A stretch of 60,050 nucleotides of DNA, the filler included, from Asterionella formosa (taxonomy: Eukaryota): NCBI GenBank assembly GCA_002256025.1. It is 8 parts of 8 records of this genome, joined end to end, with 100 filler letters (N's around TTAATTAATTAA, not from the genome) between each part and the next. Parts side by side here need not be neighbours in the genome. Positions count along the whole stretch, not along the records: positions 15,072 to 22,498 come from NKIB01012452.1; 7 more parts are not named here. One strand, 5' to 3'. A program made the translations under genes and the position numbers. Below, one piece after another: positions 1-60,050 of this stretch. The stretch's first letter is position 1, and the number at the start of each line of letters is the position of its first letter. The notes under the pieces are model-generated. The model was not told the DNA's origin. It saw only the letters and a program-made list of their open reading frames with translations, and made no database searches.

Positions 1-220
1 AAAATTTTTTTGACCGTTTTTGTCACTTTTAAAATGGATAGATCTCAGTTAATATACCGGTATGTTCAAGTAAAGAAATGATCTAATTCTCATGTACCTT
101 AATGAACTAACTAATATCGTGCCAAAGGGCGAAAGAGGGGATTGATTTTAGCATAATTCTAGAATTAGTCGGAAAACGATAGAATAACGTGGCTCAAAGC
201 CATTTTTAACTGTTACTGTA
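1..220. mobile_element. Possible terminus of a Tc1/mariner-like non-autonomous element
   Basis: AT-rich non-coding stretch ending ...TAACTGTTACTG|TA (minus strand TA|CAGTAACAG), a CAGT terminus next to TA. Only one end is visible because the scaffold starts inside it. Confidence 0.25.
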
Positions 221-398
221 CCGGTACCTGGTACCACCATCAGAAAGAATCATTCTTTGTAAATTTTCTTCCCTCAATAACATCTCGAGCCATCCATGGA
301 CGTGGAGGAAGAATTATAGTGACATCCAGACAGGATTCCCCTTTGAAGACTAGTTATTTAACAGCCAATTCCTTGACAATGACTAGCAGGAAGTAGCA

Positions 399-1775
399 AT
401 GGTCCCGCTTTGCACTCCAAATCTCTTTATGGTGGGACGTTGTGTTGGAAGGAAGCGCGCATTCGTGTTGAGGCGCATTCTCTTATCAGCAGCTTTGATA
501 GTGGCTATTCTATTACACCTCGCGCTGATAGTCAAGCTGAGAAAGGAAATTCTTTTCGCTGATCTATACTATACTTCAGATGTCATTACTCGAATCCCCT
601 TCGCTTCATTCGCAAGTACTAGATCCAAGACGGTTTTCATCCCTGGAACAAAGGCTGTCATAGCGTATGCGATTTCAATTACATCTTGTCCCGCGCTGAA
701 CGATACAAGCACACATTCTGTTTTTGACGGACCAGCTGTTCTTGGTTACTCAATTTACAGATCGTCGATACGTTCCAATGCTACCGAGTCAAAGTACGAC
801 TTTGAGTTATTTGCCTTCGTCCACCCTGATGCGCAAGAATGTGCGGAGAATCTATCCAAAATCGGATACAATGTGCTGATACGACCCACAGCTGTTGACG
901 TCAACCGTATAAAGAACAAGCAATACAAAATAGATATTGAGACGAAGGGTTGCTGTGGATCAAAAGAATTTATGAAGCTGTGGGCGTATACTTTAGTTGA
1001 CTATCCAATTGTTGTTCACTTGGATACTGATTGCTTTCTGAACAAGCCATTTGATGAACTATTTGATGCGATGCTAACAGGTAATGCTTCTGAAATGACA
1101 CTCCCAACCATGTTCAATAAGCCCTTGCCTCCCAAGATAGATTTTTTCTTTACTCGTGACTATCACCAAAGGAGCAAGATAACAACCGACCCTAGCAAAT
1201 ATGGCGTTCAGGGAGGATTCTTTGTTGCAAGACCTGATTTGCAGCTTTTCCAAGAGCTTCAAGACTCTATTGAAACAGGAAACTATACAGCAGGGGGAGG
1301 ATGGACAGGGAATCTATACGGTGGATACTGGGGATCGTCACAAATTCAAGGGTTTTTGAGCTACTTTTATGGATCGGTTCGTTCATTTTCCGCAGTAGAG
1401 CTGAATCGATGCATTTTCAACTCAATGACGGACGATGATCCCATTTTTGATGGCAAGTGTCGAACAGGTGAAAATAAATGCGAGGACTGCCGACTGACAC
1501 CCGTGTCGGAAGTTGTCAGTTTCCATATGACAACATGCTGGAAGCCTTGGCAGTGTCCCAAGATCTCGAAACCACATCCTGTTACATGTAATGACGTTCA
1601 TTTGGCTTGGTTCAAACTGAGACAGTCACTTGAAATCGAGTGGGGCATAGACGTCCCAAAAGATGGTTGGTGGTTTAAACGGACATTAGGTTACTGCCAG
1701 CGACCAGAGGGAGCTAAACGACGAATTTACATTCCTTTGCAGTTTGGACCACAGGTACCTGCATTGATGAAGTGA
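399..1775 (+). CDS. GT-A fold glycosyltransferase, GT8/glycogenin-like, type II membrane protein
   Basis: 458-aa ORF with N-terminal TM anchor (RILLSAALIVAILLHLALIV), EFMKLWAYTL..YPIVVHLDTD (DxD motif), VQGGFFVARP and H-x4-KPW. Confidence 0.8.
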   Translation: MVPLCTPNLFMVGRCVGRKRAFVLRRILLSAALIVAILLHLALIVKLRKEILFADLYYTSDVITRIPFASFASTRSKTVFIPGTKAVIAYAISITSCPALNDTSTHSVFDGPAVLGYSIYRSSIRSNATESKYDFELFAFVHPDAQECAENLSKIGYNVLIRPTAVDVNRIKNKQYKIDIETKGCCGSKEFMKLWAYTLVDYPIVVHLDTDCFLNKPFDELFDAMLTGNASEMTLPTMFNKPLPPKIDFFFTRDYHQRSKITTDPSKYGVQGGFFVARPDLQLFQELQDSIETGNYTAGGGWTGNLYGGYWGSSQIQGFLSYFYGSVRSFSAVELNRCIFNSMTDDDPIFDGKCRTGENKCEDCRLTPVSEVVSFHMTTCWKPWQCPKISKPHPVTCNDVHLAWFKLRQSLEIEWGIDVPKDGWWFKRTLGYCQRPEGAKRRIYIPLQFGPQVPALMK

Positions 1776-1971
1776 ACCGACGTTCACCATTTTTGGGTTA
1801 TCATCGTCAATATAGCCTAATTGCCGATAGAAAAGCTGGCATTTCCTGCATATTGCACAAAACTAACAACTTAAGATACAGCTAGACTAGTGGCTGAGTT
1901 GTACCACTTGACAAACCCAAAATTTTCCATGCATCACTGGGTCTTGATTTTCGTCCACACAAAATTTTGAC

Positions 1972-2646
1972 TTAAAAGACTCCTGTCTCATCGCGTTGCC
2001 GCTTCATTGCTACTGCCATCCATTCCAACTGGTCCAGCATTTCTGGTAACTGCTTGAGCATCCGGGCTGTAGGCTCAACCGGTGTACCATCTTCTTTGAT
2101 GAGACTAGCTACATCTGGAAGGCCAACCAGTTTGGAAACAGGCAAACATCCAAGTTCATGATTCATAACTTGAATGCACATGGCGGCACGCATACCACCC
2201 CAAGGTCCTGGAGAATATGTGATGATACCAGAAGGCTTGCACTTGTACAAGGAGCCTCCAAAATGTCCCATGATGGATGAAAGGGCAGGAGGCGCAACAT
2301 GGTTGTATTCCGGTGAGATGATAATGAAAGCATCAGCGTTCGCAATGGTTTGCTTCAGTGCTGCAGCTTTTGGTGGAAGTTCTTTAAGGAAGAATGTTGG
2401 AACCGTCAATTCTCCTCGGCTGATTTCGGCGAGAGCTCCACCTTGACCGAAGACTTCCAATGGATCGACCACATAGATTTCGTGCTTGATACTTTCACTG
2501 CCGAGCTTGGCATTGCGGGCTTCAATTGATTGCTTGACCCATTTCAAAACTCGATCTCCAGTTCGACTGTCTCCTCCCCAAGGTGGTTTGCAATCACGAG
2601 CAGACCCCAAAAAGATGACTGTTTTCAAGATCTTAAGCGTCGCCAT
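1972..2646 (-). CDS. NADPH-dependent FMN reductase / azoreductase (flavodoxin-like)
   Basis: [21 protein letters not shown] and [18 protein letters not shown] motifs. First ATG at 2646 (MATLKILK). Confidence 0.88.
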
Positions 2647-3742
2647 TTTGATCCAAAATATCTTTTTTTGAGCACACAATGATACTTCTGTACCGGTATC
2701 TCAAAATGTTGTGTTTATGGATTTGATATGTTTTATCTGCCAGTATTAACTGGTACCTGGTACGTAGTCTACAGGCTGGCATTGTTCCGAGGAAGGACAA
2801 GATCTACCGGTACCTATGTAAGTGTACATTTTTGGAGTTGCTATTACGATTATGTAGTACCGGTACTGTATGTATCTTCGTCGATTCGATTCGAATACTA
2901 ACGTTCTTCGAAGAAGTTCTTTTCTTCATTTTGTGCGTCTGTAAAATATATGCACTGGAGTATATACTTATCATGGACTATGGACAATAATAATTTAGNN
3001 NNNNNNNNNNNNNNNNNNNNNNNNNNNNNNNNNNNNNNNNNNNNNNNNNNNNNNNNNNNNNNNNNNNNNNNNNNNNNNNNNNNNNNNNNNNNNNNNNNNN
3101 NNNNNNNNNNNNNNNNNNNNNNNNNNNNNNNNNNNNNNNNNNNNNNNNNNNNNNNNNNNNNNNNNNNNNNNNNNNNNNNNNNNNNNNNNNNNNNNNNNNN
3201 NNNNNNNNNNNNNNNNNNNNNNNNNNNNNNNNNNNNNNNNNNNNNNNNNNNNNNNNNNNNNNNNNNNNNNNNNNNNNNNNNNNNNNNNNNNNNNNNNNNN
3301 NNNNNNNNNNNNNNNNNNNNNNNNNNNNNNNNNNNNNNNNNNNNNNNNNNNNNNNNNNNNNNNNNNNNNNNNNNNNNNNNNNNNNNNNNNNNNNNNNNNN
3401 NNNNNNNNNNNNNNNNNNNNNNNNNNNNNNNNNNNNNNNNNNNNNNNNNNNNNNNNNNNNNNNNNNNNNNNNNNNNNNNNNNNNNNNNNNNNNNNNNNNN
3501 NNNNNNNNNNNNNNNNNNNNNNNNNNNNNNNNNNNNNNNNNNNNNNNNNNNNNNNNNNNNNNNNNNNNNNNNNNNNNNNNNNNNNNNNNNNNNNNNNNNN
3601 NNNNNNNNNNNNNNNNNNNNNNNNNNNNNNNNNNNNNNNNNNNNNNNNNNNNNNNNNNNNNNNNNNNNNNNNNNNNNNNNNNNNNNNNNNNNNNNGAAGA
3701 CTAATCATAATTTTTCACAGTTCCTGCAAAACCACCATCAAG

Positions 3743-6096
3743 ATGCAACGTTTTGTTGCCACCTCCATCACCCTATTGGTCCTCCAACTGACGGATGCCT
3801 CTCTCTTTGGAAGACCGAGTATCTTGTCCTCGAGTCAACCCCAATTCAATAACTCATGGGGTCGGCTGATATCCAGAGCAAGGTCGCCCGCCGCACTTTC
3901 GTCCATCGAACTGTTGCGAGGAGGTGCCGACGGAGGAAAGATTGAAGGACCCTGCATTGGCATCGATCTTGGAACGACGTACTCGTGTGTCGCTGTTTGG
4001 CGGAACAACAGAGTGGACATTTGCCCCAATGAGCAAGGGAATCGAATTACCCCTTCGTATGTTGCATTCAGCAAAGAGGGCACTCGTCTAGTCGGGGACT
4101 CAGCTAAGAATCAAGCCTCGCAAAACCCTGCTGGAACTGTATTCGATGTCAAGCGATTGATTGGACGCAAATTCAATGACGCGTCTGTTCAGAAAGACAA
4201 GGCTCTGTTCCCTTTCAAGATCGGAAGTGATAAGGCCGGGAAACCAACTGTTGAAATCGAGGGTGCGATCGCGAAAGCGCACTCCAAAAGCGTCTACACT
4301 CCAGAAGAAATCAGTGCCATGATTTTGCGAAAAATGAAGGAAACGGCCGAGGCGTATTTGGGTGTCGAAGTCAAGCACGCAGTCGTGACAGTTCCCGCAT
4401 ATTTCAATGATGCCCAAAGGCAAGCGACCAAGGACGCCGGAACTATTGCTGGACTGAAGATTGAGCGTGTCATCAACGAGCCAACTGCTGCTGCAATTGC
4501 TTATGGCTTGGATAAGCAAGACCGAGAAGAAACAATTTTGGTGTTTGACCTAGGTGGGGGCACCTTCGATGTGACACTTTTGAGCATTGACAACGGTGTC
4601 TTCGAGGTACGAGCCACCTCTGGTGATACTCACTTGGGAGGAGAGGACTTTGATCAGCGTCTGATGGAATGGTGTATCAGCCAGTTTAAGCGCCAATCTG
4701 GTTTCGATGTTACGGAAGATAAGCGTGCGGTTCAAAGGCTGCGAACACAATGTGAGAAGGCCAAGCGCACCCTGTCGACGCAATCATCCGCCAGTATCGA
4801 TTGCGAGGCGCTTGCAAACGGACAGGATTTCAGCACAACGATTTCAAGAGCCAAGTTTGAAGAACTCAACCTTGACCTCTTTAAAAAAACCATGATTCCC
4901 GTTACTCAGGTTTTGAAAGATTCCGGCATGAGCAAGAACGACGTTGATCAAATTATTCTTGTTGGTGGATCTACTCGTATCCCAAAGGTCCAAGCCATGC
5001 TCACTGAGTACTTTGGTGGAAAGGAATTGAACAAAAGCATAAACCCTGATGAAGCTGTGGTAAGTTCAAGATAGTTTGGTTATTATCTGACACTGCTAAT
5101 GAAGAGAACTCGTACGCTTGGCTTCTGATGATTGCTCCTCGGCCGGAAATAGTTAGCTGGAACAAAACCGTTGAGTGATCTTGATGTGAACGCATACACT
5201 TTTACGAAGCATTCTTCGTATTAGAAACATTTTTGTCTTTTAATTCTTTTCCTCACAGTTTTGTGCTCGCTCAACAGGCATACGGTGCAGCTGTTCAAGG
5301 TGGAATTCTCAGTGGTGATGCTGCTGAAGCTACGAAGGATGTGCTTTTGTTAGACGTTGCCCCTTTATCACTTGGAATCGAGACGGCTGGAGGTGTCTTC
5401 ACTGCTCTCGTCAAGCGTGGCACAACCATCCCTGTGAAGAAGTCTCAAATCTTCTCCACTTACGCTGACAACCAACCCGGTGTCAACATCCAAGTATTCG
5501 AGGGAGAGCGTAGCTTGACCAAATCAAATCGATTACTCGGACAATTTGAGTTACAAGGCATTCCTCCTGCACCTCGCGGTGTGCCTCAAATTGAGGTTAG
5601 CTTTGATGTCGATGCTAATGGTATTTTGAGCATTGGAGCACACGACAAAGGAACTGGAAAGTCGCAGACTCTCACTATTACTAGTGAGAAAGGTCGTCTC
5701 TCGGAAGACGAGATCGAGCGAATGGTTCGAGAGGCCGAAGAATTCGCGGAGCAAGACGAGGCTGAAAGGGCTAAGATCCAAGCGCGCAATGAGTTAGAAG
5801 CGTATTTATACAACTTGAAGAATAGCATCACTGACACACTAGTGGATAAGCTAAGCGACGAGGATAAGTCGACTTTGACTACCAGTGTCGAGGAAGCCTT
5901 GGTATGGCTCGAAGACCACCCAGCCGCCGAAAAGATTGAATATGACGAGAAGCAAAAGGAAGTCGAACGGAATGCCAATCCCATTCTCAAGAAAGCTTAC
6001 GAGAGCAGCGGCGCAGGTGACGGTGCCGATGATGATTTTTTGGGCGCAGACCTTGACGGGGTAGGTGACGGCCCCAGTGTAGAAGAGGTCGATTAG
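3743..6096 (+). CDS. HSP70: Hsp70, cytosolic type (EEVD) with a bipartite N-terminal presequence; likely periplastid-compartment Hsp70. Exons 3743-5059 and 5278-6096
   Basis: [27 protein letters not shown] and INPDEAV|AYGAAVQ joined in frame by a GTAAG...CAG intron (5060-5277). Ends GPSVEEVD; hydrophobic signal-like N-terminus. Confidence 0.95.
5099..5180 (+). ncRNA. Candidate intronic box C/D snoRNA (boundaries uncertain)
   Basis: C-like ATGAAGA (5099-5105) and D-like CTGA (5125-5128). ACGCTTGGCT (5114-5123) is complementary to conserved LSU rRNA AGCCAAGCGU as recalled from memory. Confidence 0.35.
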
Positions 6097-6191
6097 GAGG
6101 AAGTAACGACGCGCAACTATATTTTTAGGATAATACCCATATTGCTAATAGACACTTACATCTACACTATTATGGCTTCGTAACGATCCTT

Positions 6192-7367
6192 TTACGCTGG
6201 CGATGCTTGCCAATGTGTTGCTTTGGCTCCCTCTATTTGTTTCCAAAACTTTTGCGCTTCATTGACTCCGTCCCATCGATATTGACCGTTCCCCCACAAC
6301 GCGCTGAACGGGCTAGTCTTCACGTCCGACAGTAGTAGCCAAGCAGCATGCTCGTCTGCCGTCAGGACTTGCTTCAATATGACGGTCTGGTCCGTCTCAT
6401 TCTCGCTAACATTGCAAAATCTGTTAGCAGCATCGACGGCTAGCGTGACTTGGTGTTTATCCTTCATCCCTAGCAGCGTGCAGGGTATCGTGGGATTAGA
6501 CATCGCAACAACAGTGGCGATGGTGGAGATGTTGATTCCTCGAGACTCGCAAATACTAGCAGCCTTTTTGCATGCTTCCTTGAGTGCAGCTGATGCTGGA
6601 TGCCAGTGGGGAGGTTCATCATGTGTCAGGAGTCCCATGGACAGTGGAGCAGCAGCCAGCAACACGATAGCGTTTTCACCGCAGTATTCGGCGAAGCTTT
6701 TGCCTTCGATGAAACGATGTGTAAAGAGACTTGTGTCATGCAAATTGTAGTGACTGTATACCAAGGAAAGGTCCCATATGTTTGCTCCATATTGTTTCAT
6801 AGTCGCTTGCAGAATCTGATGTTGAACTTCTAGGGGATAACCTGTCAGACCCAATGCTTTGCAATATCCCAGTGTTTGACATTGTAGCATAGCAGGAATC
6901 GTTTCTTCCAATAAAATTTCCAAGGTCGGAGCGAACTCGGGGTCATGCAATTGGATGACATTGATGTATCCGCATTTCATTCTCGTCAGCGACCGCTGAA
7001 CAGACTTGATAGTTGCGTCGTACGAAAAATCAAATTGGTGCCGTGGCTCCGCTTCATAGCGACCTACCTTGGTGTTAAGAGTAAGAGATTCGCGAGACAC
7101 ATATGGTTCGAGAGTCTCCATGGCCCAACCAACGACCATTTCGCTTGTTCCGTGTCCATACCAAGGAGCAGTATCGAGGAGAGTTATTCCAGATTTGATG
7201 GCGAAATGAATTGTATCGATCCATTCCTCTACTTTTGGATGCGATGGATCTATATCTTCCGGAGTCAATTTCAATCCAAGACGTAGCTGCTCCTCAGAGG
7301 AGAAAAAGAAGGAAGAAAAGGAGGAACATCCAAGGCCAACAATTGGCGTCGACGATGGAATGTTCAT
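6192..7367 (-). CDS. Aldo-keto reductase, L-galactose/D-arabinose dehydrogenase-like
   Basis: AKR catalytic tetrad in LDTAPWYG (D, Y), TKVGRY (K) and LHDPEF (H), plus AAPLSMGLLT. ATG at 7367; an upstream exon cannot be excluded because the scaffold ends nearby. Confidence 0.85.
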   Translation of the reverse strand: MNIPSSTPIVGLGCSSFSSFFFSSEEQLRLGLKLTPEDIDPSHPKVEEWIDTIHFAIKSGITLLDTAPWYGHGTSEMVVGWAMETLEPYVSRESLTLNTKVGRYEAEPRHQFDFSYDATIKSVQRSLTRMKCGYINVIQLHDPEFAPTLEILLEETIPAMLQCQTLGYCKALGLTGYPLEVQHQILQATMKQYGANIWDLSLVYSHYNLHDTSLFTHRFIEGKSFAEYCGENAIVLLAAAPLSMGLLTHDEPPHWHPASAALKEACKKAASICESRGINISTIATVVAMSNPTIPCTLLGMKDKHQVTLAVDAANRFCNVSENETDQTVILKQVLTADEHAAWLLLSDVKTSPFSALWGNGQYRWDGVNEAQKFWKQIEGAKATHWQASPA

Positions 7368-7439
7368 TTTTGACCCCACTATCGCCCTTGTAGGTACTTT
7401 CGTTGAACTTTCCCCATCCCCATTCCGAACTTCGATATC

Positions 7440-7539
7440 NNNNNNNNNNNNNNNNNNNNNNNNNNNNNNNNNNNNNNNNNNNNTTAATTAATTAANNNNN
7501 NNNNNNNNNNNNNNNNNNNNNNNNNNNNNNNNNNNNNNN
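7440..7539. other. Artificial scaffold linker (44N-TTAATTAATTAA-44N); also at 14972-15071, 22499-22598, 30022-30121, 37532-37631, 45041-45140 and 52546-52645
   Basis: Identical 100-nt spacer with stops in all six frames. Segment lengths are 7439, 7432, 7427, 7423, 7410, 7409, 7405 and 7405, i.e. sorted by size. Confidence 0.97.
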
Positions 7540-7601
7540 ACCATTCTGAACCACACCGGTCCAGTAAAGCGAATGCTAGTCCGAGCTCTACTGATCAAAT
7601 C

Positions 7602-10094
7602 ATGGAGGGCTTTCGATACTACTACGAGAGCTCTTTGCGTGTAGAGGACAACATTGATTGGAGCGTACATTCTGTCGATTATGGACTCTTCAAGAAGCGG
7701 TTGATGTTCTTTTCTGAGCGGCGAATTCGATTGCGACGGTTGCTTAGAAACAGCACCGATGGACTCCTTCCCGAAAACATCGTGGTTGGCATAGTTGGCC
7801 CGGTAGGTCAGACCATCTTGGATATTCCAAGCCCTGGAAGCTACATTCCTCTAGCAGATAGCAGCGGTAGTAGTCAATCAACCACTCAGAATCCTGAAAT
7901 CAGTCAAGCAGACGCCTTCACCGGCATGATGAGGGGGCACTTGGATAAGCGGCTAAAGTTGAAGGCCATTATGAGACGACTTTCCAATTCAGAAAGAAAC
8001 GAAGTAACGCTCTTTCTGAGCTACGAATTGGAGAAGGTGGTCATGTTTTATCACGCTCAATGGTCCCACTTAACACAAATATTTACGGAAATGGGGCCAT
8101 CTGAATACCTCGCTAACGAAATATTGGAACTTCTCTCGTTTTGCACCACAAACATTTTAGCCATAAGGCAGATTCTTATTCGATACGATGCCTTTGTCCG
8201 GAACTATGGTGGGACTCCCATGCTCCAATGGTATATGAAGAAGGTGCTGAAACCCAACAACCCAAACCCCTTCCGCAAACTGCTGCATCACGAAGAATTG
8301 AAGGCATTGATAGATTCATTGGAACGAGAATATACTGGTCCGCTCATGGAATTCGGCGCGAGAAAGCAGCTATTTCTGGAAAGTTTAGATAGGAGTCGGC
8401 AAGCGGAATTCATGGCGAAGAACGGTTCGGCATTCTGGAAAGACTCTATCTTACAAACCATGCAAGACGTTATACTTTTATCCATTGGCATGATGGAAGA
8501 TACACGCATGGGTCTGGAACCTACCTTTATGAAAATGAGGGGAGCGTCACTGACTGATGACATGCAACAGATCTCGGATTGGCGTAAAGGGCGCAATTTA
8601 ATACTGTCGCCTCCCGAACCCAAACCGACGTTGTCATTTAAACAAAGGTTTGCTCTGGGATTGAATTTGGTCAGTGGATTCTTTTACTGCATGAACTACT
8701 ATATTGTCGAACCTTCTTCGACTTCGTACGTCAATGCACTTGGATGTAGCGATGCCATGTCTGGGCTGTTAATTGGAATGATGCCTTTGGCGGCTTTGGC
8801 GTCTGCGATGGCTTATTCCATATGGACCAATACTTCCTTTCGATCGCCTTTGTTGGTTTCTTCCATGCTATTGGTTGCAGGTAACTTGGTGTACAGCTCG
8901 GCCTACAAGCACGGATCCATCGGGTTCGCCTTGGCAGGACGCTTCATGACTGGGCTGGGAGCACCGAAATGTATCATTAGGCGCTACATGGCCGACACTA
9001 CACCAGTAGCTTTGAGAACTTCGGTGAACGCTGCTTTTGGTATGGCGATTGCTGTCGGATCTGCCATGGGCCCAGCTGCCGCCATTTTTGTCAGTGATTG
9101 GAACAGAATTTACAGATTGCCCTTTTTTGGCTCCATCATTGTCAACAGCATGACGGGGCCTGGCTATCTCATGGCCATGATTTGGACAGTCTATACCATC
9201 GTTGTATTCATTACTTTTGTCGAACCGAGCCGAGCAGGTCTTGAGGAGCAGAAAATTTTAGAAATGAAGAAAAAGGGAAAGTTCGTCGATGAAGGTGATG
9301 GACTAATGATTGACGAAGCGCCTTCGCGAATGCGAGGCTACGATCGACAACAACGAGAAGACGACTTGAGTACCGTATTTAGTGGTGAAGTGGACGAGTC
9401 CGCAAATTCTGAACGAGAATTTCTGGATAAGTCTTGGTCGATCCAAATCAAAGAGTGCCTGGGACATTTGAATTCTTCAGTAAAACTTTGTTTGGGTCTA
9501 CTTTTTGCCAAGACGTTTACCATTGAAGCGTTGGTTAGTTGTACGTCTGCTCTCACAAAGAATCGATATAACTGGCATATTGAGCAAGTCGGCATCATGG
9601 GATGTGTTAATGGACTTCTTGTGATTCCCTTTTCCATTGGTGTAGGGTATTTGTCCATGATGTACCAAGATCGAGTCCTCATGACCTATCTGGTTTCAAT
9701 TGGAGCTTTTGGTTACTTTTTGCTTATTGATTGGACGGATCTCCGAGCAACTCCATCCGACACCTACAACCAAGGTGTCATGTTTTCTGTGGGCCCTCCA
9801 CGATACGTTCTTGGATACTTTATCGCTTACGTTTCTATTCAATCGTTTGAAGGAGTAATCGGATCGACCCTAAGTAAGGTCATTCCGACTGCTCTTGCTT
9901 CAGGGACAATTAATTCAGGCCTGCTAGCGACCATGGTCGATACTCTTGGACGAGCATCTGGCGATATTTTCATTTCCATTATGGGTTATATCAACCTTCG
10001 GCAGCTTATGAACTTGCTTTTCATCCCCACCTTCACCGTTTTAATAAGTTGTCTTGTCATGATTCGACGAAATTATGACATGTTGGCAGTCTAG
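7602..10094 (+). CDS. SPX-MFS protein (vacuolar phosphate transporter-like)
   Basis: SPX-like N-terminus (WSVHSVDYGLFKKRL, ELEKVVMFY, N..AIRQILIRYD) followed by a multi-TM MFS domain (LAGRFMTGLGAP, GSAMGPA). Confidence 0.85.
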   Translation: MEGFRYYYESSLRVEDNIDWSVHSVDYGLFKKRLMFFSERRIRLRRLLRNSTDGLLPENIVVGIVGPVGQTILDIPSPGSYIPLADSSGSSQSTTQNPEISQADAFTGMMRGHLDKRLKLKAIMRRLSNSERNEVTLFLSYELEKVVMFYHAQWSHLTQIFTEMGPSEYLANEILELLSFCTTNILAIRQILIRYDAFVRNYGGTPMLQWYMKKVLKPNNPNPFRKLLHHEELKALIDSLEREYTGPLMEFGARKQLFLESLDRSRQAEFMAKNGSAFWKDSILQTMQDVILLSIGMMEDTRMGLEPTFMKMRGASLTDDMQQISDWRKGRNLILSPPEPKPTLSFKQRFALGLNLVSGFFYCMNYYIVEPSSTSYVNALGCSDAMSGLLIGMMPLAALASAMAYSIWTNTSFRSPLLVSSMLLVAGNLVYSSAYKHGSIGFALAGRFMTGLGAPKCIIRRYMADTTPVALRTSVNAAFGMAIAVGSAMGPAAAIFVSDWNRIYRLPFFGSIIVNSMTGPGYLMAMIWTVYTIVVFITFVEPSRAGLEEQKILEMKKKGKFVDEGDGLMIDEAPSRMRGYDRQQREDDLSTVFSGEVDESANSEREFLDKSWSIQIKECLGHLNSSVKLCLGLLFAKTFTIEALVSCTSALTKNRYNWHIEQVGIMGCVNGLLVIPFSIGVGYLSMMYQDRVLMTYLVSIGAFGYFLLIDWTDLRATPSDTYNQGVMFSVGPPRYVLGYFIAYVSIQSFEGVIGSTLSKVIPTALASGTINSGLLATMVDTLGRASGDIFISIMGYINLRQLMNLLFIPTFTVLISCLVMIRRNYDMLAV

Positions 10095-10513
10095 AATCGA
10101 AGTGACTTTAACTAATTGAATCCGTTGCATGGCCACTTTTAGTTGACCCATCCCACTTTGTTGACATGCCATAGCGAGTTTTGTTTTCGCGCTGGACGAA
10201 ATAGAAGCCATATTCCCCTTTGGGAATGCCAATGGAAACTTTGCATTGAAATTCTAGCTCAGGTGAGGGCGTGACTGCACTCAAGGAGGATACAAGCGAA
10301 TTGCCCCTTGTCGACAAAGTCATTACTAGTGGATATTTCCTTGAGACGAGGCACAGAAAATAAATATGGTATGGCTAGTTTATTTGCTTGGATAATCGCT
10401 GTCGCCGACTGTGTGACATCATTTCTTTTCAGAGAGACACCTTCTACACATTGTTTAGTAAATATACTATCTGGTAGTTTACCTGGTAGCAGCAGCAAAT
10501 CGTGTAATGAGTC

Positions 10514-12274
10514 TTAAAATGAGGGTGGAGCGCCATACAGATTGCTGGAATACGTGGGAGAAGGAGCGCCATAAGACATTGGTGGCGGTGCCCCAAACGT
10601 CATGGGTGGTGGTTGGCCATACGACATCGGAGAAGATCCTCCGTAAGAAGGTATGGGGACAGAAGAATTAAAACCATAGGGATTTGCCATGGGCGAGCAA
10701 TAACCTGAAGGAGGGAGAGGCGGAGGGGCGCCCATCGGTGGTGGAGCCATAGGCATTGAGTTACTGCTTGCGTTGGATGCGTCATCGTTGAATTGGTAGC
10801 CATAGTTGCTTTGTTGTGAGGTGGAAATGGTGAGTGAACGTTGCGCTGCGAAATTTAAATCGTCCATCGTGGGAGGGGGAGCTGCACTATTTGCAATTGC
10901 CAGCATGTCAGACGCGTTCATGGGGGCCCCCACACTTCCATGCGCAGAACCTCCTCCAAATGACCCGGAAAAGCTTTGAGCAGAGGTTTCACGTGACATA
11001 TGGGATGCCGGAGCCATCGCAATAGCCACTGGAAATCCACCCATGCCTTGCGGAGCAACCGATCCAGGAGGTAAGTATTGATGTTGCGACCATGAATCTC
11101 CGCCGGGCACAGATCCTGCACCAACGGAACCAGACCCAAGCCCAAAGGAGCCAGAACCCATGCCAAAAGTATTTCCGTTGGTAAGAGAAGGCTGGGCATT
11201 TGCTTCTCTTGTCGATAAAATAGCGGGCTGCTGCGTCTCAAGCTCCTTCAATCTCCCAGAGGCTTGCAGCTTGTATTGTTCTCCTAACTTCTTCAACTGA
11301 TTCACAACATGGTCCATTTGGCCAAAGCATGTTGCTTCCTCCTTGGAAATGGTCATGTCAAACTGTGCCATTTTGACGAGGCAAGGGTGCAAGTCCTTCC
11401 AACTGCGTTCTGTCAGTTCTTCAATATAGATACACATATCCGTCGCAAACTTATCATATGAAGCCTTGGCCGCGACCAGCTTTTCCTCGTTTCTGGCCAA
11501 CTTATCCTGCGACTTGTTGTCCACCATTTTCCCCTTGGCCAATGCTGAATTGGCAGACGCTCTAAGTGACTCTGCCTTTTTTTGGTAATGATCATAGTCC
11601 CGTCGAAGATCTTCCGCAGTCTTGAGTCCTTTCTCAACACGAGTGGTAATAATACGGTCCCATTCGACAATGTAATTGATGACAAATTGACTATACTTAT
11701 CGGCATAACCTTGTGCCTTGGGTGCTAGAGAGTGATGGACAGAGGCAAAGGAGACAATAGAGTCGCGAGGAGTGTCAGGCGAAGGGAGCTTTCCCGCCGC
11801 ATCCAATAGGGGTGAATTGGTGGTCATAGCGGTGATAACTTCTGCGACCTGAGGAGAGAGGGAGCAAGGACCACGCAAGAAGTGAGCAATGCTGACCGTC
11901 AAGAGCATTTTGAACCACCGCACACGCGCTGTCAGAACGCTGTTGCTTCAACCGCCATCGCACGGCCGCTGCCAAATACAGCCGGACTGCACAACATGTT
12001 TAACAGTGTCGTCCAGTTCACTGACGAGAGCGAGCCTCTTTGCCCTACATACGTGGGAACAATACCAGGCTTGGCACAGACATACCTGAAGTCTCGTCTT
12101 GGAAAGCTGCATCATTGAAGCATGATGATTTTTCAGCGCCGCAATGAGCGTAGCTATCCGCTTCTTGAGAACGTTAAAGCTACTGGTAAGTTGTTCCAGA
12201 TCCGCAGATCGGTTGTGAGATTTGCCTCCGCCCACAGCGTCCTTAAGACGGACTCCGACACGAGACTTCGCCAT
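10514..12274 (-). CDS. BAR-domain protein with Pro/Gly/Ser-rich C-terminal tail. Exons 12274-12086 and 11848-10514
   Basis: GTATG...CTCAG intron (12085-11849) joins TRLQ|VAEV in frame. BAR-like helices (LRRDYDHYQKK, DKLARNEEKL) and a PPPM/YG-rich tail. Confidence 0.75.
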
Positions 12275-13574
12275 TTCAATGTTTGTGCTCCGACGGCTGT
12301 GCGTATAAAATGACACTCGATTATATTTGCTATATAATACTAAACCGGTCGTAGAAATATGGAAGTGAATCTGCAATGCACATACCGGTACGAGTACCAG
12401 TACTGGTACCAGGTACCTTACAGTGCTGCTATTATCTACTGACTAACGGATATACTCGGCGTATGATATCTATAATTCGCTTACCGTGCACAATCGGACC
12501 ATCATCATCAGTGGGAGTATTTGTTGATTTATTCTATATGTACAGGATATGCATATTTTTATGTTATCCACATTGCCGTAGGTAATAAATATCCCGGTAC
12601 CTGGTACCAGGTACCAGGGGTANNNNNNNNNNNNNNNNNNNNNNNNNNNNNNNNNNNNNNNNNNNNNNNNNNNNNNNNNNNNNNNNNNNNNNNNNNNNNN
12701 NNNNNNNNNNNNNNNNNNNNNNNNNNNNNNNNNNNNNNNNNNNNNNNNNNNNNNNNNNNNNNNNNNNNNNNNNNNNNNNNNNNNNNNNNNNNNNNNNNNN
12801 NNNNNNNNNNNNNNNNNNNNNNNNNNNNNNNNNNNNNNNNNNNNNNNNNNNNNNNNNNNNNNNNNNNNNNNNNNNNNNNNNNNNNNNNNNNNNNNNNNNN
12901 NNNNNNNNNNNNNNNNNNNNNNNNNNNNNNNNNNNNNNNNNNNNNNNNNNNNNNNNNNNNNNNNNNNNNNNNNNNNNNNNNNNNNNNNNNNNNNNNNNNN
13001 NNNNNNNNNNNNNNNNNNNNNNNGGTACGTAGAATTAAACATTTGGTAAACGTTTTTCTCTGTGTCCGGCAATGATTGGGTTTGTCGTGATTTGCAATGC
13101 AGTTGTTTATATCGTGATCCGTTTATCCTGTACTAGGAATGAAGCAGTTTCTTGCTTGCTTTAGAGAAGAATGTGTTGCATATACATACAGTACGCTACA
13201 TACCGGTAATCATGTGTACAGGTATTACTGGTAGACTACCTTATTTCTGCACGGCAGCCGGCAAGAAAGCCTACTAAATTAGTGTACTATGATCCAATAA
13301 AGTTGAGAAACAAAAAAAATCGATTCTCTAAACCAAAAAAGCTACATGGCATTCCTGTATGCACCATCGAAAAGGCAAATGACTGTCTATGTAGTGCTGA
13401 TAGGGAGCATTTCTGATTTCAAAATTATGTCGCATCAGATTATCTTTCTTGTTGTAGTTCCTGCCTTTTTTGGTAGCACATTCTTTATTCCATTCCTACC
13501 ATTTTGAACTCTCCACATCTGCTGGTTTAAATTTCCGCTTGAGAATCATTGTTGTTCCAATGTGATTTTTGATT

Positions 13575-13892
13575 GTAGTGCTGGCTGGCTGGAGAATGCG
13601 CATTTGCAGTATTCTTGATGGTTTGCTTTACATAATCTTGTTTGTCGTTATTGTTGTTGGGTAACAAGTGGGTTTGTTCCTCCTTTTCCTGGCTGTAGTG
13701 GTGCTGGCTGGAAAACACGCGTTTGCAGAGTTCTTGACGGTTCTCTTATCATAATCTTATTCATTGTCGTTGTTGTTGTTGTTGTTGTTGTTGTTTAGGG
13801 AATTGGTTTGCTGTTCTGTTGCTTTTTGTAGCGCTGGCTGGACAATGCCTGTTTGTAGCATTCTTGATGGCTCTCTTATTGTAATCTCATTT
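13575..13892. repeat. Three degenerate ~120-130-bp tandem copies with an embedded (GTT)n tract
   Basis: GTAG..GCTGGCTGGA....TTTG..G..TTCTTGA.GG..CATAATCT recurs near 13575, 13695 and 13828. Confidence 0.75.
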
Positions 13893-15106
13893 TTTATTAC
13901 TGTTACGGTAGTAGGGATATTGTTGTATTCTGCTGATGTAATTGTTTAAATTGTATCAACATTGCCATCGATGAAGAAGGGAGTGGCTTTCGACATGGTG
14001 GATTGCTGCCAGAGTACTAGCCATATCCTCGTGAGTAGAACATGTGACTAGAAGTTTGCAATAGAAATTGTTCGCTTAGGAATTGAAATACCAGAAAGGC
14101 CCGGCAGCGCACATTTTATGCGTACTTAGTATTCAGTTTCGGATCACTCTTAATGACTCATTCCATGCCATCCCGACGAGATAGGCTGGCAGTATATATT
14201 TCGACCATTTCCATATTGTATATACAGGTGCTTGCATAAATCCTCCCTGTCATCTGTGTACTTACGTGACGCTAGCAGTCCTACAGGACATACAAATTTG
14301 GTAGCCCGGTTGGTGATCATTTCCATATTATGTACAGGGGCATCCAGCATGATGCCTCACTTTTACATATGTAGTTTTGCATGTAACCAAAATCCTACAG
14401 AATTTATTACTTTGGTGACCTGGTGACTTTTCCATATTCTTCATACAGGTGTCACTAAAATTGAAATGCAGCCTTACTACTAGTGGGTATTAGCTAGCTA
14501 TTATAGTGTTTTACCTGTGTTTCTAACTGGCACCTCCATTTTTATATAGAAATTAACATACCAGAATATACATTCTTCATGATCTATGCAACCATATAGA
14601 TCATACACCGGTAATCAAATTTTTCTGTCAATAATCATTTCAGACCAGAAAGTATGAACTGTTATCAATAAAGTTTGATTCTTAAAAATTTAGTATGTTT
14701 TATAGACCATTCATAAACCCCTATTTCTTTAGACAAGTTTTTCATTGTCAGTGCTGCTACCTGCCGAAAAGACCTGTGCTTCCTTAGTTTCTTAGCATAA
14801 TAGGTGATTCCCCAACCACCTTTCGTGAGAGGTACTAGTCGTCTTAGCCACAGCATTAGTAGAGGAAACTCCAACCGCCTAGGAAGGCGGCATAAGCTGC
14901 TTGTAGGGGGGAAACCCACTATTGCTTGCAAACCAGGCAAGACCGTGCGAGACGGTCAGGAGTGTGGTATTNNNNNNNNNNNNNNNNNNNNNNNNNNNNN
15001 NNNNNNNNNNNNNNNTTAATTAATTAANNNNNNNNNNNNNNNNNNNNNNNNNNNNNNNNNNNNNNNNNNNNAAGAAATTTACTTAGGTCCATTATAAGGG
15101 AAATCT

Positions 15107-15189
15107 CTTCATTGTCCTGGGCCCCCCTTAAGTAAAATCAGTCAAATTCAGTCACGGCAGTGTACATTGGGGGGTCCAGGACAATGAAG
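15107..15189. mobile_element. Short inverted-repeat (MITE-like) unit, copy 1
   Basis: 21-bp inverted repeat CTTCATTGTCCTGGGCCCCCC / GGGGGGTCCAGGACAATGAAG (1 mismatch). A near-identical copy lies at 30310-30383. Confidence 0.7.
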
Positions 15190-15547
15190 TATACGGTATC
15201 TGCATGGTTGTACCGGTACTGTATAATTGAAATGATTATAACGCACATCTTGTTTACCGGTACCTGGTACGTCGACTGAGGAGATCATTTTGGCGCGCCA
15301 TATTATCCGATATTTATTTTACATACTAAAAAGAAAAGAAAATCTGATCTACCCTGTCTCTGAACCTGATCATGCAATGATATTAAGGTATGTATACTGG
15401 ATGTTTAGCCACGACAACCCGACATACCAGTATCTACTGCAGATGAAGAGTCATACCCTCCCGCCCCACCCCTGCAATTGAGTTCCATTTTATTTTATTT
15501 TATTTTGTTTTGTTCAGACAGATACAAAATAGACTACCAGTAGTGCT

Positions 15548-18126
15548 ATGAGTGGTGACACGACAGTCCTCCCCGCCACAGCCGTTGCAGTCGTTGTTTC
15601 GCGTGGCAAGCACACGTCGTTGGAAATCAGCGTCGCTGCTCAAATTCCGGTGAAGCGAAAGCATGTCAACGACACCGTTCAATTCGTTCTGGAACACTAC
15701 GAGTTCATGGAAGACAGGCGCTACTTGAGTCATCTGGATGCATTGCTGGGGAGGCTGGCTCCATTGAGTTGCATCCATTTGGGATGCACGGAAACAGCAG
15801 AGGTTAGTTTTGCGCAACAGTACCCCAAACAACATCAAACTCACATTCACTCACATATCTCATCGATCAATCTTCAACCTCAAAATTCACAAAGCCCTCC
15901 ATCAAAGCGAATGTTGCTGCTGATCGCAAAGCTCAGCAAGTTGCGGATCTTTTGGAGCGGATCGCAAACTCCATTTCTACCCGATCGGATCTAGCTGATA
16001 CCACAACGATGGACTATTGCGACCTCACCAACATTTACAGATCCCTTCCTACTATACCTGACTCGCTTCCCCACATGCTCCAACACTTACTCTCGGAGCA
16101 ATCATTTCTGGCATATCGAGGGGCTGTCGTGTCAGAACTTTCCAAAAAGGCAATGGAGCTTTTGTTGCACGGGCAAGGACTTGTCGGCAAGGCAGACACA
16201 ACTCTCCAGACATGTCAGTGGTCCCAGGGGGTCTTGTCTTCTCATTTGGTGTTGGATCGTACCGCCGCGGAAACGATTCATCTACTTCCACCCCCTCATG
16301 TGGGGGCAGCCACCGTCATGGGAGGACACAAGTCCAATAACTCCTTGTACGGAATTCTCAATCAGTGCAAAACACCCATGGGATCGAGAGAATTAATGAT
16401 TTGGTTACGACAACCATTGGTGGATTTGAATGCCATCCTCCAACGCCAGACTGCGGTTGGCGCGTTAGTAAACAACTCACTAGGAAGAGACCGCTTGAGA
16501 GATGAAGGACTGACGGGGATGACTGGTGTTGACCTAGACAAACTTGCGGCGCGATTGTCACAATACAAGGTGACGAATAGTGCTTGCAATGGCCATGCTT
16601 TGGAAGTATTGTACAAAATGTATACACTCGCCACAAAGCAAATTCCAATCCTTTTGGACGCCTTGATTGATGCGACCAACAATGACGATTCGCCAATTTT
16701 GTTGGAGGCGGCTTCTGGATTGGAGCGTTGTCTCGCGGAATTGGTGGGACCCACGCAGCTGACGGGGCTTGCGGAAACCATTATTGATTTGGATATGGCA
16801 CCTAGAGAGTACATGGTGAAAGCATCTTTTGATGACCGACTAGGAGAATTGTCGGAAGAATTGAACCAAACCATTCATGACATGGAGGACTGCCATGCCA
16901 ACATGACCAGGACATGGCAATCAGTGTCGGGACAGACTACTCAAGTACGATTAGAAGAGAGTGATAATGGACTGGAATTTCGTTTACCAGACGCTAATAG
17001 CATCAAGATTTTGCAGTCGTCTTTGGGGAATCAAGTATCGGTGACTAAAGTACTGAAGAATGGAACCTACTTTGTCACGAAGGAGTTGTCTCAGTTGGGG
17101 GAACAGAAACGAGCTTTGATGGATGAATATGAATCGGTTCAGCAAGTGATAGTCGGACAATGCATGGAATCGGCGACTACGTATGCTCCTGTTTTGGAAC
17201 GCCTTTCGGCATTAGTGAGTGAATTGGATATTTTGGCTAGTTTAGCCCACGTGGCGGCCTATAATTCACATGGGTACTGCAAACCAGAAATGACTGATTC
17301 AGAGGATGATGGTTTCGGCATTGAGTTGAAGCAAGCTCGTCACCCATGTGTGGAATTGCAAGAAGGTGTCGAATTTATCCCCAATGATATTTCCCTTGTC
17401 TTTGGTGAGTCTTCATTTTTACTAGTCACTGGACCAAACATGGGAGGAAAATCCACCTATATACGTTCATTGGGTGCAATTGTTACCCTGGCTCAGATTG
17501 GGTCATATGTACCATGCCAGTCGGCTAAAATTAATATTGTCCACCATATTTTGGCTCGTGTGGGTGCTGGTGATGCCCAAGACCGTGGCATTTCAACGTT
17601 CATGGCCGAGATGCTTGAGTCGTCTGCCATTCTCAACAAGGCGACCAAGAGATCTCTCATCATCATCGATGAGCTGGGCCGTGGCACATCCACATATGAT
17701 GGATATGGGTTAGCATCTGCCATTTCCGATTACATTGTCCAACGTGTTGGTTGCATGTCTGTTTTTGCCACTCATTTTCACGAACTCACGGCCATGGAAC
17801 AAGAGCACGCACAAGTCAAGAACTGTCACGTGTCCGCGACCACCACAGAAGCAGGATTGTCATTTTTATACCATGTTAAGGACGGTCCCTGCCTCGAATC
17901 CTTTGGGATTCAAGTGGCGGAAATGGCTCAGGTTCCACAGGCTGTGATTGTCGATGCCAAGCGTCGTGCCAAGGAGTTGGAAAAGTTTGAGTACTGCAAG
18001 AAGAGCAAAGCATCCCTGTCCACACAAGAATCCTTTCGTGCCAAGTTCAAGGCGATCCCTTTTGATACTTTGTCTGTGGCAGAGAAACGCCGTGCACTTC
18101 AAGAACTGGTTGGCGAAGTGCAATGA
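15548..18126 (+). CDS. MSH2: DNA mismatch repair protein MSH2. Exon 1 15548-15802; exon 2 from 15895 (or 15937) to 18126
   Basis: SLYGILNQCKTPMGSR, ARHPCVELQ, TGPNMGGKSTYIR, STFMAEMLE, IIIDELGRGTSTYDG, FATHFHELT and SFGIQVAEMA. GTTAGT donor at 15803 with in-frame AG acceptors. Confidence 0.93.
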
Positions 18127-19033
18127 TTTGATATTCTTGACGAAACTTTTGAAAAGAAGGAAAAGAAAGTCTCCGTAGTGAGCAGCAACAAATTGGCGGC
18201 AGAGAGTGAGATTTGCTCCATTAAGACTGCATTGCTTCAAGAAAAGGACCTTTTCATGTTCTTTAGGATATGACAAGAGTGTTTTATTATTCTTGGAGTT
18301 TCATATTAAAAAATGATCATATCATAGATGACTCACATCACTTCTTCACTTCATAAAATCATGGCGATGTTTTGAGGTCTCATTTTGGGCCGTTTCCTTT
18401 ATTTCATGTTGTCATTTATGGACGTACCCCATCATTCGCTCATTACACATGAGCTTGCTTGAGATCAGATCTCCGGATCTAGTCCCAATAGAAATTTTCT
18501 TATTCCATTTATTGTCTTTTTTCACAAATTCACGACTGTTGTTGGCACAAATGGCGACAATAGTTGGCGCCATTTATTTATATCGGCCAATTTTGAGTGA
18601 TCAATAACCAATAATCAGCCATACATAAAAGCAGATAACACAGGATATCAATCGCAGTACCGGTATTATATCATATTTATACCGGAATATCTATATAAAT
18701 GTATACCTTAAAACACAGACAAGAGAGTACCAGGTACCAGAACATCGTGCTGGCATCATCAGCCACAGACAAGATCTTTCAACTCTTCATAATTAATTTG
18801 TATTATCCATTACCGGTAGTGTATACGTATATAAACTTCGGTATTTTCTTCACCATATCTTTTTCGGTATTTTTCTCATGGTCACGCTTGCTCTTGAACT
18901 TGTGCTGTTGTGCCTTGGACCTGATTTTGCCGCGTTTTCTTCTGTCCTGGTCAACAGTAGAACTTTCCCGAAACGATGGCAGCCTGTTTACTAATGAATC
19001 ACATGCTGCTAACAGCAACAATGTGATGATAAT

Positions 19034-19043
19034 GTCGTCATCG

Positions 19044-19078
<35 letters not shown>

Positions 19079-19103
19079 GTCATCGTCATCGTCATCGTCA
19101 TCA
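19034..19103. repeat. (TCA/TCG)n microsatellite
   Basis: About 23 trinucleotide units are directly visible. Confidence 0.95.
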
Positions 19104-19360
19104 GGAGACAAGAGGAATGCTGACATGGTCAGTGACTGATGACAATTGCAATCACTTCAATGACAATTATTGTATATGATACATCTTTAAAGTAATCAAA
19201 AGTGGAGGCCTGGCCAACGAGAGGATGCATCGCTAGGAACATTTAACGGTTAATAATTAGTACAGTTAAATTTATTTTCAATGTCTTATCTAAAATAATT
19301 TTAGTATGAAAAAGTCAAAGGATCGAAAAAAAAATTGGCACAAACAATAAATTTGGTTTC

Positions 19361-21904
19361 ATGAATCATTTCTTATATTTGGGTAGACTTATTATGACAG
19401 CCAGAATGAAAATGTGGAGGACAGCTGCTGCCAGCATTACCAACCGACCGAGGTCGACTCATCGTCGTTGGGTATCGGCCCTGACCGATGGCGGTGACTA
19501 CTTCAAAACGAGTGATGCGGGAAATACCCCGCTTGTGATGGGATGCGTCTGTTACGATCCTGCCGTCGATGACATTTGGGCTGGCATTAAGACGTACCTG
19601 CGCCACCAATGTGGCGTACCATTCGACTACGTGCTATTTACCAACTACGAAGCCCAAGTCAGGTCCCTCGTCAATGGCCACATTGACTTGGCTTGGAATG
19701 GTCCGATCGCCCACGTTATGACTGAAGAGCTTGCTCATCGTACTCCCGGAACCACTGTCGTATCTCTGGGCATGAGGGATGTCGACCGGGACTTTCAGTC
19801 CACCATTGTTGTGAAACGGAGTGCCAAGATTCATGTGCTGGAAGATTTGCAGAATCGCCACATAATGACGGGAGCCAGTGACTCGCCACAGGCACATCTG
19901 CTGCCACTCTATCACTTGCGCAAATCTACCATCACCCCCGGTCAGATCACGGCGTTTGATCTGGACCTTGGCAAACATGGCGATACTGCTGCTGGGGAAA
20001 TCAAAGCAATTGAGGTCCTCTCCACGACGGAACAAGGTGATGCGGCGATTGTTTCCAAACTAATGTGGGATCGAGCGGTTCAGGGACTGATTCCCACATT
20101 GGACCCTGTTAGGATTCAGAATAATTGCGAGGAATTGGTAAATGCCAACCTTCCAACTTTTGACCATTGTCAATTTGATGCCATTCTAACTACAGAAAAT
20201 GAATCGAAGCTAAATGATTTTAGTGAAGCCTTGCTTTCCATGGATTGGGAAATCCCCGAACAACGTCGTTTAATGAAACTCGAGGGGATCCAAAAGAAAT
20301 GGGAAGGCCCGAGACAGACAGGATACGATATTGTCAGAAGTGCCATGGGTTTGCGATTGGACCAACACCACCCCGCCATGAATTTTCAAAAGCGTTGCAT
20401 GTCAAGCGCTCATCAACGTCCACCAAAACGAGTGGCAGTTGTTGGGGCTGGAGTGGCGGGCCTTCAGGCCATTCGTGCTCTCAAATCTCATGGTTTCGAT
20501 GTGACTGCCTTTGAAGGGGCAAGCACTGTCGGTGGACTATGGAAGGCCAATTATGCCAACTTTGGAGTGCAGGTTCCAAAGCAACTGTATGAATTTCAAG
20601 ATTTCCCAATGACGGATGTTGCTTGGGGAGATTATGCATCTGGACAACAAGTTCAGGCCTATATTGAAAAATATTCAGATGCATATGGTTTACGTGATGC
20701 TATCAAGTTCAATACACATGTGACTGGTGTACAACAAATGGAGGATGGAACATGGAAGGTACAAATCGAAACCGAACAAGGCACTCAGAATCAAGACTTT
20801 GATTACCTTGTCATGGCCACGGGGATATACTCGGTTATGAACAAGATCATCCCCGTCAAACCTGGCCAGGATAATTTCTCGGGAAAGATTGTTCATAGTT
20901 CCGACTTTCGGGATGCAACGGTGGCCAAGGACAAGCGCGTGGTGGTGGTTGGCGGTGGTAAAAGTGCCATTGATTGTGCTATTGAAGCATCACGGGCGGG
21001 TGCGTCTTCTGTCACACTTCTGCAGCGAACGTCTCATTGGCCCACCCCACGCAAGATTGCTGGAATCATTCCGTTCCAATATATCTTCTTGAGTCGACTT
21101 GGAACTGCTCTTGTAAGTGCACACCGCGGAACTTTTCCAGGTGGAAGTGGAAAGGCTGTGAATACCTTTCGAAATAGCATCATTGGCCCTGCATTGGTGA
21201 AACCTATTTTTAGGATGGTGGAAGAACTATTTGCCTTTCAGTTTGCCCTACGTGGTGATTTGAGACCCAAAACAGACGTTGTTTCTAGTTTTTATGATGT
21301 TGGCATTGTACTTAACTCAGATCTTCCTGATATGAGAAAGGCGGGAAAAGTCAAGATGCAAATGGGCGAGATTGACAAGTATGAAGGCGATAGCACGCTC
21401 CGATTAAAAGACAACTCGACTCTTGAGGCTGACCTGATCGTTTCTGCAACAGGCTTTGCACAGGACTACTCCATCTTTTCTGACCCCACTACGCGTGAGG
21501 ATCTTGACCTTCAAACCGATGGAATGTACTTGTACCGCTACATTCTTCCCGAAAAGGTGAAAAACCTTGCGTTTATAGGTCATATGGCAGCGATTTCCAA
21601 TATTTCAACATATGGGTTACAGGCCGAGTGGTTGGCGCGTAATCTGACTGGCAGTCTCGTCTCTGGTGGCACGAACGAAACAACTGCACATTTGAAAGAT
21701 GAAATCGAGGCAAGAAAGCGCTGGGCCCGATCTTGGATGCCTGAAAATGCCAATCGCGGTATGCTTGTGCTCTTGCATCAAATACATTATCATGATCAAC
21801 TCCTTAGGGACATGGGCTTGAATCCACATCGAAAGGGGAATCCAATATCAGAATACCTTATGCCGTACGAACCGGCCGATTACGATGGAATCATTGGCAA
21901 ATGA
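19361..21904 (+). CDS. Fusion of a PhnD-like (type 2 periplasmic-binding fold) domain and a class B flavin-containing monooxygenase; probable mitochondrial presequence
   Basis: Intronless 847-aa ORF; the true start may be a later Met (19394-19412). N-half has FDYVLFTNYEAQVRSLVNGHIDLAWNGP, GASDSPQAHLLP and FDHCQF. C-half has GAGVAG, GGLW, FSGKIVHSSDF (FxGxxxHxxxF), GGGKSA and ATGF. Confidence 0.88.
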   Translation: MNHFLYLGRLIMTARMKMWRTAAASITNRPRSTHRRWVSALTDGGDYFKTSDAGNTPLVMGCVCYDPAVDDIWAGIKTYLRHQCGVPFDYVLFTNYEAQVRSLVNGHIDLAWNGPIAHVMTEELAHRTPGTTVVSLGMRDVDRDFQSTIVVKRSAKIHVLEDLQNRHIMTGASDSPQAHLLPLYHLRKSTITPGQITAFDLDLGKHGDTAAGEIKAIEVLSTTEQGDAAIVSKLMWDRAVQGLIPTLDPVRIQNNCEELVNANLPTFDHCQFDAILTTENESKLNDFSEALLSMDWEIPEQRRLMKLEGIQKKWEGPRQTGYDIVRSAMGLRLDQHHPAMNFQKRCMSSAHQRPPKRVAVVGAGVAGLQAIRALKSHGFDVTAFEGASTVGGLWKANYANFGVQVPKQLYEFQDFPMTDVAWGDYASGQQVQAYIEKYSDAYGLRDAIKFNTHVTGVQQMEDGTWKVQIETEQGTQNQDFDYLVMATGIYSVMNKIIPVKPGQDNFSGKIVHSSDFRDATVAKDKRVVVVGGGKSAIDCAIEASRAGASSVTLLQRTSHWPTPRKIAGIIPFQYIFLSRLGTALVSAHRGTFPGGSGKAVNTFRNSIIGPALVKPIFRMVEELFAFQFALRGDLRPKTDVVSSFYDVGIVLNSDLPDMRKAGKVKMQMGEIDKYEGDSTLRLKDNSTLEADLIVSATGFAQDYSIFSDPTTREDLDLQTDGMYLYRYILPEKVKNLAFIGHMAAISNISTYGLQAEWLARNLTGSLVSGGTNETTAHLKDEIEARKRWARSWMPENANRGMLVLLHQIHYHDQLLRDMGLNPHRKGNPISEYLMPYEPADYDGIIGK

Positions 21905-23429
21905 GTCCAAAGTGAGTAGCGATGTTTTGCCTGTCCTTTTATTGCACTGTGTAACAACCACTTGATGTTTTACCATACCTAGTGACTTAATAGTTGGTTT
22001 ATGCAGAGTAGCTCACTCTCATTGTATAAAGCCTTCATTCTGTGACAAGCTTCTGAGGGAAAAAGGAGGGAGGTACCAACGTCAATGCTAGGCACAACTT
22101 CTTCGATATATCTTTCTTTAAGCCAGATCACAAAAAGCAAATTGCCTGGGAAATAATAGAAATATCAGTGGACTTGCAAAAAAGTCTTGTGCAAGATTCA
22201 GATAGTAAAGAGCGAACACCGGTACCGGTGAGGTACTCCGGTATTTATAATGTACCAGGTACCCTGTAAATCACAGGCATCCATGCAGTGGTTATTATTA
22301 GTATCTGCAAGTTGCTTTAAATTTGGTATACATAAAGATTTAGCTATCTTTACCCCAGATTAAAGGTGTTAGTTTGAGCAAAATGACCGCAACTTGCAGG
22401 TACTGGTACTTCAAAATGACTGTCCTAATTATTATTAGGAGCGGCTCAAATAATATATTCACCGTTGTAAATGCCAGATACAATTTATGCCGGTATATNN
22501 NNNNNNNNNNNNNNNNNNNNNNNNNNNNNNNNNNNNNNNNNNTTAATTAATTAANNNNNNNNNNNNNNNNNNNNNNNNNNNNNNNNNNNNNNNNNNNNAA
22601 AGAAGGAAAGATTGCTTTTGAAGAGCATGGAAACCCAAACAGTTCTTCATTGCGGATGAAGACTCTATTTCTACAGAGTCACAGTTCCATTCAGTGTCGT
22701 ATTTTGCTCCTCATTCTCCTGAAATTGCTGATAATGAAGAAGAACTCAGTGATTCTCATTCATTTGATGAACAAAATCATACGATGAATGAAAATACCGG
22801 CGGAAATGTGGGAGACATCACTTCTGAAGTAGAAATGGTTGAAAAATTGCAAAACCAAGAAATATGTCTCACTATTCGTCCAGGACATCAAGATGAACAT
22901 CATGAAAGCAGAGAAACTATTGCATTTCTAAAAGAAAAGCAACATATTCAAGAAAAAGTCCGAGCTAGATCAAGACCTCGAATTCAAGAAGATCAATGAA
23001 GACAGAGACGTGATGATGCTGGCTAAGGCAGTACATGCACTGAGTCGGGAACAAAGTTTGAAGAAATAAATTGAATCTTTTTCCAAATCATACATGGAAA
23101 AAAAGAATTTCTCTGTAAAAAAATCGAGAACAATCCCGAAGGCAACTATCCTACTTATTTGAAGAGTCAGCATGTGAAATGTGTAGAGTTATTATAACAA
23201 AGCAAACTTCATTTTCCTTGAGTTAGCCGAAAACGCGTGGACAACTAAAATTGTGGAAAGATTTGTACACACGTACCCCACAAGAAATATGCAATTACAT
23301 CTAAGCCGCGAAATACGCCACGTTTCGAAATTTCATTTACATAGGAGTGCTAATGATGGGGTACTTGACATGAATTAATGCCACTCTTCCCGTAAAAAGG
23401 GTTACTTTTAACGGCTTCATGTGAAGTTC

Positions 23430-24120
23430 TCACAATGAACTTTGAACTCGAGACTGAATTAGTTGATGTTTCAAATAATTCATTTCAAAGTTCAACTAAT
23501 ATCCTGCTCTTTTGCTGGTGTCTTGACCACAAACCAGGATGGCTTACAGCATATGCCCAGAACAATGGGTGATTCTTCCCGAGATGGAGGCAGCAGGCAT
23601 AGGTACAAGAGAAGAAAAAATTGAGTTAGAAACAGGTTTAGTTGAATTGATTCAGCATGCTGCTAAGGAAGCCATCATGATGCTCTCTAAAATCACTCCA
23701 GCAGGGTATATGGTATATCTACAGAGCCTTCGCCATTCTTGGACACAAGATTGGCTGTCCAAGAGCTGCTATGGGAATAAGTGATCAGATTTTCATCTAT
23801 TTTAAAGCAGAAGCCAAGAAAGGACAGCTATTTGAATAAGGTATTGTATCAAACAACATCAGCATGCACAGTATAAGGAAGGGGGATGCTACTTATATTA
23901 GTGCCTGCCCAGGGAAAACTTCATCAGGTTCTATCAGTGTAAATGGTGGGTGGTCAATGGGCAGAGTCAAGGATATTGATGTCCAGTGGTATGAGCATCT
24001 GTGGGGAGTCCTTATGTGGTCTACCCATGTAACTTGCATGGTTCTCTTCCTCTCCCCCTATGTTTTAAAAATCTGAAACTTGTGGTAATAAACCCAAAGC
24101 TACAGTGTTTCCAATGATGC
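23430..24120 (+). mobile_element. Degenerate Crypton-like tyrosine recombinase fragment
   Basis: HSIRKGDATY...GGWSMGRVKD and downstream SLCGLP...FSSSPLCF in shifted frames resemble stramenopile Crypton YR motifs (HSxRKG, RxGWSMG.V.D.Y, FAxLPPHF). Contains stops and frameshifts. Confidence 0.65.
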
Positions 24121-24201
24121 TCCTATGTATGTACCACTTGATGTACTACCCAGTATATCAGCGTGTGGATGCAGGAGGTACCTGGTACCTCCTGGTAAAG
24201 T

Positions 24202-24358
24202 ATTTGCACAGGGCGTTATTTGTTGTAGTCACGTGATCATTTTCGTATTCTATCGCCTATTACATGCTAGAGTGATAGCAACAGCCAAAGCAAAAGGATA
24301 ATTTGCACAGCTATATGTCGTAGTCACGTGATCATTTTCGTATTCTATCGCCTAGTAC
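24202..24358. repeat. Direct duplication, ~99-bp period
   Basis: ATTTGCACAG...GTAGTCACGTGATCATTTTCGTATTCTATCGCCTA occurs twice. Confidence 0.85.
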
Positions 24359-24639
24359 TTCGTGGTGAGTTGCCCCCGGTATAAACCTGGTACCAGGTTA
24401 CAGGGAATGTACCATAGCTATCACCATGCTCATTGAACATACTATATATATGTATATGATAGAAATAAAAAATAAAAAATATTATTTATGATGTCGTTCT
24501 GTTGATTTCGACATCAAGTATGGCATACGAACGGATTCTGGATTCCGTCCTGTGGTACACTCATGTGTGGAATATATATCTGACCTACGTAAAAGTCGAA
24601 GTGGCTGGTAAAACTGAAATGCAACTCAATTGCAGGACT

Positions 24640-25762
24640 GGGTAATCCAAGAACTGTACATACACTTGGTACTTTGGCAACACAACAAGCCACCCCTACT
24701 ATGGCCACATTAAATGCCTTTACGCAACTTCTCAACTATTGTGCAACCAACCCTGAAGCCACTCTCTGCTATACTGCCAGTGACATGGTCCTCGATGTCG
24801 AAAGCAATGCCCTTTATCTCTCTGAAATGCGTGGTTGTTCCTGTGCTGCCAGCATTCACTTCCTCAGCTTGAAACCCATGTCTTTGCCTTGCCCTACTGC
24901 TCCTATCCCTCCTCTTAATGGCTCGCTTTACATATACTGCCAAATTCTTAAGGAGGTGCTATCTAGTGCTGCCAAGGCTGAACTGGCAGCCCTTTTTCAC
25001 AATGGCAAGGAGGTGACATTTCCCATTTAGAGCACACAATCGCCCCCAGCGGTCCAGCGAATGCATCGGGGAATGGTCTTTTCAGGGCGGTCAGCACATA
25101 CAATGCGAATGTAGGTGGCGCATTTGTGTGAGGGCATGTCATGCTTATTGATAAAGAAACAGCAATTAGTACCAGTAGGCATGGTGGAATTAGGACCCAA
25201 TTGGCCGATTTCCAACCCATTGGCCCTGTCAAACCTGATCGCGGACCCAATAGAAACGCATATCCATAGCCTTGGAATGTCTTTGGCGGATGGTGTCATT
25301 AGCAATACCGCTGGCAGTGCTATTATTGGTGACAGTGGGAGTCGAAGGTTGAGGATGACTGAGTTCAGCCAGGATGTTGCGAATAGTAAAAGCCGGAAAA
25401 AGGGTAGTTTGAATCGTGCTGATTATTTTACAAAGCATCATCCTGCTTTCCATCATACTTTGATGTGCCCTCGCTATCTACATTGTCCTCCTTCCCTCCC
25501 TGGTCCATCTAACTACTATGCTTGCCTGGCTTCTGCTGCTGGTCCCCTATCTCCTCCCCCATTTCTACCTGAATCTGCTGGTGAGGGTGCGTTAATACCT
25601 ACGTATGGTATTCTGTAGGCTCGACGTTCGATACATACAGGCGTAACCACCAGATTAGATACATGCGTGAGTGCTAATAACAATGCACTCATGACAGCAA
25701 TAGAATAGCCATAATACCGGTATTGTAACTCACCTTTATTCACGAGAAGGTTCCCCTCAACA
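24640..25762 (+). mobile_element. Rearranged CoDi-type Ty1/copia relic (RT/RNase H fragments, PPT, 3' LTR)
   Basis: Plus strand: QLLNYCATNPEA..ASDMVL, VLSSAAKAELAALFHNGKE and NRADYFTKHHP. Minus strand: LAELSHPQP...KAMDMRFYWVRD and ATYIRIVCADRPEK...RWTAGGD. GGTGAGGGTG PPT-like tract, then an LTR-like segment ending TCAACA. Confidence 0.9.
25590..25762 (+). repeat. Putative 3' LTR of the copia relic (~173 bp)
   Basis: Starts (C)GTTAA directly after the PPT-like tract and ends TCAACA, consistent with TGTTRA...TCAACA termini with the first base mutated. Confidence 0.55.
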
Positions 25763-26399
25763 CCCGGTACCGGTACTTGAGTTTTCCGAGTCATGCCCCT
25801 TACGTTTTACCGCCTTGGAACACAAATACCGGTAGTCAGCCACACGTCGTAACTTATGTACACTTATAACCAAACTCAACGAGTGAACTATTCTTCGTAG
25901 TAAGGCTAGAATCAGGTTGCTGATAGTATAAGTTACGATGGCATGCATGTCTGACCAATTTCACGCAGGAGTTATAAAAACGGGACCAGGGTACCAGATA
26001 GATTGATTCGTGTGTGTTCGGTGTTGACACCTAAATATAAGCGCATATTTTATTCAATATCATTAACTTCGTGAGTACTGGTATGGGTTCAGGTGTTACG
26101 TGGGAGAAGGAAGAGGACGAGTTGCTCACTCGGTCCTGGTTTGCAGCCAATGAAGACTCAATCGCTGTGACTTTCGACTCATAAGAAGGTGATAACATTT
26201 GGGATAGAACATGTCCTGAATGAAACTCTCGAGAAATTCTTCGAGGAAAATCCCGTCCCCACTTACATTACTGCCACCTTCATCATCATCGTCCTCATCG
26301 CCAGTTGCATCCACTGTAATCGGCCAAAGCACTCTTCCACCGCCACGTCGAATGGGACGGACACAAACTGATGGTGGCATACTATTACTGTTGGGATAT

Positions 26400-28320
26400 A
26401 ATGCTGAATGGACTAAAGTGACTAAAAAGAAAGGATAATGTCACAATACCAATTGTTGATGCATCATCACAGAAGGTGTCAGGTGGATAGACATCTACAT
26501 ATAATATGGGCCAAAGCTCATAATTCTATAATTATTGGGTTAACTTTGATAAAGCCTCCCTGCCTTTCCAGCAGTTTATGTGATTTGTCGCTTTATTAGT
26601 GCCATTGTAGTCAGATTGAACTTGTGGATATTCAACATAATTATTGAATTACAAAGGAAAGGAAACTATAGGAGGCGAAGAAACAGGATGGAACCAAAAT
26701 GCTTGCGGATCATCAGCTACTTCAGGGCAAGAGTCATGAAACATACAGACAAGAGACAGGTCATTTTTCAGGGCCGCAGCAAACGGAGGCAAGCACTTGC
26801 ATGTTGCAGTCACATTAATAGCATGCAGTCGATTTTTAGGTCGGCTTGTGAATACACCTTCCCTAAGTGCCGTGTTCCTCCTGCATATGTTTGTTTGCGC
26901 ATAACATCATTGGCGTATATAGCCCATTCTCTTGACCTTGAATGAGGCGAAATGTGAAAGTCAACAGTGATCCCAAGAGTATTGCAGAATGAAGGAAGGG
27001 CATGCAGCGGTACCTTTGACATGATGGACTCTAGGACTTCCATGTGTTGGTCATACCGAAAGTTGTCGATAACCACATGGCATTGTTCTGAATCCAATTG
27101 GTAAATCATTTGTTGCAATGCTTGTTCCCAAGTCGTTGCTCCGCCGTTGTAAGTTTCTACAATTGTAGTTTTAAAGTCATCAGTGTATTTGTTGAAAATG
27201 CGTTCATCAATTACTAGTGGAAGCGCTGAGGCTGCTGCCTTTCTTACTGGTCAAAATGTGTTCATGTTTATTGTGCCAATGAGCAACAATGTCTTTGGAA
27301 AACAAAAACTTGATGCCCAATTGGAGTCGAAAATGATACCCATTATTCAAGCATTTGCAACAACGACAAGAATTATTGGATGCTGTACGAGTCAATGGAT
27401 GGAGTGAAGATATGCTTAGATTTTCTTTAGAGGTGGCGGCATAAAAGCCACAATTCCTGATGTTTCTACACATTTCCATACATACAGCTCTAAAATAACA
27501 CTAGTCTTATACAATTCAGTATGCAATACAACAGCCATGCAAGCTATTTTCTCATGTCGAAACAGAATATACCATGAGGACAGGCAGGCAGTCCTAATGG
27601 GCAAAATGTGATTTAATCAGGAAGGTACCAATTACACTTGCTTTGCAGTACTATGTGATAACTGACGAGTAAGAAAGTTATAATGAGTCCTCCTAACAGT
27701 AATTGATAGATACTGGGAGGTGTGATTAACTGCGCATCCATAAATCACTGCATAGTAGATAGATAAAAATCAGTGTTGTGCACATGCGTGCGAACCCCTA
27801 TAGTGTACCTGCAGTGATCTGAGCTTGATATTCGGCAAGACTCAATCCCTTGCAAACCCGAGGAACCCTGAGCTGCTAAGATTTCTGCCAACAAGCAATG
27901 ACTTCTTTTGATGACAAAGGTGCAAGCAACAACACATGGTATGTGGGTGCTATCTTTGTGTTGCCTATAATGCTTGTTGCAAAATGTGTTCATGCTTATT
28001 GTGCTAACGGGCAACATCGTCTTTGGATGACAAAGGTGCAAGCAACAACAGATGGCATGTGGGTGCTATCTTTGCGTTGTACCCAACAAAGTCCCATCGC
28101 AAGGGCTGACTATTGCCTCAAACCTGCTTGGTGTGTGCGTACACACACTGCCGACTTTTTTTGGTATGTTGTTCTTGTATTCACTGTTGAACTTGTCCGC
28201 ATCTTTGTTACCATCAATAGAACGACAAGTGGCCTGGCTCTCTTCATTGTTGTTTGCTCCTGGAAAAGTCGGTGTCCGTATCATCCTTATCAATAGAGGG
28301 ACGAGTGTCCTTCATCATTG
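26400..28320 (-). pseudogene. Degraded coding relic of unknown family, with an internal ~116-bp-period duplication (27910-28080)
   Basis: Several protein-like minus-strand ORF pieces broken by stops. GATGACAAAGGTGCAAGCAACAACA.ATGG.ATGTGGGTGCTATCTTTG occurs twice. Confidence 0.35.
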
Positions 28321-28778
28321 CGGTTTGCTGCTGAAAAAATCGGTACCTCAAACCTGATAAGCGTGTGTGTACGTGTACTGTCGACTTTTGTACATTACAG
28401 GAGTGACTTAGCTACTAAAGTGCGTGTTATAATATCATAGTCCATAGTACAATGCAGAATACTACAGTTCCCAATCATCTCATCATGATTGATAAGATGA
28501 AAATGTGATATCACGATAGGTTTACATCGATGCATACATCACCAAAGTATGATACGTAATATTGAACAAAGTATATCACATAGCTATGATGCATTGATCA
28601 TAGAACTGTGATGATTTCTTAAAATGTTTATGATATAATTTTGATCAAAATTTGATCATGTTAAAATAATTCAATGACAATAAAATACGATAAAATATGT
28701 ATGCAAGTGGTATCGATACATCACAGAAAATAAATAAATAGATCATAATTATGTTACTTTATATATAAATTCGACTTT

Positions 28779-28795
28779 TAACCCTAACCCTAACC
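28779..28795. repeat. Short interstitial telomere-like repeat (TAACCC)x~3
   Basis: TAACCCTAACCCTAACC inside an AT-rich tract. Confidence 0.6.
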
Positions 28796-29216
28796 TTACT
28801 ATTATGTACTATTTTGTACTAGAATAATTTAGTACACAATGTTAGTTATATTATAGATTAGTTTAAATTAACTAAAAATATATTTATTTAGTATGGTTTT
28901 ATTACATACTACTAATTAACGTGGGGAAACAAATGAATTATATAGACTGAACAGTAACAATCAGTACTGTTCTGATACAGCGTGAACAAATGATAAATAC
29001 CAACGTAGAATGGACCCATCAATGTAGTCTGATAATATCAACCACTGTTTCTCATACCAAAAATTACATATCAGCATTTGAAATCAATAAACTATAAAAA
29101 TCTATCTAAAGAATTATACATCAATTATAGAAGCCAATCAGGTATACAAATCAATCTATAAACCGAATATTTAATGAACGTGAAAGGATCGCGAAATCAT
29201 TTTTGTACTGTATGGT

Positions 29217-29744
29217 CTACTGAAACAGAAGATCAGCAATTATGGTATTCCCTTCATGATTTCTCTATTCTATCGCCTACTGACAAAAACGTTCAACGAT
29301 TATGTATGTTCTACTGAAACGGAAGATCAGCAATTATGGTATTCCCTTTATGATTTCTCTATTCTATCGCCTACTGACAAAAACGTTCAACGATTTTCAT
29401 AACCACAACGACCATGTGGCCTACCGAAACAGAAGATCAGCAAATATCATATTCAACTCATGATTTCTCTATTCTATCGCCTACTGACAAAAACGTTCAA
29501 CGATTATCATAAACACAACGACCGTATGGCCTACCGAAACGGATGATCAGCAATTATCATATTCAACTCATGATTTCTCTATTCTATCGCCTACTGACAA
29601 CAACATTCAACGATTATCATACACACAACGACCGTATGGCCTACCAAAACCGATGATCAGCAATTATCATATTCAACTCATGATTTCTCTATTCTATCGC
29701 CTACTGACAACAACGTTCAACGATTATCATAACCACAACGACCG
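29217..29744. repeat. Tandem repeat, ~110-bp unit, 5 copies
   Basis: Units start CTAC at 29217, 29311, 29421, 29531 and 29641 and share the core TGATTTCTCTATTCTATCGCCTACTGACAA. Confidence 0.95.
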
Positions 29745-30309
29745 AAAATGATAAAAATTAAAAAACAACTATGGGTACCAGATACAATATCGTGTACGGA
29801 AAGACCAATACGACAACAATTATTTAAAATCATACATATAAACAAATTAAACTTGATATATACATTGATATCCTTCAAAGATGACTCGAACATAAAATAA
29901 CGAAACTACCGGTACAGCAAAAAAGACGACATCAGACAATCAATAACACGGATTACATACAATACATTGGTCAAAACAGCAAGTACCGCAACTAACATAA
30001 TATATTACCTCGTACATATTANNNNNNNNNNNNNNNNNNNNNNNNNNNNNNNNNNNNNNNNNNNNTTAATTAATTAANNNNNNNNNNNNNNNNNNNNNNN
30101 NNNNNNNNNNNNNNNNNNNNNGAGGCTTGGGAGGCCCTCGCAGGTTGACCTTCTCGCAGCGCCCGGGCGTCACTCGTTCGGTCAACCTGCAAGGGGCAAA
30201 TCGAACTCAAGATTACTCGCAGGCAGTCTCTACGACCAGGTACCTGGTACCAGTACCTGGTACCTTGTATCAGGTACCCTCGGTCGTGTCTTACCTTCAG
30301 AAATGATCT

Positions 30310-30383
30310 CTTCATTGTCCCTTCAGTAAAATCAGTCAAATTCAGTCACGGCAGTGTACGTTGGGGGGTCCAGGACGATGAAG
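30310..30383. mobile_element. Short inverted-repeat (MITE-like) unit, copy 2, left arm partly deleted
   Basis: Shares AGTAAAATCAGTCAAATTCAGTCACGGCAGTGTAC.TTGGGGGGTCCAGGAC.ATGAAGTATACG with 15107-15195. Confidence 0.7.
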
Positions 30384-30684
30384 TATACGTTGTATCTTTT
30401 TATCAATTCTAGCTTACCAGTATGACTTCTTAAACTTCCATGACGATCAATATAATATTTTTATGATATATATTTATGAACCGTTACTGGGAATGGATAC
30501 TAGGAGACAGTCTATGATATATCTTGTAGGAAGACTACTTCTACTTTTGCCTTTGCTTTTCTTATGTTTATTGTTGTCGTGACCAAAACTCACAGACGAA
30601 TCGTCGTCGTTCGTGGGCCAAGCCAAATGGGAAAGCAACTTTACCCTTACCCAGACCTGAAAACGTACTGAAGTTTCGGCCGCG

Positions 30685-32405
30685 ATGTCTTATTCAAGAA
30701 TCCTTTCTCTATCGTCGGAGAAGCAACAAATTACGGGCAAAACATCAAGTGCAGTACCTGCTGCTGCTGCTGCTGGTTGCTTCTATGCTTCCCTGTTAAA
30801 AGAGGAAGAACTGGAAGCCACTTCAGCTACTGTTACATTGATGGATTTGGCAGAACTTGTGCCTCAAGATGTCACCAACCACTCTTCTCGGACAACTTTG
30901 GTAAAGTCAGTTGTCTCATCAGCAGCTCCACCTCAAGAACCTGTGACACCCCCACAGGACCAGCAGATCAATTCAAATTCAAAGAAAAAAAATTCATTTC
31001 CCATTGGAGGTTTTTCTCGTACTCTTGAGGAAGTGTACAAGAAAAATCCTGACCTTGAACCAATTGTAAAAGCTAAGGGACGATTGATCGCCAGGATCCG
31101 AGTCTTCAGAAACACAAAGTATTCATCATGGGAATACATATATTCATCTGCAGCTACTACTAATGAATGGTCATTAATTCTTTTTCGAGGAGGAACAGTC
31201 AAAATGTACTTGAACAAAATTGGTGATCAGGAATGCAAAGTGTTACAGGGAGAGGTAGAAGGTTGCAAGCATCTAAAGATATACAAAGGTATTAGGAATT
31301 TTAAGGAGCCTCGAGTCCATGCGTTGGCTTCAAACAATGGAGGAAGTTACAGATACAACAATACGCAAATGAAGTCATTCGCGCTCTCAGAGGTACCCAA
31401 TGTGAAGGAGCTGGCTAGGCGACTAGCTGGAGAGCACCAGATAGATGATTGGAACATTGGTGTAGACCTTTTGGTTTATCGCAGCCGGGACGACTCAATA
31501 GGATGGCATGGAGATGACACGCAGGATGAGTCAATCATTCTATGTTTAGTTGTACATGGTGGAGAACAAACTAGGACGCTGTGCATTCAACCAAATAGTA
31601 CCCCTTCCGAAGGTTATGAGCAACTCGAGCTCTTTGCATCCACTGGTGACATGTATCAAATGGATGGTACGTTTACTTTCCTCTCTATAATTTCTTCTGT
31701 ATTTCATGTTCTCACAGGCAAAGCAACTGGTGGGTTAAAGCATCAATGCAGCGCCACTATGTACACTCCGTGCTGAAACAAACGAGACAAGATTCTGATC
31801 TGAATTCGAGTTTGCATGGGCCATCAGATGATGATTCCCGGCGTCGAATCGCCTTAATTTTTCGACATGGTATGTTTGTTGATTGTGACATTGAGATGGG
31901 TTACCCCATGGAATCATTGGTAGCTCCTATTTCTCGGATAGGCTACATATTCGGAAATATCAATGGTTTATATTTGGAAACATTGTATTCTCGGGAGGAG
32001 TTGCTTGAACTGAAATTGCATCAAGGGGATCGGCGTGGTGTCAGCGGCAATATCCGTGTTGGTGCCGATGCAATTATTGTAAAGAATGTCAATACTGAGT
32101 TTGGAGAAGTTGACAGTGCAAATCAAATCAACTACTACGCTAGCTCCAGACTTGGTGGAGGAGCCTTGTTCTATAGCTTTTTGAAGAAACAGCCTATTCG
32201 TGTATTTCGAAGCTCAAGTGGAAATTCTAATCATTGCCCGAAATGGGGAAAAAAAAAACCACAATCAATGTATTGTTTTGGTGGATTCTTCAGAGTTCAC
32301 AAAGTATGGTCGGATATAAGTGCCGGTCGAAAGTTCGCAATGAGTGCAGAAAGCAATCCAAAGGATGCCTTGTTGTTTCGTTTAGTACGGGACAAAGACA
32401 AATGA
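30685..32405 (+). CDS. AlkB-family 2OG-Fe(II) dioxygenase fused to an SRA/YDG-like domain. Exons 30685-31666 and 31741-32405 (548 aa)
   Basis: IGWHGDD (HxD), YVHSV (distal H) and RIALIFR (R..R) are assembled by a GTACGT...AAG intron (31667-31740). The C-terminus (YSREEL..LH..RRGVSG...GADAIIV, AL..S...QPIRVFRS) is SRA-like. Confidence 0.8.
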
Positions 32406-33941
32406 ATGTAGCACAACAAATACATACTATTTGTTATTTATAACACTGGAACTGATGCCTTGTATAGCGACTCTCTGCCTTGGATTCATTTTCAAAGCAA
32501 GTAGAACATACCTGACATCATCTCCAGGTCCCCACTAACCTATAAGATGAACATTGCTTCTCAAGCAATGCCAAGGAACAACTTAATCTGAAACAGTATC
32601 AATATATCTGTAATATTTGTCACAAAATGTGTGATTAACCTGTTTAAGGATGACTCTCAGAAAAAGAGGGCCCAAAAGCTTGACTCTCAGTTTAAGGAGG
32701 TACCAGACAAATTATTGGGCTGACTGGAACTTTTCAACCAAAACCAACAGATATAGTGCTGGTGGGTTGGAAGTAGTCTCCTACAAATTCTCAAGGTAGA
32801 TTGGTGTTTCAATTATACTCTCAAAAGTTGGGTGTGATACAACAAGGAAATGGTACCTTGCTGAATGTGCAAACTACAGCCTGACTATTTGATGAGAATG
32901 GGTGATTTCAGCTCCACTAAAGTAAGATTTGACTGCTGATACCAATATTATCATGTCCCACCCAGGTAACATCTAGTCCATTGCTAAAAGCTTGCGGTAC
33001 AAGATAGCCATTTCGTCATGATATGCAATTACTTTATTGATCTCAAGACCTGACAAAAGTGTCATTCTCCAAATTTAGAGATGCAATCAAGGCCATACAT
33101 GATTCAATTAAGTGGACAAGACTTGGGTCACAATAAGTCCCGAGATCAATACTATTCGCCCTGACCAAGTTGCAGAATGCATGCAAGAATGCATCGCAAC
33201 AAGCAGCACAGCTTGTATGAGTTGTTACATTTGATACATTGAAAGGGTTGCACCCAGGCACATTGGATTTCGGAATTGGACTGATTGGGATTGGGGTACA
33301 AGATGTGGGTAAACTGGTAGGCCCATCAAGCAGAGTATCTTTTGAGACAAGTATGATCCGATCAGCTGATGGGCCAAAGGATGGCCATGCTTGAGGGATG
33401 GGATGGACTATGCATTGAAGAGCAGGATTCTCGAGTAGGTGCAGGTGTCAGGAAAGTGGTTTGCACATCTTGCAGAGTAGTTTTCGACATGGGGGAGGTC
33501 AGTTGCTACTTTCTACTGAGTATTTCTGGCTCGCTATTATTTATAGTAAATTTGTATATTCCAGCAAAGTATCTCCCGATACGAAGCTACTACACAGACT
33601 GCATATGGAGAAGGACGAAGTGTACGGGACGGTAATTGTGTCGAAGTTACTTCGTGATTACTATAGAAAATATTTTTGGTGTATGGATCTTACTACCGGT
33701 ACCGGTATCATACATAATCCATTCCGGTTCATGATACGTTACCTGGTATTACCTGGTCGTACCGGTAGTCTGATGATCACATGTTGTGAGTCATTCTATT
33801 TGATGTACGTGTTTTGTTCGACGACACAATTTAGATTGAACCTCATCAGCCTCAGCTACCGGTATACAATATATACGAACAGAAGTCCAACAAATCTCCT
33901 CCTCTTTGCTCACAATCCTATATCTCCACGCAAGCAACATC

Positions 33942-34948
33942 ATGACGAAAATTGCCCGATACTTCATGGTTGCAGCGGCCTGGTTGGCTCAGTTTAGTTC
34001 AAGTTCTTGTTCTGCGTTTGTTCCTACTTCGCATTCTCGTCCAACTTCATTGGCACAAAAACTGACACCAGCGTCGATGCGAATTTCAGAATCAACGCTT
34101 CCTTTGTTCATGTCTGATGACGATGTAAGTGCGCCAGCTGATACGATGCCACGCCATGCTATGCGATGCAATACAGCAACTTGCTTTCCTTCATACCTCT
34201 CTCTCTCACACACACACACTTTCACACTGTCACAACCCGATCTCATTCCTCATTGACATAAAAGGATGGTGGTTGGACCGCTCCCAAGTCCGCCATGATT
34301 GGAGGCGCTGGGGTCAACAACGCGGGTGAGCCTCCCTTTGAAATTCGTGGCTTTTCCCTCGGTAACCTCATCATCGCTCTTGGAGTGCTCATTACTGTAG
34401 CTTCATTTACTGAATACCTAGGGGAGGCGGGGGGTGACGGCCTCAATGTATCGGGCCTAGGGTTTGTCTATGGCATTCCCGTCTTTTTGGCAGGAGCAGC
34501 CCTCAAGTATGCCGAAATTGAACCTGTACCATGCTTCTCAACTCCGGCAGGAACAAAGGCATACGAAGCCAAGGCTACGCCAACCATTACGAAAATCAAG
34601 CAAGATGTAACGCGTCACCGATATGGCGATGAAGCACATTTGGACACAACTGTCAAGAAGCTTGGGTTGGTAGTTCCGGGGAAGGCGTATCCTCAACTGA
34701 AGGAATTGAGAGAAGAAGAGCAAGATGGGGAATTGGTGTTCACGATGGTATGGCAATCGTTGGATACACCATATAAAATGTGGGCGGATGAACGACGTGT
34801 CAAAAAGTATGAAACCTTTTTTGGACCAGGGGTCGGTGCGGAAATTGTCAAGATTGATGCCGAACAGAGATTGGTGGGTATTCGGCTCGTGACGGGTGGT
34901 ATCAAACCAAAGGAAGTGACTAGTGAGGAAGAGTCTGTGACAGTGTAA
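33942..34948 (+). CDS. APE1: Plastid-targeted thylakoid protein DUF2854 (APE1/Slr0575-like). Exons 33942-34124 and 34265-34948
   Basis: Signal peptide plus CSA|FVP motif; GTAAGT...AAG intron in frame. GFVYGIPVFLAGAALKYAEIEPVP and KQDVTRHRYGDEAHLD motifs. Confidence 0.85.
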
Positions 34949-35226
34949 ATCACGCGATTCTATCGAAACGTAACCCTCCCCCCCCCACATAGGTTAATAC
35001 AGTACTCTCAGGCTACTTTATAAACAAACGACATGCACCATTACGTTGAAATGAAACTACATGCATTATTTTTAGATATATTTTATAATCAAACCCCTCG
35101 ACTGACTTTGAGTGCGCAATTTTTCTAATTTTATTTGAACAGATAAATATTCATGTTCAAGAGAAGCAGCTAGGAAAAAAATCGATCCAAAAACTTTTTT
35201 AGATTCTTGTATCTCTATGTTAGTCG

Positions 35227-37365
35227 CTAAATGATCATGACATTAGAAGCAGCCGTGTCTTTTAACTGCGCCACATTAGCCCTGACTGCCACTCGTCCCA
35301 ATCCAATAATACGAAGTAGAATGAGCCAAATATTTAGTGGCATATACCCTGTCTTTTGATGCAACATGAGTGCCTCAGATTTTCCGTTTGCAATGGCACT
35401 CGACTTGGGCTGGTCCGGCTCGGAGGGCTCCGAACTGTTTTCTTCCATGAGAGGCGAAGTCTTGGTCGTGTCAAGGTCTAGCGATACCGTTGCGTCGTCC
35501 TTCATGACCAAAGATTTTGTTTTGCTGGCATCCAACTTGGCTTGCAAGATCTGAATTTTGGCTCGACAAACACCTTCTTCACTCTTTGCTGTCGACAATT
35601 GAAACTCAATTTCACGCAATTCTTCTCTCAATCCCCTAACCAATTTGAGGCCTCCCAAGAGTCCCTTCTTTTCCACTTCCTTGATTGCTGTGGCATTTTC
35701 TTCTGACATGTCAGCAATGCTCGCTCGCAGCTTAAACACTTTGTTTTCACTCGCCCCTATCTGTGCTTGCAATTGAACGGGATCGGTTGGGAATCGTCGA
35801 CTATTCTGAGGAACAAAAAGTTGAGTTGTGGAAAAAAGCGAATGATCGGCACCACATTTTTCTGCGAGAATTTCCACATCGTCCTCAGCACGACGACATT
35901 TTTCGTCGTAGCTAAGCAACTCCTCATGACGTTTTTTCAAAAGCTCCTTGAGCGATCGTACATGAGATGCCAATGCAGACCCGCCTCCACCAAGTAATAG
36001 CAACCCATGGCATACGGAAACTTCTTCTGCAATATTATCCAAACAAATGGAAAGTGCCGACGCCAAGGATTCGACTTCTTCCAATCGATTCGTAAGTCTA
36101 GTCACGTCATCGTCGTCTCCATGGAAGGACAGTTGTCGTTTGGTAGGAGTCAAAGGTTCTGGAACTTGTTGTTCTTCACCTCCGATAAGTCGTTGACAAT
36201 TTGTTGCTCCCATTTCAATACACCAGCCATGCAGAGTTCTACCCCCAATGTCAATATCGGCTGGCATGCCACTGTCTAACAATTGCTCAAGGCGATCTTG
36301 TTCATCTGCCCCAATAGATCTCAGTGCCTCCGCCGTGAATGCGTGCCTGATTCCCTCTCGTTTGGATGGTGCCATGTCGAGTGGTTTGAATGTGCCAGCC
36401 GCCGCTGTCCCAAACCAGCTGCTTGTGACGTGCTGTTTGGTGTTTGATTCTCTTCCAAAGGCCAATTCCCAAGCAGTTACTCCGTCGAACTTGGACCAAG
36501 CCTTGTCCAAACCCAGTTCTTGGATATTTGGTCTGATGCTTGGGTTTGCCCCCATGCGTAGTAAGCAACTAGTGGCATTCGTGCTCCCAAAGGATATAGC
36601 CACGTGCAAGGGTGGAATCCCTGTATGCAGGAGTGTTTCGCGGTCGTTGTGTTCCGAAAGAATGCCTTTGAGAATATCAACGCGGTCGTGCTCTGCGGCG
36701 AGGGCCAGCAGCGATTGTTTTTCCTGGAGGGTAGTTTCTTCGGACGACGTTTCCTCTGTGGCGATGGGTGGTGTTGGCGCTTCGGTATCAGCAGTAGTGG
36801 TGATAGTAGAGACAGCACTATCCAAAGGTCCGAGTTCTCCCTGTGACTGCGTAGTAGTAGTAGCAGTAGTAGTTCGTCTACTGGTAGCTTCAGGTTCTAC
36901 TTTGGGCGCTTCTGATGCTGGTTGCTTGCTCATTGCTTCGTCTCCGTTATCTTTTGCTTTGCTATTGTTATTGCCATTGTGCTGAGCAGAATCGTCAAAG
37001 GAAAGCAAGACTGCTGGCACGGCGTGTCCCTGGCCATTGGCATCAGACGTGCTGATGCTGCCGCTGCTGTGACTGGATCGTTCTACCGGTGGAAGCGTTG
37101 CATCAAGGTCCTGCTTGTCATCGATCGATGCCTCGTCTTCTTCGTCTGATGTTGCATACGAGACCTCGAGATCTCCTCCAATCTCGTATTCCACATCGTC
37201 ATCGTCGTCGTCGTTGTCATTGTCATCATCGTCCTCCACGTACTCTTCAATTTCAACTGATCCCTGTGAGTCTGTTTCATATTCATATTCCACGTGATCA
37301 TTGTCGTCGGTGATGACTGACTTGTTATTACTGCTTCTTGCACTTGTACTAAAGGGCCAGACCAT
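35227..37365 (-). CDS. Ankyrin-repeat and coiled-coil protein with acidic N-terminus
   Basis: SLLALAAEHDRVDIL and PPLHVAISFGSTNATSCLLRMGANP ankyrin repeats, long coiled coil, hydrophobic C-terminal stretch. First ATG at 37365. Confidence 0.8.
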   Translation of the reverse strand: MVWPFSTSARSSNNKSVITDDNDHVEYEYETDSQGSVEIEEYVEDDDDNDNDDDDDDVEYEIGGDLEVSYATSDEEDEASIDDKQDLDATLPPVERSSHSSGSISTSDANGQGHAVPAVLLSFDDSAQHNGNNNSKAKDNGDEAMSKQPASEAPKVEPEATSRRTTTATTTTQSQGELGPLDSAVSTITTTADTEAPTPPIATEETSSEETTLQEKQSLLALAAEHDRVDILKGILSEHNDRETLLHTGIPPLHVAISFGSTNATSCLLRMGANPSIRPNIQELGLDKAWSKFDGVTAWELAFGRESNTKQHVTSSWFGTAAAGTFKPLDMAPSKREGIRHAFTAEALRSIGADEQDRLEQLLDSGMPADIDIGGRTLHGWCIEMGATNCQRLIGGEEQQVPEPLTPTKRQLSFHGDDDDVTRLTNRLEEVESLASALSICLDNIAEEVSVCHGLLLLGGGGSALASHVRSLKELLKKRHEELLSYDEKCRRAEDDVEILAEKCGADHSLFSTTQLFVPQNSRRFPTDPVQLQAQIGASENKVFKLRASIADMSEENATAIKEVEKKGLLGGLKLVRGLREELREIEFQLSTAKSEEGVCRAKIQILQAKLDASKTKSLVMKDDATVSLDLDTTKTSPLMEENSSEPSEPDQPKSSAIANGKSEALMLHQKTGYMPLNIWLILLRIIGLGRVAVRANVAQLKDTAASNVMII

Positions 37366-37631
37366 GGTGGAAAGGGGTTTCACAGCGTACAGGAGTACTG
37401 ATAGACTAATACAGTCAATGAATCATATACCGGTATATGATACAGGTGCACGATGCGTATCAATGCGATCACAACAAGGCAGCAAATCAAATTATCAACA
37501 CAAAAACACCTTTAATAGTTACTAGCAGAGCNNNNNNNNNNNNNNNNNNNNNNNNNNNNNNNNNNNNNNNNNNNNTTAATTAATTAANNNNNNNNNNNNN
37601 NNNNNNNNNNNNNNNNNNNNNNNNNNNNNNN

Positions 37632-37920
37632 GGTGAGAAGCTCAAAGCATTACATCATCCATTCGATACACAAATGAATGAGGCGATGAACAATGCTGTT
37701 GCAAGGCGTTGTCCAAAAACCAAAATGTTTGCTGGCTCCCAAAGCCTGCTCTATTGAGCAGCATTAGTGGCAGGACAGCAGACACAAACAAGCGCTGATA
37801 TATACATGTCAGATGTATATGAAATGTTGGGGATGACAATGTCAACCCGACAACAAACCTTTTGGAGTCAACGGCAAAAAACTTCGATATTTTTAGTCGA
37901 AAGAAGGAGTACTGAAACGT
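37632..37920 (+). mobile_element. Mutator-like transposase C-terminal fragment (pseudogenised)
   Basis: In-frame LHHPFDTQMNEAMNNAVARRCPKTKMFAGSQSLLY*AALVAG matches the TQxNExxN...PK...S.SL..R pattern. The TGA sits where Arg (CGA) is expected. Confidence 0.55.
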
Positions 37921-37932
37921 TGACTCTAAGTT

Positions 37933-38170
37933 CCAGGTACCAGGTACTGTGTACATTATGTATTTGTACCCCTGGTACCAGGTACCAGAACATGCGAGGT
38001 ACGGGGTAATGTAGTAGACGCCACCTGGTACCTGGTACCAGGTACCGTGTTCCTTCATACTACCGGTACCTGGTAGTACGATCGGTATTATTACGAAACA
38101 GATGCATGCATGATAGCGGGTTGATCGTGAGACAGAAACATAAGATAGAACTACCAGGTACATGGTACCT
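37933..38170. repeat. Dense cluster of quasi-palindromic (TACCWGG)n arrays
   Basis: Examples: CCTGGTACCAGGTACCAG and CCTGGTACCTGGTACCAGGTACC. The same arrays occur at 219-235, 12386-12418, 12596-12622, 30235-30279, 39025-39043 and 40737-40773. Confidence 0.9.
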
Positions 38171-39260
38171 ATGCATGCATCGTATTACGTCACGATGTAA
38201 ACCTATGTACAGCGCCATCACAAATTTAAAAATACTACCAACATTCGGAGATATTATGATTGGCTGAACCCCCAATGTGGAGCGACTTATGATGCGGAGG
38301 GTCGATGTGGAGTAATTATTTCCTTGGAGATATCAAGATGTCTACGGTAAGTGAAAACCCAAAAACGTTTTTTTAATACACATAGGTCTAGTTGCCAAAT
38401 ACATCTTATATATGGATCTGTAGGGTAAGGGATTTCGCGCATTAGGGCAATTGAGCCGGAGAAAATCGTAGGAATCAAAATTGCCCTAGAGAGATTTCAA
38501 CAATCGCCCCAGTATTTACCTGCTAACAAGCAATGCGAGAACTGGTACGTTCCATACTTAGTCACATTTAAGTCATGACCCCTGCTTTAAATGCATGACT
38601 GAAGGTGATCTTGTGAAGCCTCCTGCTTTGTAGAGAATGTCTATTTGTACACCAGAAACTGTAGGCCGACGATTGAATAAGAAACGGTGGTGACATATAT
38701 CGGTAAATCTAACCCCGGATTATGTGCTGGTATATAACGACACTTTGTTACAGCTTATTTATCGGTATGCGCGCAGAGCATTTATGCAGTACTACACTTT
38801 CATTCTTACGTTGTCATGCCGGTACTTGGTTCTTCAAGTACTGGTGAGTCGTATCCGGTAGGATGTCACCATTTCTCCTATCGAGACGACACGTGTACAT
38901 GACGAGAAAATTCATCTAAGACATAACCCCTTCAGTCGATTGTTCCACATGGTTCATACAAAAGACTGCTTTCGAAAGAACAGCGTAGTGGCTGGTTCTA
39001 CCGTACGGCATACATCTGTAGCGAGTACCAGGTACCAGGTACCACCCAGGGTACGGGACTGCATTGCATCAGGAACTTTGTCACCTGACTCCTGCAGTAT
39101 TTACAGAAAAGAGGAAAAAGGCCCTAACAGAAGACGACTCCTGTACATACTATGTGAGGATATACCGGTAGATACTGAGTATCATGGAAAGGAGAGGCAT
39201 AAATTCGCATTTCGCTCATTCACAAGCTAAGTTCCCAACTATTTATAGCAACTCATCACC

Positions 39261-39959
39261 ATGTGCGGTATCTGTTTCGATAACAACAAACGAAAGTCTC
39301 GCGTCCCCGTAGAGAGTAAAGTAGCTGTAGCTCTGAGAAAGCGTCGACGAGTGGAGTTCTCGTCTCACACAACAGTTGCCAGAACCACCAGTACTTGGAC
39401 CGGTTGTGGCGGGAACGACAGCACTGATACCACCACCTGGTACAACCGTAGCGACTACACTGCATTCAAACAACAGGCCATTGAGACATCCAAAAACGAA
39501 AGACTAAGAGCATGTTGTTCAATATTGGACAATGCCGTATTCACAAGCAGTAATGTGAACAACACTGAAACGGACCAAATTGGCCGGTTCAACATTTGGA
39601 CTACCCAAGTGGAGGAAGCTCGTGGACTAGAATCTGTATTGAATCATAAACTGGCTATGGCTCGACGCCTCGCACGAGTCAAGTGTATCAAGGCAGTCAT
39701 CATGGCTCAAACTATTGCTAAAAGTGGAAGTGATTCTGCTGCCAAGAGCATTTCCGCAGAGCAACTCATCTCGCTGGTGTCACTTCGGTATACTTCTCAA
39801 GCCAAGACATTTGCACTTTTGATGGGAAAGGCAGACGAAAACGCAGTCAAATTGGATGCCATACCTAAGTTCTTTGAAATCAAATTGCCAAAGGACGACG
39901 AGACAGCATCCACATTTCCTGCAGCTGAGCATATTCATAAACCAACTTTCCTGTTCTAA
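39261..39959 (+). CDS. Diatom-type hypothetical protein (V.FS / WY...Y..FK / RGLE family)
   Basis: 232-aa ORF with RRRVEFS, WYNRSDYTAFK, ARGLES and C-terminal A..MGKADE, a pattern typical of an expanded diatom family of unknown function. Confidence 0.7.
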   Translation: MCGICFDNNKRKSRVPVESKVAVALRKRRRVEFSSHTTVARTTSTWTGCGGNDSTDTTTWYNRSDYTAFKQQAIETSKNERLRACCSILDNAVFTSSNVNNTETDQIGRFNIWTTQVEEARGLESVLNHKLAMARRLARVKCIKAVIMAQTIAKSGSDSAAKSISAEQLISLVSLRYTSQAKTFALLMGKADENAVKLDAIPKFFEIKLPKDDETASTFPAAEHIHKPTFLF

Positions 39960-42718
39960 AACGAGTTTCGCATGCGTACATATTGGCATTTGTGGTTACT
40001 AGCTTGTACAATCGTACTTAATTTGCAGAAACAGACTTACAATTTATTACAAAATACAACATTTCATTTGTTATTTGATAATTCTAGTTCGTCAAAAAAT
40101 TTGCTTCCCATGTTTGCCCGAAGCCTTTCCAAGTGAAGAGCGGTTTCCAATGCGCACCCACTGTCCTCATTTTTCCGATGTTACACATTGCGAGGTTTCT
40201 TTTCTTCCAAAATATTTTTATGATGTACCTCAATCCACACATTACGTACAACTAAATGAAATAGTTAAAGGTAAAATTAGCTTTCACCAATACGACCATT
40301 TTGCATACCGGTACCGTAGTGCTTAGAAATCGTACGTATTTTCTATTAGAGCTCCTCCTTATGAAACCCGAAGGCGACTTCGCGTTTGGTTCAACAGTAA
40401 GCGCAGGTATTGAAAGCAATCACCGGTCCCGGTTAGGTATCCTATATATAGTAATAAGTGACAAATTGAAAGGACTTTTTTCTCATGAAGCGATTCCCGA
40501 ACCATGCGTGGGCTGTGTAGTTGAGAGTCATGTACGCACCTGTTATGTACCCGGTACCAGGTAACAGGTACCGGTACTTACCGGAATGTACTTAATGGTC
40601 GCGACATCCCGGTCTTAAATGTCATTCAAAAAGTCCTTATTGCTTTACATGTACGCGTGTGAATATTGTCTTTGAGAAATTAATTATAAGAGCGCGGTAC
40701 TTTCCAGTGGACCGGAATGGAAATACATGATCTTTTTACCTGGTACCAGGTACCTGGTAGACTACCAGGTACCATAATAATTTGGTCCCTACATATACCG
40801 GTATGCCTGTACGCAACACTACTTACTCGCTCTAGTCTAAATTTATTAGCGACACATGGAGCAGTCCTCGTGACGTGTGAAAATTTTGTCCTGGTATGTC
40901 GTCTACTGGAACATCATTTAGGCCAATGGTTAACGGATTCCTTCCGGCTAGGCTGATTTCAGTCTGGGCCTTCACCGTTGCCCCTAGCTCAATTCAATAA
41001 ATATTTCATTTCTGAAAAGTTAATCTAAATCGAAAGAACTGTTGGCTTCTGGAGGTATGCATAGAAATAAGCTTATTTAGGTTTAAAAAATTCAGACACA
41101 TGAGAAGTCTCCCTGCCCAAAAATGCTCAAAAACATCTGTGCGGGATGGCTGGTGCGAAAACGAAAATTGACAATGGGCAAAGCTTCCATCGTTTCATGC
41201 CTTTCCAAGTACATTCAACCATCACTGGGGTGCCGAAATCATCATGTGAACATTGCAAAAGGTCTTTGCTCCTGGGACTGTAGATGATGTTTATACAACT
41301 GAGTTGCATGCCTTTGAAAATCACTTCAAGATCATTTCTGATGTTGATCCATACACTTTTTACTATTGTGAAGGCGATTATGTACTTGATGAGGATGTAG
41401 CAGAAGGTGAACTGATTTCTTCAGAGCTTCTCAAACTTGTCAAGTGCACTGGCGCAGTTCATGACACTGACAATGTTGCCATTCCAGCTGGATTTGTTGA
41501 AATTTTGTGTTGAAAATACCCCAGAATAGCCCTTTTAATAAGGAAAAAATCCTATCAAATGATGTATCTAAAGTGAAATGAAAGTAACAATAAAGTTTTC
41601 AAATTGAGCCTCAAAAGGAACTGAAAATTTTTCTTTAATCGAAATTTTTAATTTCAAAAACCCTAGCTAGTACTTTGATCAACATTTCATAACTCCTTCT
41701 TCCAAATAAAATTACTATCGACGTTTCTTAAATTAAAAATTTCGAACTACAACATTGTTTGACTAATTATTTTTGTATCTAGCATATTTAGTCCAAAACG
41801 TGAATTTACTCGATTTAATGTTGACTTTCAGTTCAAAATATTCCAAACATTGATCTCAGTTTTGGGTGGTACCATCATGCAGCCATGGTGACTTGTGTGC
41901 TGGTTTGTTGCAACAAAATGATAGATCCATCATGGTTACTCTTGCTAATAATAATAAAGAATTTAGCTACTGTTGTGAAGTAAATGCATTGTTTAACACT
42001 TTAAATTCCTTTCTTGTTATTTCAATTTCTACGAACATATAGAGTTCATAGTTTGTCCTCCTAACAAATGGTGACATCGGACGATTGTTGGATATGGCTG
42101 GCTGGACACCTCATGGAACAGCAGGAAAATTTGCTTCCAAGTGTATCCACCTGCACCTAACAGCCTCTTTCCCATACAGCAATCCTGAATCGCTGCTCCA
42201 TTCTCCAAACATGATGATGGATCAAAGATACCACACCCAAGACTTGATTGCCAAGTTTCATTCCTCTTCATGCCCTCTGTATGTCTTCATGTTGCAGGAG
42301 GAGAAGAAGAAGAGTAGGGTGAGTGAGTTAACGAACCTGACGAGCTCAATAGGAGTTTGAAAGGGGGTATCTTAAAAGAGTGATCAAAGTAAAGTCGTAA
42401 AAGTATATAGATACAAATACCGGTAAAGAGGAACAGCAACACGGGTAGAGGCAACCATCAGTGTCTGACATACAGACATTCATGATGGACATACCGGTAA
42501 CGGTACTAACTACATTACATGGAGAGATTAAATTAAATAAAGCATTTAACGGTAGTAGCGGTAGTAGATTTAACTTGCGTTGGCTCTCGTTGAACAAGCT
42601 ATTTCACATAAGACTCGTCCGCCCAATCCAACTTAGTCAGTTGATGTATAGGTACTACATTGCATATCTCTGTGTTACTACCGGTGCCAGGTAGTCTACT
42701 CTAGCTTGACACAGTATC

Positions 42719-43597
42719 ATGAATGTCATTGCCGAAATCACTCGAATCAATCAACTTGAATTGGACCGTGGAATTGTAGCGACATCGGCGTCATGGCACG
42801 AGAAATACAAGCAAAGCGCTTGGGTCTTCTGTGGGAATTTGCCTACGTCCTTGTCGGAAGGTGACATCATTTGTATAATGAGTCAATTTGGCGAAGTCGA
42901 GGATCTGAATTTGGTTCGTGAGGATGGAGCTACAGGAACGTCCAAAGGATTTTGTTTTTGCAAATATGAAGATCAGCGTTCGACCGTTTTGGCTGTGGAC
43001 AATTTGACCGGGACCAACATTTTGGGCCGATCGATCCGCGTCGATCATGTGGAACAATACAGACTCCCCAAGGAATTATTGGAACAAGAGGAGGCGAGAC
43101 GGAATCTTGGAGCTGGACATGCGTATGAAGGTGTGGACCTTGCGAATGATTTTAACATTCATCAAGGACAAGACTTATTTGCTGGTGGCACCAGGAGGGC
43201 TGAGCCTTTTCTAGATGACAAGAGTGATGATGGTGTAGACGATGAAAAATCAAAGAGAAAGCTAGCCAAGCAAGAACGCAAGAAAGAACGAGACATTAAA
43301 AGAAAAGAGCGAGAGTCAAGACGTGAAGAAAAGGAAGACAAGCGACGAATGACGAGGGCCAACAAATTACGTGATGACGACAATGAGAAACTAAACAAGT
43401 CGGGCAAGGATAGACGAAAGGAAGCTAAAAAGGAATATTATGCGATTGACATGAAAGAATATAGAACAAAGGACAAGAAACGCCGTCGTGATGATGATGC
43501 AAAAGCCAACGACAGAAAGCGAAGCTCCTCCATAAAAGAGGAGGACACAGATGACAACGTCCAAGGTCGAGCCAATTCCAGGTATGATTCTGACTAA
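42719..43597 (+). CDS. RBMX2: RES-complex RRM protein RBMX2/Snu17 (Ist3)
   Basis: MNVIAEITRINQLEL...SWHEKYKQSAWVFCGNL, SKGFCFCKYEDQRSTVLAVDNL and RSIRVDHV, followed by a charged tail. Confidence 0.93.
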   Translation: MNVIAEITRINQLELDRGIVATSASWHEKYKQSAWVFCGNLPTSLSEGDIICIMSQFGEVEDLNLVREDGATGTSKGFCFCKYEDQRSTVLAVDNLTGTNILGRSIRVDHVEQYRLPKELLEQEEARRNLGAGHAYEGVDLANDFNIHQGQDLFAGGTRRAEPFLDDKSDDGVDDEKSKRKLAKQERKKERDIKRKERESRREEKEDKRRMTRANKLRDDDNEKLNKSGKDRRKEAKKEYYAIDMKEYRTKDKKRRRDDDAKANDRKRSSSIKEEDTDDNVQGRANSRYDSD

Positions 43598-43820
43598 TGC
43601 ACTTTTGAATGCAACTGCATACTGGATGGAATTTATGGGCGCACGGTAGCCTATGCATTTGATATGACTGCTATAAACAACAGAATAAGCCAATTCAGAC
43701 TGACGACAGCCGTCAAACGAAACTAATTAGATTGCGGAAGCTAAAGAATGCGAACAGAACCTTGGTAAAAATGTTGACTTTTACATCAGAAATTATCGAT
43801 AAAGGAGACATGCTATTAAA

Positions 43821-44963
43821 TCAACGTTCCATCAGCAGCGCAGTCCTGGCCTGCTCCTCGAGTTCAAACTGCCGTTCAAGATACTTTAGGACAGCTTTAA
43901 AATCACCACTTGCTTTGCTGCCAACATTTCGTTTGCAAGTTTTCACGGTTCGGACTATTTTTTGCAATTTAGCTGTGGTTAGCTTTATGGAAGTTGAACT
44001 GGGACCAGTTATTTCTGCCTTGGAATTCGAATCATTGTTATCCTTCATAGCCTTGATCATGTTCATGACAAGCTCTCGCTGCGAGAGCAGATTCCTCGGT
44101 GGCCCCCGAATGACACCATTCCGATCGGTACCATCCTCGCGTAGCCCTTCGTCAGCCCACGTGAATCCCTTCATCCAACGAGGCTCCGAATCTCTGGCAA
44201 ATGCAAGCTCCAGTGCTGACATTTTGTTTCCATTATTATAGTTATACATATCCCCGACTCTCGTTAATAACATATCTAGAACAGGTGCGGTACAACCATT
44301 GAACACGGCCATGTGAAGTGGAAAATATTTATTTCCGTCCCCCATACGTAGGACATCTTTACCTCTATATTCATTGCGAAGCAATGCTTCAATTGTCTCA
44401 GTTGGAGCATGATTCTGCAGGGCAATGTGGATTGGTGTTTGACCCTTACTGTCGATAGCACACAAGATGTTCTTAATGGAAGTAGGGAACACTTGCTGAT
44501 AGCATGCCAGCATGTCCAATACTAAATTTGCAGGTGGCTTATATTGAAGCAAATAATGCAGAGCAAATGTATCCTCGTCCGATGTTTGCCACAGGCCCTC
44601 CTTGTACGTGTTCATGATGAGTTGAATACAATCTTGTCGCTCTGGGAAACGCGACAAGCTCAGCTTGTTTCCATTCGTAGCATCCACGAGGTTGCATGCA
44701 ACATGAATTGGAAGATTGTGTACCTTATCGTCAAGTATCCCATGCCTTTGCTTCACAAGGTCCACATCTGCCCAAACCATGGCTTGAACCACTCGGAATG
44801 GAGCATTGATATTCAATGCCTTGACCAAGACAGAGTACCCAAAGACCTCATCTACTTCGTCGAGCCCTTGCGGGCTGCTGGTGATGGCCCTCAAGACGTC
44901 ATCCCACTTTTTTTCTTCAAGGAGACTATGGAGACTTTGGGCATTCTTCTTCTTCATCATCAT
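43821..44963 (-). CDS. Ankyrin-like repeat protein
   Basis: Repeated LPIHVAC / FALHYLL / TPIHIAL / FPLHMAV motifs in a ~380-aa ORF. Confidence 0.72.
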   Translation of the reverse strand: MMMKKKNAQSLHSLLEEKKWDDVLRAITSSPQGLDEVDEVFGYSVLVKALNINAPFRVVQAMVWADVDLVKQRHGILDDKVHNLPIHVACNLVDATNGNKLSLSRFPERQDCIQLIMNTYKEGLWQTSDEDTFALHYLLQYKPPANLVLDMLACYQQVFPTSIKNILCAIDSKGQTPIHIALQNHAPTETIEALLRNEYRGKDVLRMGDGNKYFPLHMAVFNGCTAPVLDMLLTRVGDMYNYNNGNKMSALELAFARDSEPRWMKGFTWADEGLREDGTDRNGVIRGPPRNLLSQRELVMNMIKAMKDNNDSNSKAEITGPSSTSIKLTTAKLQKIVRTVKTCKRNVGSKASGDFKAVLKYLERQFELEEQARTALLMER

Positions 44964-45899
44964 GTTTGTCAAGGGGTGAGACTGTGGTCACTTTTGAAGA
45001 ATCTGCCCGTGAAAGCTAAAAGTAGAATGTATTATCAATTNNNNNNNNNNNNNNNNNNNNNNNNNNNNNNNNNNNNNNNNNNNNTTAATTAATTAANNNN
45101 NNNNNNNNNNNNNNNNNNNNNNNNNNNNNNNNNNNNNNNNTGGTGATTTGTATTTGGCTCCTGCATGATTGCAAAATTATTCTGTCCAACAATTTTTGTA
45201 TACTGCGGCAATATAACAACTGGGTGGCCCACATTTCCTTGTGTCACCAAGATGACATCATTTTAGAATCGAATTTCAAGTGCTAGATATCAATGAGTAT
45301 TAAAGTTTTGCAACTTTTTTGGACCAGAGAAGGAGAAGTAATACTGATAAAACCATACAGCGTGCTTGATGCACTTCATATCCTGGTTAGGTAATTGCCA
45401 TACAAACTGAAGTTTAGCCGTTTGATTGGCAAACCTGAAGAATGCTATGTTTTTTGAATTTTCCTCATCTCTGACACCAATAAATGGATTCAGGGCAACA
45501 AAGAAATTAACAATTAATATCAAAGGAATCGCAAGCACTGTGGCATATAGTGGTACATAGAACCTTGTACTAATGCATCAATGGTTACTAACGTGCAAAT
45601 ATTGGGATAAGAATAAGCAAAGAACTCTGTTATCATAAACGGTAAGAGATGTTGGAGTAAAACTGTGGTACAATTGATGAAAGCAGAGTATTGTCTGGAG
45701 GATATTTCCAATGTTCACATGAGCAATCATCACACTTTGTCCTTTGGGGAGAATCATTAGGGTTGTGTAAATACCAGTATGCAGTGGACTTGTGTTACAT
45801 CATTGGAGGACAAAACCAGTTGAAAACACACCAAAATTGCCAATACAAAGTATTTCCATTTCCTGTGCATCTAAACATGATTTCATATATATATGAATC

Positions 45900-48800
45900 A
45901 TTTTTATAGCGCATTTTTACTAGTCTATTTCTAGGTTTGTCTTCGTTGCGCTCCATGGCCCTATTACTGTGCTGGGGCAGTGGAATATTTGGTGGGTACC
46001 AGTAGTCATTTCCTCTTGAAGAAGTAGGGGTAAAAAATATTGTGGTAGCTTTAATCTGGAATCGGTTCCCTTTGACTGCACTGTTCATGTCAGCCTGAGA
46101 ATTGGATGGTGAGTGTTGGTTGGGTGAGTGATTTTCTGTATTTCCCCACTTCTTGTTGCTGTTTCTTGGTGTGTGTCGTTACTGGGGTTGTTGATTGATA
46201 GTAGGAGCTTATTGATTTTTGACTTTTCTCCGCCCATGCTTTTGAATCCGCAAAAAAGTTTTTCGTCTTTTTTTCCCAATCTTGATTTCAGTAGATCCTC
46301 GAGAGGAGTACCAAAAAGGTGCTCATCTCTACTCGAGATTTCCCCTTTGTGTTGATACAGTTTTTTTTTCTTTTTCATCATATTCTAATTGTGATATCAA
46401 GTTATTCTGTCCATTGTGTAGTGCTTGGTTCCTTTCATGCCATGCTCCTTCCGTGACTTTCCGGAGTTGTGAAATTGCCATTTTCACCCATTGGTTGCAC
46501 ATCCGTTGTGTCGGACTTGGATCCTGCTTTAAGCTTTGTACCGCTATTCTCCACTCTTTGCTCATATACCCCCTTAGTGTCATTATATTACCTCGAGCGT
46601 TTTGTTGGGCAATGGCCTTACTTATGTGTCATTTTCTATTTAGTGGTTTACCCGGGACGAATTGGGGAACGAAACATATCTGATTTTGTGAGATGACATG
46701 TTGTACTAGGTATGCCTGGCATACGGAGGAAACTCTCTCACCTGTCTTGGACCTTTGTACTAGAGTTTGTGACATCTGTGAAATTTGTATGTCTGTTGTA
46801 TTTGCTCTTTGGATGCTTGCAGGTGTGCATGTGTTCATTTATTTCCCGCTCCCCACAGTGAACACAGCTGTCGGTGCCCTGGTGCATAACCTGTCTTCTT
46901 GCTCCTGTTGCGAGCCACCCATGTATGTATTTTGTGATTGTCGTTTTGGTTTGTCCCGCTTGCTCTCTATAAGCTGCGGATAGGTTGTCCCAGTCCACCA
47001 GTTGTTCCCTGTTTTCGTCGTAATTTAATCCATGTGACCTCCGCTGCTATTAGTAATGTGTGAATCAATTCCGCTAGAAGTGACACTATGTCTGCGTTGG
47101 CTGGGGGACGTCCCGTGTGCTTGCTCCATGACAAGAACCGAACTCTAGCTAGGGCGGCTGCACTGTCTGTCCAAATAGTTACCCCGGAAGATGTGTCTGT
47201 CTTGTGGAACTTGATGAATTCCAGTAGAAATTTCAACGCTGATGCAATTCCAAATAACTCCGCTCTTGTTGAGCTGTTCTGGTTGACATCTCCATCGACT
47301 GGCCCCGAGCAGGCTGCTGTTTGCCTTGGAATTAAACTTCTAGTTCCCCCCATTTGGTAAGCCATCCTGGTATTCTTTGGCATTCCATGATTTCCTTCCT
47401 CAATCTTCGCCCATCTGCTGTTGCTATTTCCGCCACTGTAGTCACCTGTAGGAACATTCTGCATGCATTTAAATGAAAAAGTCTGGATTGACTCAATCCC
47501 TTTCCCGCCATGATGTGCATAATCATCAAATCGTTTTGACATTGCCTTTCAGGACTCCAGTGGTTACTGATCTCGATTTTGAATTTGTTTCTGCCTAAAA
47601 ACTTTTGCATGGCTGTGCATTAGCCATGTTGGGGTTAAGTACGGAATTTCCTCTTCTGTGTGCATCAGTAAGGGTTCTTCGCAACCAGAATCTAGTTGAC
47701 TGGTTTATGACGAGATATCCATCATTTTTGCCACTTCATCTTTTGCATATTTGTGGAATAGATAATTTTCTGTGGCTCTGATCCCTTACTCGATTGATAA
47801 ATCCACTAGATTCAGTCCCACTGTTGATATTGGGCCATAGACCACTGCCTTTGGGAAATTTAAAATTGAAGCTCATTTTTCCAAGACTCGCCATGCATGC
47901 ATGCCCGCTTTTGTATGATTTCCAGTTGCGCTGATGACATGCTTGTGATTGGTAGCAAATACGCCATTTTTGCCGCCCATATCGCTTGGTGTGCCTGATC
48001 TGCGTCTCTTCTCCTTATCTTGTTTGACATTGTCTTTATTACATGATCATTGCTCTTCCATAGCAGCCTGTTGACCTCCCCTTCCCATGCACCTGCTGGG
48101 CTCAACATCATTCCCAGTGATTTTGTGCATTCTCCTGGGTTTTTATATGCTATAGTTATTGGACTGGTTTTGATTGTTGCCTTGGAAGTTTTTACAACAT
48201 ATGTTTGATCTGGAGTTTCCCCTGGAATCGGAGCTGTGGTACCTTGGTGGAGCAACGTTTGTTGTGAATATCCCTGCTTATCCCACTGCCAGTGGATCGA
48301 TTGATACGAAACATTTTGATAGTTCCAGGGTGCCTCCTGAAGCAAATAATAGTTATTCCCACAGTTGTGCGCATTTGCTTTTGTTAGGGTTTCAAGCATT
48401 GTTGCTATGATATTCATTCGTTCTTTGGGGTCGTCGTTGAACCCTAGACTGGTGTCGTCTACAAATGCATCTGCATATCGCTCTGATATGACCATGCCCG
48501 TTGGATCGCTGTATTTCATACCCCTTGGTGCATGTTTTGTATATGCTAACACTAAGGTAATGCAGATGGACAACCACACAGCTGGAGATGCCCTGCTCCC
48601 TTGCCCTGTCCCTGCGAGCAGTTGTTCTTGATCTGTACCCTGGTAGCGTGCCTCTGATGTACCATAAATCGTTTTTATATTGTATTTCATCAGTCTGACT
48701 GTCTCTGAATGTGCTAATATGGCTCCTGTCGGAACCCCCAGTATTCTCGCGCTCAACATAGCAATATTGACTAGAATCCTGTCATAACAACTCTCTGCAT

Positions 48801-49456
48801 CATTTTCAAAAATGGCGAGATTTGATCTTTGTTGTCTGGCGATGTCTAACGATAACGTCCTTTTAAATAGCACGTCAAGTGTGCTTCTATGTTTTCTGGA
48901 GCCCTGCATGTCTTCGCCAAACAGTCCGCGATCCTCTACTCTGCCCACCATATGAAATACCCATATCAATTTAAAGAACAAGTTGTAATTTGCTTCAAAA
49001 AGGTGGATGATGCAGAGACGATGGATTTTTGGATCTCCTTTGTCTTTTTCTAACATTACTGATGTTGCTTGTTGCCATCTACTGGGAGAGAATCCGTTCC
49101 TCACCGGGATTTGATAATCATCCTTGAGTACCCTATCAGTAATTCAGTGTCTTGTAAAGCGGCTTGCTTTTTTATGTCCCAGATGTCTACCAGCTACTGG
49201 AGGTCGGATGTAGAGGTCGATTCTTTCCATCCTTTGATACCTTTCTTGAAATCCGCTATCGATCTTTCTGTATTCAGCTGTTTGATACCTTTGAGTTCTG
49301 TTGGTATTGCCATGGAGGCAACTAGTTCTTTGACGCCCGGAAAGCACATCTCATCCACATTGTGGAAAAGCATGCCATCCAGTATCTTGTCTGCTGCTTC
49401 TGTCAGGCCGTTGAATCCTAAAAGAACCTTCATGGGTCCATGTCCAAACAACATCT
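45900..49456 (-). mobile_element. 5'-truncated degenerate non-LTR retrotransposon (Ambal-like LINE with RT, RNase H and CCHC)
   Basis: RT: RWQQATSVMLEKDKGDPKIHRLCIIHLFEANYN, GTGQGSRASP and AFVDD. RNase H: SSTRAELFG, WTDS, NADIV. C-terminal CVHC...EHMHTC. Several frameshifts; 3' boundary approximate. Confidence 0.9.
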
Positions 49457-49505
49457 AAGACGCCGTTTACCGCACTTTTTCGAATTTATGTCTAAAGTGA
49501 CGTAT

Positions 49506-49582
49506 TTATGCTACTTTTTTAAAATATTATGTTACTTTTCTAAAATATTATGTTACTTTTTTGAAATGTTATGCTACGTTTT
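49506..49582. repeat. 21-bp minisatellite, ~3.7 copies
   Basis: TTATGYTACTTTTYTRAAATR units at 49506, 49527, 49548 and 49569. Confidence 0.85.
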
Positions 49583-50129
49583 CCCCAATTTATTCGGGTT
49601 AAACAAAAAATTATTTCACTTATCGAATAATTATGTGATCACACCAATAATTATGTGTGTTCGTAACAATATATGTTGACCAACTAGCCATCGCAACAGT
49701 TTAAAAGCGAAATTATGCTGCTCTGCCGCAATATTATGCTGCTTTCACCATAGAATGAACGAAAGAGTCGCCAATTCCGATTCACTTATTATTTTTTCCG
49801 CTCCGACATATTTCTTTGATCTGAACTGGCAAAGAATGACACATGCAAGAGGAAGATTCACACAGTAGAATTCAGCACACGTAGTAGTTGATGTTGTAGA
49901 CACATTATTAAGTCATTGTTGATTGTAGAGATTACAATAGTAGCCTGCCAGATTGGAAATAAAGCACCGTTGGTACTCGTTGAGCATCGTTTAGCATTGC
50001 ATGTCTCCGTAGTGAGTCAAAATTGAGATGTGCCGCAATGGCCTTCTCCGTTTCGGAGCCGCTACAAATAGTCTACAGCGATAACTCTAGCAATTTCAAT
50101 ATAGAAAAAGAAGGAAAGGATGAGCAGCT

Positions 50130-52512
50130 GTAAATTGGTGAAGAAAGGAGGTATGGAAGTTTTGTTTCCACTGTACTTATGATCAGTCCACAAGCAACGA
50201 AAATTTATTTCATATCCTGATAACCAATTGAATCAATAAATGTTCGTTCTGAGAATATCGATATTCGAAATGCCGGAAATGCTCTCGTGTACATCGAATA
50301 CTATGCTGGATAGAAATCGGCCTTAAATTGGTGGAGAAAGATGGTTTGGAATACTGGTCATGCAGCAGCCCACAAGAACTGAAATATTACACATCATGAT
50401 GACCAATTTGATCAATATATGTTCGTTCTGAGAATATCGATATTCGAAATGAAGGCACTGATCTCGTGTAAATAGAATACTTTGCTGGATAAAAATCGGC
50501 TTTATATTGGTGGAGAAAGATGGCTTGGAATTTTTGATGCCACAGCTCTGATGATCAGTCCACAAGCATCCGAAAATTTACACATCCTCATGCCTCCAGC
50601 ATTGATCAATATATATTCGTTCTGAGACAATCGATATTCGAAATGACGGCACTCATCTCGTTTACATCGAATACTATGCTGGATATAAATCAGCCTTATA
50701 TTGGTGGAGAAAGATGGTTTGGAATTTTTGCAACCACAGCACTGATGTTCAGTTCACAGCAAGCACCGAAATTTTACACACCATCCTGATGACCAATTTG
50801 ATCAATATATGTTCATTCTGAGAATATCGCCATTCACCGTGACGGTATTGCTCTCGTGGACATCGAATACTATGCTGGATAGAAATCGGCCTTAAATTGG
50901 TGGAGAAAGGAGGTTTGGAATTCTTGTTGCCACAGCACTGATGATCAGTCCACAAGCATCCGAAAATTTTACTCATCCTGATGCCTCCATTGATCAATAT
51001 ATAGTCGTTCTGAGAATATCGACATTATTCATGACGACTCTGATCTCGTGTACATCGAAAACTTTGCTTGATAGAAATCGGTCTTAAAATGGTGGAGAAA
51101 GATGGTTTGTAATACTGGTCATGCAGCAGTTCACACGAACCGAAATACCCCCTGGCTAATGATCAGTCCACAAGCACAGTGAATTTACACATCCTGATGT
51201 CTCCTTTGATCAATATATGTCCGTTCTGAGAATATCGACATTCGAAATGACAGCTTTGATCTTTTGTACATCGAATACTATGTTTAATAAAATCGGCTTT
51301 AAATTGCTGGTTGGAGAAAGGAAGTTTGGAATTCTTGTTGCCACAGCACTGACCACAAGCATCCGAAAATTTTACTCATCCTGATGCCTCCATTGATCAA
51401 TATATGTTCAATCTGAGAATATCGACATTGTCCATGACAACTTTGATCTCCTTTACATCGAATACTTTGCTTGATAGAAATCGGTCTTAAATTGGTGGAG
51501 AAAGATGGCTGGTTTGGAATACTGGTCATGCAGCAGTCCACAAGAAGAACCTAAATTGTACACATCCTGATGACCAATTTGATCAATAATTGTCGGCATT
51601 GATCTCGTGTACATCGAATACTTTTCTAGATAGAAATCAGCCTTAAAATGGTGGAGCAAGATGGTTAGGAATTTTTGTTGCCATAGCAATTACAATCAGT
51701 CCACAAGCACCGAAAATTTTATTTCACATCCTGATGAACAATTTGATCAAAATATTTTCGTTCTTAGTATATCGACATTCATTATGACGCCATTGATGTC
51801 GTGTTCATCGAATACTATGATTGATAAAAATTAGAATTAAATTAGTGGAGAAAGATGGTTTGGCATTTTTGTTGCCACAGCACTGATGATCAGTCCAGAA
51901 GCATCCGAAAATTTACACATACGGAGGCCTCCTTTGATCAATATACGTTCGTTCTGAGCATATGAACATTCGACACGACTGCATTGATTTTGTGTACATC
52001 AAATACTATGCTAGATAGAAATCTTCCTTAAATTGGTTGAGAAGGGTTGTTTGGAATTTTTGTTGCTACTGCACTAATGATCAAGCTAGAAGTACCGAAA
52101 ATTTACACACCATTCTGATGAGCAATTTGATCAATGTATGTTCGTTCTGAGCGAGCATATCGACATTCGAAATATCGGCATTGATATCTCGTTTAAATCG
52201 AATACTATGCTAGATAGAAATTGACAATGAATTGGTAGAGAAAGATGAATTGGAAGTTTGGTTGTTAAAGCAGTGGTCCTAAAATTTACACATCCTGATG
52301 CCTCCTTTGGACAATATACGTTCGTTCTGAGCATATCGACATTCGACAAGAAGCCTTTGATTTTGGGTACATCAAATAATATATTAGATAGAAATCGGCA
52401 TCAAATTGATTGAGAAAGAAATGAATTGTAATTTAGGTTGCTACAGCACTGGTCATCAGTCCACAGCAAGCACCGAAAATTTTACGCATCCTGATGACGA
52501 ATTTGATCAATA
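50130..52512. repeat. Satellite array, ~190-bp monomer, ~13 diverged copies
   Basis: The anchor (A/T)ATTGGTGGAGAAAG recurs about every 160-215 bp, with conserved TTGATCAATATAT.TTCGTTCTGAGAATATCGA and TACATCGAATACT blocks. Confidence 0.95.
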
Positions 52513-54845
52513 CTGACTAAGCATAGACTGCGCCGGCTTTTTCTGNNNNNNNNNNNNNNNNNNNNNNNNNNNNNNNNNNNNNNNNNNNNTTAATTAATTA
52601 ANNNNNNNNNNNNNNNNNNNNNNNNNNNNNNNNNNNNNNNNNNNNTTAATAGAACAACCCATCACCATCATTAGCCGATCGGTAAATTCGTCGGTAAATT
52701 ATATACGGGTATATATATATATATAATTGTATGGGGGAATAGCGTACGTCTATACTGGTATAGTTGGTTTTTAGCTCCACATGATAGCTCACCTTGTGAG
52801 CAAGGTAACGGTAATGGTAGGTTCGATTTTCTCATTCTCCATCCTCTGCTAAGATAAAATGTTAATCAAATCTTATAGTACATTAAAGCTATCCAATAAT
52901 CACACTCATGACCACATGAATGGAAACAATCAGTTATGGTTTTATTTGAACCATTTGATGATAGAGTGGTGATGTTCAAGAAAATTGAGTCTGAAGATGA
53001 CAAGAGGTAGTAGAATCAGGTAGGAAGAGGAAGATCAGATAAGGACCAGAAGATGAGAATTTAGTAGAGATAGCAAAAGCTTGTTGCAAGGTATGTGATG
53101 CTCAAAATTGTGTGGGAAGGCCAAGAATTGGCTGCTGATCTGATGGAGATCGTAGATCATATAGGGATCCAAGTTTGTAGAGTAGCAAGCTATTAGATTT
53201 TGTAGGAATCAAGTGGAAAGCAGCATTATTGAATATAGTAGGGAGTAAAAGTTAAAGAAAGGGAGGAGTGAATGTAGCTATGGATGTCAAACTGAAGCTT
53301 TCAATTATTTGAGCTTAATTCTAGCTAGTTGGCAAAATGAGGAAGGTGAGGGATGGTCAGAAACAATTACTGAAGTTTTGGCATCATATACTTAGGCTAG
53401 TATTGAATCTACAAAGCAAGGCTAGTGGTACTGGCAGTAGTAAGCAATGTAGGAAAATATAGCCTGGTACCCCCATTGGACTACCAGCAGCACTATATTG
53501 CCACCAGGCATTCTTGTGCTGCCATGCCAGTGCAAAACCAATTATGCAGTCTGTTAGTATCACTTAAAGTTCCGCAGGACGTTGCCACTCATGTGGTGGT
53601 CAACCTACTTGTGCCAACTAGCCTTGAACACATGAATACTACCACGCCTGAGACCACATCAGCCAGCCATGTATTGCCTTCAGCATTATAGTGCTGCAGA
53701 AGCAGTAACAGCCAGCCAGTCGTAGTAGAATTGTGTTGCCACTGACAAGCCAGCAGTGGTAAAGTGCTGCTTCTGGCAATATACCAACATTGCTCCTTGT
53801 AGCTACTAGTACACAAATGACCAGTATACTGATGAGTCAACTTCTCAGCCACAGATACCAACTGAAATGTTAGCAGGGGTGAACGGAACAAATATTGTTG
53901 GTATGAATATAGGGGGAATGCATAAGATATTCTCTACCACCCCATGACTAACTTCCAAATGGACTCAAAAATAGTGCAAACAACAAGTCATTTGGTAAAG
54001 GTAGTGGCAATTTATTTTCATGTGTCCATCAGCAACATGTGAACGGCAGAAATGGTACTACTACTTTAGAGCAATGTGTTTTGACCAGAGTGTCATGATG
54101 CAGGGTAAGGAGGCAAAAATAAGTGCTAAATTGTTATCATTTAAAACCTTGGATTAGGTCTCACCAGGTATACAAGGCAGTACTGATACTGCGTCTGGAG
54201 CAGTTTCAGTATCCAACACTGCAGTATGATGATGCTGCTTTGCAGGGAAGGTCCGGTAATCGAGATATTTAGCTTAAGTAAAAAACTTGTTTTTCGCGGA
54301 GCTTCCATATATACTTTCACTGACCTCAGCTTGCAAGTAAGTACCAGGTATGCATTTACGCAGCAAGCATCCTTTCATGTAGGCAAACCAAGCACGCCAG
54401 TGAGCCATTTGAGCGACCCGCCAGCAATCGTCACTTCAGCAGCAACTGCAACTGTGCCAAGAGGACGACGTCACCAAATCAGCTACATCATGGATGATGT
54501 CATTATGATAACAACTAACAGTAAGTTGGCGGGCGGATTGTTCAGGCCATGATGTATGCATGATATTCCGGTATGTATATTCTGCGGTACATAGCTAGGT
54601 CGACGATGAAATGCGGGAGTTCTCATTCCGGTGGTATTCTTTTTCCATCAAGATCAGCCGAACAATGAGCGAGGAATAGCTGCTGGTCGGAAGTCTTGAT
54701 AGGGGGTTGGAACATTCTTTTCAGATGGGAAGTGCGAGGTACTCCTTGTCAAGTTCAGCTAAGGTGTAGTGATTTCTATATATTACAAGATGTTAAAATC
54801 ATTGGATTCAATGATGGTTCTAATGTTACAAAATTTGCAGTTATC

Positions 54846-55823
54846 CTATTGTTGAGCAATCAACACTTCTTCTATTTCGTAGTCTGGTACTGCTTGATTC
54901 TGAATCTGTCTTGTCTTGTTCAGCTTGTATTCCATAGCCTTTTCCCACTTGGACCTGTTCTTCTTGTATAAATCCAAGGCTGCCAAGGCATCCTCAAAAG
55001 CCGAGTGTGCATTGCCAGGCAACTGAATCTCCCGTCCCAACTTTTCCTTGGTGAGGTCCTTCAATTTGCGAGGCCACAAAATACCATTGTCAAATCTCAT
55101 CTTCATGAATGGTTCATACTTGGCAGTATCGCGAGTATCGTACCACGGATGGGAAATGCCCAAAACATGCAAATCATTCTTGAGGGCATGTCCGACCAAA
55201 ATCTTATTGTACAGCATGTCCGACACCAACCATAGACATTCGTCCATGGTAATAGCATATTCGGATTCCAAATCTTCCTTGGTGATTCCCGAAACAAATG
55301 TCCTGTAATCGACCACATCTTGCTCTGGTTTGACAAAGCAATCCAAAACAATTTCTGCATCCCAGTTGATAATGGTAACGCGTGCAAGTGCCGATTGTTG
55401 TCCATGATATCCCACCCCCACCATTTCACAATCGAGCGCCACATAACGTGACTTTTCCTCCTCGCTTAGTAGGGCCGCAGACGAGTCCTCGTTTTGTAGT
55501 CTCTTGACGGCATTGAGACGCTTTCGTTCACGTCGTGATGGCTTTGGGGCAGCAGCCGAGGAATTGCCAGAGGAGGAATCAGAATCAGAAATGCTGACAC
55601 TTCGCATACGTGGACTGGGCGGTGCCCGGCGACGGCGTTTGCCGGTGGTGTTGTTTTGAATTTGACATGGAGTCGAGTCCACCTTTAAGGAAACAAATGA
55701 GAGCAGAGGAGGGAAATGCAAAGAGTCAGTTTGGGTTTCCATGCAATTGGCCAAACTGTGGCTTCTGGTAACGGTATTCACGATGCTGTCACGTACGAGG
55801 TTACTGGGTGAAGGCATGGCCAT
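54846..55823 (-). CDS. DEDDh 3'-5' RNA exonuclease, REXO4/ISG20-like
   Basis: YVALDCEMVGVG, DYRTFVSGIT, ILVGHALKNDL and HSAFEDA motifs; basic NLS-like N-terminal region. Confidence 0.9.
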   Translation of the reverse strand: MAMPSPSNLVRDSIVNTVTRSHSLANCMETQTDSLHFPPLLSFVSLKVDSTPCQIQNNTTGKRRRRAPPSPRMRSVSISDSDSSSGNSSAAAPKPSRRERKRLNAVKRLQNEDSSAALLSEEEKSRYVALDCEMVGVGYHGQQSALARVTIINWDAEIVLDCFVKPEQDVVDYRTFVSGITKEDLESEYAITMDECLWLVSDMLYNKILVGHALKNDLHVLGISHPWYDTRDTAKYEPFMKMRFDNGILWPRKLKDLTKEKLGREIQLPGNAHSAFEDALAALDLYKKNRSKWEKAMEYKLNKTRQIQNQAVPDYEIEEVLIAQQ

Positions 55824-56978
55824 GATGAAGGTAAATGGAATGAAAGACTGGGAGTTGAGGAAAGTGATTTACTTCGTGTGTTGTATTTATGTGCCTTTGT
55901 CGAGAACAAAACGAAATCATTGCACTTGAATGCCACTACCGGTAGTCTACTGGTACCGGTAATGAAATGGTGGTTTAGCTATACTCTACGTCTGGTACAG
56001 TATATACCCATCAGTTGTTGTGATTTTTGAGTTCGGTCAGATCATCTTGTGCTCTGCCGTGGCCTGGCGTGCTTGTCATTTCTTTTCGTGACAGGAACAT
56101 GATTCAATTTGTACGAATTTTTCCACTACTGACTCCTTATCCTAAACAGGAGAAATAAGAGCCATCAATGCCTGGGATGCATTGTTCTTTACGTGATAAA
56201 AGCAAGTGGAACGATTCTCCTATTTAAATGACACTGTTCCTAAATTGGTAATCACGAATTTCAAAATGTCCGCCCATCATTCAACCAGGTACCGGTACAT
56301 ACCGGTATAGCAAGCACAGTTCTACCGTACTCTCGCTCAATGTAACCACTGGGTCATTTCTTGATGATTTTGATAGTCAGCGAACTCTACCTGCACCGGA
56401 AATTCCGACGTCCAATCAAACAACTGGAAGTGATGTAGGAAGTGTCAATTTCAACTACACAACATGACAAAGAATCCTGGCCTCGGCATCTGCTCGGTGG
56501 CTCTGTATCGTTTGAGTCTTGTGAGTCTAAACCGTCCACTGATCATACGTGGATGACCTTTTGGACACGTCAATCATCTCCTACTCATTGATTGGCGTCA
56601 GCACAGGATTGATGATGTCTCTATCTGATGTGTTTTTCTGGGGGGTTGCTAAATAAATTTAATATAAAATGTATTCAGTTCGAAATATGTACTGGTATAC
56701 GGGTAGCTCTCAAATGTCATTCATACTTCCTTGGTCACCACCAACGAAAGCAGAGGTGGCGTCTTTCTCTGGCCACTCGTCATCAGAAGAAGCCATCGAC
56801 TGATCAGCAGCAAGTGTGAGGTACTGACTGAAGCACCCTGACTTTTGTCGTGAGAGAAATCGAATCGATCCTGACGAGAATGCATCCCCCATTATCGTAC
56901 CCATCAACATTTGATGAACCGTTCGTTACCCCCTTTCGTTCCTTGCCGCGTCGTATGGATTTTCTCAAGGCGACCATC

Positions 56979-58811
56979 ATGATGAGACTAATCAGCATCA
57001 CGGTGTCATTCATGCTACTCGGACCTATTGTGACTGGTGCCTTTCATCCATCCTCCATGAATCGTCGCCGTCACGCATCACGGATGAGGATATTACTTTC
57101 TTTGAATAGTAATACCAAGGCGAACGTCAACAATAATACCGTCGTTCGTTTCTTTCGTGAAATAATTTCCTTCAAGGAAGAAGAACGACAACAACAACAA
57201 CCTAGCATTACAAATAAAATGGTCAATCCTGTTGAACAATTTGTTCAAGCGTTCAATATTCGAGAGCTAGACACTTGTATGGCTTTGTTTAGTGACGACT
57301 GCTACTATGACGATGCCACGTTTCCTAGACCTTTTATTGGGAAAGAATCGATTGAACGACAACTTAGGTTGCAAGCTCAAGCCACTTTGAGTACCATTGT
57401 GATTGATGAAATGGCCGTTGATACCAGCAACAAGATTGCCATTCTATATCATTTCGAAGGACAAGCAAACACAGAATCGAGACGACACATTGCGTTTTAC
57501 ACTATTAAAGCAAATGTCATCAATAGTGTCTTTAATACTGTTGAAGCAATATCCAAAAAAGACAGTGCCGATTTAGTCCTTTTGGCTACTGCAAGTAAAC
57601 TCCTTTTTAGCAACCGTAATGATGTTCCTCCTACTGCTGCAGTTTCGTCAGATGGATCAACTCCACCCGAAAAGTACTTCAATGCGTGGAATAGACGTGA
57701 TATGGACGGGGCGATTCAATTCTTTACTGAGGATTTAACTTATGAAGATACTGTCTTTGCTAAACCATTTGTTGGGAAAGATGCGCTAAAGAAACATCTC
57801 AACATTTGCGCCGACGCGTTTCCAGATTCGTTTGCCTTTGTCGTGGATGATATTGCCAATGACAGAAATAATCAAAAAATAGGAGTTCGTTGGCATGTGG
57901 AGAGTAACGGAAACTCACTACCATTCACTCGAGGTTGTTCCTTCTATCAAATTACCAAAAACGGGCTGATTCAGGATGGAATTGACTTTGTGGAACCAGC
58001 AGTGTTCAAGCTTGGTGGATTATCACTCTTTGGTCAATCAATGAAACAAAACATTATGAAAGAACCGATTCGATTGATTCCCATTTTTGTTTGGGTGGCC
58101 TACCTGTACATTGTTTTTTTCTCTATGGATATTCTACCAGGAGCCAATGCCTTGCAACTCGAGCAACGCACGTGGGAAGAAGTTCGAGATTTGAGTCTAA
58201 ATTTTTTCTTTGTTAGTCCATTGTTGAACCTACCTTTTTCTCCCGTGGTACATCCCATATTGGAAGGTGTTTTTAATCTATTACTGGCCTGGGCGGCCTT
58301 GTTTGCTGGGTTTCTCAGTGATGAGCGTACTCGAAAGCCCAATTTACTGCCACTTGTTCCAATTGTGGTTGGGATGCAATTCCTAACTTCCGCCTTTTTA
58401 CTCCCCTATTTGGCAACACGAAGTACAGAAACAGACGATTCAGTGGTAATTCTGCAAGACCTGGATATACCAATAGTGGAGAGCAAGATTTTGGGTCCAT
58501 TCCTTGGAGTAGTAGGAGTTTGTTCTTTGGCATGGGGTAGTCTAGCGCGAGCGACAGACTTTGGAGGGTGGAATGATCGCGTTAGTAGCTTTTGGGATTT
58601 GATGAGCATTGATCGAGTGGGGTCATCCTTTTTGGTGGATCTTGTCATTTTTGCATTATTTCAGGGATGGCTTGTGGATGACGATTTGAAGCGCCGTGGT
58701 ATTCCTCAAGAGGAGCTTGGAGTATTGCGGGGTATTGCCAAGTTTGTACCATTTTTTGGAATGGCAGTATACATGACACTGAGACCGAAGTATCCATCAA
58801 TCGATGATTGA
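56979..58811 (+). CDS. Plastid-targeted protein with two SnoaL/NTF2-like domains and a C-terminal multi-pass membrane domain
   Basis: Signal peptide plus TGA|FHP. Two repeats (FVQAFN..ELD....LFSDDCYYDD..F..PFIGK and YFNAWNRRDMD....FFTEDLTYED..F.KPFVGK), LPFTRGCSFY, then about 5-6 hydrophobic segments. Confidence 0.8.
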   Translation: MMRLISITVSFMLLGPIVTGAFHPSSMNRRRHASRMRILLSLNSNTKANVNNNTVVRFFREIISFKEEERQQQQPSITNKMVNPVEQFVQAFNIRELDTCMALFSDDCYYDDATFPRPFIGKESIERQLRLQAQATLSTIVIDEMAVDTSNKIAILYHFEGQANTESRRHIAFYTIKANVINSVFNTVEAISKKDSADLVLLATASKLLFSNRNDVPPTAAVSSDGSTPPEKYFNAWNRRDMDGAIQFFTEDLTYEDTVFAKPFVGKDALKKHLNICADAFPDSFAFVVDDIANDRNNQKIGVRWHVESNGNSLPFTRGCSFYQITKNGLIQDGIDFVEPAVFKLGGLSLFGQSMKQNIMKEPIRLIPIFVWVAYLYIVFFSMDILPGANALQLEQRTWEEVRDLSLNFFFVSPLLNLPFSPVVHPILEGVFNLLLAWAALFAGFLSDERTRKPNLLPLVPIVVGMQFLTSAFLLPYLATRSTETDDSVVILQDLDIPIVESKILGPFLGVVGVCSLAWGSLARATDFGGWNDRVSSFWDLMSIDRVGSSFLVDLVIFALFQGWLVDDDLKRRGIPQEELGVLRGIAKFVPFFGMAVYMTLRPKYPSIDD

Positions 58812-58922
58812 CCAAGTCAACATTGAATAATCGTAAATTCTAACAATAATGCCAGAATTGCAACCAAAATAGGTTTTGTAATTATTCAATCTATCTTACT
58901 ACCCATTCGATTTTTTGCCTAG

Positions 58923-60050
58923 TTAAGTAGCTGACTGCTCCCAATCTGGTCGGGAGTCACCACCTCCCTCTGTGTTGGCTCCTTCGACCCCTTCTGGTTC
59001 TGGCTGCATCCAAAGATGACCCCAAGGTCTACCTTTGTCATCAAAATCAGATTCCAACAGAACTCCTCCTCCAACTGTTCCTCCGACGCTCATGGTGGCA
59101 AGAGCATCTCGTAAGGAGTAGTAGGCTTCTTTCCTTTGATAGTCTTTGTCAAAGACTAATGGCTCGTCTTCGTAATAAAAGTTTGATACCCACGTATGAC
59201 GATCTGTAAATCCCCACAACCATATCCCATCAAATGCAGGTTCTGTAAGTGCCGCTGCCACAATGTCGTGATAAATTTGTTTTTGTGCCACTTGTCGAAG
59301 AGTTGGGGGTAGTTGTGACACACGAACATCCATTTCACTGATATTGACCGAAAGGCCAAGGTCTCCCAATCGTCTGATTTGTTCTTTAACACTCCTTGGC
59401 GTTGGACATCTAGAACGTCCAACTCCTGCAGCATTAAAGTGAGCTTGAATCCCACATCCATGGATTGGAACCTTTCTGTGTACAAGATCTGCCAACAATT
59501 GATAAAAGGCCTCTGACTTGCAGGACCCAATCCCTTCGACTTTATTATCATTGTACAGCAACGTACACGTCGGATCACATTCATGTGCCCATCGGAAACA
59601 CTGCTCAATATAGTTAGGCCCCAACTTGCGCAAGAAGATTGTATCTGCCAGTGTCCCATCTGGTGCCAGTGCTTCATTGACAACATCCCAAACCATGATA
59701 CGCCCCCGAAAATGTCCCATGGTGGTAAAGATATGTCGCTTCAGTTGTTCACCTACTTGTTCTGGTGTTAACATGTCATTGTCCGTGATGAAGGAAGGGG
59801 TCGTAACATGCCAACACAAGACATGTCCCTTCACTTTCATTTTGTGTTCAATGGCCCAATCGACAATCGCATCAGCATGATGAAAGTCATATCGTCCCAC
59901 GCGAGTACTGGGCGTTCCCGATTCCAATGGTCCTGGTAAATCATGGCAAAGTGGTCCCCATTTTAAATGATGTTCCACAACAATGGCATTCATTTCACGG
60001 CCAAGGACTTTTGCGTACTGGGAGTCATTGAGGAGAGGTTGGGGCAATAC
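58923..60050 (-). CDS. Glycoside hydrolase family 10 (endo-1,4-beta-xylanase-like), 5'-partial
   Basis: KGHVLCWH, WDVVNE (acid/base), LYND, GIQAH, ISEMD (nucleophile) and WGFTDRHTW. The frame is open to the window end. Confidence 0.9.
   Translation of the reverse strand, partial: VLPQPLLNDSQYAKVLGREMNAIVVEHHLKWGPLCHDLPGPLESGTPSTRVGRYDFHHADAIVDWAIEHKMKVKGHVLCWHVTTPSFITDNDMLTPEQVGEQLKRHIFTTMGHFRGRIMVWDVVNEALAPDGTLADTIFLRKLGPNYIEQCFRWAHECDPTCTLLYNDNKVEGIGSCKSEAFYQLLADLVHRKVPIHGCGIQAHFNAAGVGRSRCPTPRSVKEQIRRLGDLGLSVNISEMDVRVSQLPPTLRQVAQKQIYHDIVAAALTEPAFDGIWLWGFTDRHTWVSNFYYEDEPLVFDKDYQRKEAYYSLRDALATMSVGGTVGGGVLLESDFDDKGRPWGHLWMQPEPEGVEGANTEGGGDSRPDWEQSAT

What the first reader, a model, noticed from the sequence alone, without database searches (positions are those of the whole stretch)
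19361..21904. Bacterial-type PhnD-like binding protein fused to a flavin monooxygenase
Seen: one uninterrupted ORF joins a substrate-binding-fold domain (~19530-20350) to a complete FMO (~20426-21904). From memory, the N-domain motifs (YDP....IW.G, DYVLF.NYE.QV, AWN.P, LGKHGD..GE) resemble a bacterial subfamily annotated as phosphate/phosphonate-binding that lacks signal peptides and sits beside acyl-CoA dehydrogenase-like genes rather than ABC permeases. I do not know this architecture as characterised. Inference: a horizontally acquired ligand-capture domain coupled to N/S/P oxygenation in an organelle, possibly a new catabolic route.
Basis: partly seen in the sequence, partly recalled or inferred. 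Interest (0 to 1): 0.8.

Follow-up and report, generated by a model that had tools for sequence, protein, structure and literature searches.

The report
Binding-fold domain fused to flavin monooxygenase
A diatom-like alga makes one expressed protein that joins a bacterial-type "binding protein" domain to an oxygen-adding flavin enzyme; the same fusion occurs in many protist groups, its target molecule is unknown, and its domain linker looks like a second mitochondrial import signal.

Summary
Window 19361-21904 (+) is one open frame of 847 codons. It has an arginine-rich N-terminal extension, a PhnD-fold domain of the Rv1680 type (aa 57-327), a 29-residue linker and a complete class B flavin monooxygenase (aa 357-847). 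RNA contigs from three libraries cross the domain junction without a gap.

The fusion is not peculiar to this genome. 69 of the 120 listed homologues carry both Pfam domains, in diatoms, dinoflagellates, a cryptophyte and Sphaeroforma. Trees of the two halves show the same groupings, so the fusion is old.

In bacteria the binding-fold protein has no signal peptide. In 68 of 80 loci it lies directly after an acyl-CoA-dehydrogenase-like flavoprotein, and in 55 of 80 before a ferritin-like protein. It is almost never near an FMO or an ABC transporter. The phosphonate-binding Ser-Thr-Ser loop reads Ser-Pro-Gln, yet 33 positions are conserved between bacteria and eukaryotes.

The linker has presequence composition. 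It carries an R-x-[FYLMC]-[STNG]-[STAV] motif (mostly R-x-F/Y-S-S/T) in 54 of 56 fused proteins.

Best reading: a mitochondrial flavoenzyme system for an unknown, non-phosphonate small molecule, possibly cut into two chains after import. The function is uncharacterised, and eight literature searches found no description.

The parts
19361..21904 (+). Whole open reading frame, 847 codons plus stop, with no intron.
   Evidence: RNA contigs are colinear with it and show no indels.
19394..19528 (+). Probable true start region (M12 19394, M16 19406, M18 19412) and an N-terminal extension that looks like a mitochondrial presequence (MKMWRTAAASITNRPRSTHRRWVSAL...).
   Evidence: RNA contigs start at 19389-19394. 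The orthologue P0002 starts at MWR. Model residues 1-37 (ORF aa 16-52) have pLDDT below 50. The N-terminal extensions of the 56 fused proteins are 15% R+K and 4.7% D+E, against 9.9% and 11.3% for the whole proteins.
19529..20341 (+). Rv1680-type PhnD-fold (type II periplasmic-binding-protein fold) domain, aa 57-327.
   Evidence: NF049985 E 9.8e-55. PF12974. AlphaFold model pLDDT 96.8, pTM 0.92. Foldseek hits to PhnD1, PtxB, HtxB, ArrX and AioX with E down to 5e-21 and TM 0.6-0.7.
19772..19792 (+). MRDVDRD motif (aa 138-144). R139, D140 and D142 are at least 90% conserved in both bacteria and eukaryotes.
19880..19891 (+). DSPQ loop (aa 174-177), in the place of the PhnD S-S-T-S oxyanion loop.
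   Evidence: HMMER alignments to 7s6g, 5lq5, 5jvb and 5o2j. PhnD1 ligand residues come from PMC10284923 passages.
19970..19984 (+). GKHGD loop (aa 204-208). H206, D208 and the following E213 are at least 90% conserved in both the bacterial and the eukaryotic group.
20162..20170 (+). D-H-C (aa 268-270). It aligns with D203 and the capping Y204 of PhnD1.
20342..20428 (+). Interdomain linker, aa 328-356, with presequence-like composition. R345-C-M-S-S349 (20393-20407) is the local form of the conserved linker motif, which in most homologues reads R-x-F/Y-S-S/T.
   Evidence: The linkers of the 56 fused proteins are 14% R+K, 2.3% D+E and 35% S+T+A. The motif regex R.[FYLMC][STNG][STAV] matches in 54 of 56. 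The Arg is invariant in A4. Only ORF aa 344-352 have pLDDT below 50.
20429..21901 (+). Complete class B flavin-containing monooxygenase domain, aa 357-847. It holds the FAD motif GAGVAG (20444-20461), the FMO motif FSGKIVHSSDF (20876-20908), the NADPH motif GGGKSA (20951-20968) and ATGF (21446-21457).
   Evidence: PF00743. Motifs. Foldseek on the full-length model: DiatB 8z17/8z12 with target TM 0.84-0.86, ancestral mammalian FMOs 0.73-0.77, Tmm/mFMO about 0.67.
21905..22142 (+). 3' untranslated region covered by RNA contigs.
   Evidence: X2 record 13 ends at 22115 and X3 record 19 at 22142.

Best explanation
SHOWN. This is an expressed nuclear gene of a diatom-like alga. It encodes a precursor with four parts: an arginine-rich N-terminal extension, a signal-less Rv1680-type PhnD-fold domain, a presequence-like linker, and a complete NADPH/FAD class B monooxygenase. 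The architecture is conserved across many protist lineages. The binding-fold domain shares 33 near-invariant positions with bacterial proteins that almost always sit directly after an ACAD-like flavoprotein.

INFERRED. (1) The protein is imported into mitochondria. (2) The binding-fold module is a dedicated partner of a flavoprotein oxidoreductase: ACAD-type plus a ferritin-like, radical-SAM or MetE-like third protein in bacteria, and an FMO in eukaryotes. It holds, or acts on, the same small ligand in both. That ligand is not a simple phosphonate or phosphite, because the Ser-Thr-Ser oxyanion loop is rebuilt and acidic, His and Cys residues line the mapped pocket positions. (3) The FMO half uses NADPH and O2, through a C4a-hydroperoxyflavin, to add oxygen to a nitrogen or sulfur atom of that ligand or its product. 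(4) The linker is a retained presequence with an R-3-type processing motif, so the precursor may be cut into two chains after import.
For: One frame. RNA contigs from three polyA/cDNA libraries of two studies cross the junction: X1 at 19448-20630 with 0 mismatches, X2 at 19394-20608, X3 at 19389-20608. No indels were seen. The flanking ORFs are eukaryotic in type: HSP70, MutS, MFS, ankyrin.

Conservation of the fusion: 69 of the 120 listed homologues carry both PF12974 and PF00743, including transcript-derived ones. The two domain trees show the same groupings.

Bacterial context, for 80 loci out of 554 relatives found: ACAD-like gene directly upstream in 68 (74 loci had room for it), ferritin-like 'c4' downstream in 55 (72 had room), both in 50, an FMO in 1, ABC ATPase ORFs in 8. 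The ACAD-like gene matches NF049984 Rv1679_FadE16 at E 9e-115.

Fusions of the binding-fold domain with ACAD parts occur in 8 of 29 long bacterial proteins, with c4 parts in 7 of 29, and with a radical-SAM domain in P0243.

Pocket remodelling. 33 positions are at least 90% identical in both the bacterial (77) and eukaryotic (89) groups. Presequence-like N-terminus and linker. The stand-alone FMO paralogues P0031 and P0033 carry the linker-type motif KRSFSTT / SSFSTT at the end of their own N-terminal extensions.
Against: No ligand, cofactor, activity or localisation was measured, and no targeting predictor was available. pTM of the full-length model is only 0.62, so the mutual arrangement of the two domains is not defined. 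Bacterial relatives of the FMO half are not next to binding-fold genes (0 of 4 loci). Bacterial binding-fold genes are next to an FMO in only 1 of 80 loci. The functional link of the two halves therefore rests on the eukaryotic fusion alone. Stand-alone FMO copies are nested inside the fused clade (10 of 66 rows) and stand-alone binding-fold proteins occur in eukaryotes, so the two parts can work unfused. The strict FMO motif F.G...H...[YF] is found in only 36 of 56 fused proteins. Many of the bacterial 'fusion' proteins are singletons with partial domains and may be gene-calling artefacts.
Confidence: 0.55

Rival explanations
1. Polyprotein. The fused precursor exists only to co-import two proteins in equal amounts. 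The mitochondrial processing peptidase cuts at the internal presequence-like linker, and the free binding-fold protein and free FMO then act as separate proteins, alone or as a non-covalent pair. This is compatible with the best explanation except on whether the mature enzyme is one chain.
For: Linker composition equals that of the N-terminal extensions. The linker motif is present in 54 of 56 proteins and its Arg is invariant in 56 of 56. The motif is duplicated in several linkers (P0013, P0038, P0064, P0049, P0061). Only this stretch is disordered between two confident domains. A similar motif closes the N-terminal extension of the stand-alone FMO paralogues P0031 and P0033. The yeast Arg5,6 precursor, cut inside mitochondria, is a precedent (recalled, from no call).
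Against: No protein-level data. R-x-x-S is also a kinase-site pattern. The linker is short in the window protein (29 aa, of which 9 are disordered). The 'A-x-N-F' stretch before the motif is modelled with confidence, so part of the linker is structural.
Confidence: 0.3
2. The binding-fold domain is itself an enzyme, possibly metal-dependent, that carries out the step before or after the FMO. The gene would then be an ordinary bifunctional fusion of two pathway enzymes, not a capture module plus enzyme.
For: Conservation is unusually strict for a binder: 13 invariant and 28 near-invariant positions in 111 sequences averaging about 40% identity. The conserved residues include His, Asp, Glu and Cys (H206, D208, E213, H269, C270) at positions that map to the PhnD ligand pocket. 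Some homologues also match PF09084 NMT1, a family that includes the THI5 enzyme (the THI5 point is recalled).
Against: There is no known catalytic precedent within the PhnD branch. The fold search returns only binding and sensor proteins. No metal or activity data exist.
Confidence: 0.2
3. The binding-fold domain is an allosteric sensor that switches the FMO on or off in response to a metabolite that is not the FMO substrate.
For: PhnD-fold relatives AioX and ArrX are sensors rather than transport components (titles).
Against: In bacteria the domain travels with enzymes, not with regulators or signalling domains. Its pocket is conserved across partners of quite different kinds.
Confidence: 0.1
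4. It is a phosphonate/phosphite-binding domain feeding phosphorus oxidation, or a transport relic (the literal reading of the Pfam name).
For: PF12974 match. The nearest solved structures are PhnD1 and PtxB. A structure-based table in PMC8562490 calls Rv1680 a 'putative phosphonate transporter component' (passage seen).
Against: The S124-T125-S126 loop of PhnD1 corresponds to S-P-Q, the water-binding S123 to Asp, and the capping Y204 to His. No signal peptide is seen in bacterial members. An ABC ATPase lies nearby in only 8 of 80 loci.
Confidence: 0.04
5. Artefact: two neighbouring genes, or an assembly chimera, read as one.
For: RNA contigs break near 20608-20630. One X1 contig shows a 99-base skip (20630 to 20730, ends AT..TG, side 30).
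Against: Three RNA contigs bridge the domain junction (20341-20429). The breaks lie inside the FMO half, where a close paralogue shares sequence. 69 independent homologues have the same architecture.
Confidence: 0.01

Closest known systems
Rv1680 family SBP-like protein (NCBIfam NF049985), within the bacterial cassette ACAD-like (NF049984, Rv1679/FadE16 type) - SBP-like - third enzyme
   Same: Full-length homology (E 9.8e-55). 33 positions are conserved at 90% or more in both groups. The protein is always partnered with a flavoprotein. It is uncharacterised.
   Different: The score of 186 bits is below NCBI's cut-off of 400. Here the domain is fused to a class B FMO instead of following an ACAD-like gene. 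It carries a eukaryotic N-terminal extension. No ferritin-like, radical-SAM or MetE-like third partner is seen in the window.
Periplasmic phosphonate/phosphite/hypophosphite-binding proteins PhnD, PhnD1, PtxB, HtxB, and the sensors AioX and ArrX (PF12974; PDB 5lq5, 7s6g, 5o2j, 3p7i, 6esk, 6xl2)
   Same: Same fold (Foldseek E down to 5e-21, TM 0.6-0.7). The pocket Tyr (Y96 = PhnD1 Y44), one Ser (S175 = S124) and the Asp (D268 = D203) are retained.
   Different: There is no signal peptide and no ABC partner. The Ser-Thr-Ser loop reads Ser-Pro-Gln and is preceded by an invariant Asp. The capping Tyr is His, followed by Cys. A loop GKHGDxxxGE is inserted.
Class B flavin-containing monooxygenases (PF00743): bacterial Tmm/mFMO, mammalian FMO1-5, insect PNO, garlic S-oxygenase, DiatB (PDB 8z12)
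   Same: Two dinucleotide-binding motifs, the FMO-identifying motif and the whole fold (target TM 0.84-0.86 to DiatB, 0.73-0.77 to ancestral mammalian FMOs).
   Different: Identity to any solved FMO is only 18-26%. The domain has its own clade, with about 37% identity to unnamed bacterial 500-aa proteins. It has an N-terminal binding-fold domain, which none of the solved FMOs listed is described as having, by their titles.
Mitochondrial polyprotein precursor Arg5,6 of yeast and Neurospora (recalled; no call)
   Same: Two enzymes are made as one precursor with an internal presequence-like segment that is cleaved in the matrix. This is the proposed analogy for the R-x-F/Y-S-S/T linker.
   Different: Cleavage is unproven here. 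The proteins are unrelated.

Membership tests
Class B flavin-containing monooxygenase (FMO, PF00743) | N-terminal FAD-binding GxGxxG | tested here: met
   GAGVAG at aa 362-367. Present in 56 of 56 fused homologues.
Class B flavin-containing monooxygenase (FMO, PF00743) | FMO-identifying motif FxGxxxHxxx(Y/F) | tested here: met
   FSGKIVHSSDF at aa 506-516. The strict pattern is found in 36 of 56 fused homologues.
Class B flavin-containing monooxygenase (FMO, PF00743) | Second (NADPH) dinucleotide-binding motif | tested here: met
   GGGKSA at aa 531-536. Found in 56 of 56 with the pattern G[GSNC].K[SG][AG].
Class B flavin-containing monooxygenase (FMO, PF00743) | Pfam score above the gathering cut-off, and overall fold | tested here: met
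   154.9 bits against a cut-off of 22. Foldseek target TM 0.73-0.86 to solved FMOs.
Class B flavin-containing monooxygenase (FMO, PF00743) | NADPH- and O2-dependent oxygenation of a soft nucleophile | not testable with these tools
   Needs an enzyme assay.
Baeyer-Villiger monooxygenase (type I BVMO) | Fingerprint FxGxxxHxxxW(P/D) | tested here: not met
   No match in the window protein, and 0 of 56 fused homologues.
Rv1680 family SBP-like protein (NF049985) | Score at or above NCBI's curated cut-off (400 bits) | tested here: not met
   186.1 bits, E 9.8e-55, model positions 2-257 of 268. It is a homologue, not a member by NCBI's threshold.
Rv1680 family SBP-like protein (NF049985) | Shared family-specific residues (MRDxD, DSPQ, GKHGD..E, DHC, LEG..W) | tested here: met
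   33 positions are at least 90% identical in both the 77 bacterial and the 89 eukaryote-type rows. 13 columns are invariant in 111 sequences.
Rv1680 family SBP-like protein (NF049985) | Gene directly downstream of an Rv1679-type ACAD-like gene | tested here: not met
   True in 68 of 80 bacterial loci. In the window the upstream gene is MutS-like, and no ACAD-like or c4-like sequence is present. An FMO is fused instead.
PhnD-type periplasmic phosph(on)ate-binding protein (PF12974) | Type II binding-protein fold of the PhnD/PtxB branch | tested here: met
   80.2 bits against a cut-off of 27. Foldseek E 5e-21 to PhnD1.
PhnD-type periplasmic phosph(on)ate-binding protein (PF12974) | Oxyanion-binding Ser-Thr-Ser loop and capping Tyr (PhnD1 S124, T125, S126, Y204; PMC10284923) | tested here: not met
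   These align to S175, P176, Q177 and H269. The alignment of PhnD1 H156 is ambiguous: it falls on E213 or H206.
PhnD-type periplasmic phosph(on)ate-binding protein (PF12974) | Export signal and ABC permease/ATPase partners | tested here: not met
   Bacterial relatives start 2-7 residues before strand 1. An ABC ATPase ORF lies within 5 kb in 8 of 80 loci. None of the 13 large window ORFs scanned is an ABC component.
Mitochondrial matrix precursor / internally processed polyprotein | N-terminal presequence (basic, hydroxylated, few acidic residues) with an R-2/R-3 processing motif | tested here: inconclusive
   Composition and an R-x-[FWL]-[SA]-like motif are seen. No targeting predictor or localisation data were available.
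Mitochondrial matrix precursor / internally processed polyprotein | Cleavage at the internal presequence-like segment | not testable with these tools
   Only sequence signs: motif in 54 of 56, invariant Arg, disorder at ORF aa 344-352.

The most novel reading that the evidence does not exclude
The gene encodes a mitochondrial polyprotein. After import, the conserved internal presequence (R-x-F/Y-S-S/T) is cut, releasing a cytoplasmic-type PhnD-fold protein and an FMO. Together these form the eukaryotic, NADPH/O2-driven version of the widespread but uncharacterised bacterial cassette of the Rv1679-Rv1681 type: ACAD-like flavoprotein, binding-fold protein, and a diiron, radical-SAM or MetE-like enzyme. 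The system would act on a still unknown nitrogen- or sulfur-containing metabolite common to soil bacteria and to aquatic protists.
Probability: 0.25. Interest if true: 0.8.

Novelty: new variant of a known kind. Interest (0 to 1): 0.62.

Why it matters
Diatoms, dinoflagellates (including coral symbionts) and cryptophytes all keep this two-part enzyme, and it is transcribed in natural lake communities, yet databases name it only 'dimethylaniline monooxygenase' or 'phosphonate-binding protein'. The fusion ties an orphan, highly conserved bacterial protein family, which includes a family named after a gene of M. tuberculosis, to oxygenating flavoenzymes. That gives a concrete, testable handle on the function of both. 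It also warns that 'phnD' hits in eukaryotic and bacterial (meta)genomes of this subfamily should not be counted as phosphonate uptake. If the linker is a working internal import/processing signal, it would be a clear and phylogenetically broad case of a mitochondrial polyprotein in protists.

Tried and rejected
- Complex prediction of the FMO half with the binding-fold half returned 'no answer' (score 0.00, controls not run). It is no evidence either way.
- The window's own genome is not held. I therefore could not test whether the same organism also has ACAD-like or ferritin-like partners, or where the stand-alone FMO paralogue lies. Within the window there is none.
- Bacterial relatives of the FMO half: 5 of 182 genomes of one class had a full-length match. 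Four loci were fetched (L088-L091) and show no binding-fold, ACAD-like or c4 neighbour. That is too few, and too distant (31-35% identity), to say what these FMOs do. I did not annotate their neighbours further.
- Five genomes holding the bacterial cassette had only partial FMO matches (2 of 5, E about 1e-26, N-terminal part only).
- Sequence search of c4 against solved structures gave nothing (best E 0.058). The ACAD-like protein hits ordinary short-chain acyl-CoA dehydrogenases only.
- Atlas look-ups give leads only. c4 is nearest to 'ferritin-like' clusters (AurF 17%, DUF455 65%, TusA 42% of members). For the binding-fold domain, only generic binding-protein clusters scored, at 0.86 or less.
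- Literature searches: searches found no paper on the fusion, on Rv1680 or fadE16 function, or on DiatB (that search returned unrelated 'DiatBarcode' hits). Subscription journals are not covered.
- Earlier findings by sequence of the window protein: none. By several word sets: none.
- An H-x-D...H iron triad idea for GKHGD plus H269 was considered. It cannot be tested without coordinates, and the His may simply be the ancestral PhnD ligand His.
- Habitat: only the runs X1, X2, X3 and X7 were laid.
Full report
OBSERVATION. The frame 19361-21904 (+) is open for 847 codons. Pfam finds PF12974 (Phosphonate-bd, aa 70-254, E 2e-22) and PF00743 (FMO-like, aa 356-584, E 3.5e-45). NCBIfam places aa 57-327 on nearly the whole model of NF049985, 'Rv1680 family SBP-like protein' (E 9.8e-55; 186 bits, below the curated 400).

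IS IT ONE REAL GENE?
- The surrounding large ORFs are eukaryotic in type: HSP70, aldo-keto reductase, MFS, MutS domains III and V, ankyrin, GH10. This is a nuclear gene, not bacterial contamination.
- Twenty public runs hold all or part of the stretch, 18 of them on record as RNA.
- I laid four runs from three studies. Contigs X1 19448-20630 (0 mismatches), X2 19394-20608 and X3 19389-20608 run without a gap from the binding-fold domain across the linker into the FMO domain. No indels were reported. 3' contigs end at 22115-22142.
- The contigs fragment at about 20579-20630. There the summed depth jumps about tenfold and a loose end appears.
- A stand-alone FMO paralogue (P0020, P0028, P0030) is 82-92% identical to the FMO half, and its C-terminal part is identical by eye. 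It is not in the window. It is the likely cause of the fragmentation.
- Contigs cannot prove a single full-length mRNA. They do exclude a gene boundary or intron at the domain junction.
- The RNA 5' ends, and the orthologue P0002 that begins at the Met equivalent to M18, suggest the real start is M12, M16 or M18 rather than 19361.

THE N-DOMAIN.
- With 111 homologues the domain folds at pLDDT 96.8 and pTM 0.92.
- Foldseek returns PhnD1, PtxB, HtxB, ArrX, AioX and E. coli PhnD (E 5e-21 to 1e-12, TM 0.6-0.7).
- The ligand residues of Synechococcus PhnD1 are Y44, S124-T125-S126, H156, D203 and Y204 (passages of PMC10284923).
- In the HMMER alignments these correspond as follows. Y44 = Y96 (kept). 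S124 = S175 (kept). T125 = P176 and S126 = Q177 (changed). D203 = D268 (kept). Y204 = H269 (changed), followed by C270. The water-binding S123 = D174. PhnD1 H156 falls on E213 or H206, depending on the alignment.
- The pocket positions are therefore all occupied by conserved residues, but of different chemistry. A simple phosphorus oxyanion is an unlikely ligand.
- 33 positions are at least 90% identical in both 77 bacterial and 89 eukaryote-type sequences. This argues that bacteria and eukaryotes handle the same ligand or reaction.

THE FMO DOMAIN.
- It has GAGVAG, FSGKIVHSSDF, GGGKSA and ATGF, and no BVMO fingerprint.
- The full-length model (pLDDT 88.4) matches DiatB (target TM 0.84-0.86, 26% identity), ancestral mammalian FMOs (0.73-0.77) and Tmm/mFMO (about 0.67).
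- It is a complete class B FMO of a clade without a solved or, as far as I could find, studied member.

DISTRIBUTION AND HISTORY.
- Of 120 listed homologues, 69 have both Pfam domains.
- These include Nitzschia inconspicua, Seminavis robusta, Skeletonema menzelii, Cyclotella cryptica, Durusdinium trenchii, Symbiodinium natans ('FMO1'), Hemiselmis (an MMETSP transcript) and Sphaeroforma arctica.
- In the binding-fold tree (166 rows, quick LG+G4) a 99* branch separates 77 bacterial rows from 89 eukaryote-type rows. The fused forms lie in a 71-row subclade (support 94). The remaining eukaryote-type groups, outside that subclade, are stand-alone proteins such as Diacronema lutheri P0171.
- In the FMO tree (93 rows) a 99* branch separates 27 stand-alone rows, which I take to be bacterial (only P0085 is named, as a Kiloniellales MAG), from 66 eukaryotic rows. 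Ten stand-alone FMOs are nested among the 56 fused ones.
- The same groupings recur in both trees, so the halves have evolved together since an old fusion.
- No bacterial donor can be named, and the trees are unrooted. 'Horizontally acquired' therefore stays open.

BACTERIAL CONTEXT.
- A scan of one genome per species found 554 relatives, and 80 loci were kept.
- An ACAD-like gene (NF049984 Rv1679_FadE16, E 9e-115) lies directly upstream on the same strand in 68 of 80 loci (74 had room).
- A roughly 417-aa protein without a Pfam family ('c4'; ferritin-like by the Atlas lead) lies downstream in 55 of 80 (72 had room). Both are present in 50.
- Where c4 is missing, the downstream gene is MetE-like in at least 6 loci and radical-SAM in one.
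- A class B FMO is nearby in 1 of 80 loci and an ABC ATPase in 8 of 80.
- Bacterial members begin a few residues before strand 1, so they have no export signal.
- Among 29 longer bacterial proteins with this domain, 8 also contain ACAD parts and 7 contain c4 parts. P0236 (19 member sequences) is a full binding-fold + TusA-like + c4 protein. P0243 joins the domain to a radical-SAM domain. Many of these long proteins are singletons and may be gene-calling artefacts.
- Two earlier notes of this scan (e1-1380361, e1-1376541) describe the same three-gene cassette. They propose that the diiron protein is the oxygen-using counterpart of the radical-SAM enzyme Rv1681. My calls reproduce the cassette and the existence of both kinds of third partner, but not that specific equivalence.

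TARGETING AND THE LINKER.
- The N-terminal extensions of 56 fused proteins (median 46.5 aa) are 15% R+K, 4.7% D+E and 33% S+T+A. The whole proteins are 9.9%, 11.3% and 22%.
- The window's extension is disordered in the model. It has no hydrophobic signal-peptide core, so a mitochondrial rather than plastid address is the better guess. This rests on my inspection; no predictor was run.
- The interdomain linkers (median 42 aa) have the same composition: 14%, 2.3% and 35%.
- The linkers carry R-x-[FYLMC]-[STNG]-[STAV], mostly R-x-F/Y-S-S/T, in 54 of 56 proteins. The motif is sometimes duplicated. Its Arg is invariant.
- In the window protein, only ORF aa 344-352 (K-R-C-M-S-S-A-H-Q) lose model confidence between two well-folded domains.
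- The stand-alone FMO paralogues P0031 and P0033 end their own N-terminal extensions with KRSFSTT and SSFSTT just before the FAD motif.
- This pattern is what I recall as the R-3 type mitochondrial processing motif, and yeast Arg5,6 is a recalled precedent for an internally cleaved matrix precursor. Neither comes from a call.

MECHANISM.
- I commit to the following. A mitochondrial system in which the Rv1680-type module binds, or transforms, a small non-phosphonate metabolite. The FMO then oxygenates a nitrogen or sulfur centre using NADPH and O2 (confidence 0.55).
- The mature form may be one chain or two (cleavage about 0.3).
- The steps shown are the gene, its expression, the folds, the motifs, the conservation and the gene linkages.
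- The steps inferred are the location, the coupling of the two halves, the ligand class and the cleavage.

NOVELTY. The proteins are already in public databases under automatic names. The kind of enzyme (class B FMO) and the fold (PhnD) are known. What is new is a conserved architecture and a family context that nobody appears to have described, plus the presequence-like linker. I file it as a new variant of a known kind.

Noticed in passing
window 20579-20630 and 20630-20730; proteins P0020, P0028, P0030: A stand-alone FMO paralogue (534-553 aa) has its own N-terminal extension (MLRRVVSIKIRRTTTTHRRWVSS...) that resembles the fused protein's extension (..THRRWVSAL). The C-terminal ~300 aa of P0020 look identical to the window protein by eye. 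RNA depth is about tenfold higher over 20579-20630, with a loose end there. One X1 contig skips 99 bases (ends AT..TG). This is probably cross-assembly with the paralogue, or gene conversion, but it is not resolved.
   Followed up: partly
P0031, P0033: Other stand-alone FMOs, nested in the fused clade, carry the linker-type motif (KRSFSTT / SSFSTT) at the end of a different N-terminal extension. The binding-fold domain thus seems to have been lost at least twice, by different routes.
   Followed up: partly
P0027 in the trees: The copy from Sphaeroforma arctica (an ichthyosporean, on a 114-kb contig) sits inside the clade that holds the window protein and the Nitzschia (diatom) sequence in both domain trees (support 80-89). 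This hints at eukaryote-to-eukaryote transfer.
   Followed up: no
P0071 (706 aa, TRINITY transcript): Here the binding-fold domain lies at residues 431-705, after FMO sequence. This is either a reversed order or a read-through of tandem gene copies.
   Followed up: no
L035, L036, L045, L050, L060, L061; L059; P0243: In bacterial loci without the ferritin-like third gene, the gene after the binding-fold gene is a small MetE-like protein (PF01717) or a radical-SAM protein. The third partner is interchangeable, while the ACAD-like plus binding-fold core stays.
   Followed up: partly
window 18699-19139: A long serine/aspartate codon repeat lies just upstream of the gene (poly-Ser on +, poly-Asp on -). 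The read-laying tool skipped 19000-19109 as a repeat.
   Followed up: no
window 15952-18126: A MutS-family ORF (domains III and V, MSH2-like) without the N-terminal mismatch-binding domains in this frame. Either upstream exons exist or the gene is truncated.
   Followed up: no
window 47860-49056 (-): ORF with a weak reverse-transcriptase match (PF00078, E 7.6e-6, below the cut-off). Probably a retroelement remnant, in a stretch with strong AT skew (46001-50000).
   Followed up: no
window 56880-58811 (+) and 58923-59993 (-): A 643-aa ORF with two SnoaL-like/NTF2 stretches lies next to a glycoside hydrolase family 10 (xylanase-type) ORF. Both are bacterial-looking families in a eukaryotic context.
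   Followed up: no
window 2001-4000 and 12001-14000: GC drops to 0.30-0.33, against about 0.42-0.48 elsewhere.
   Followed up: no
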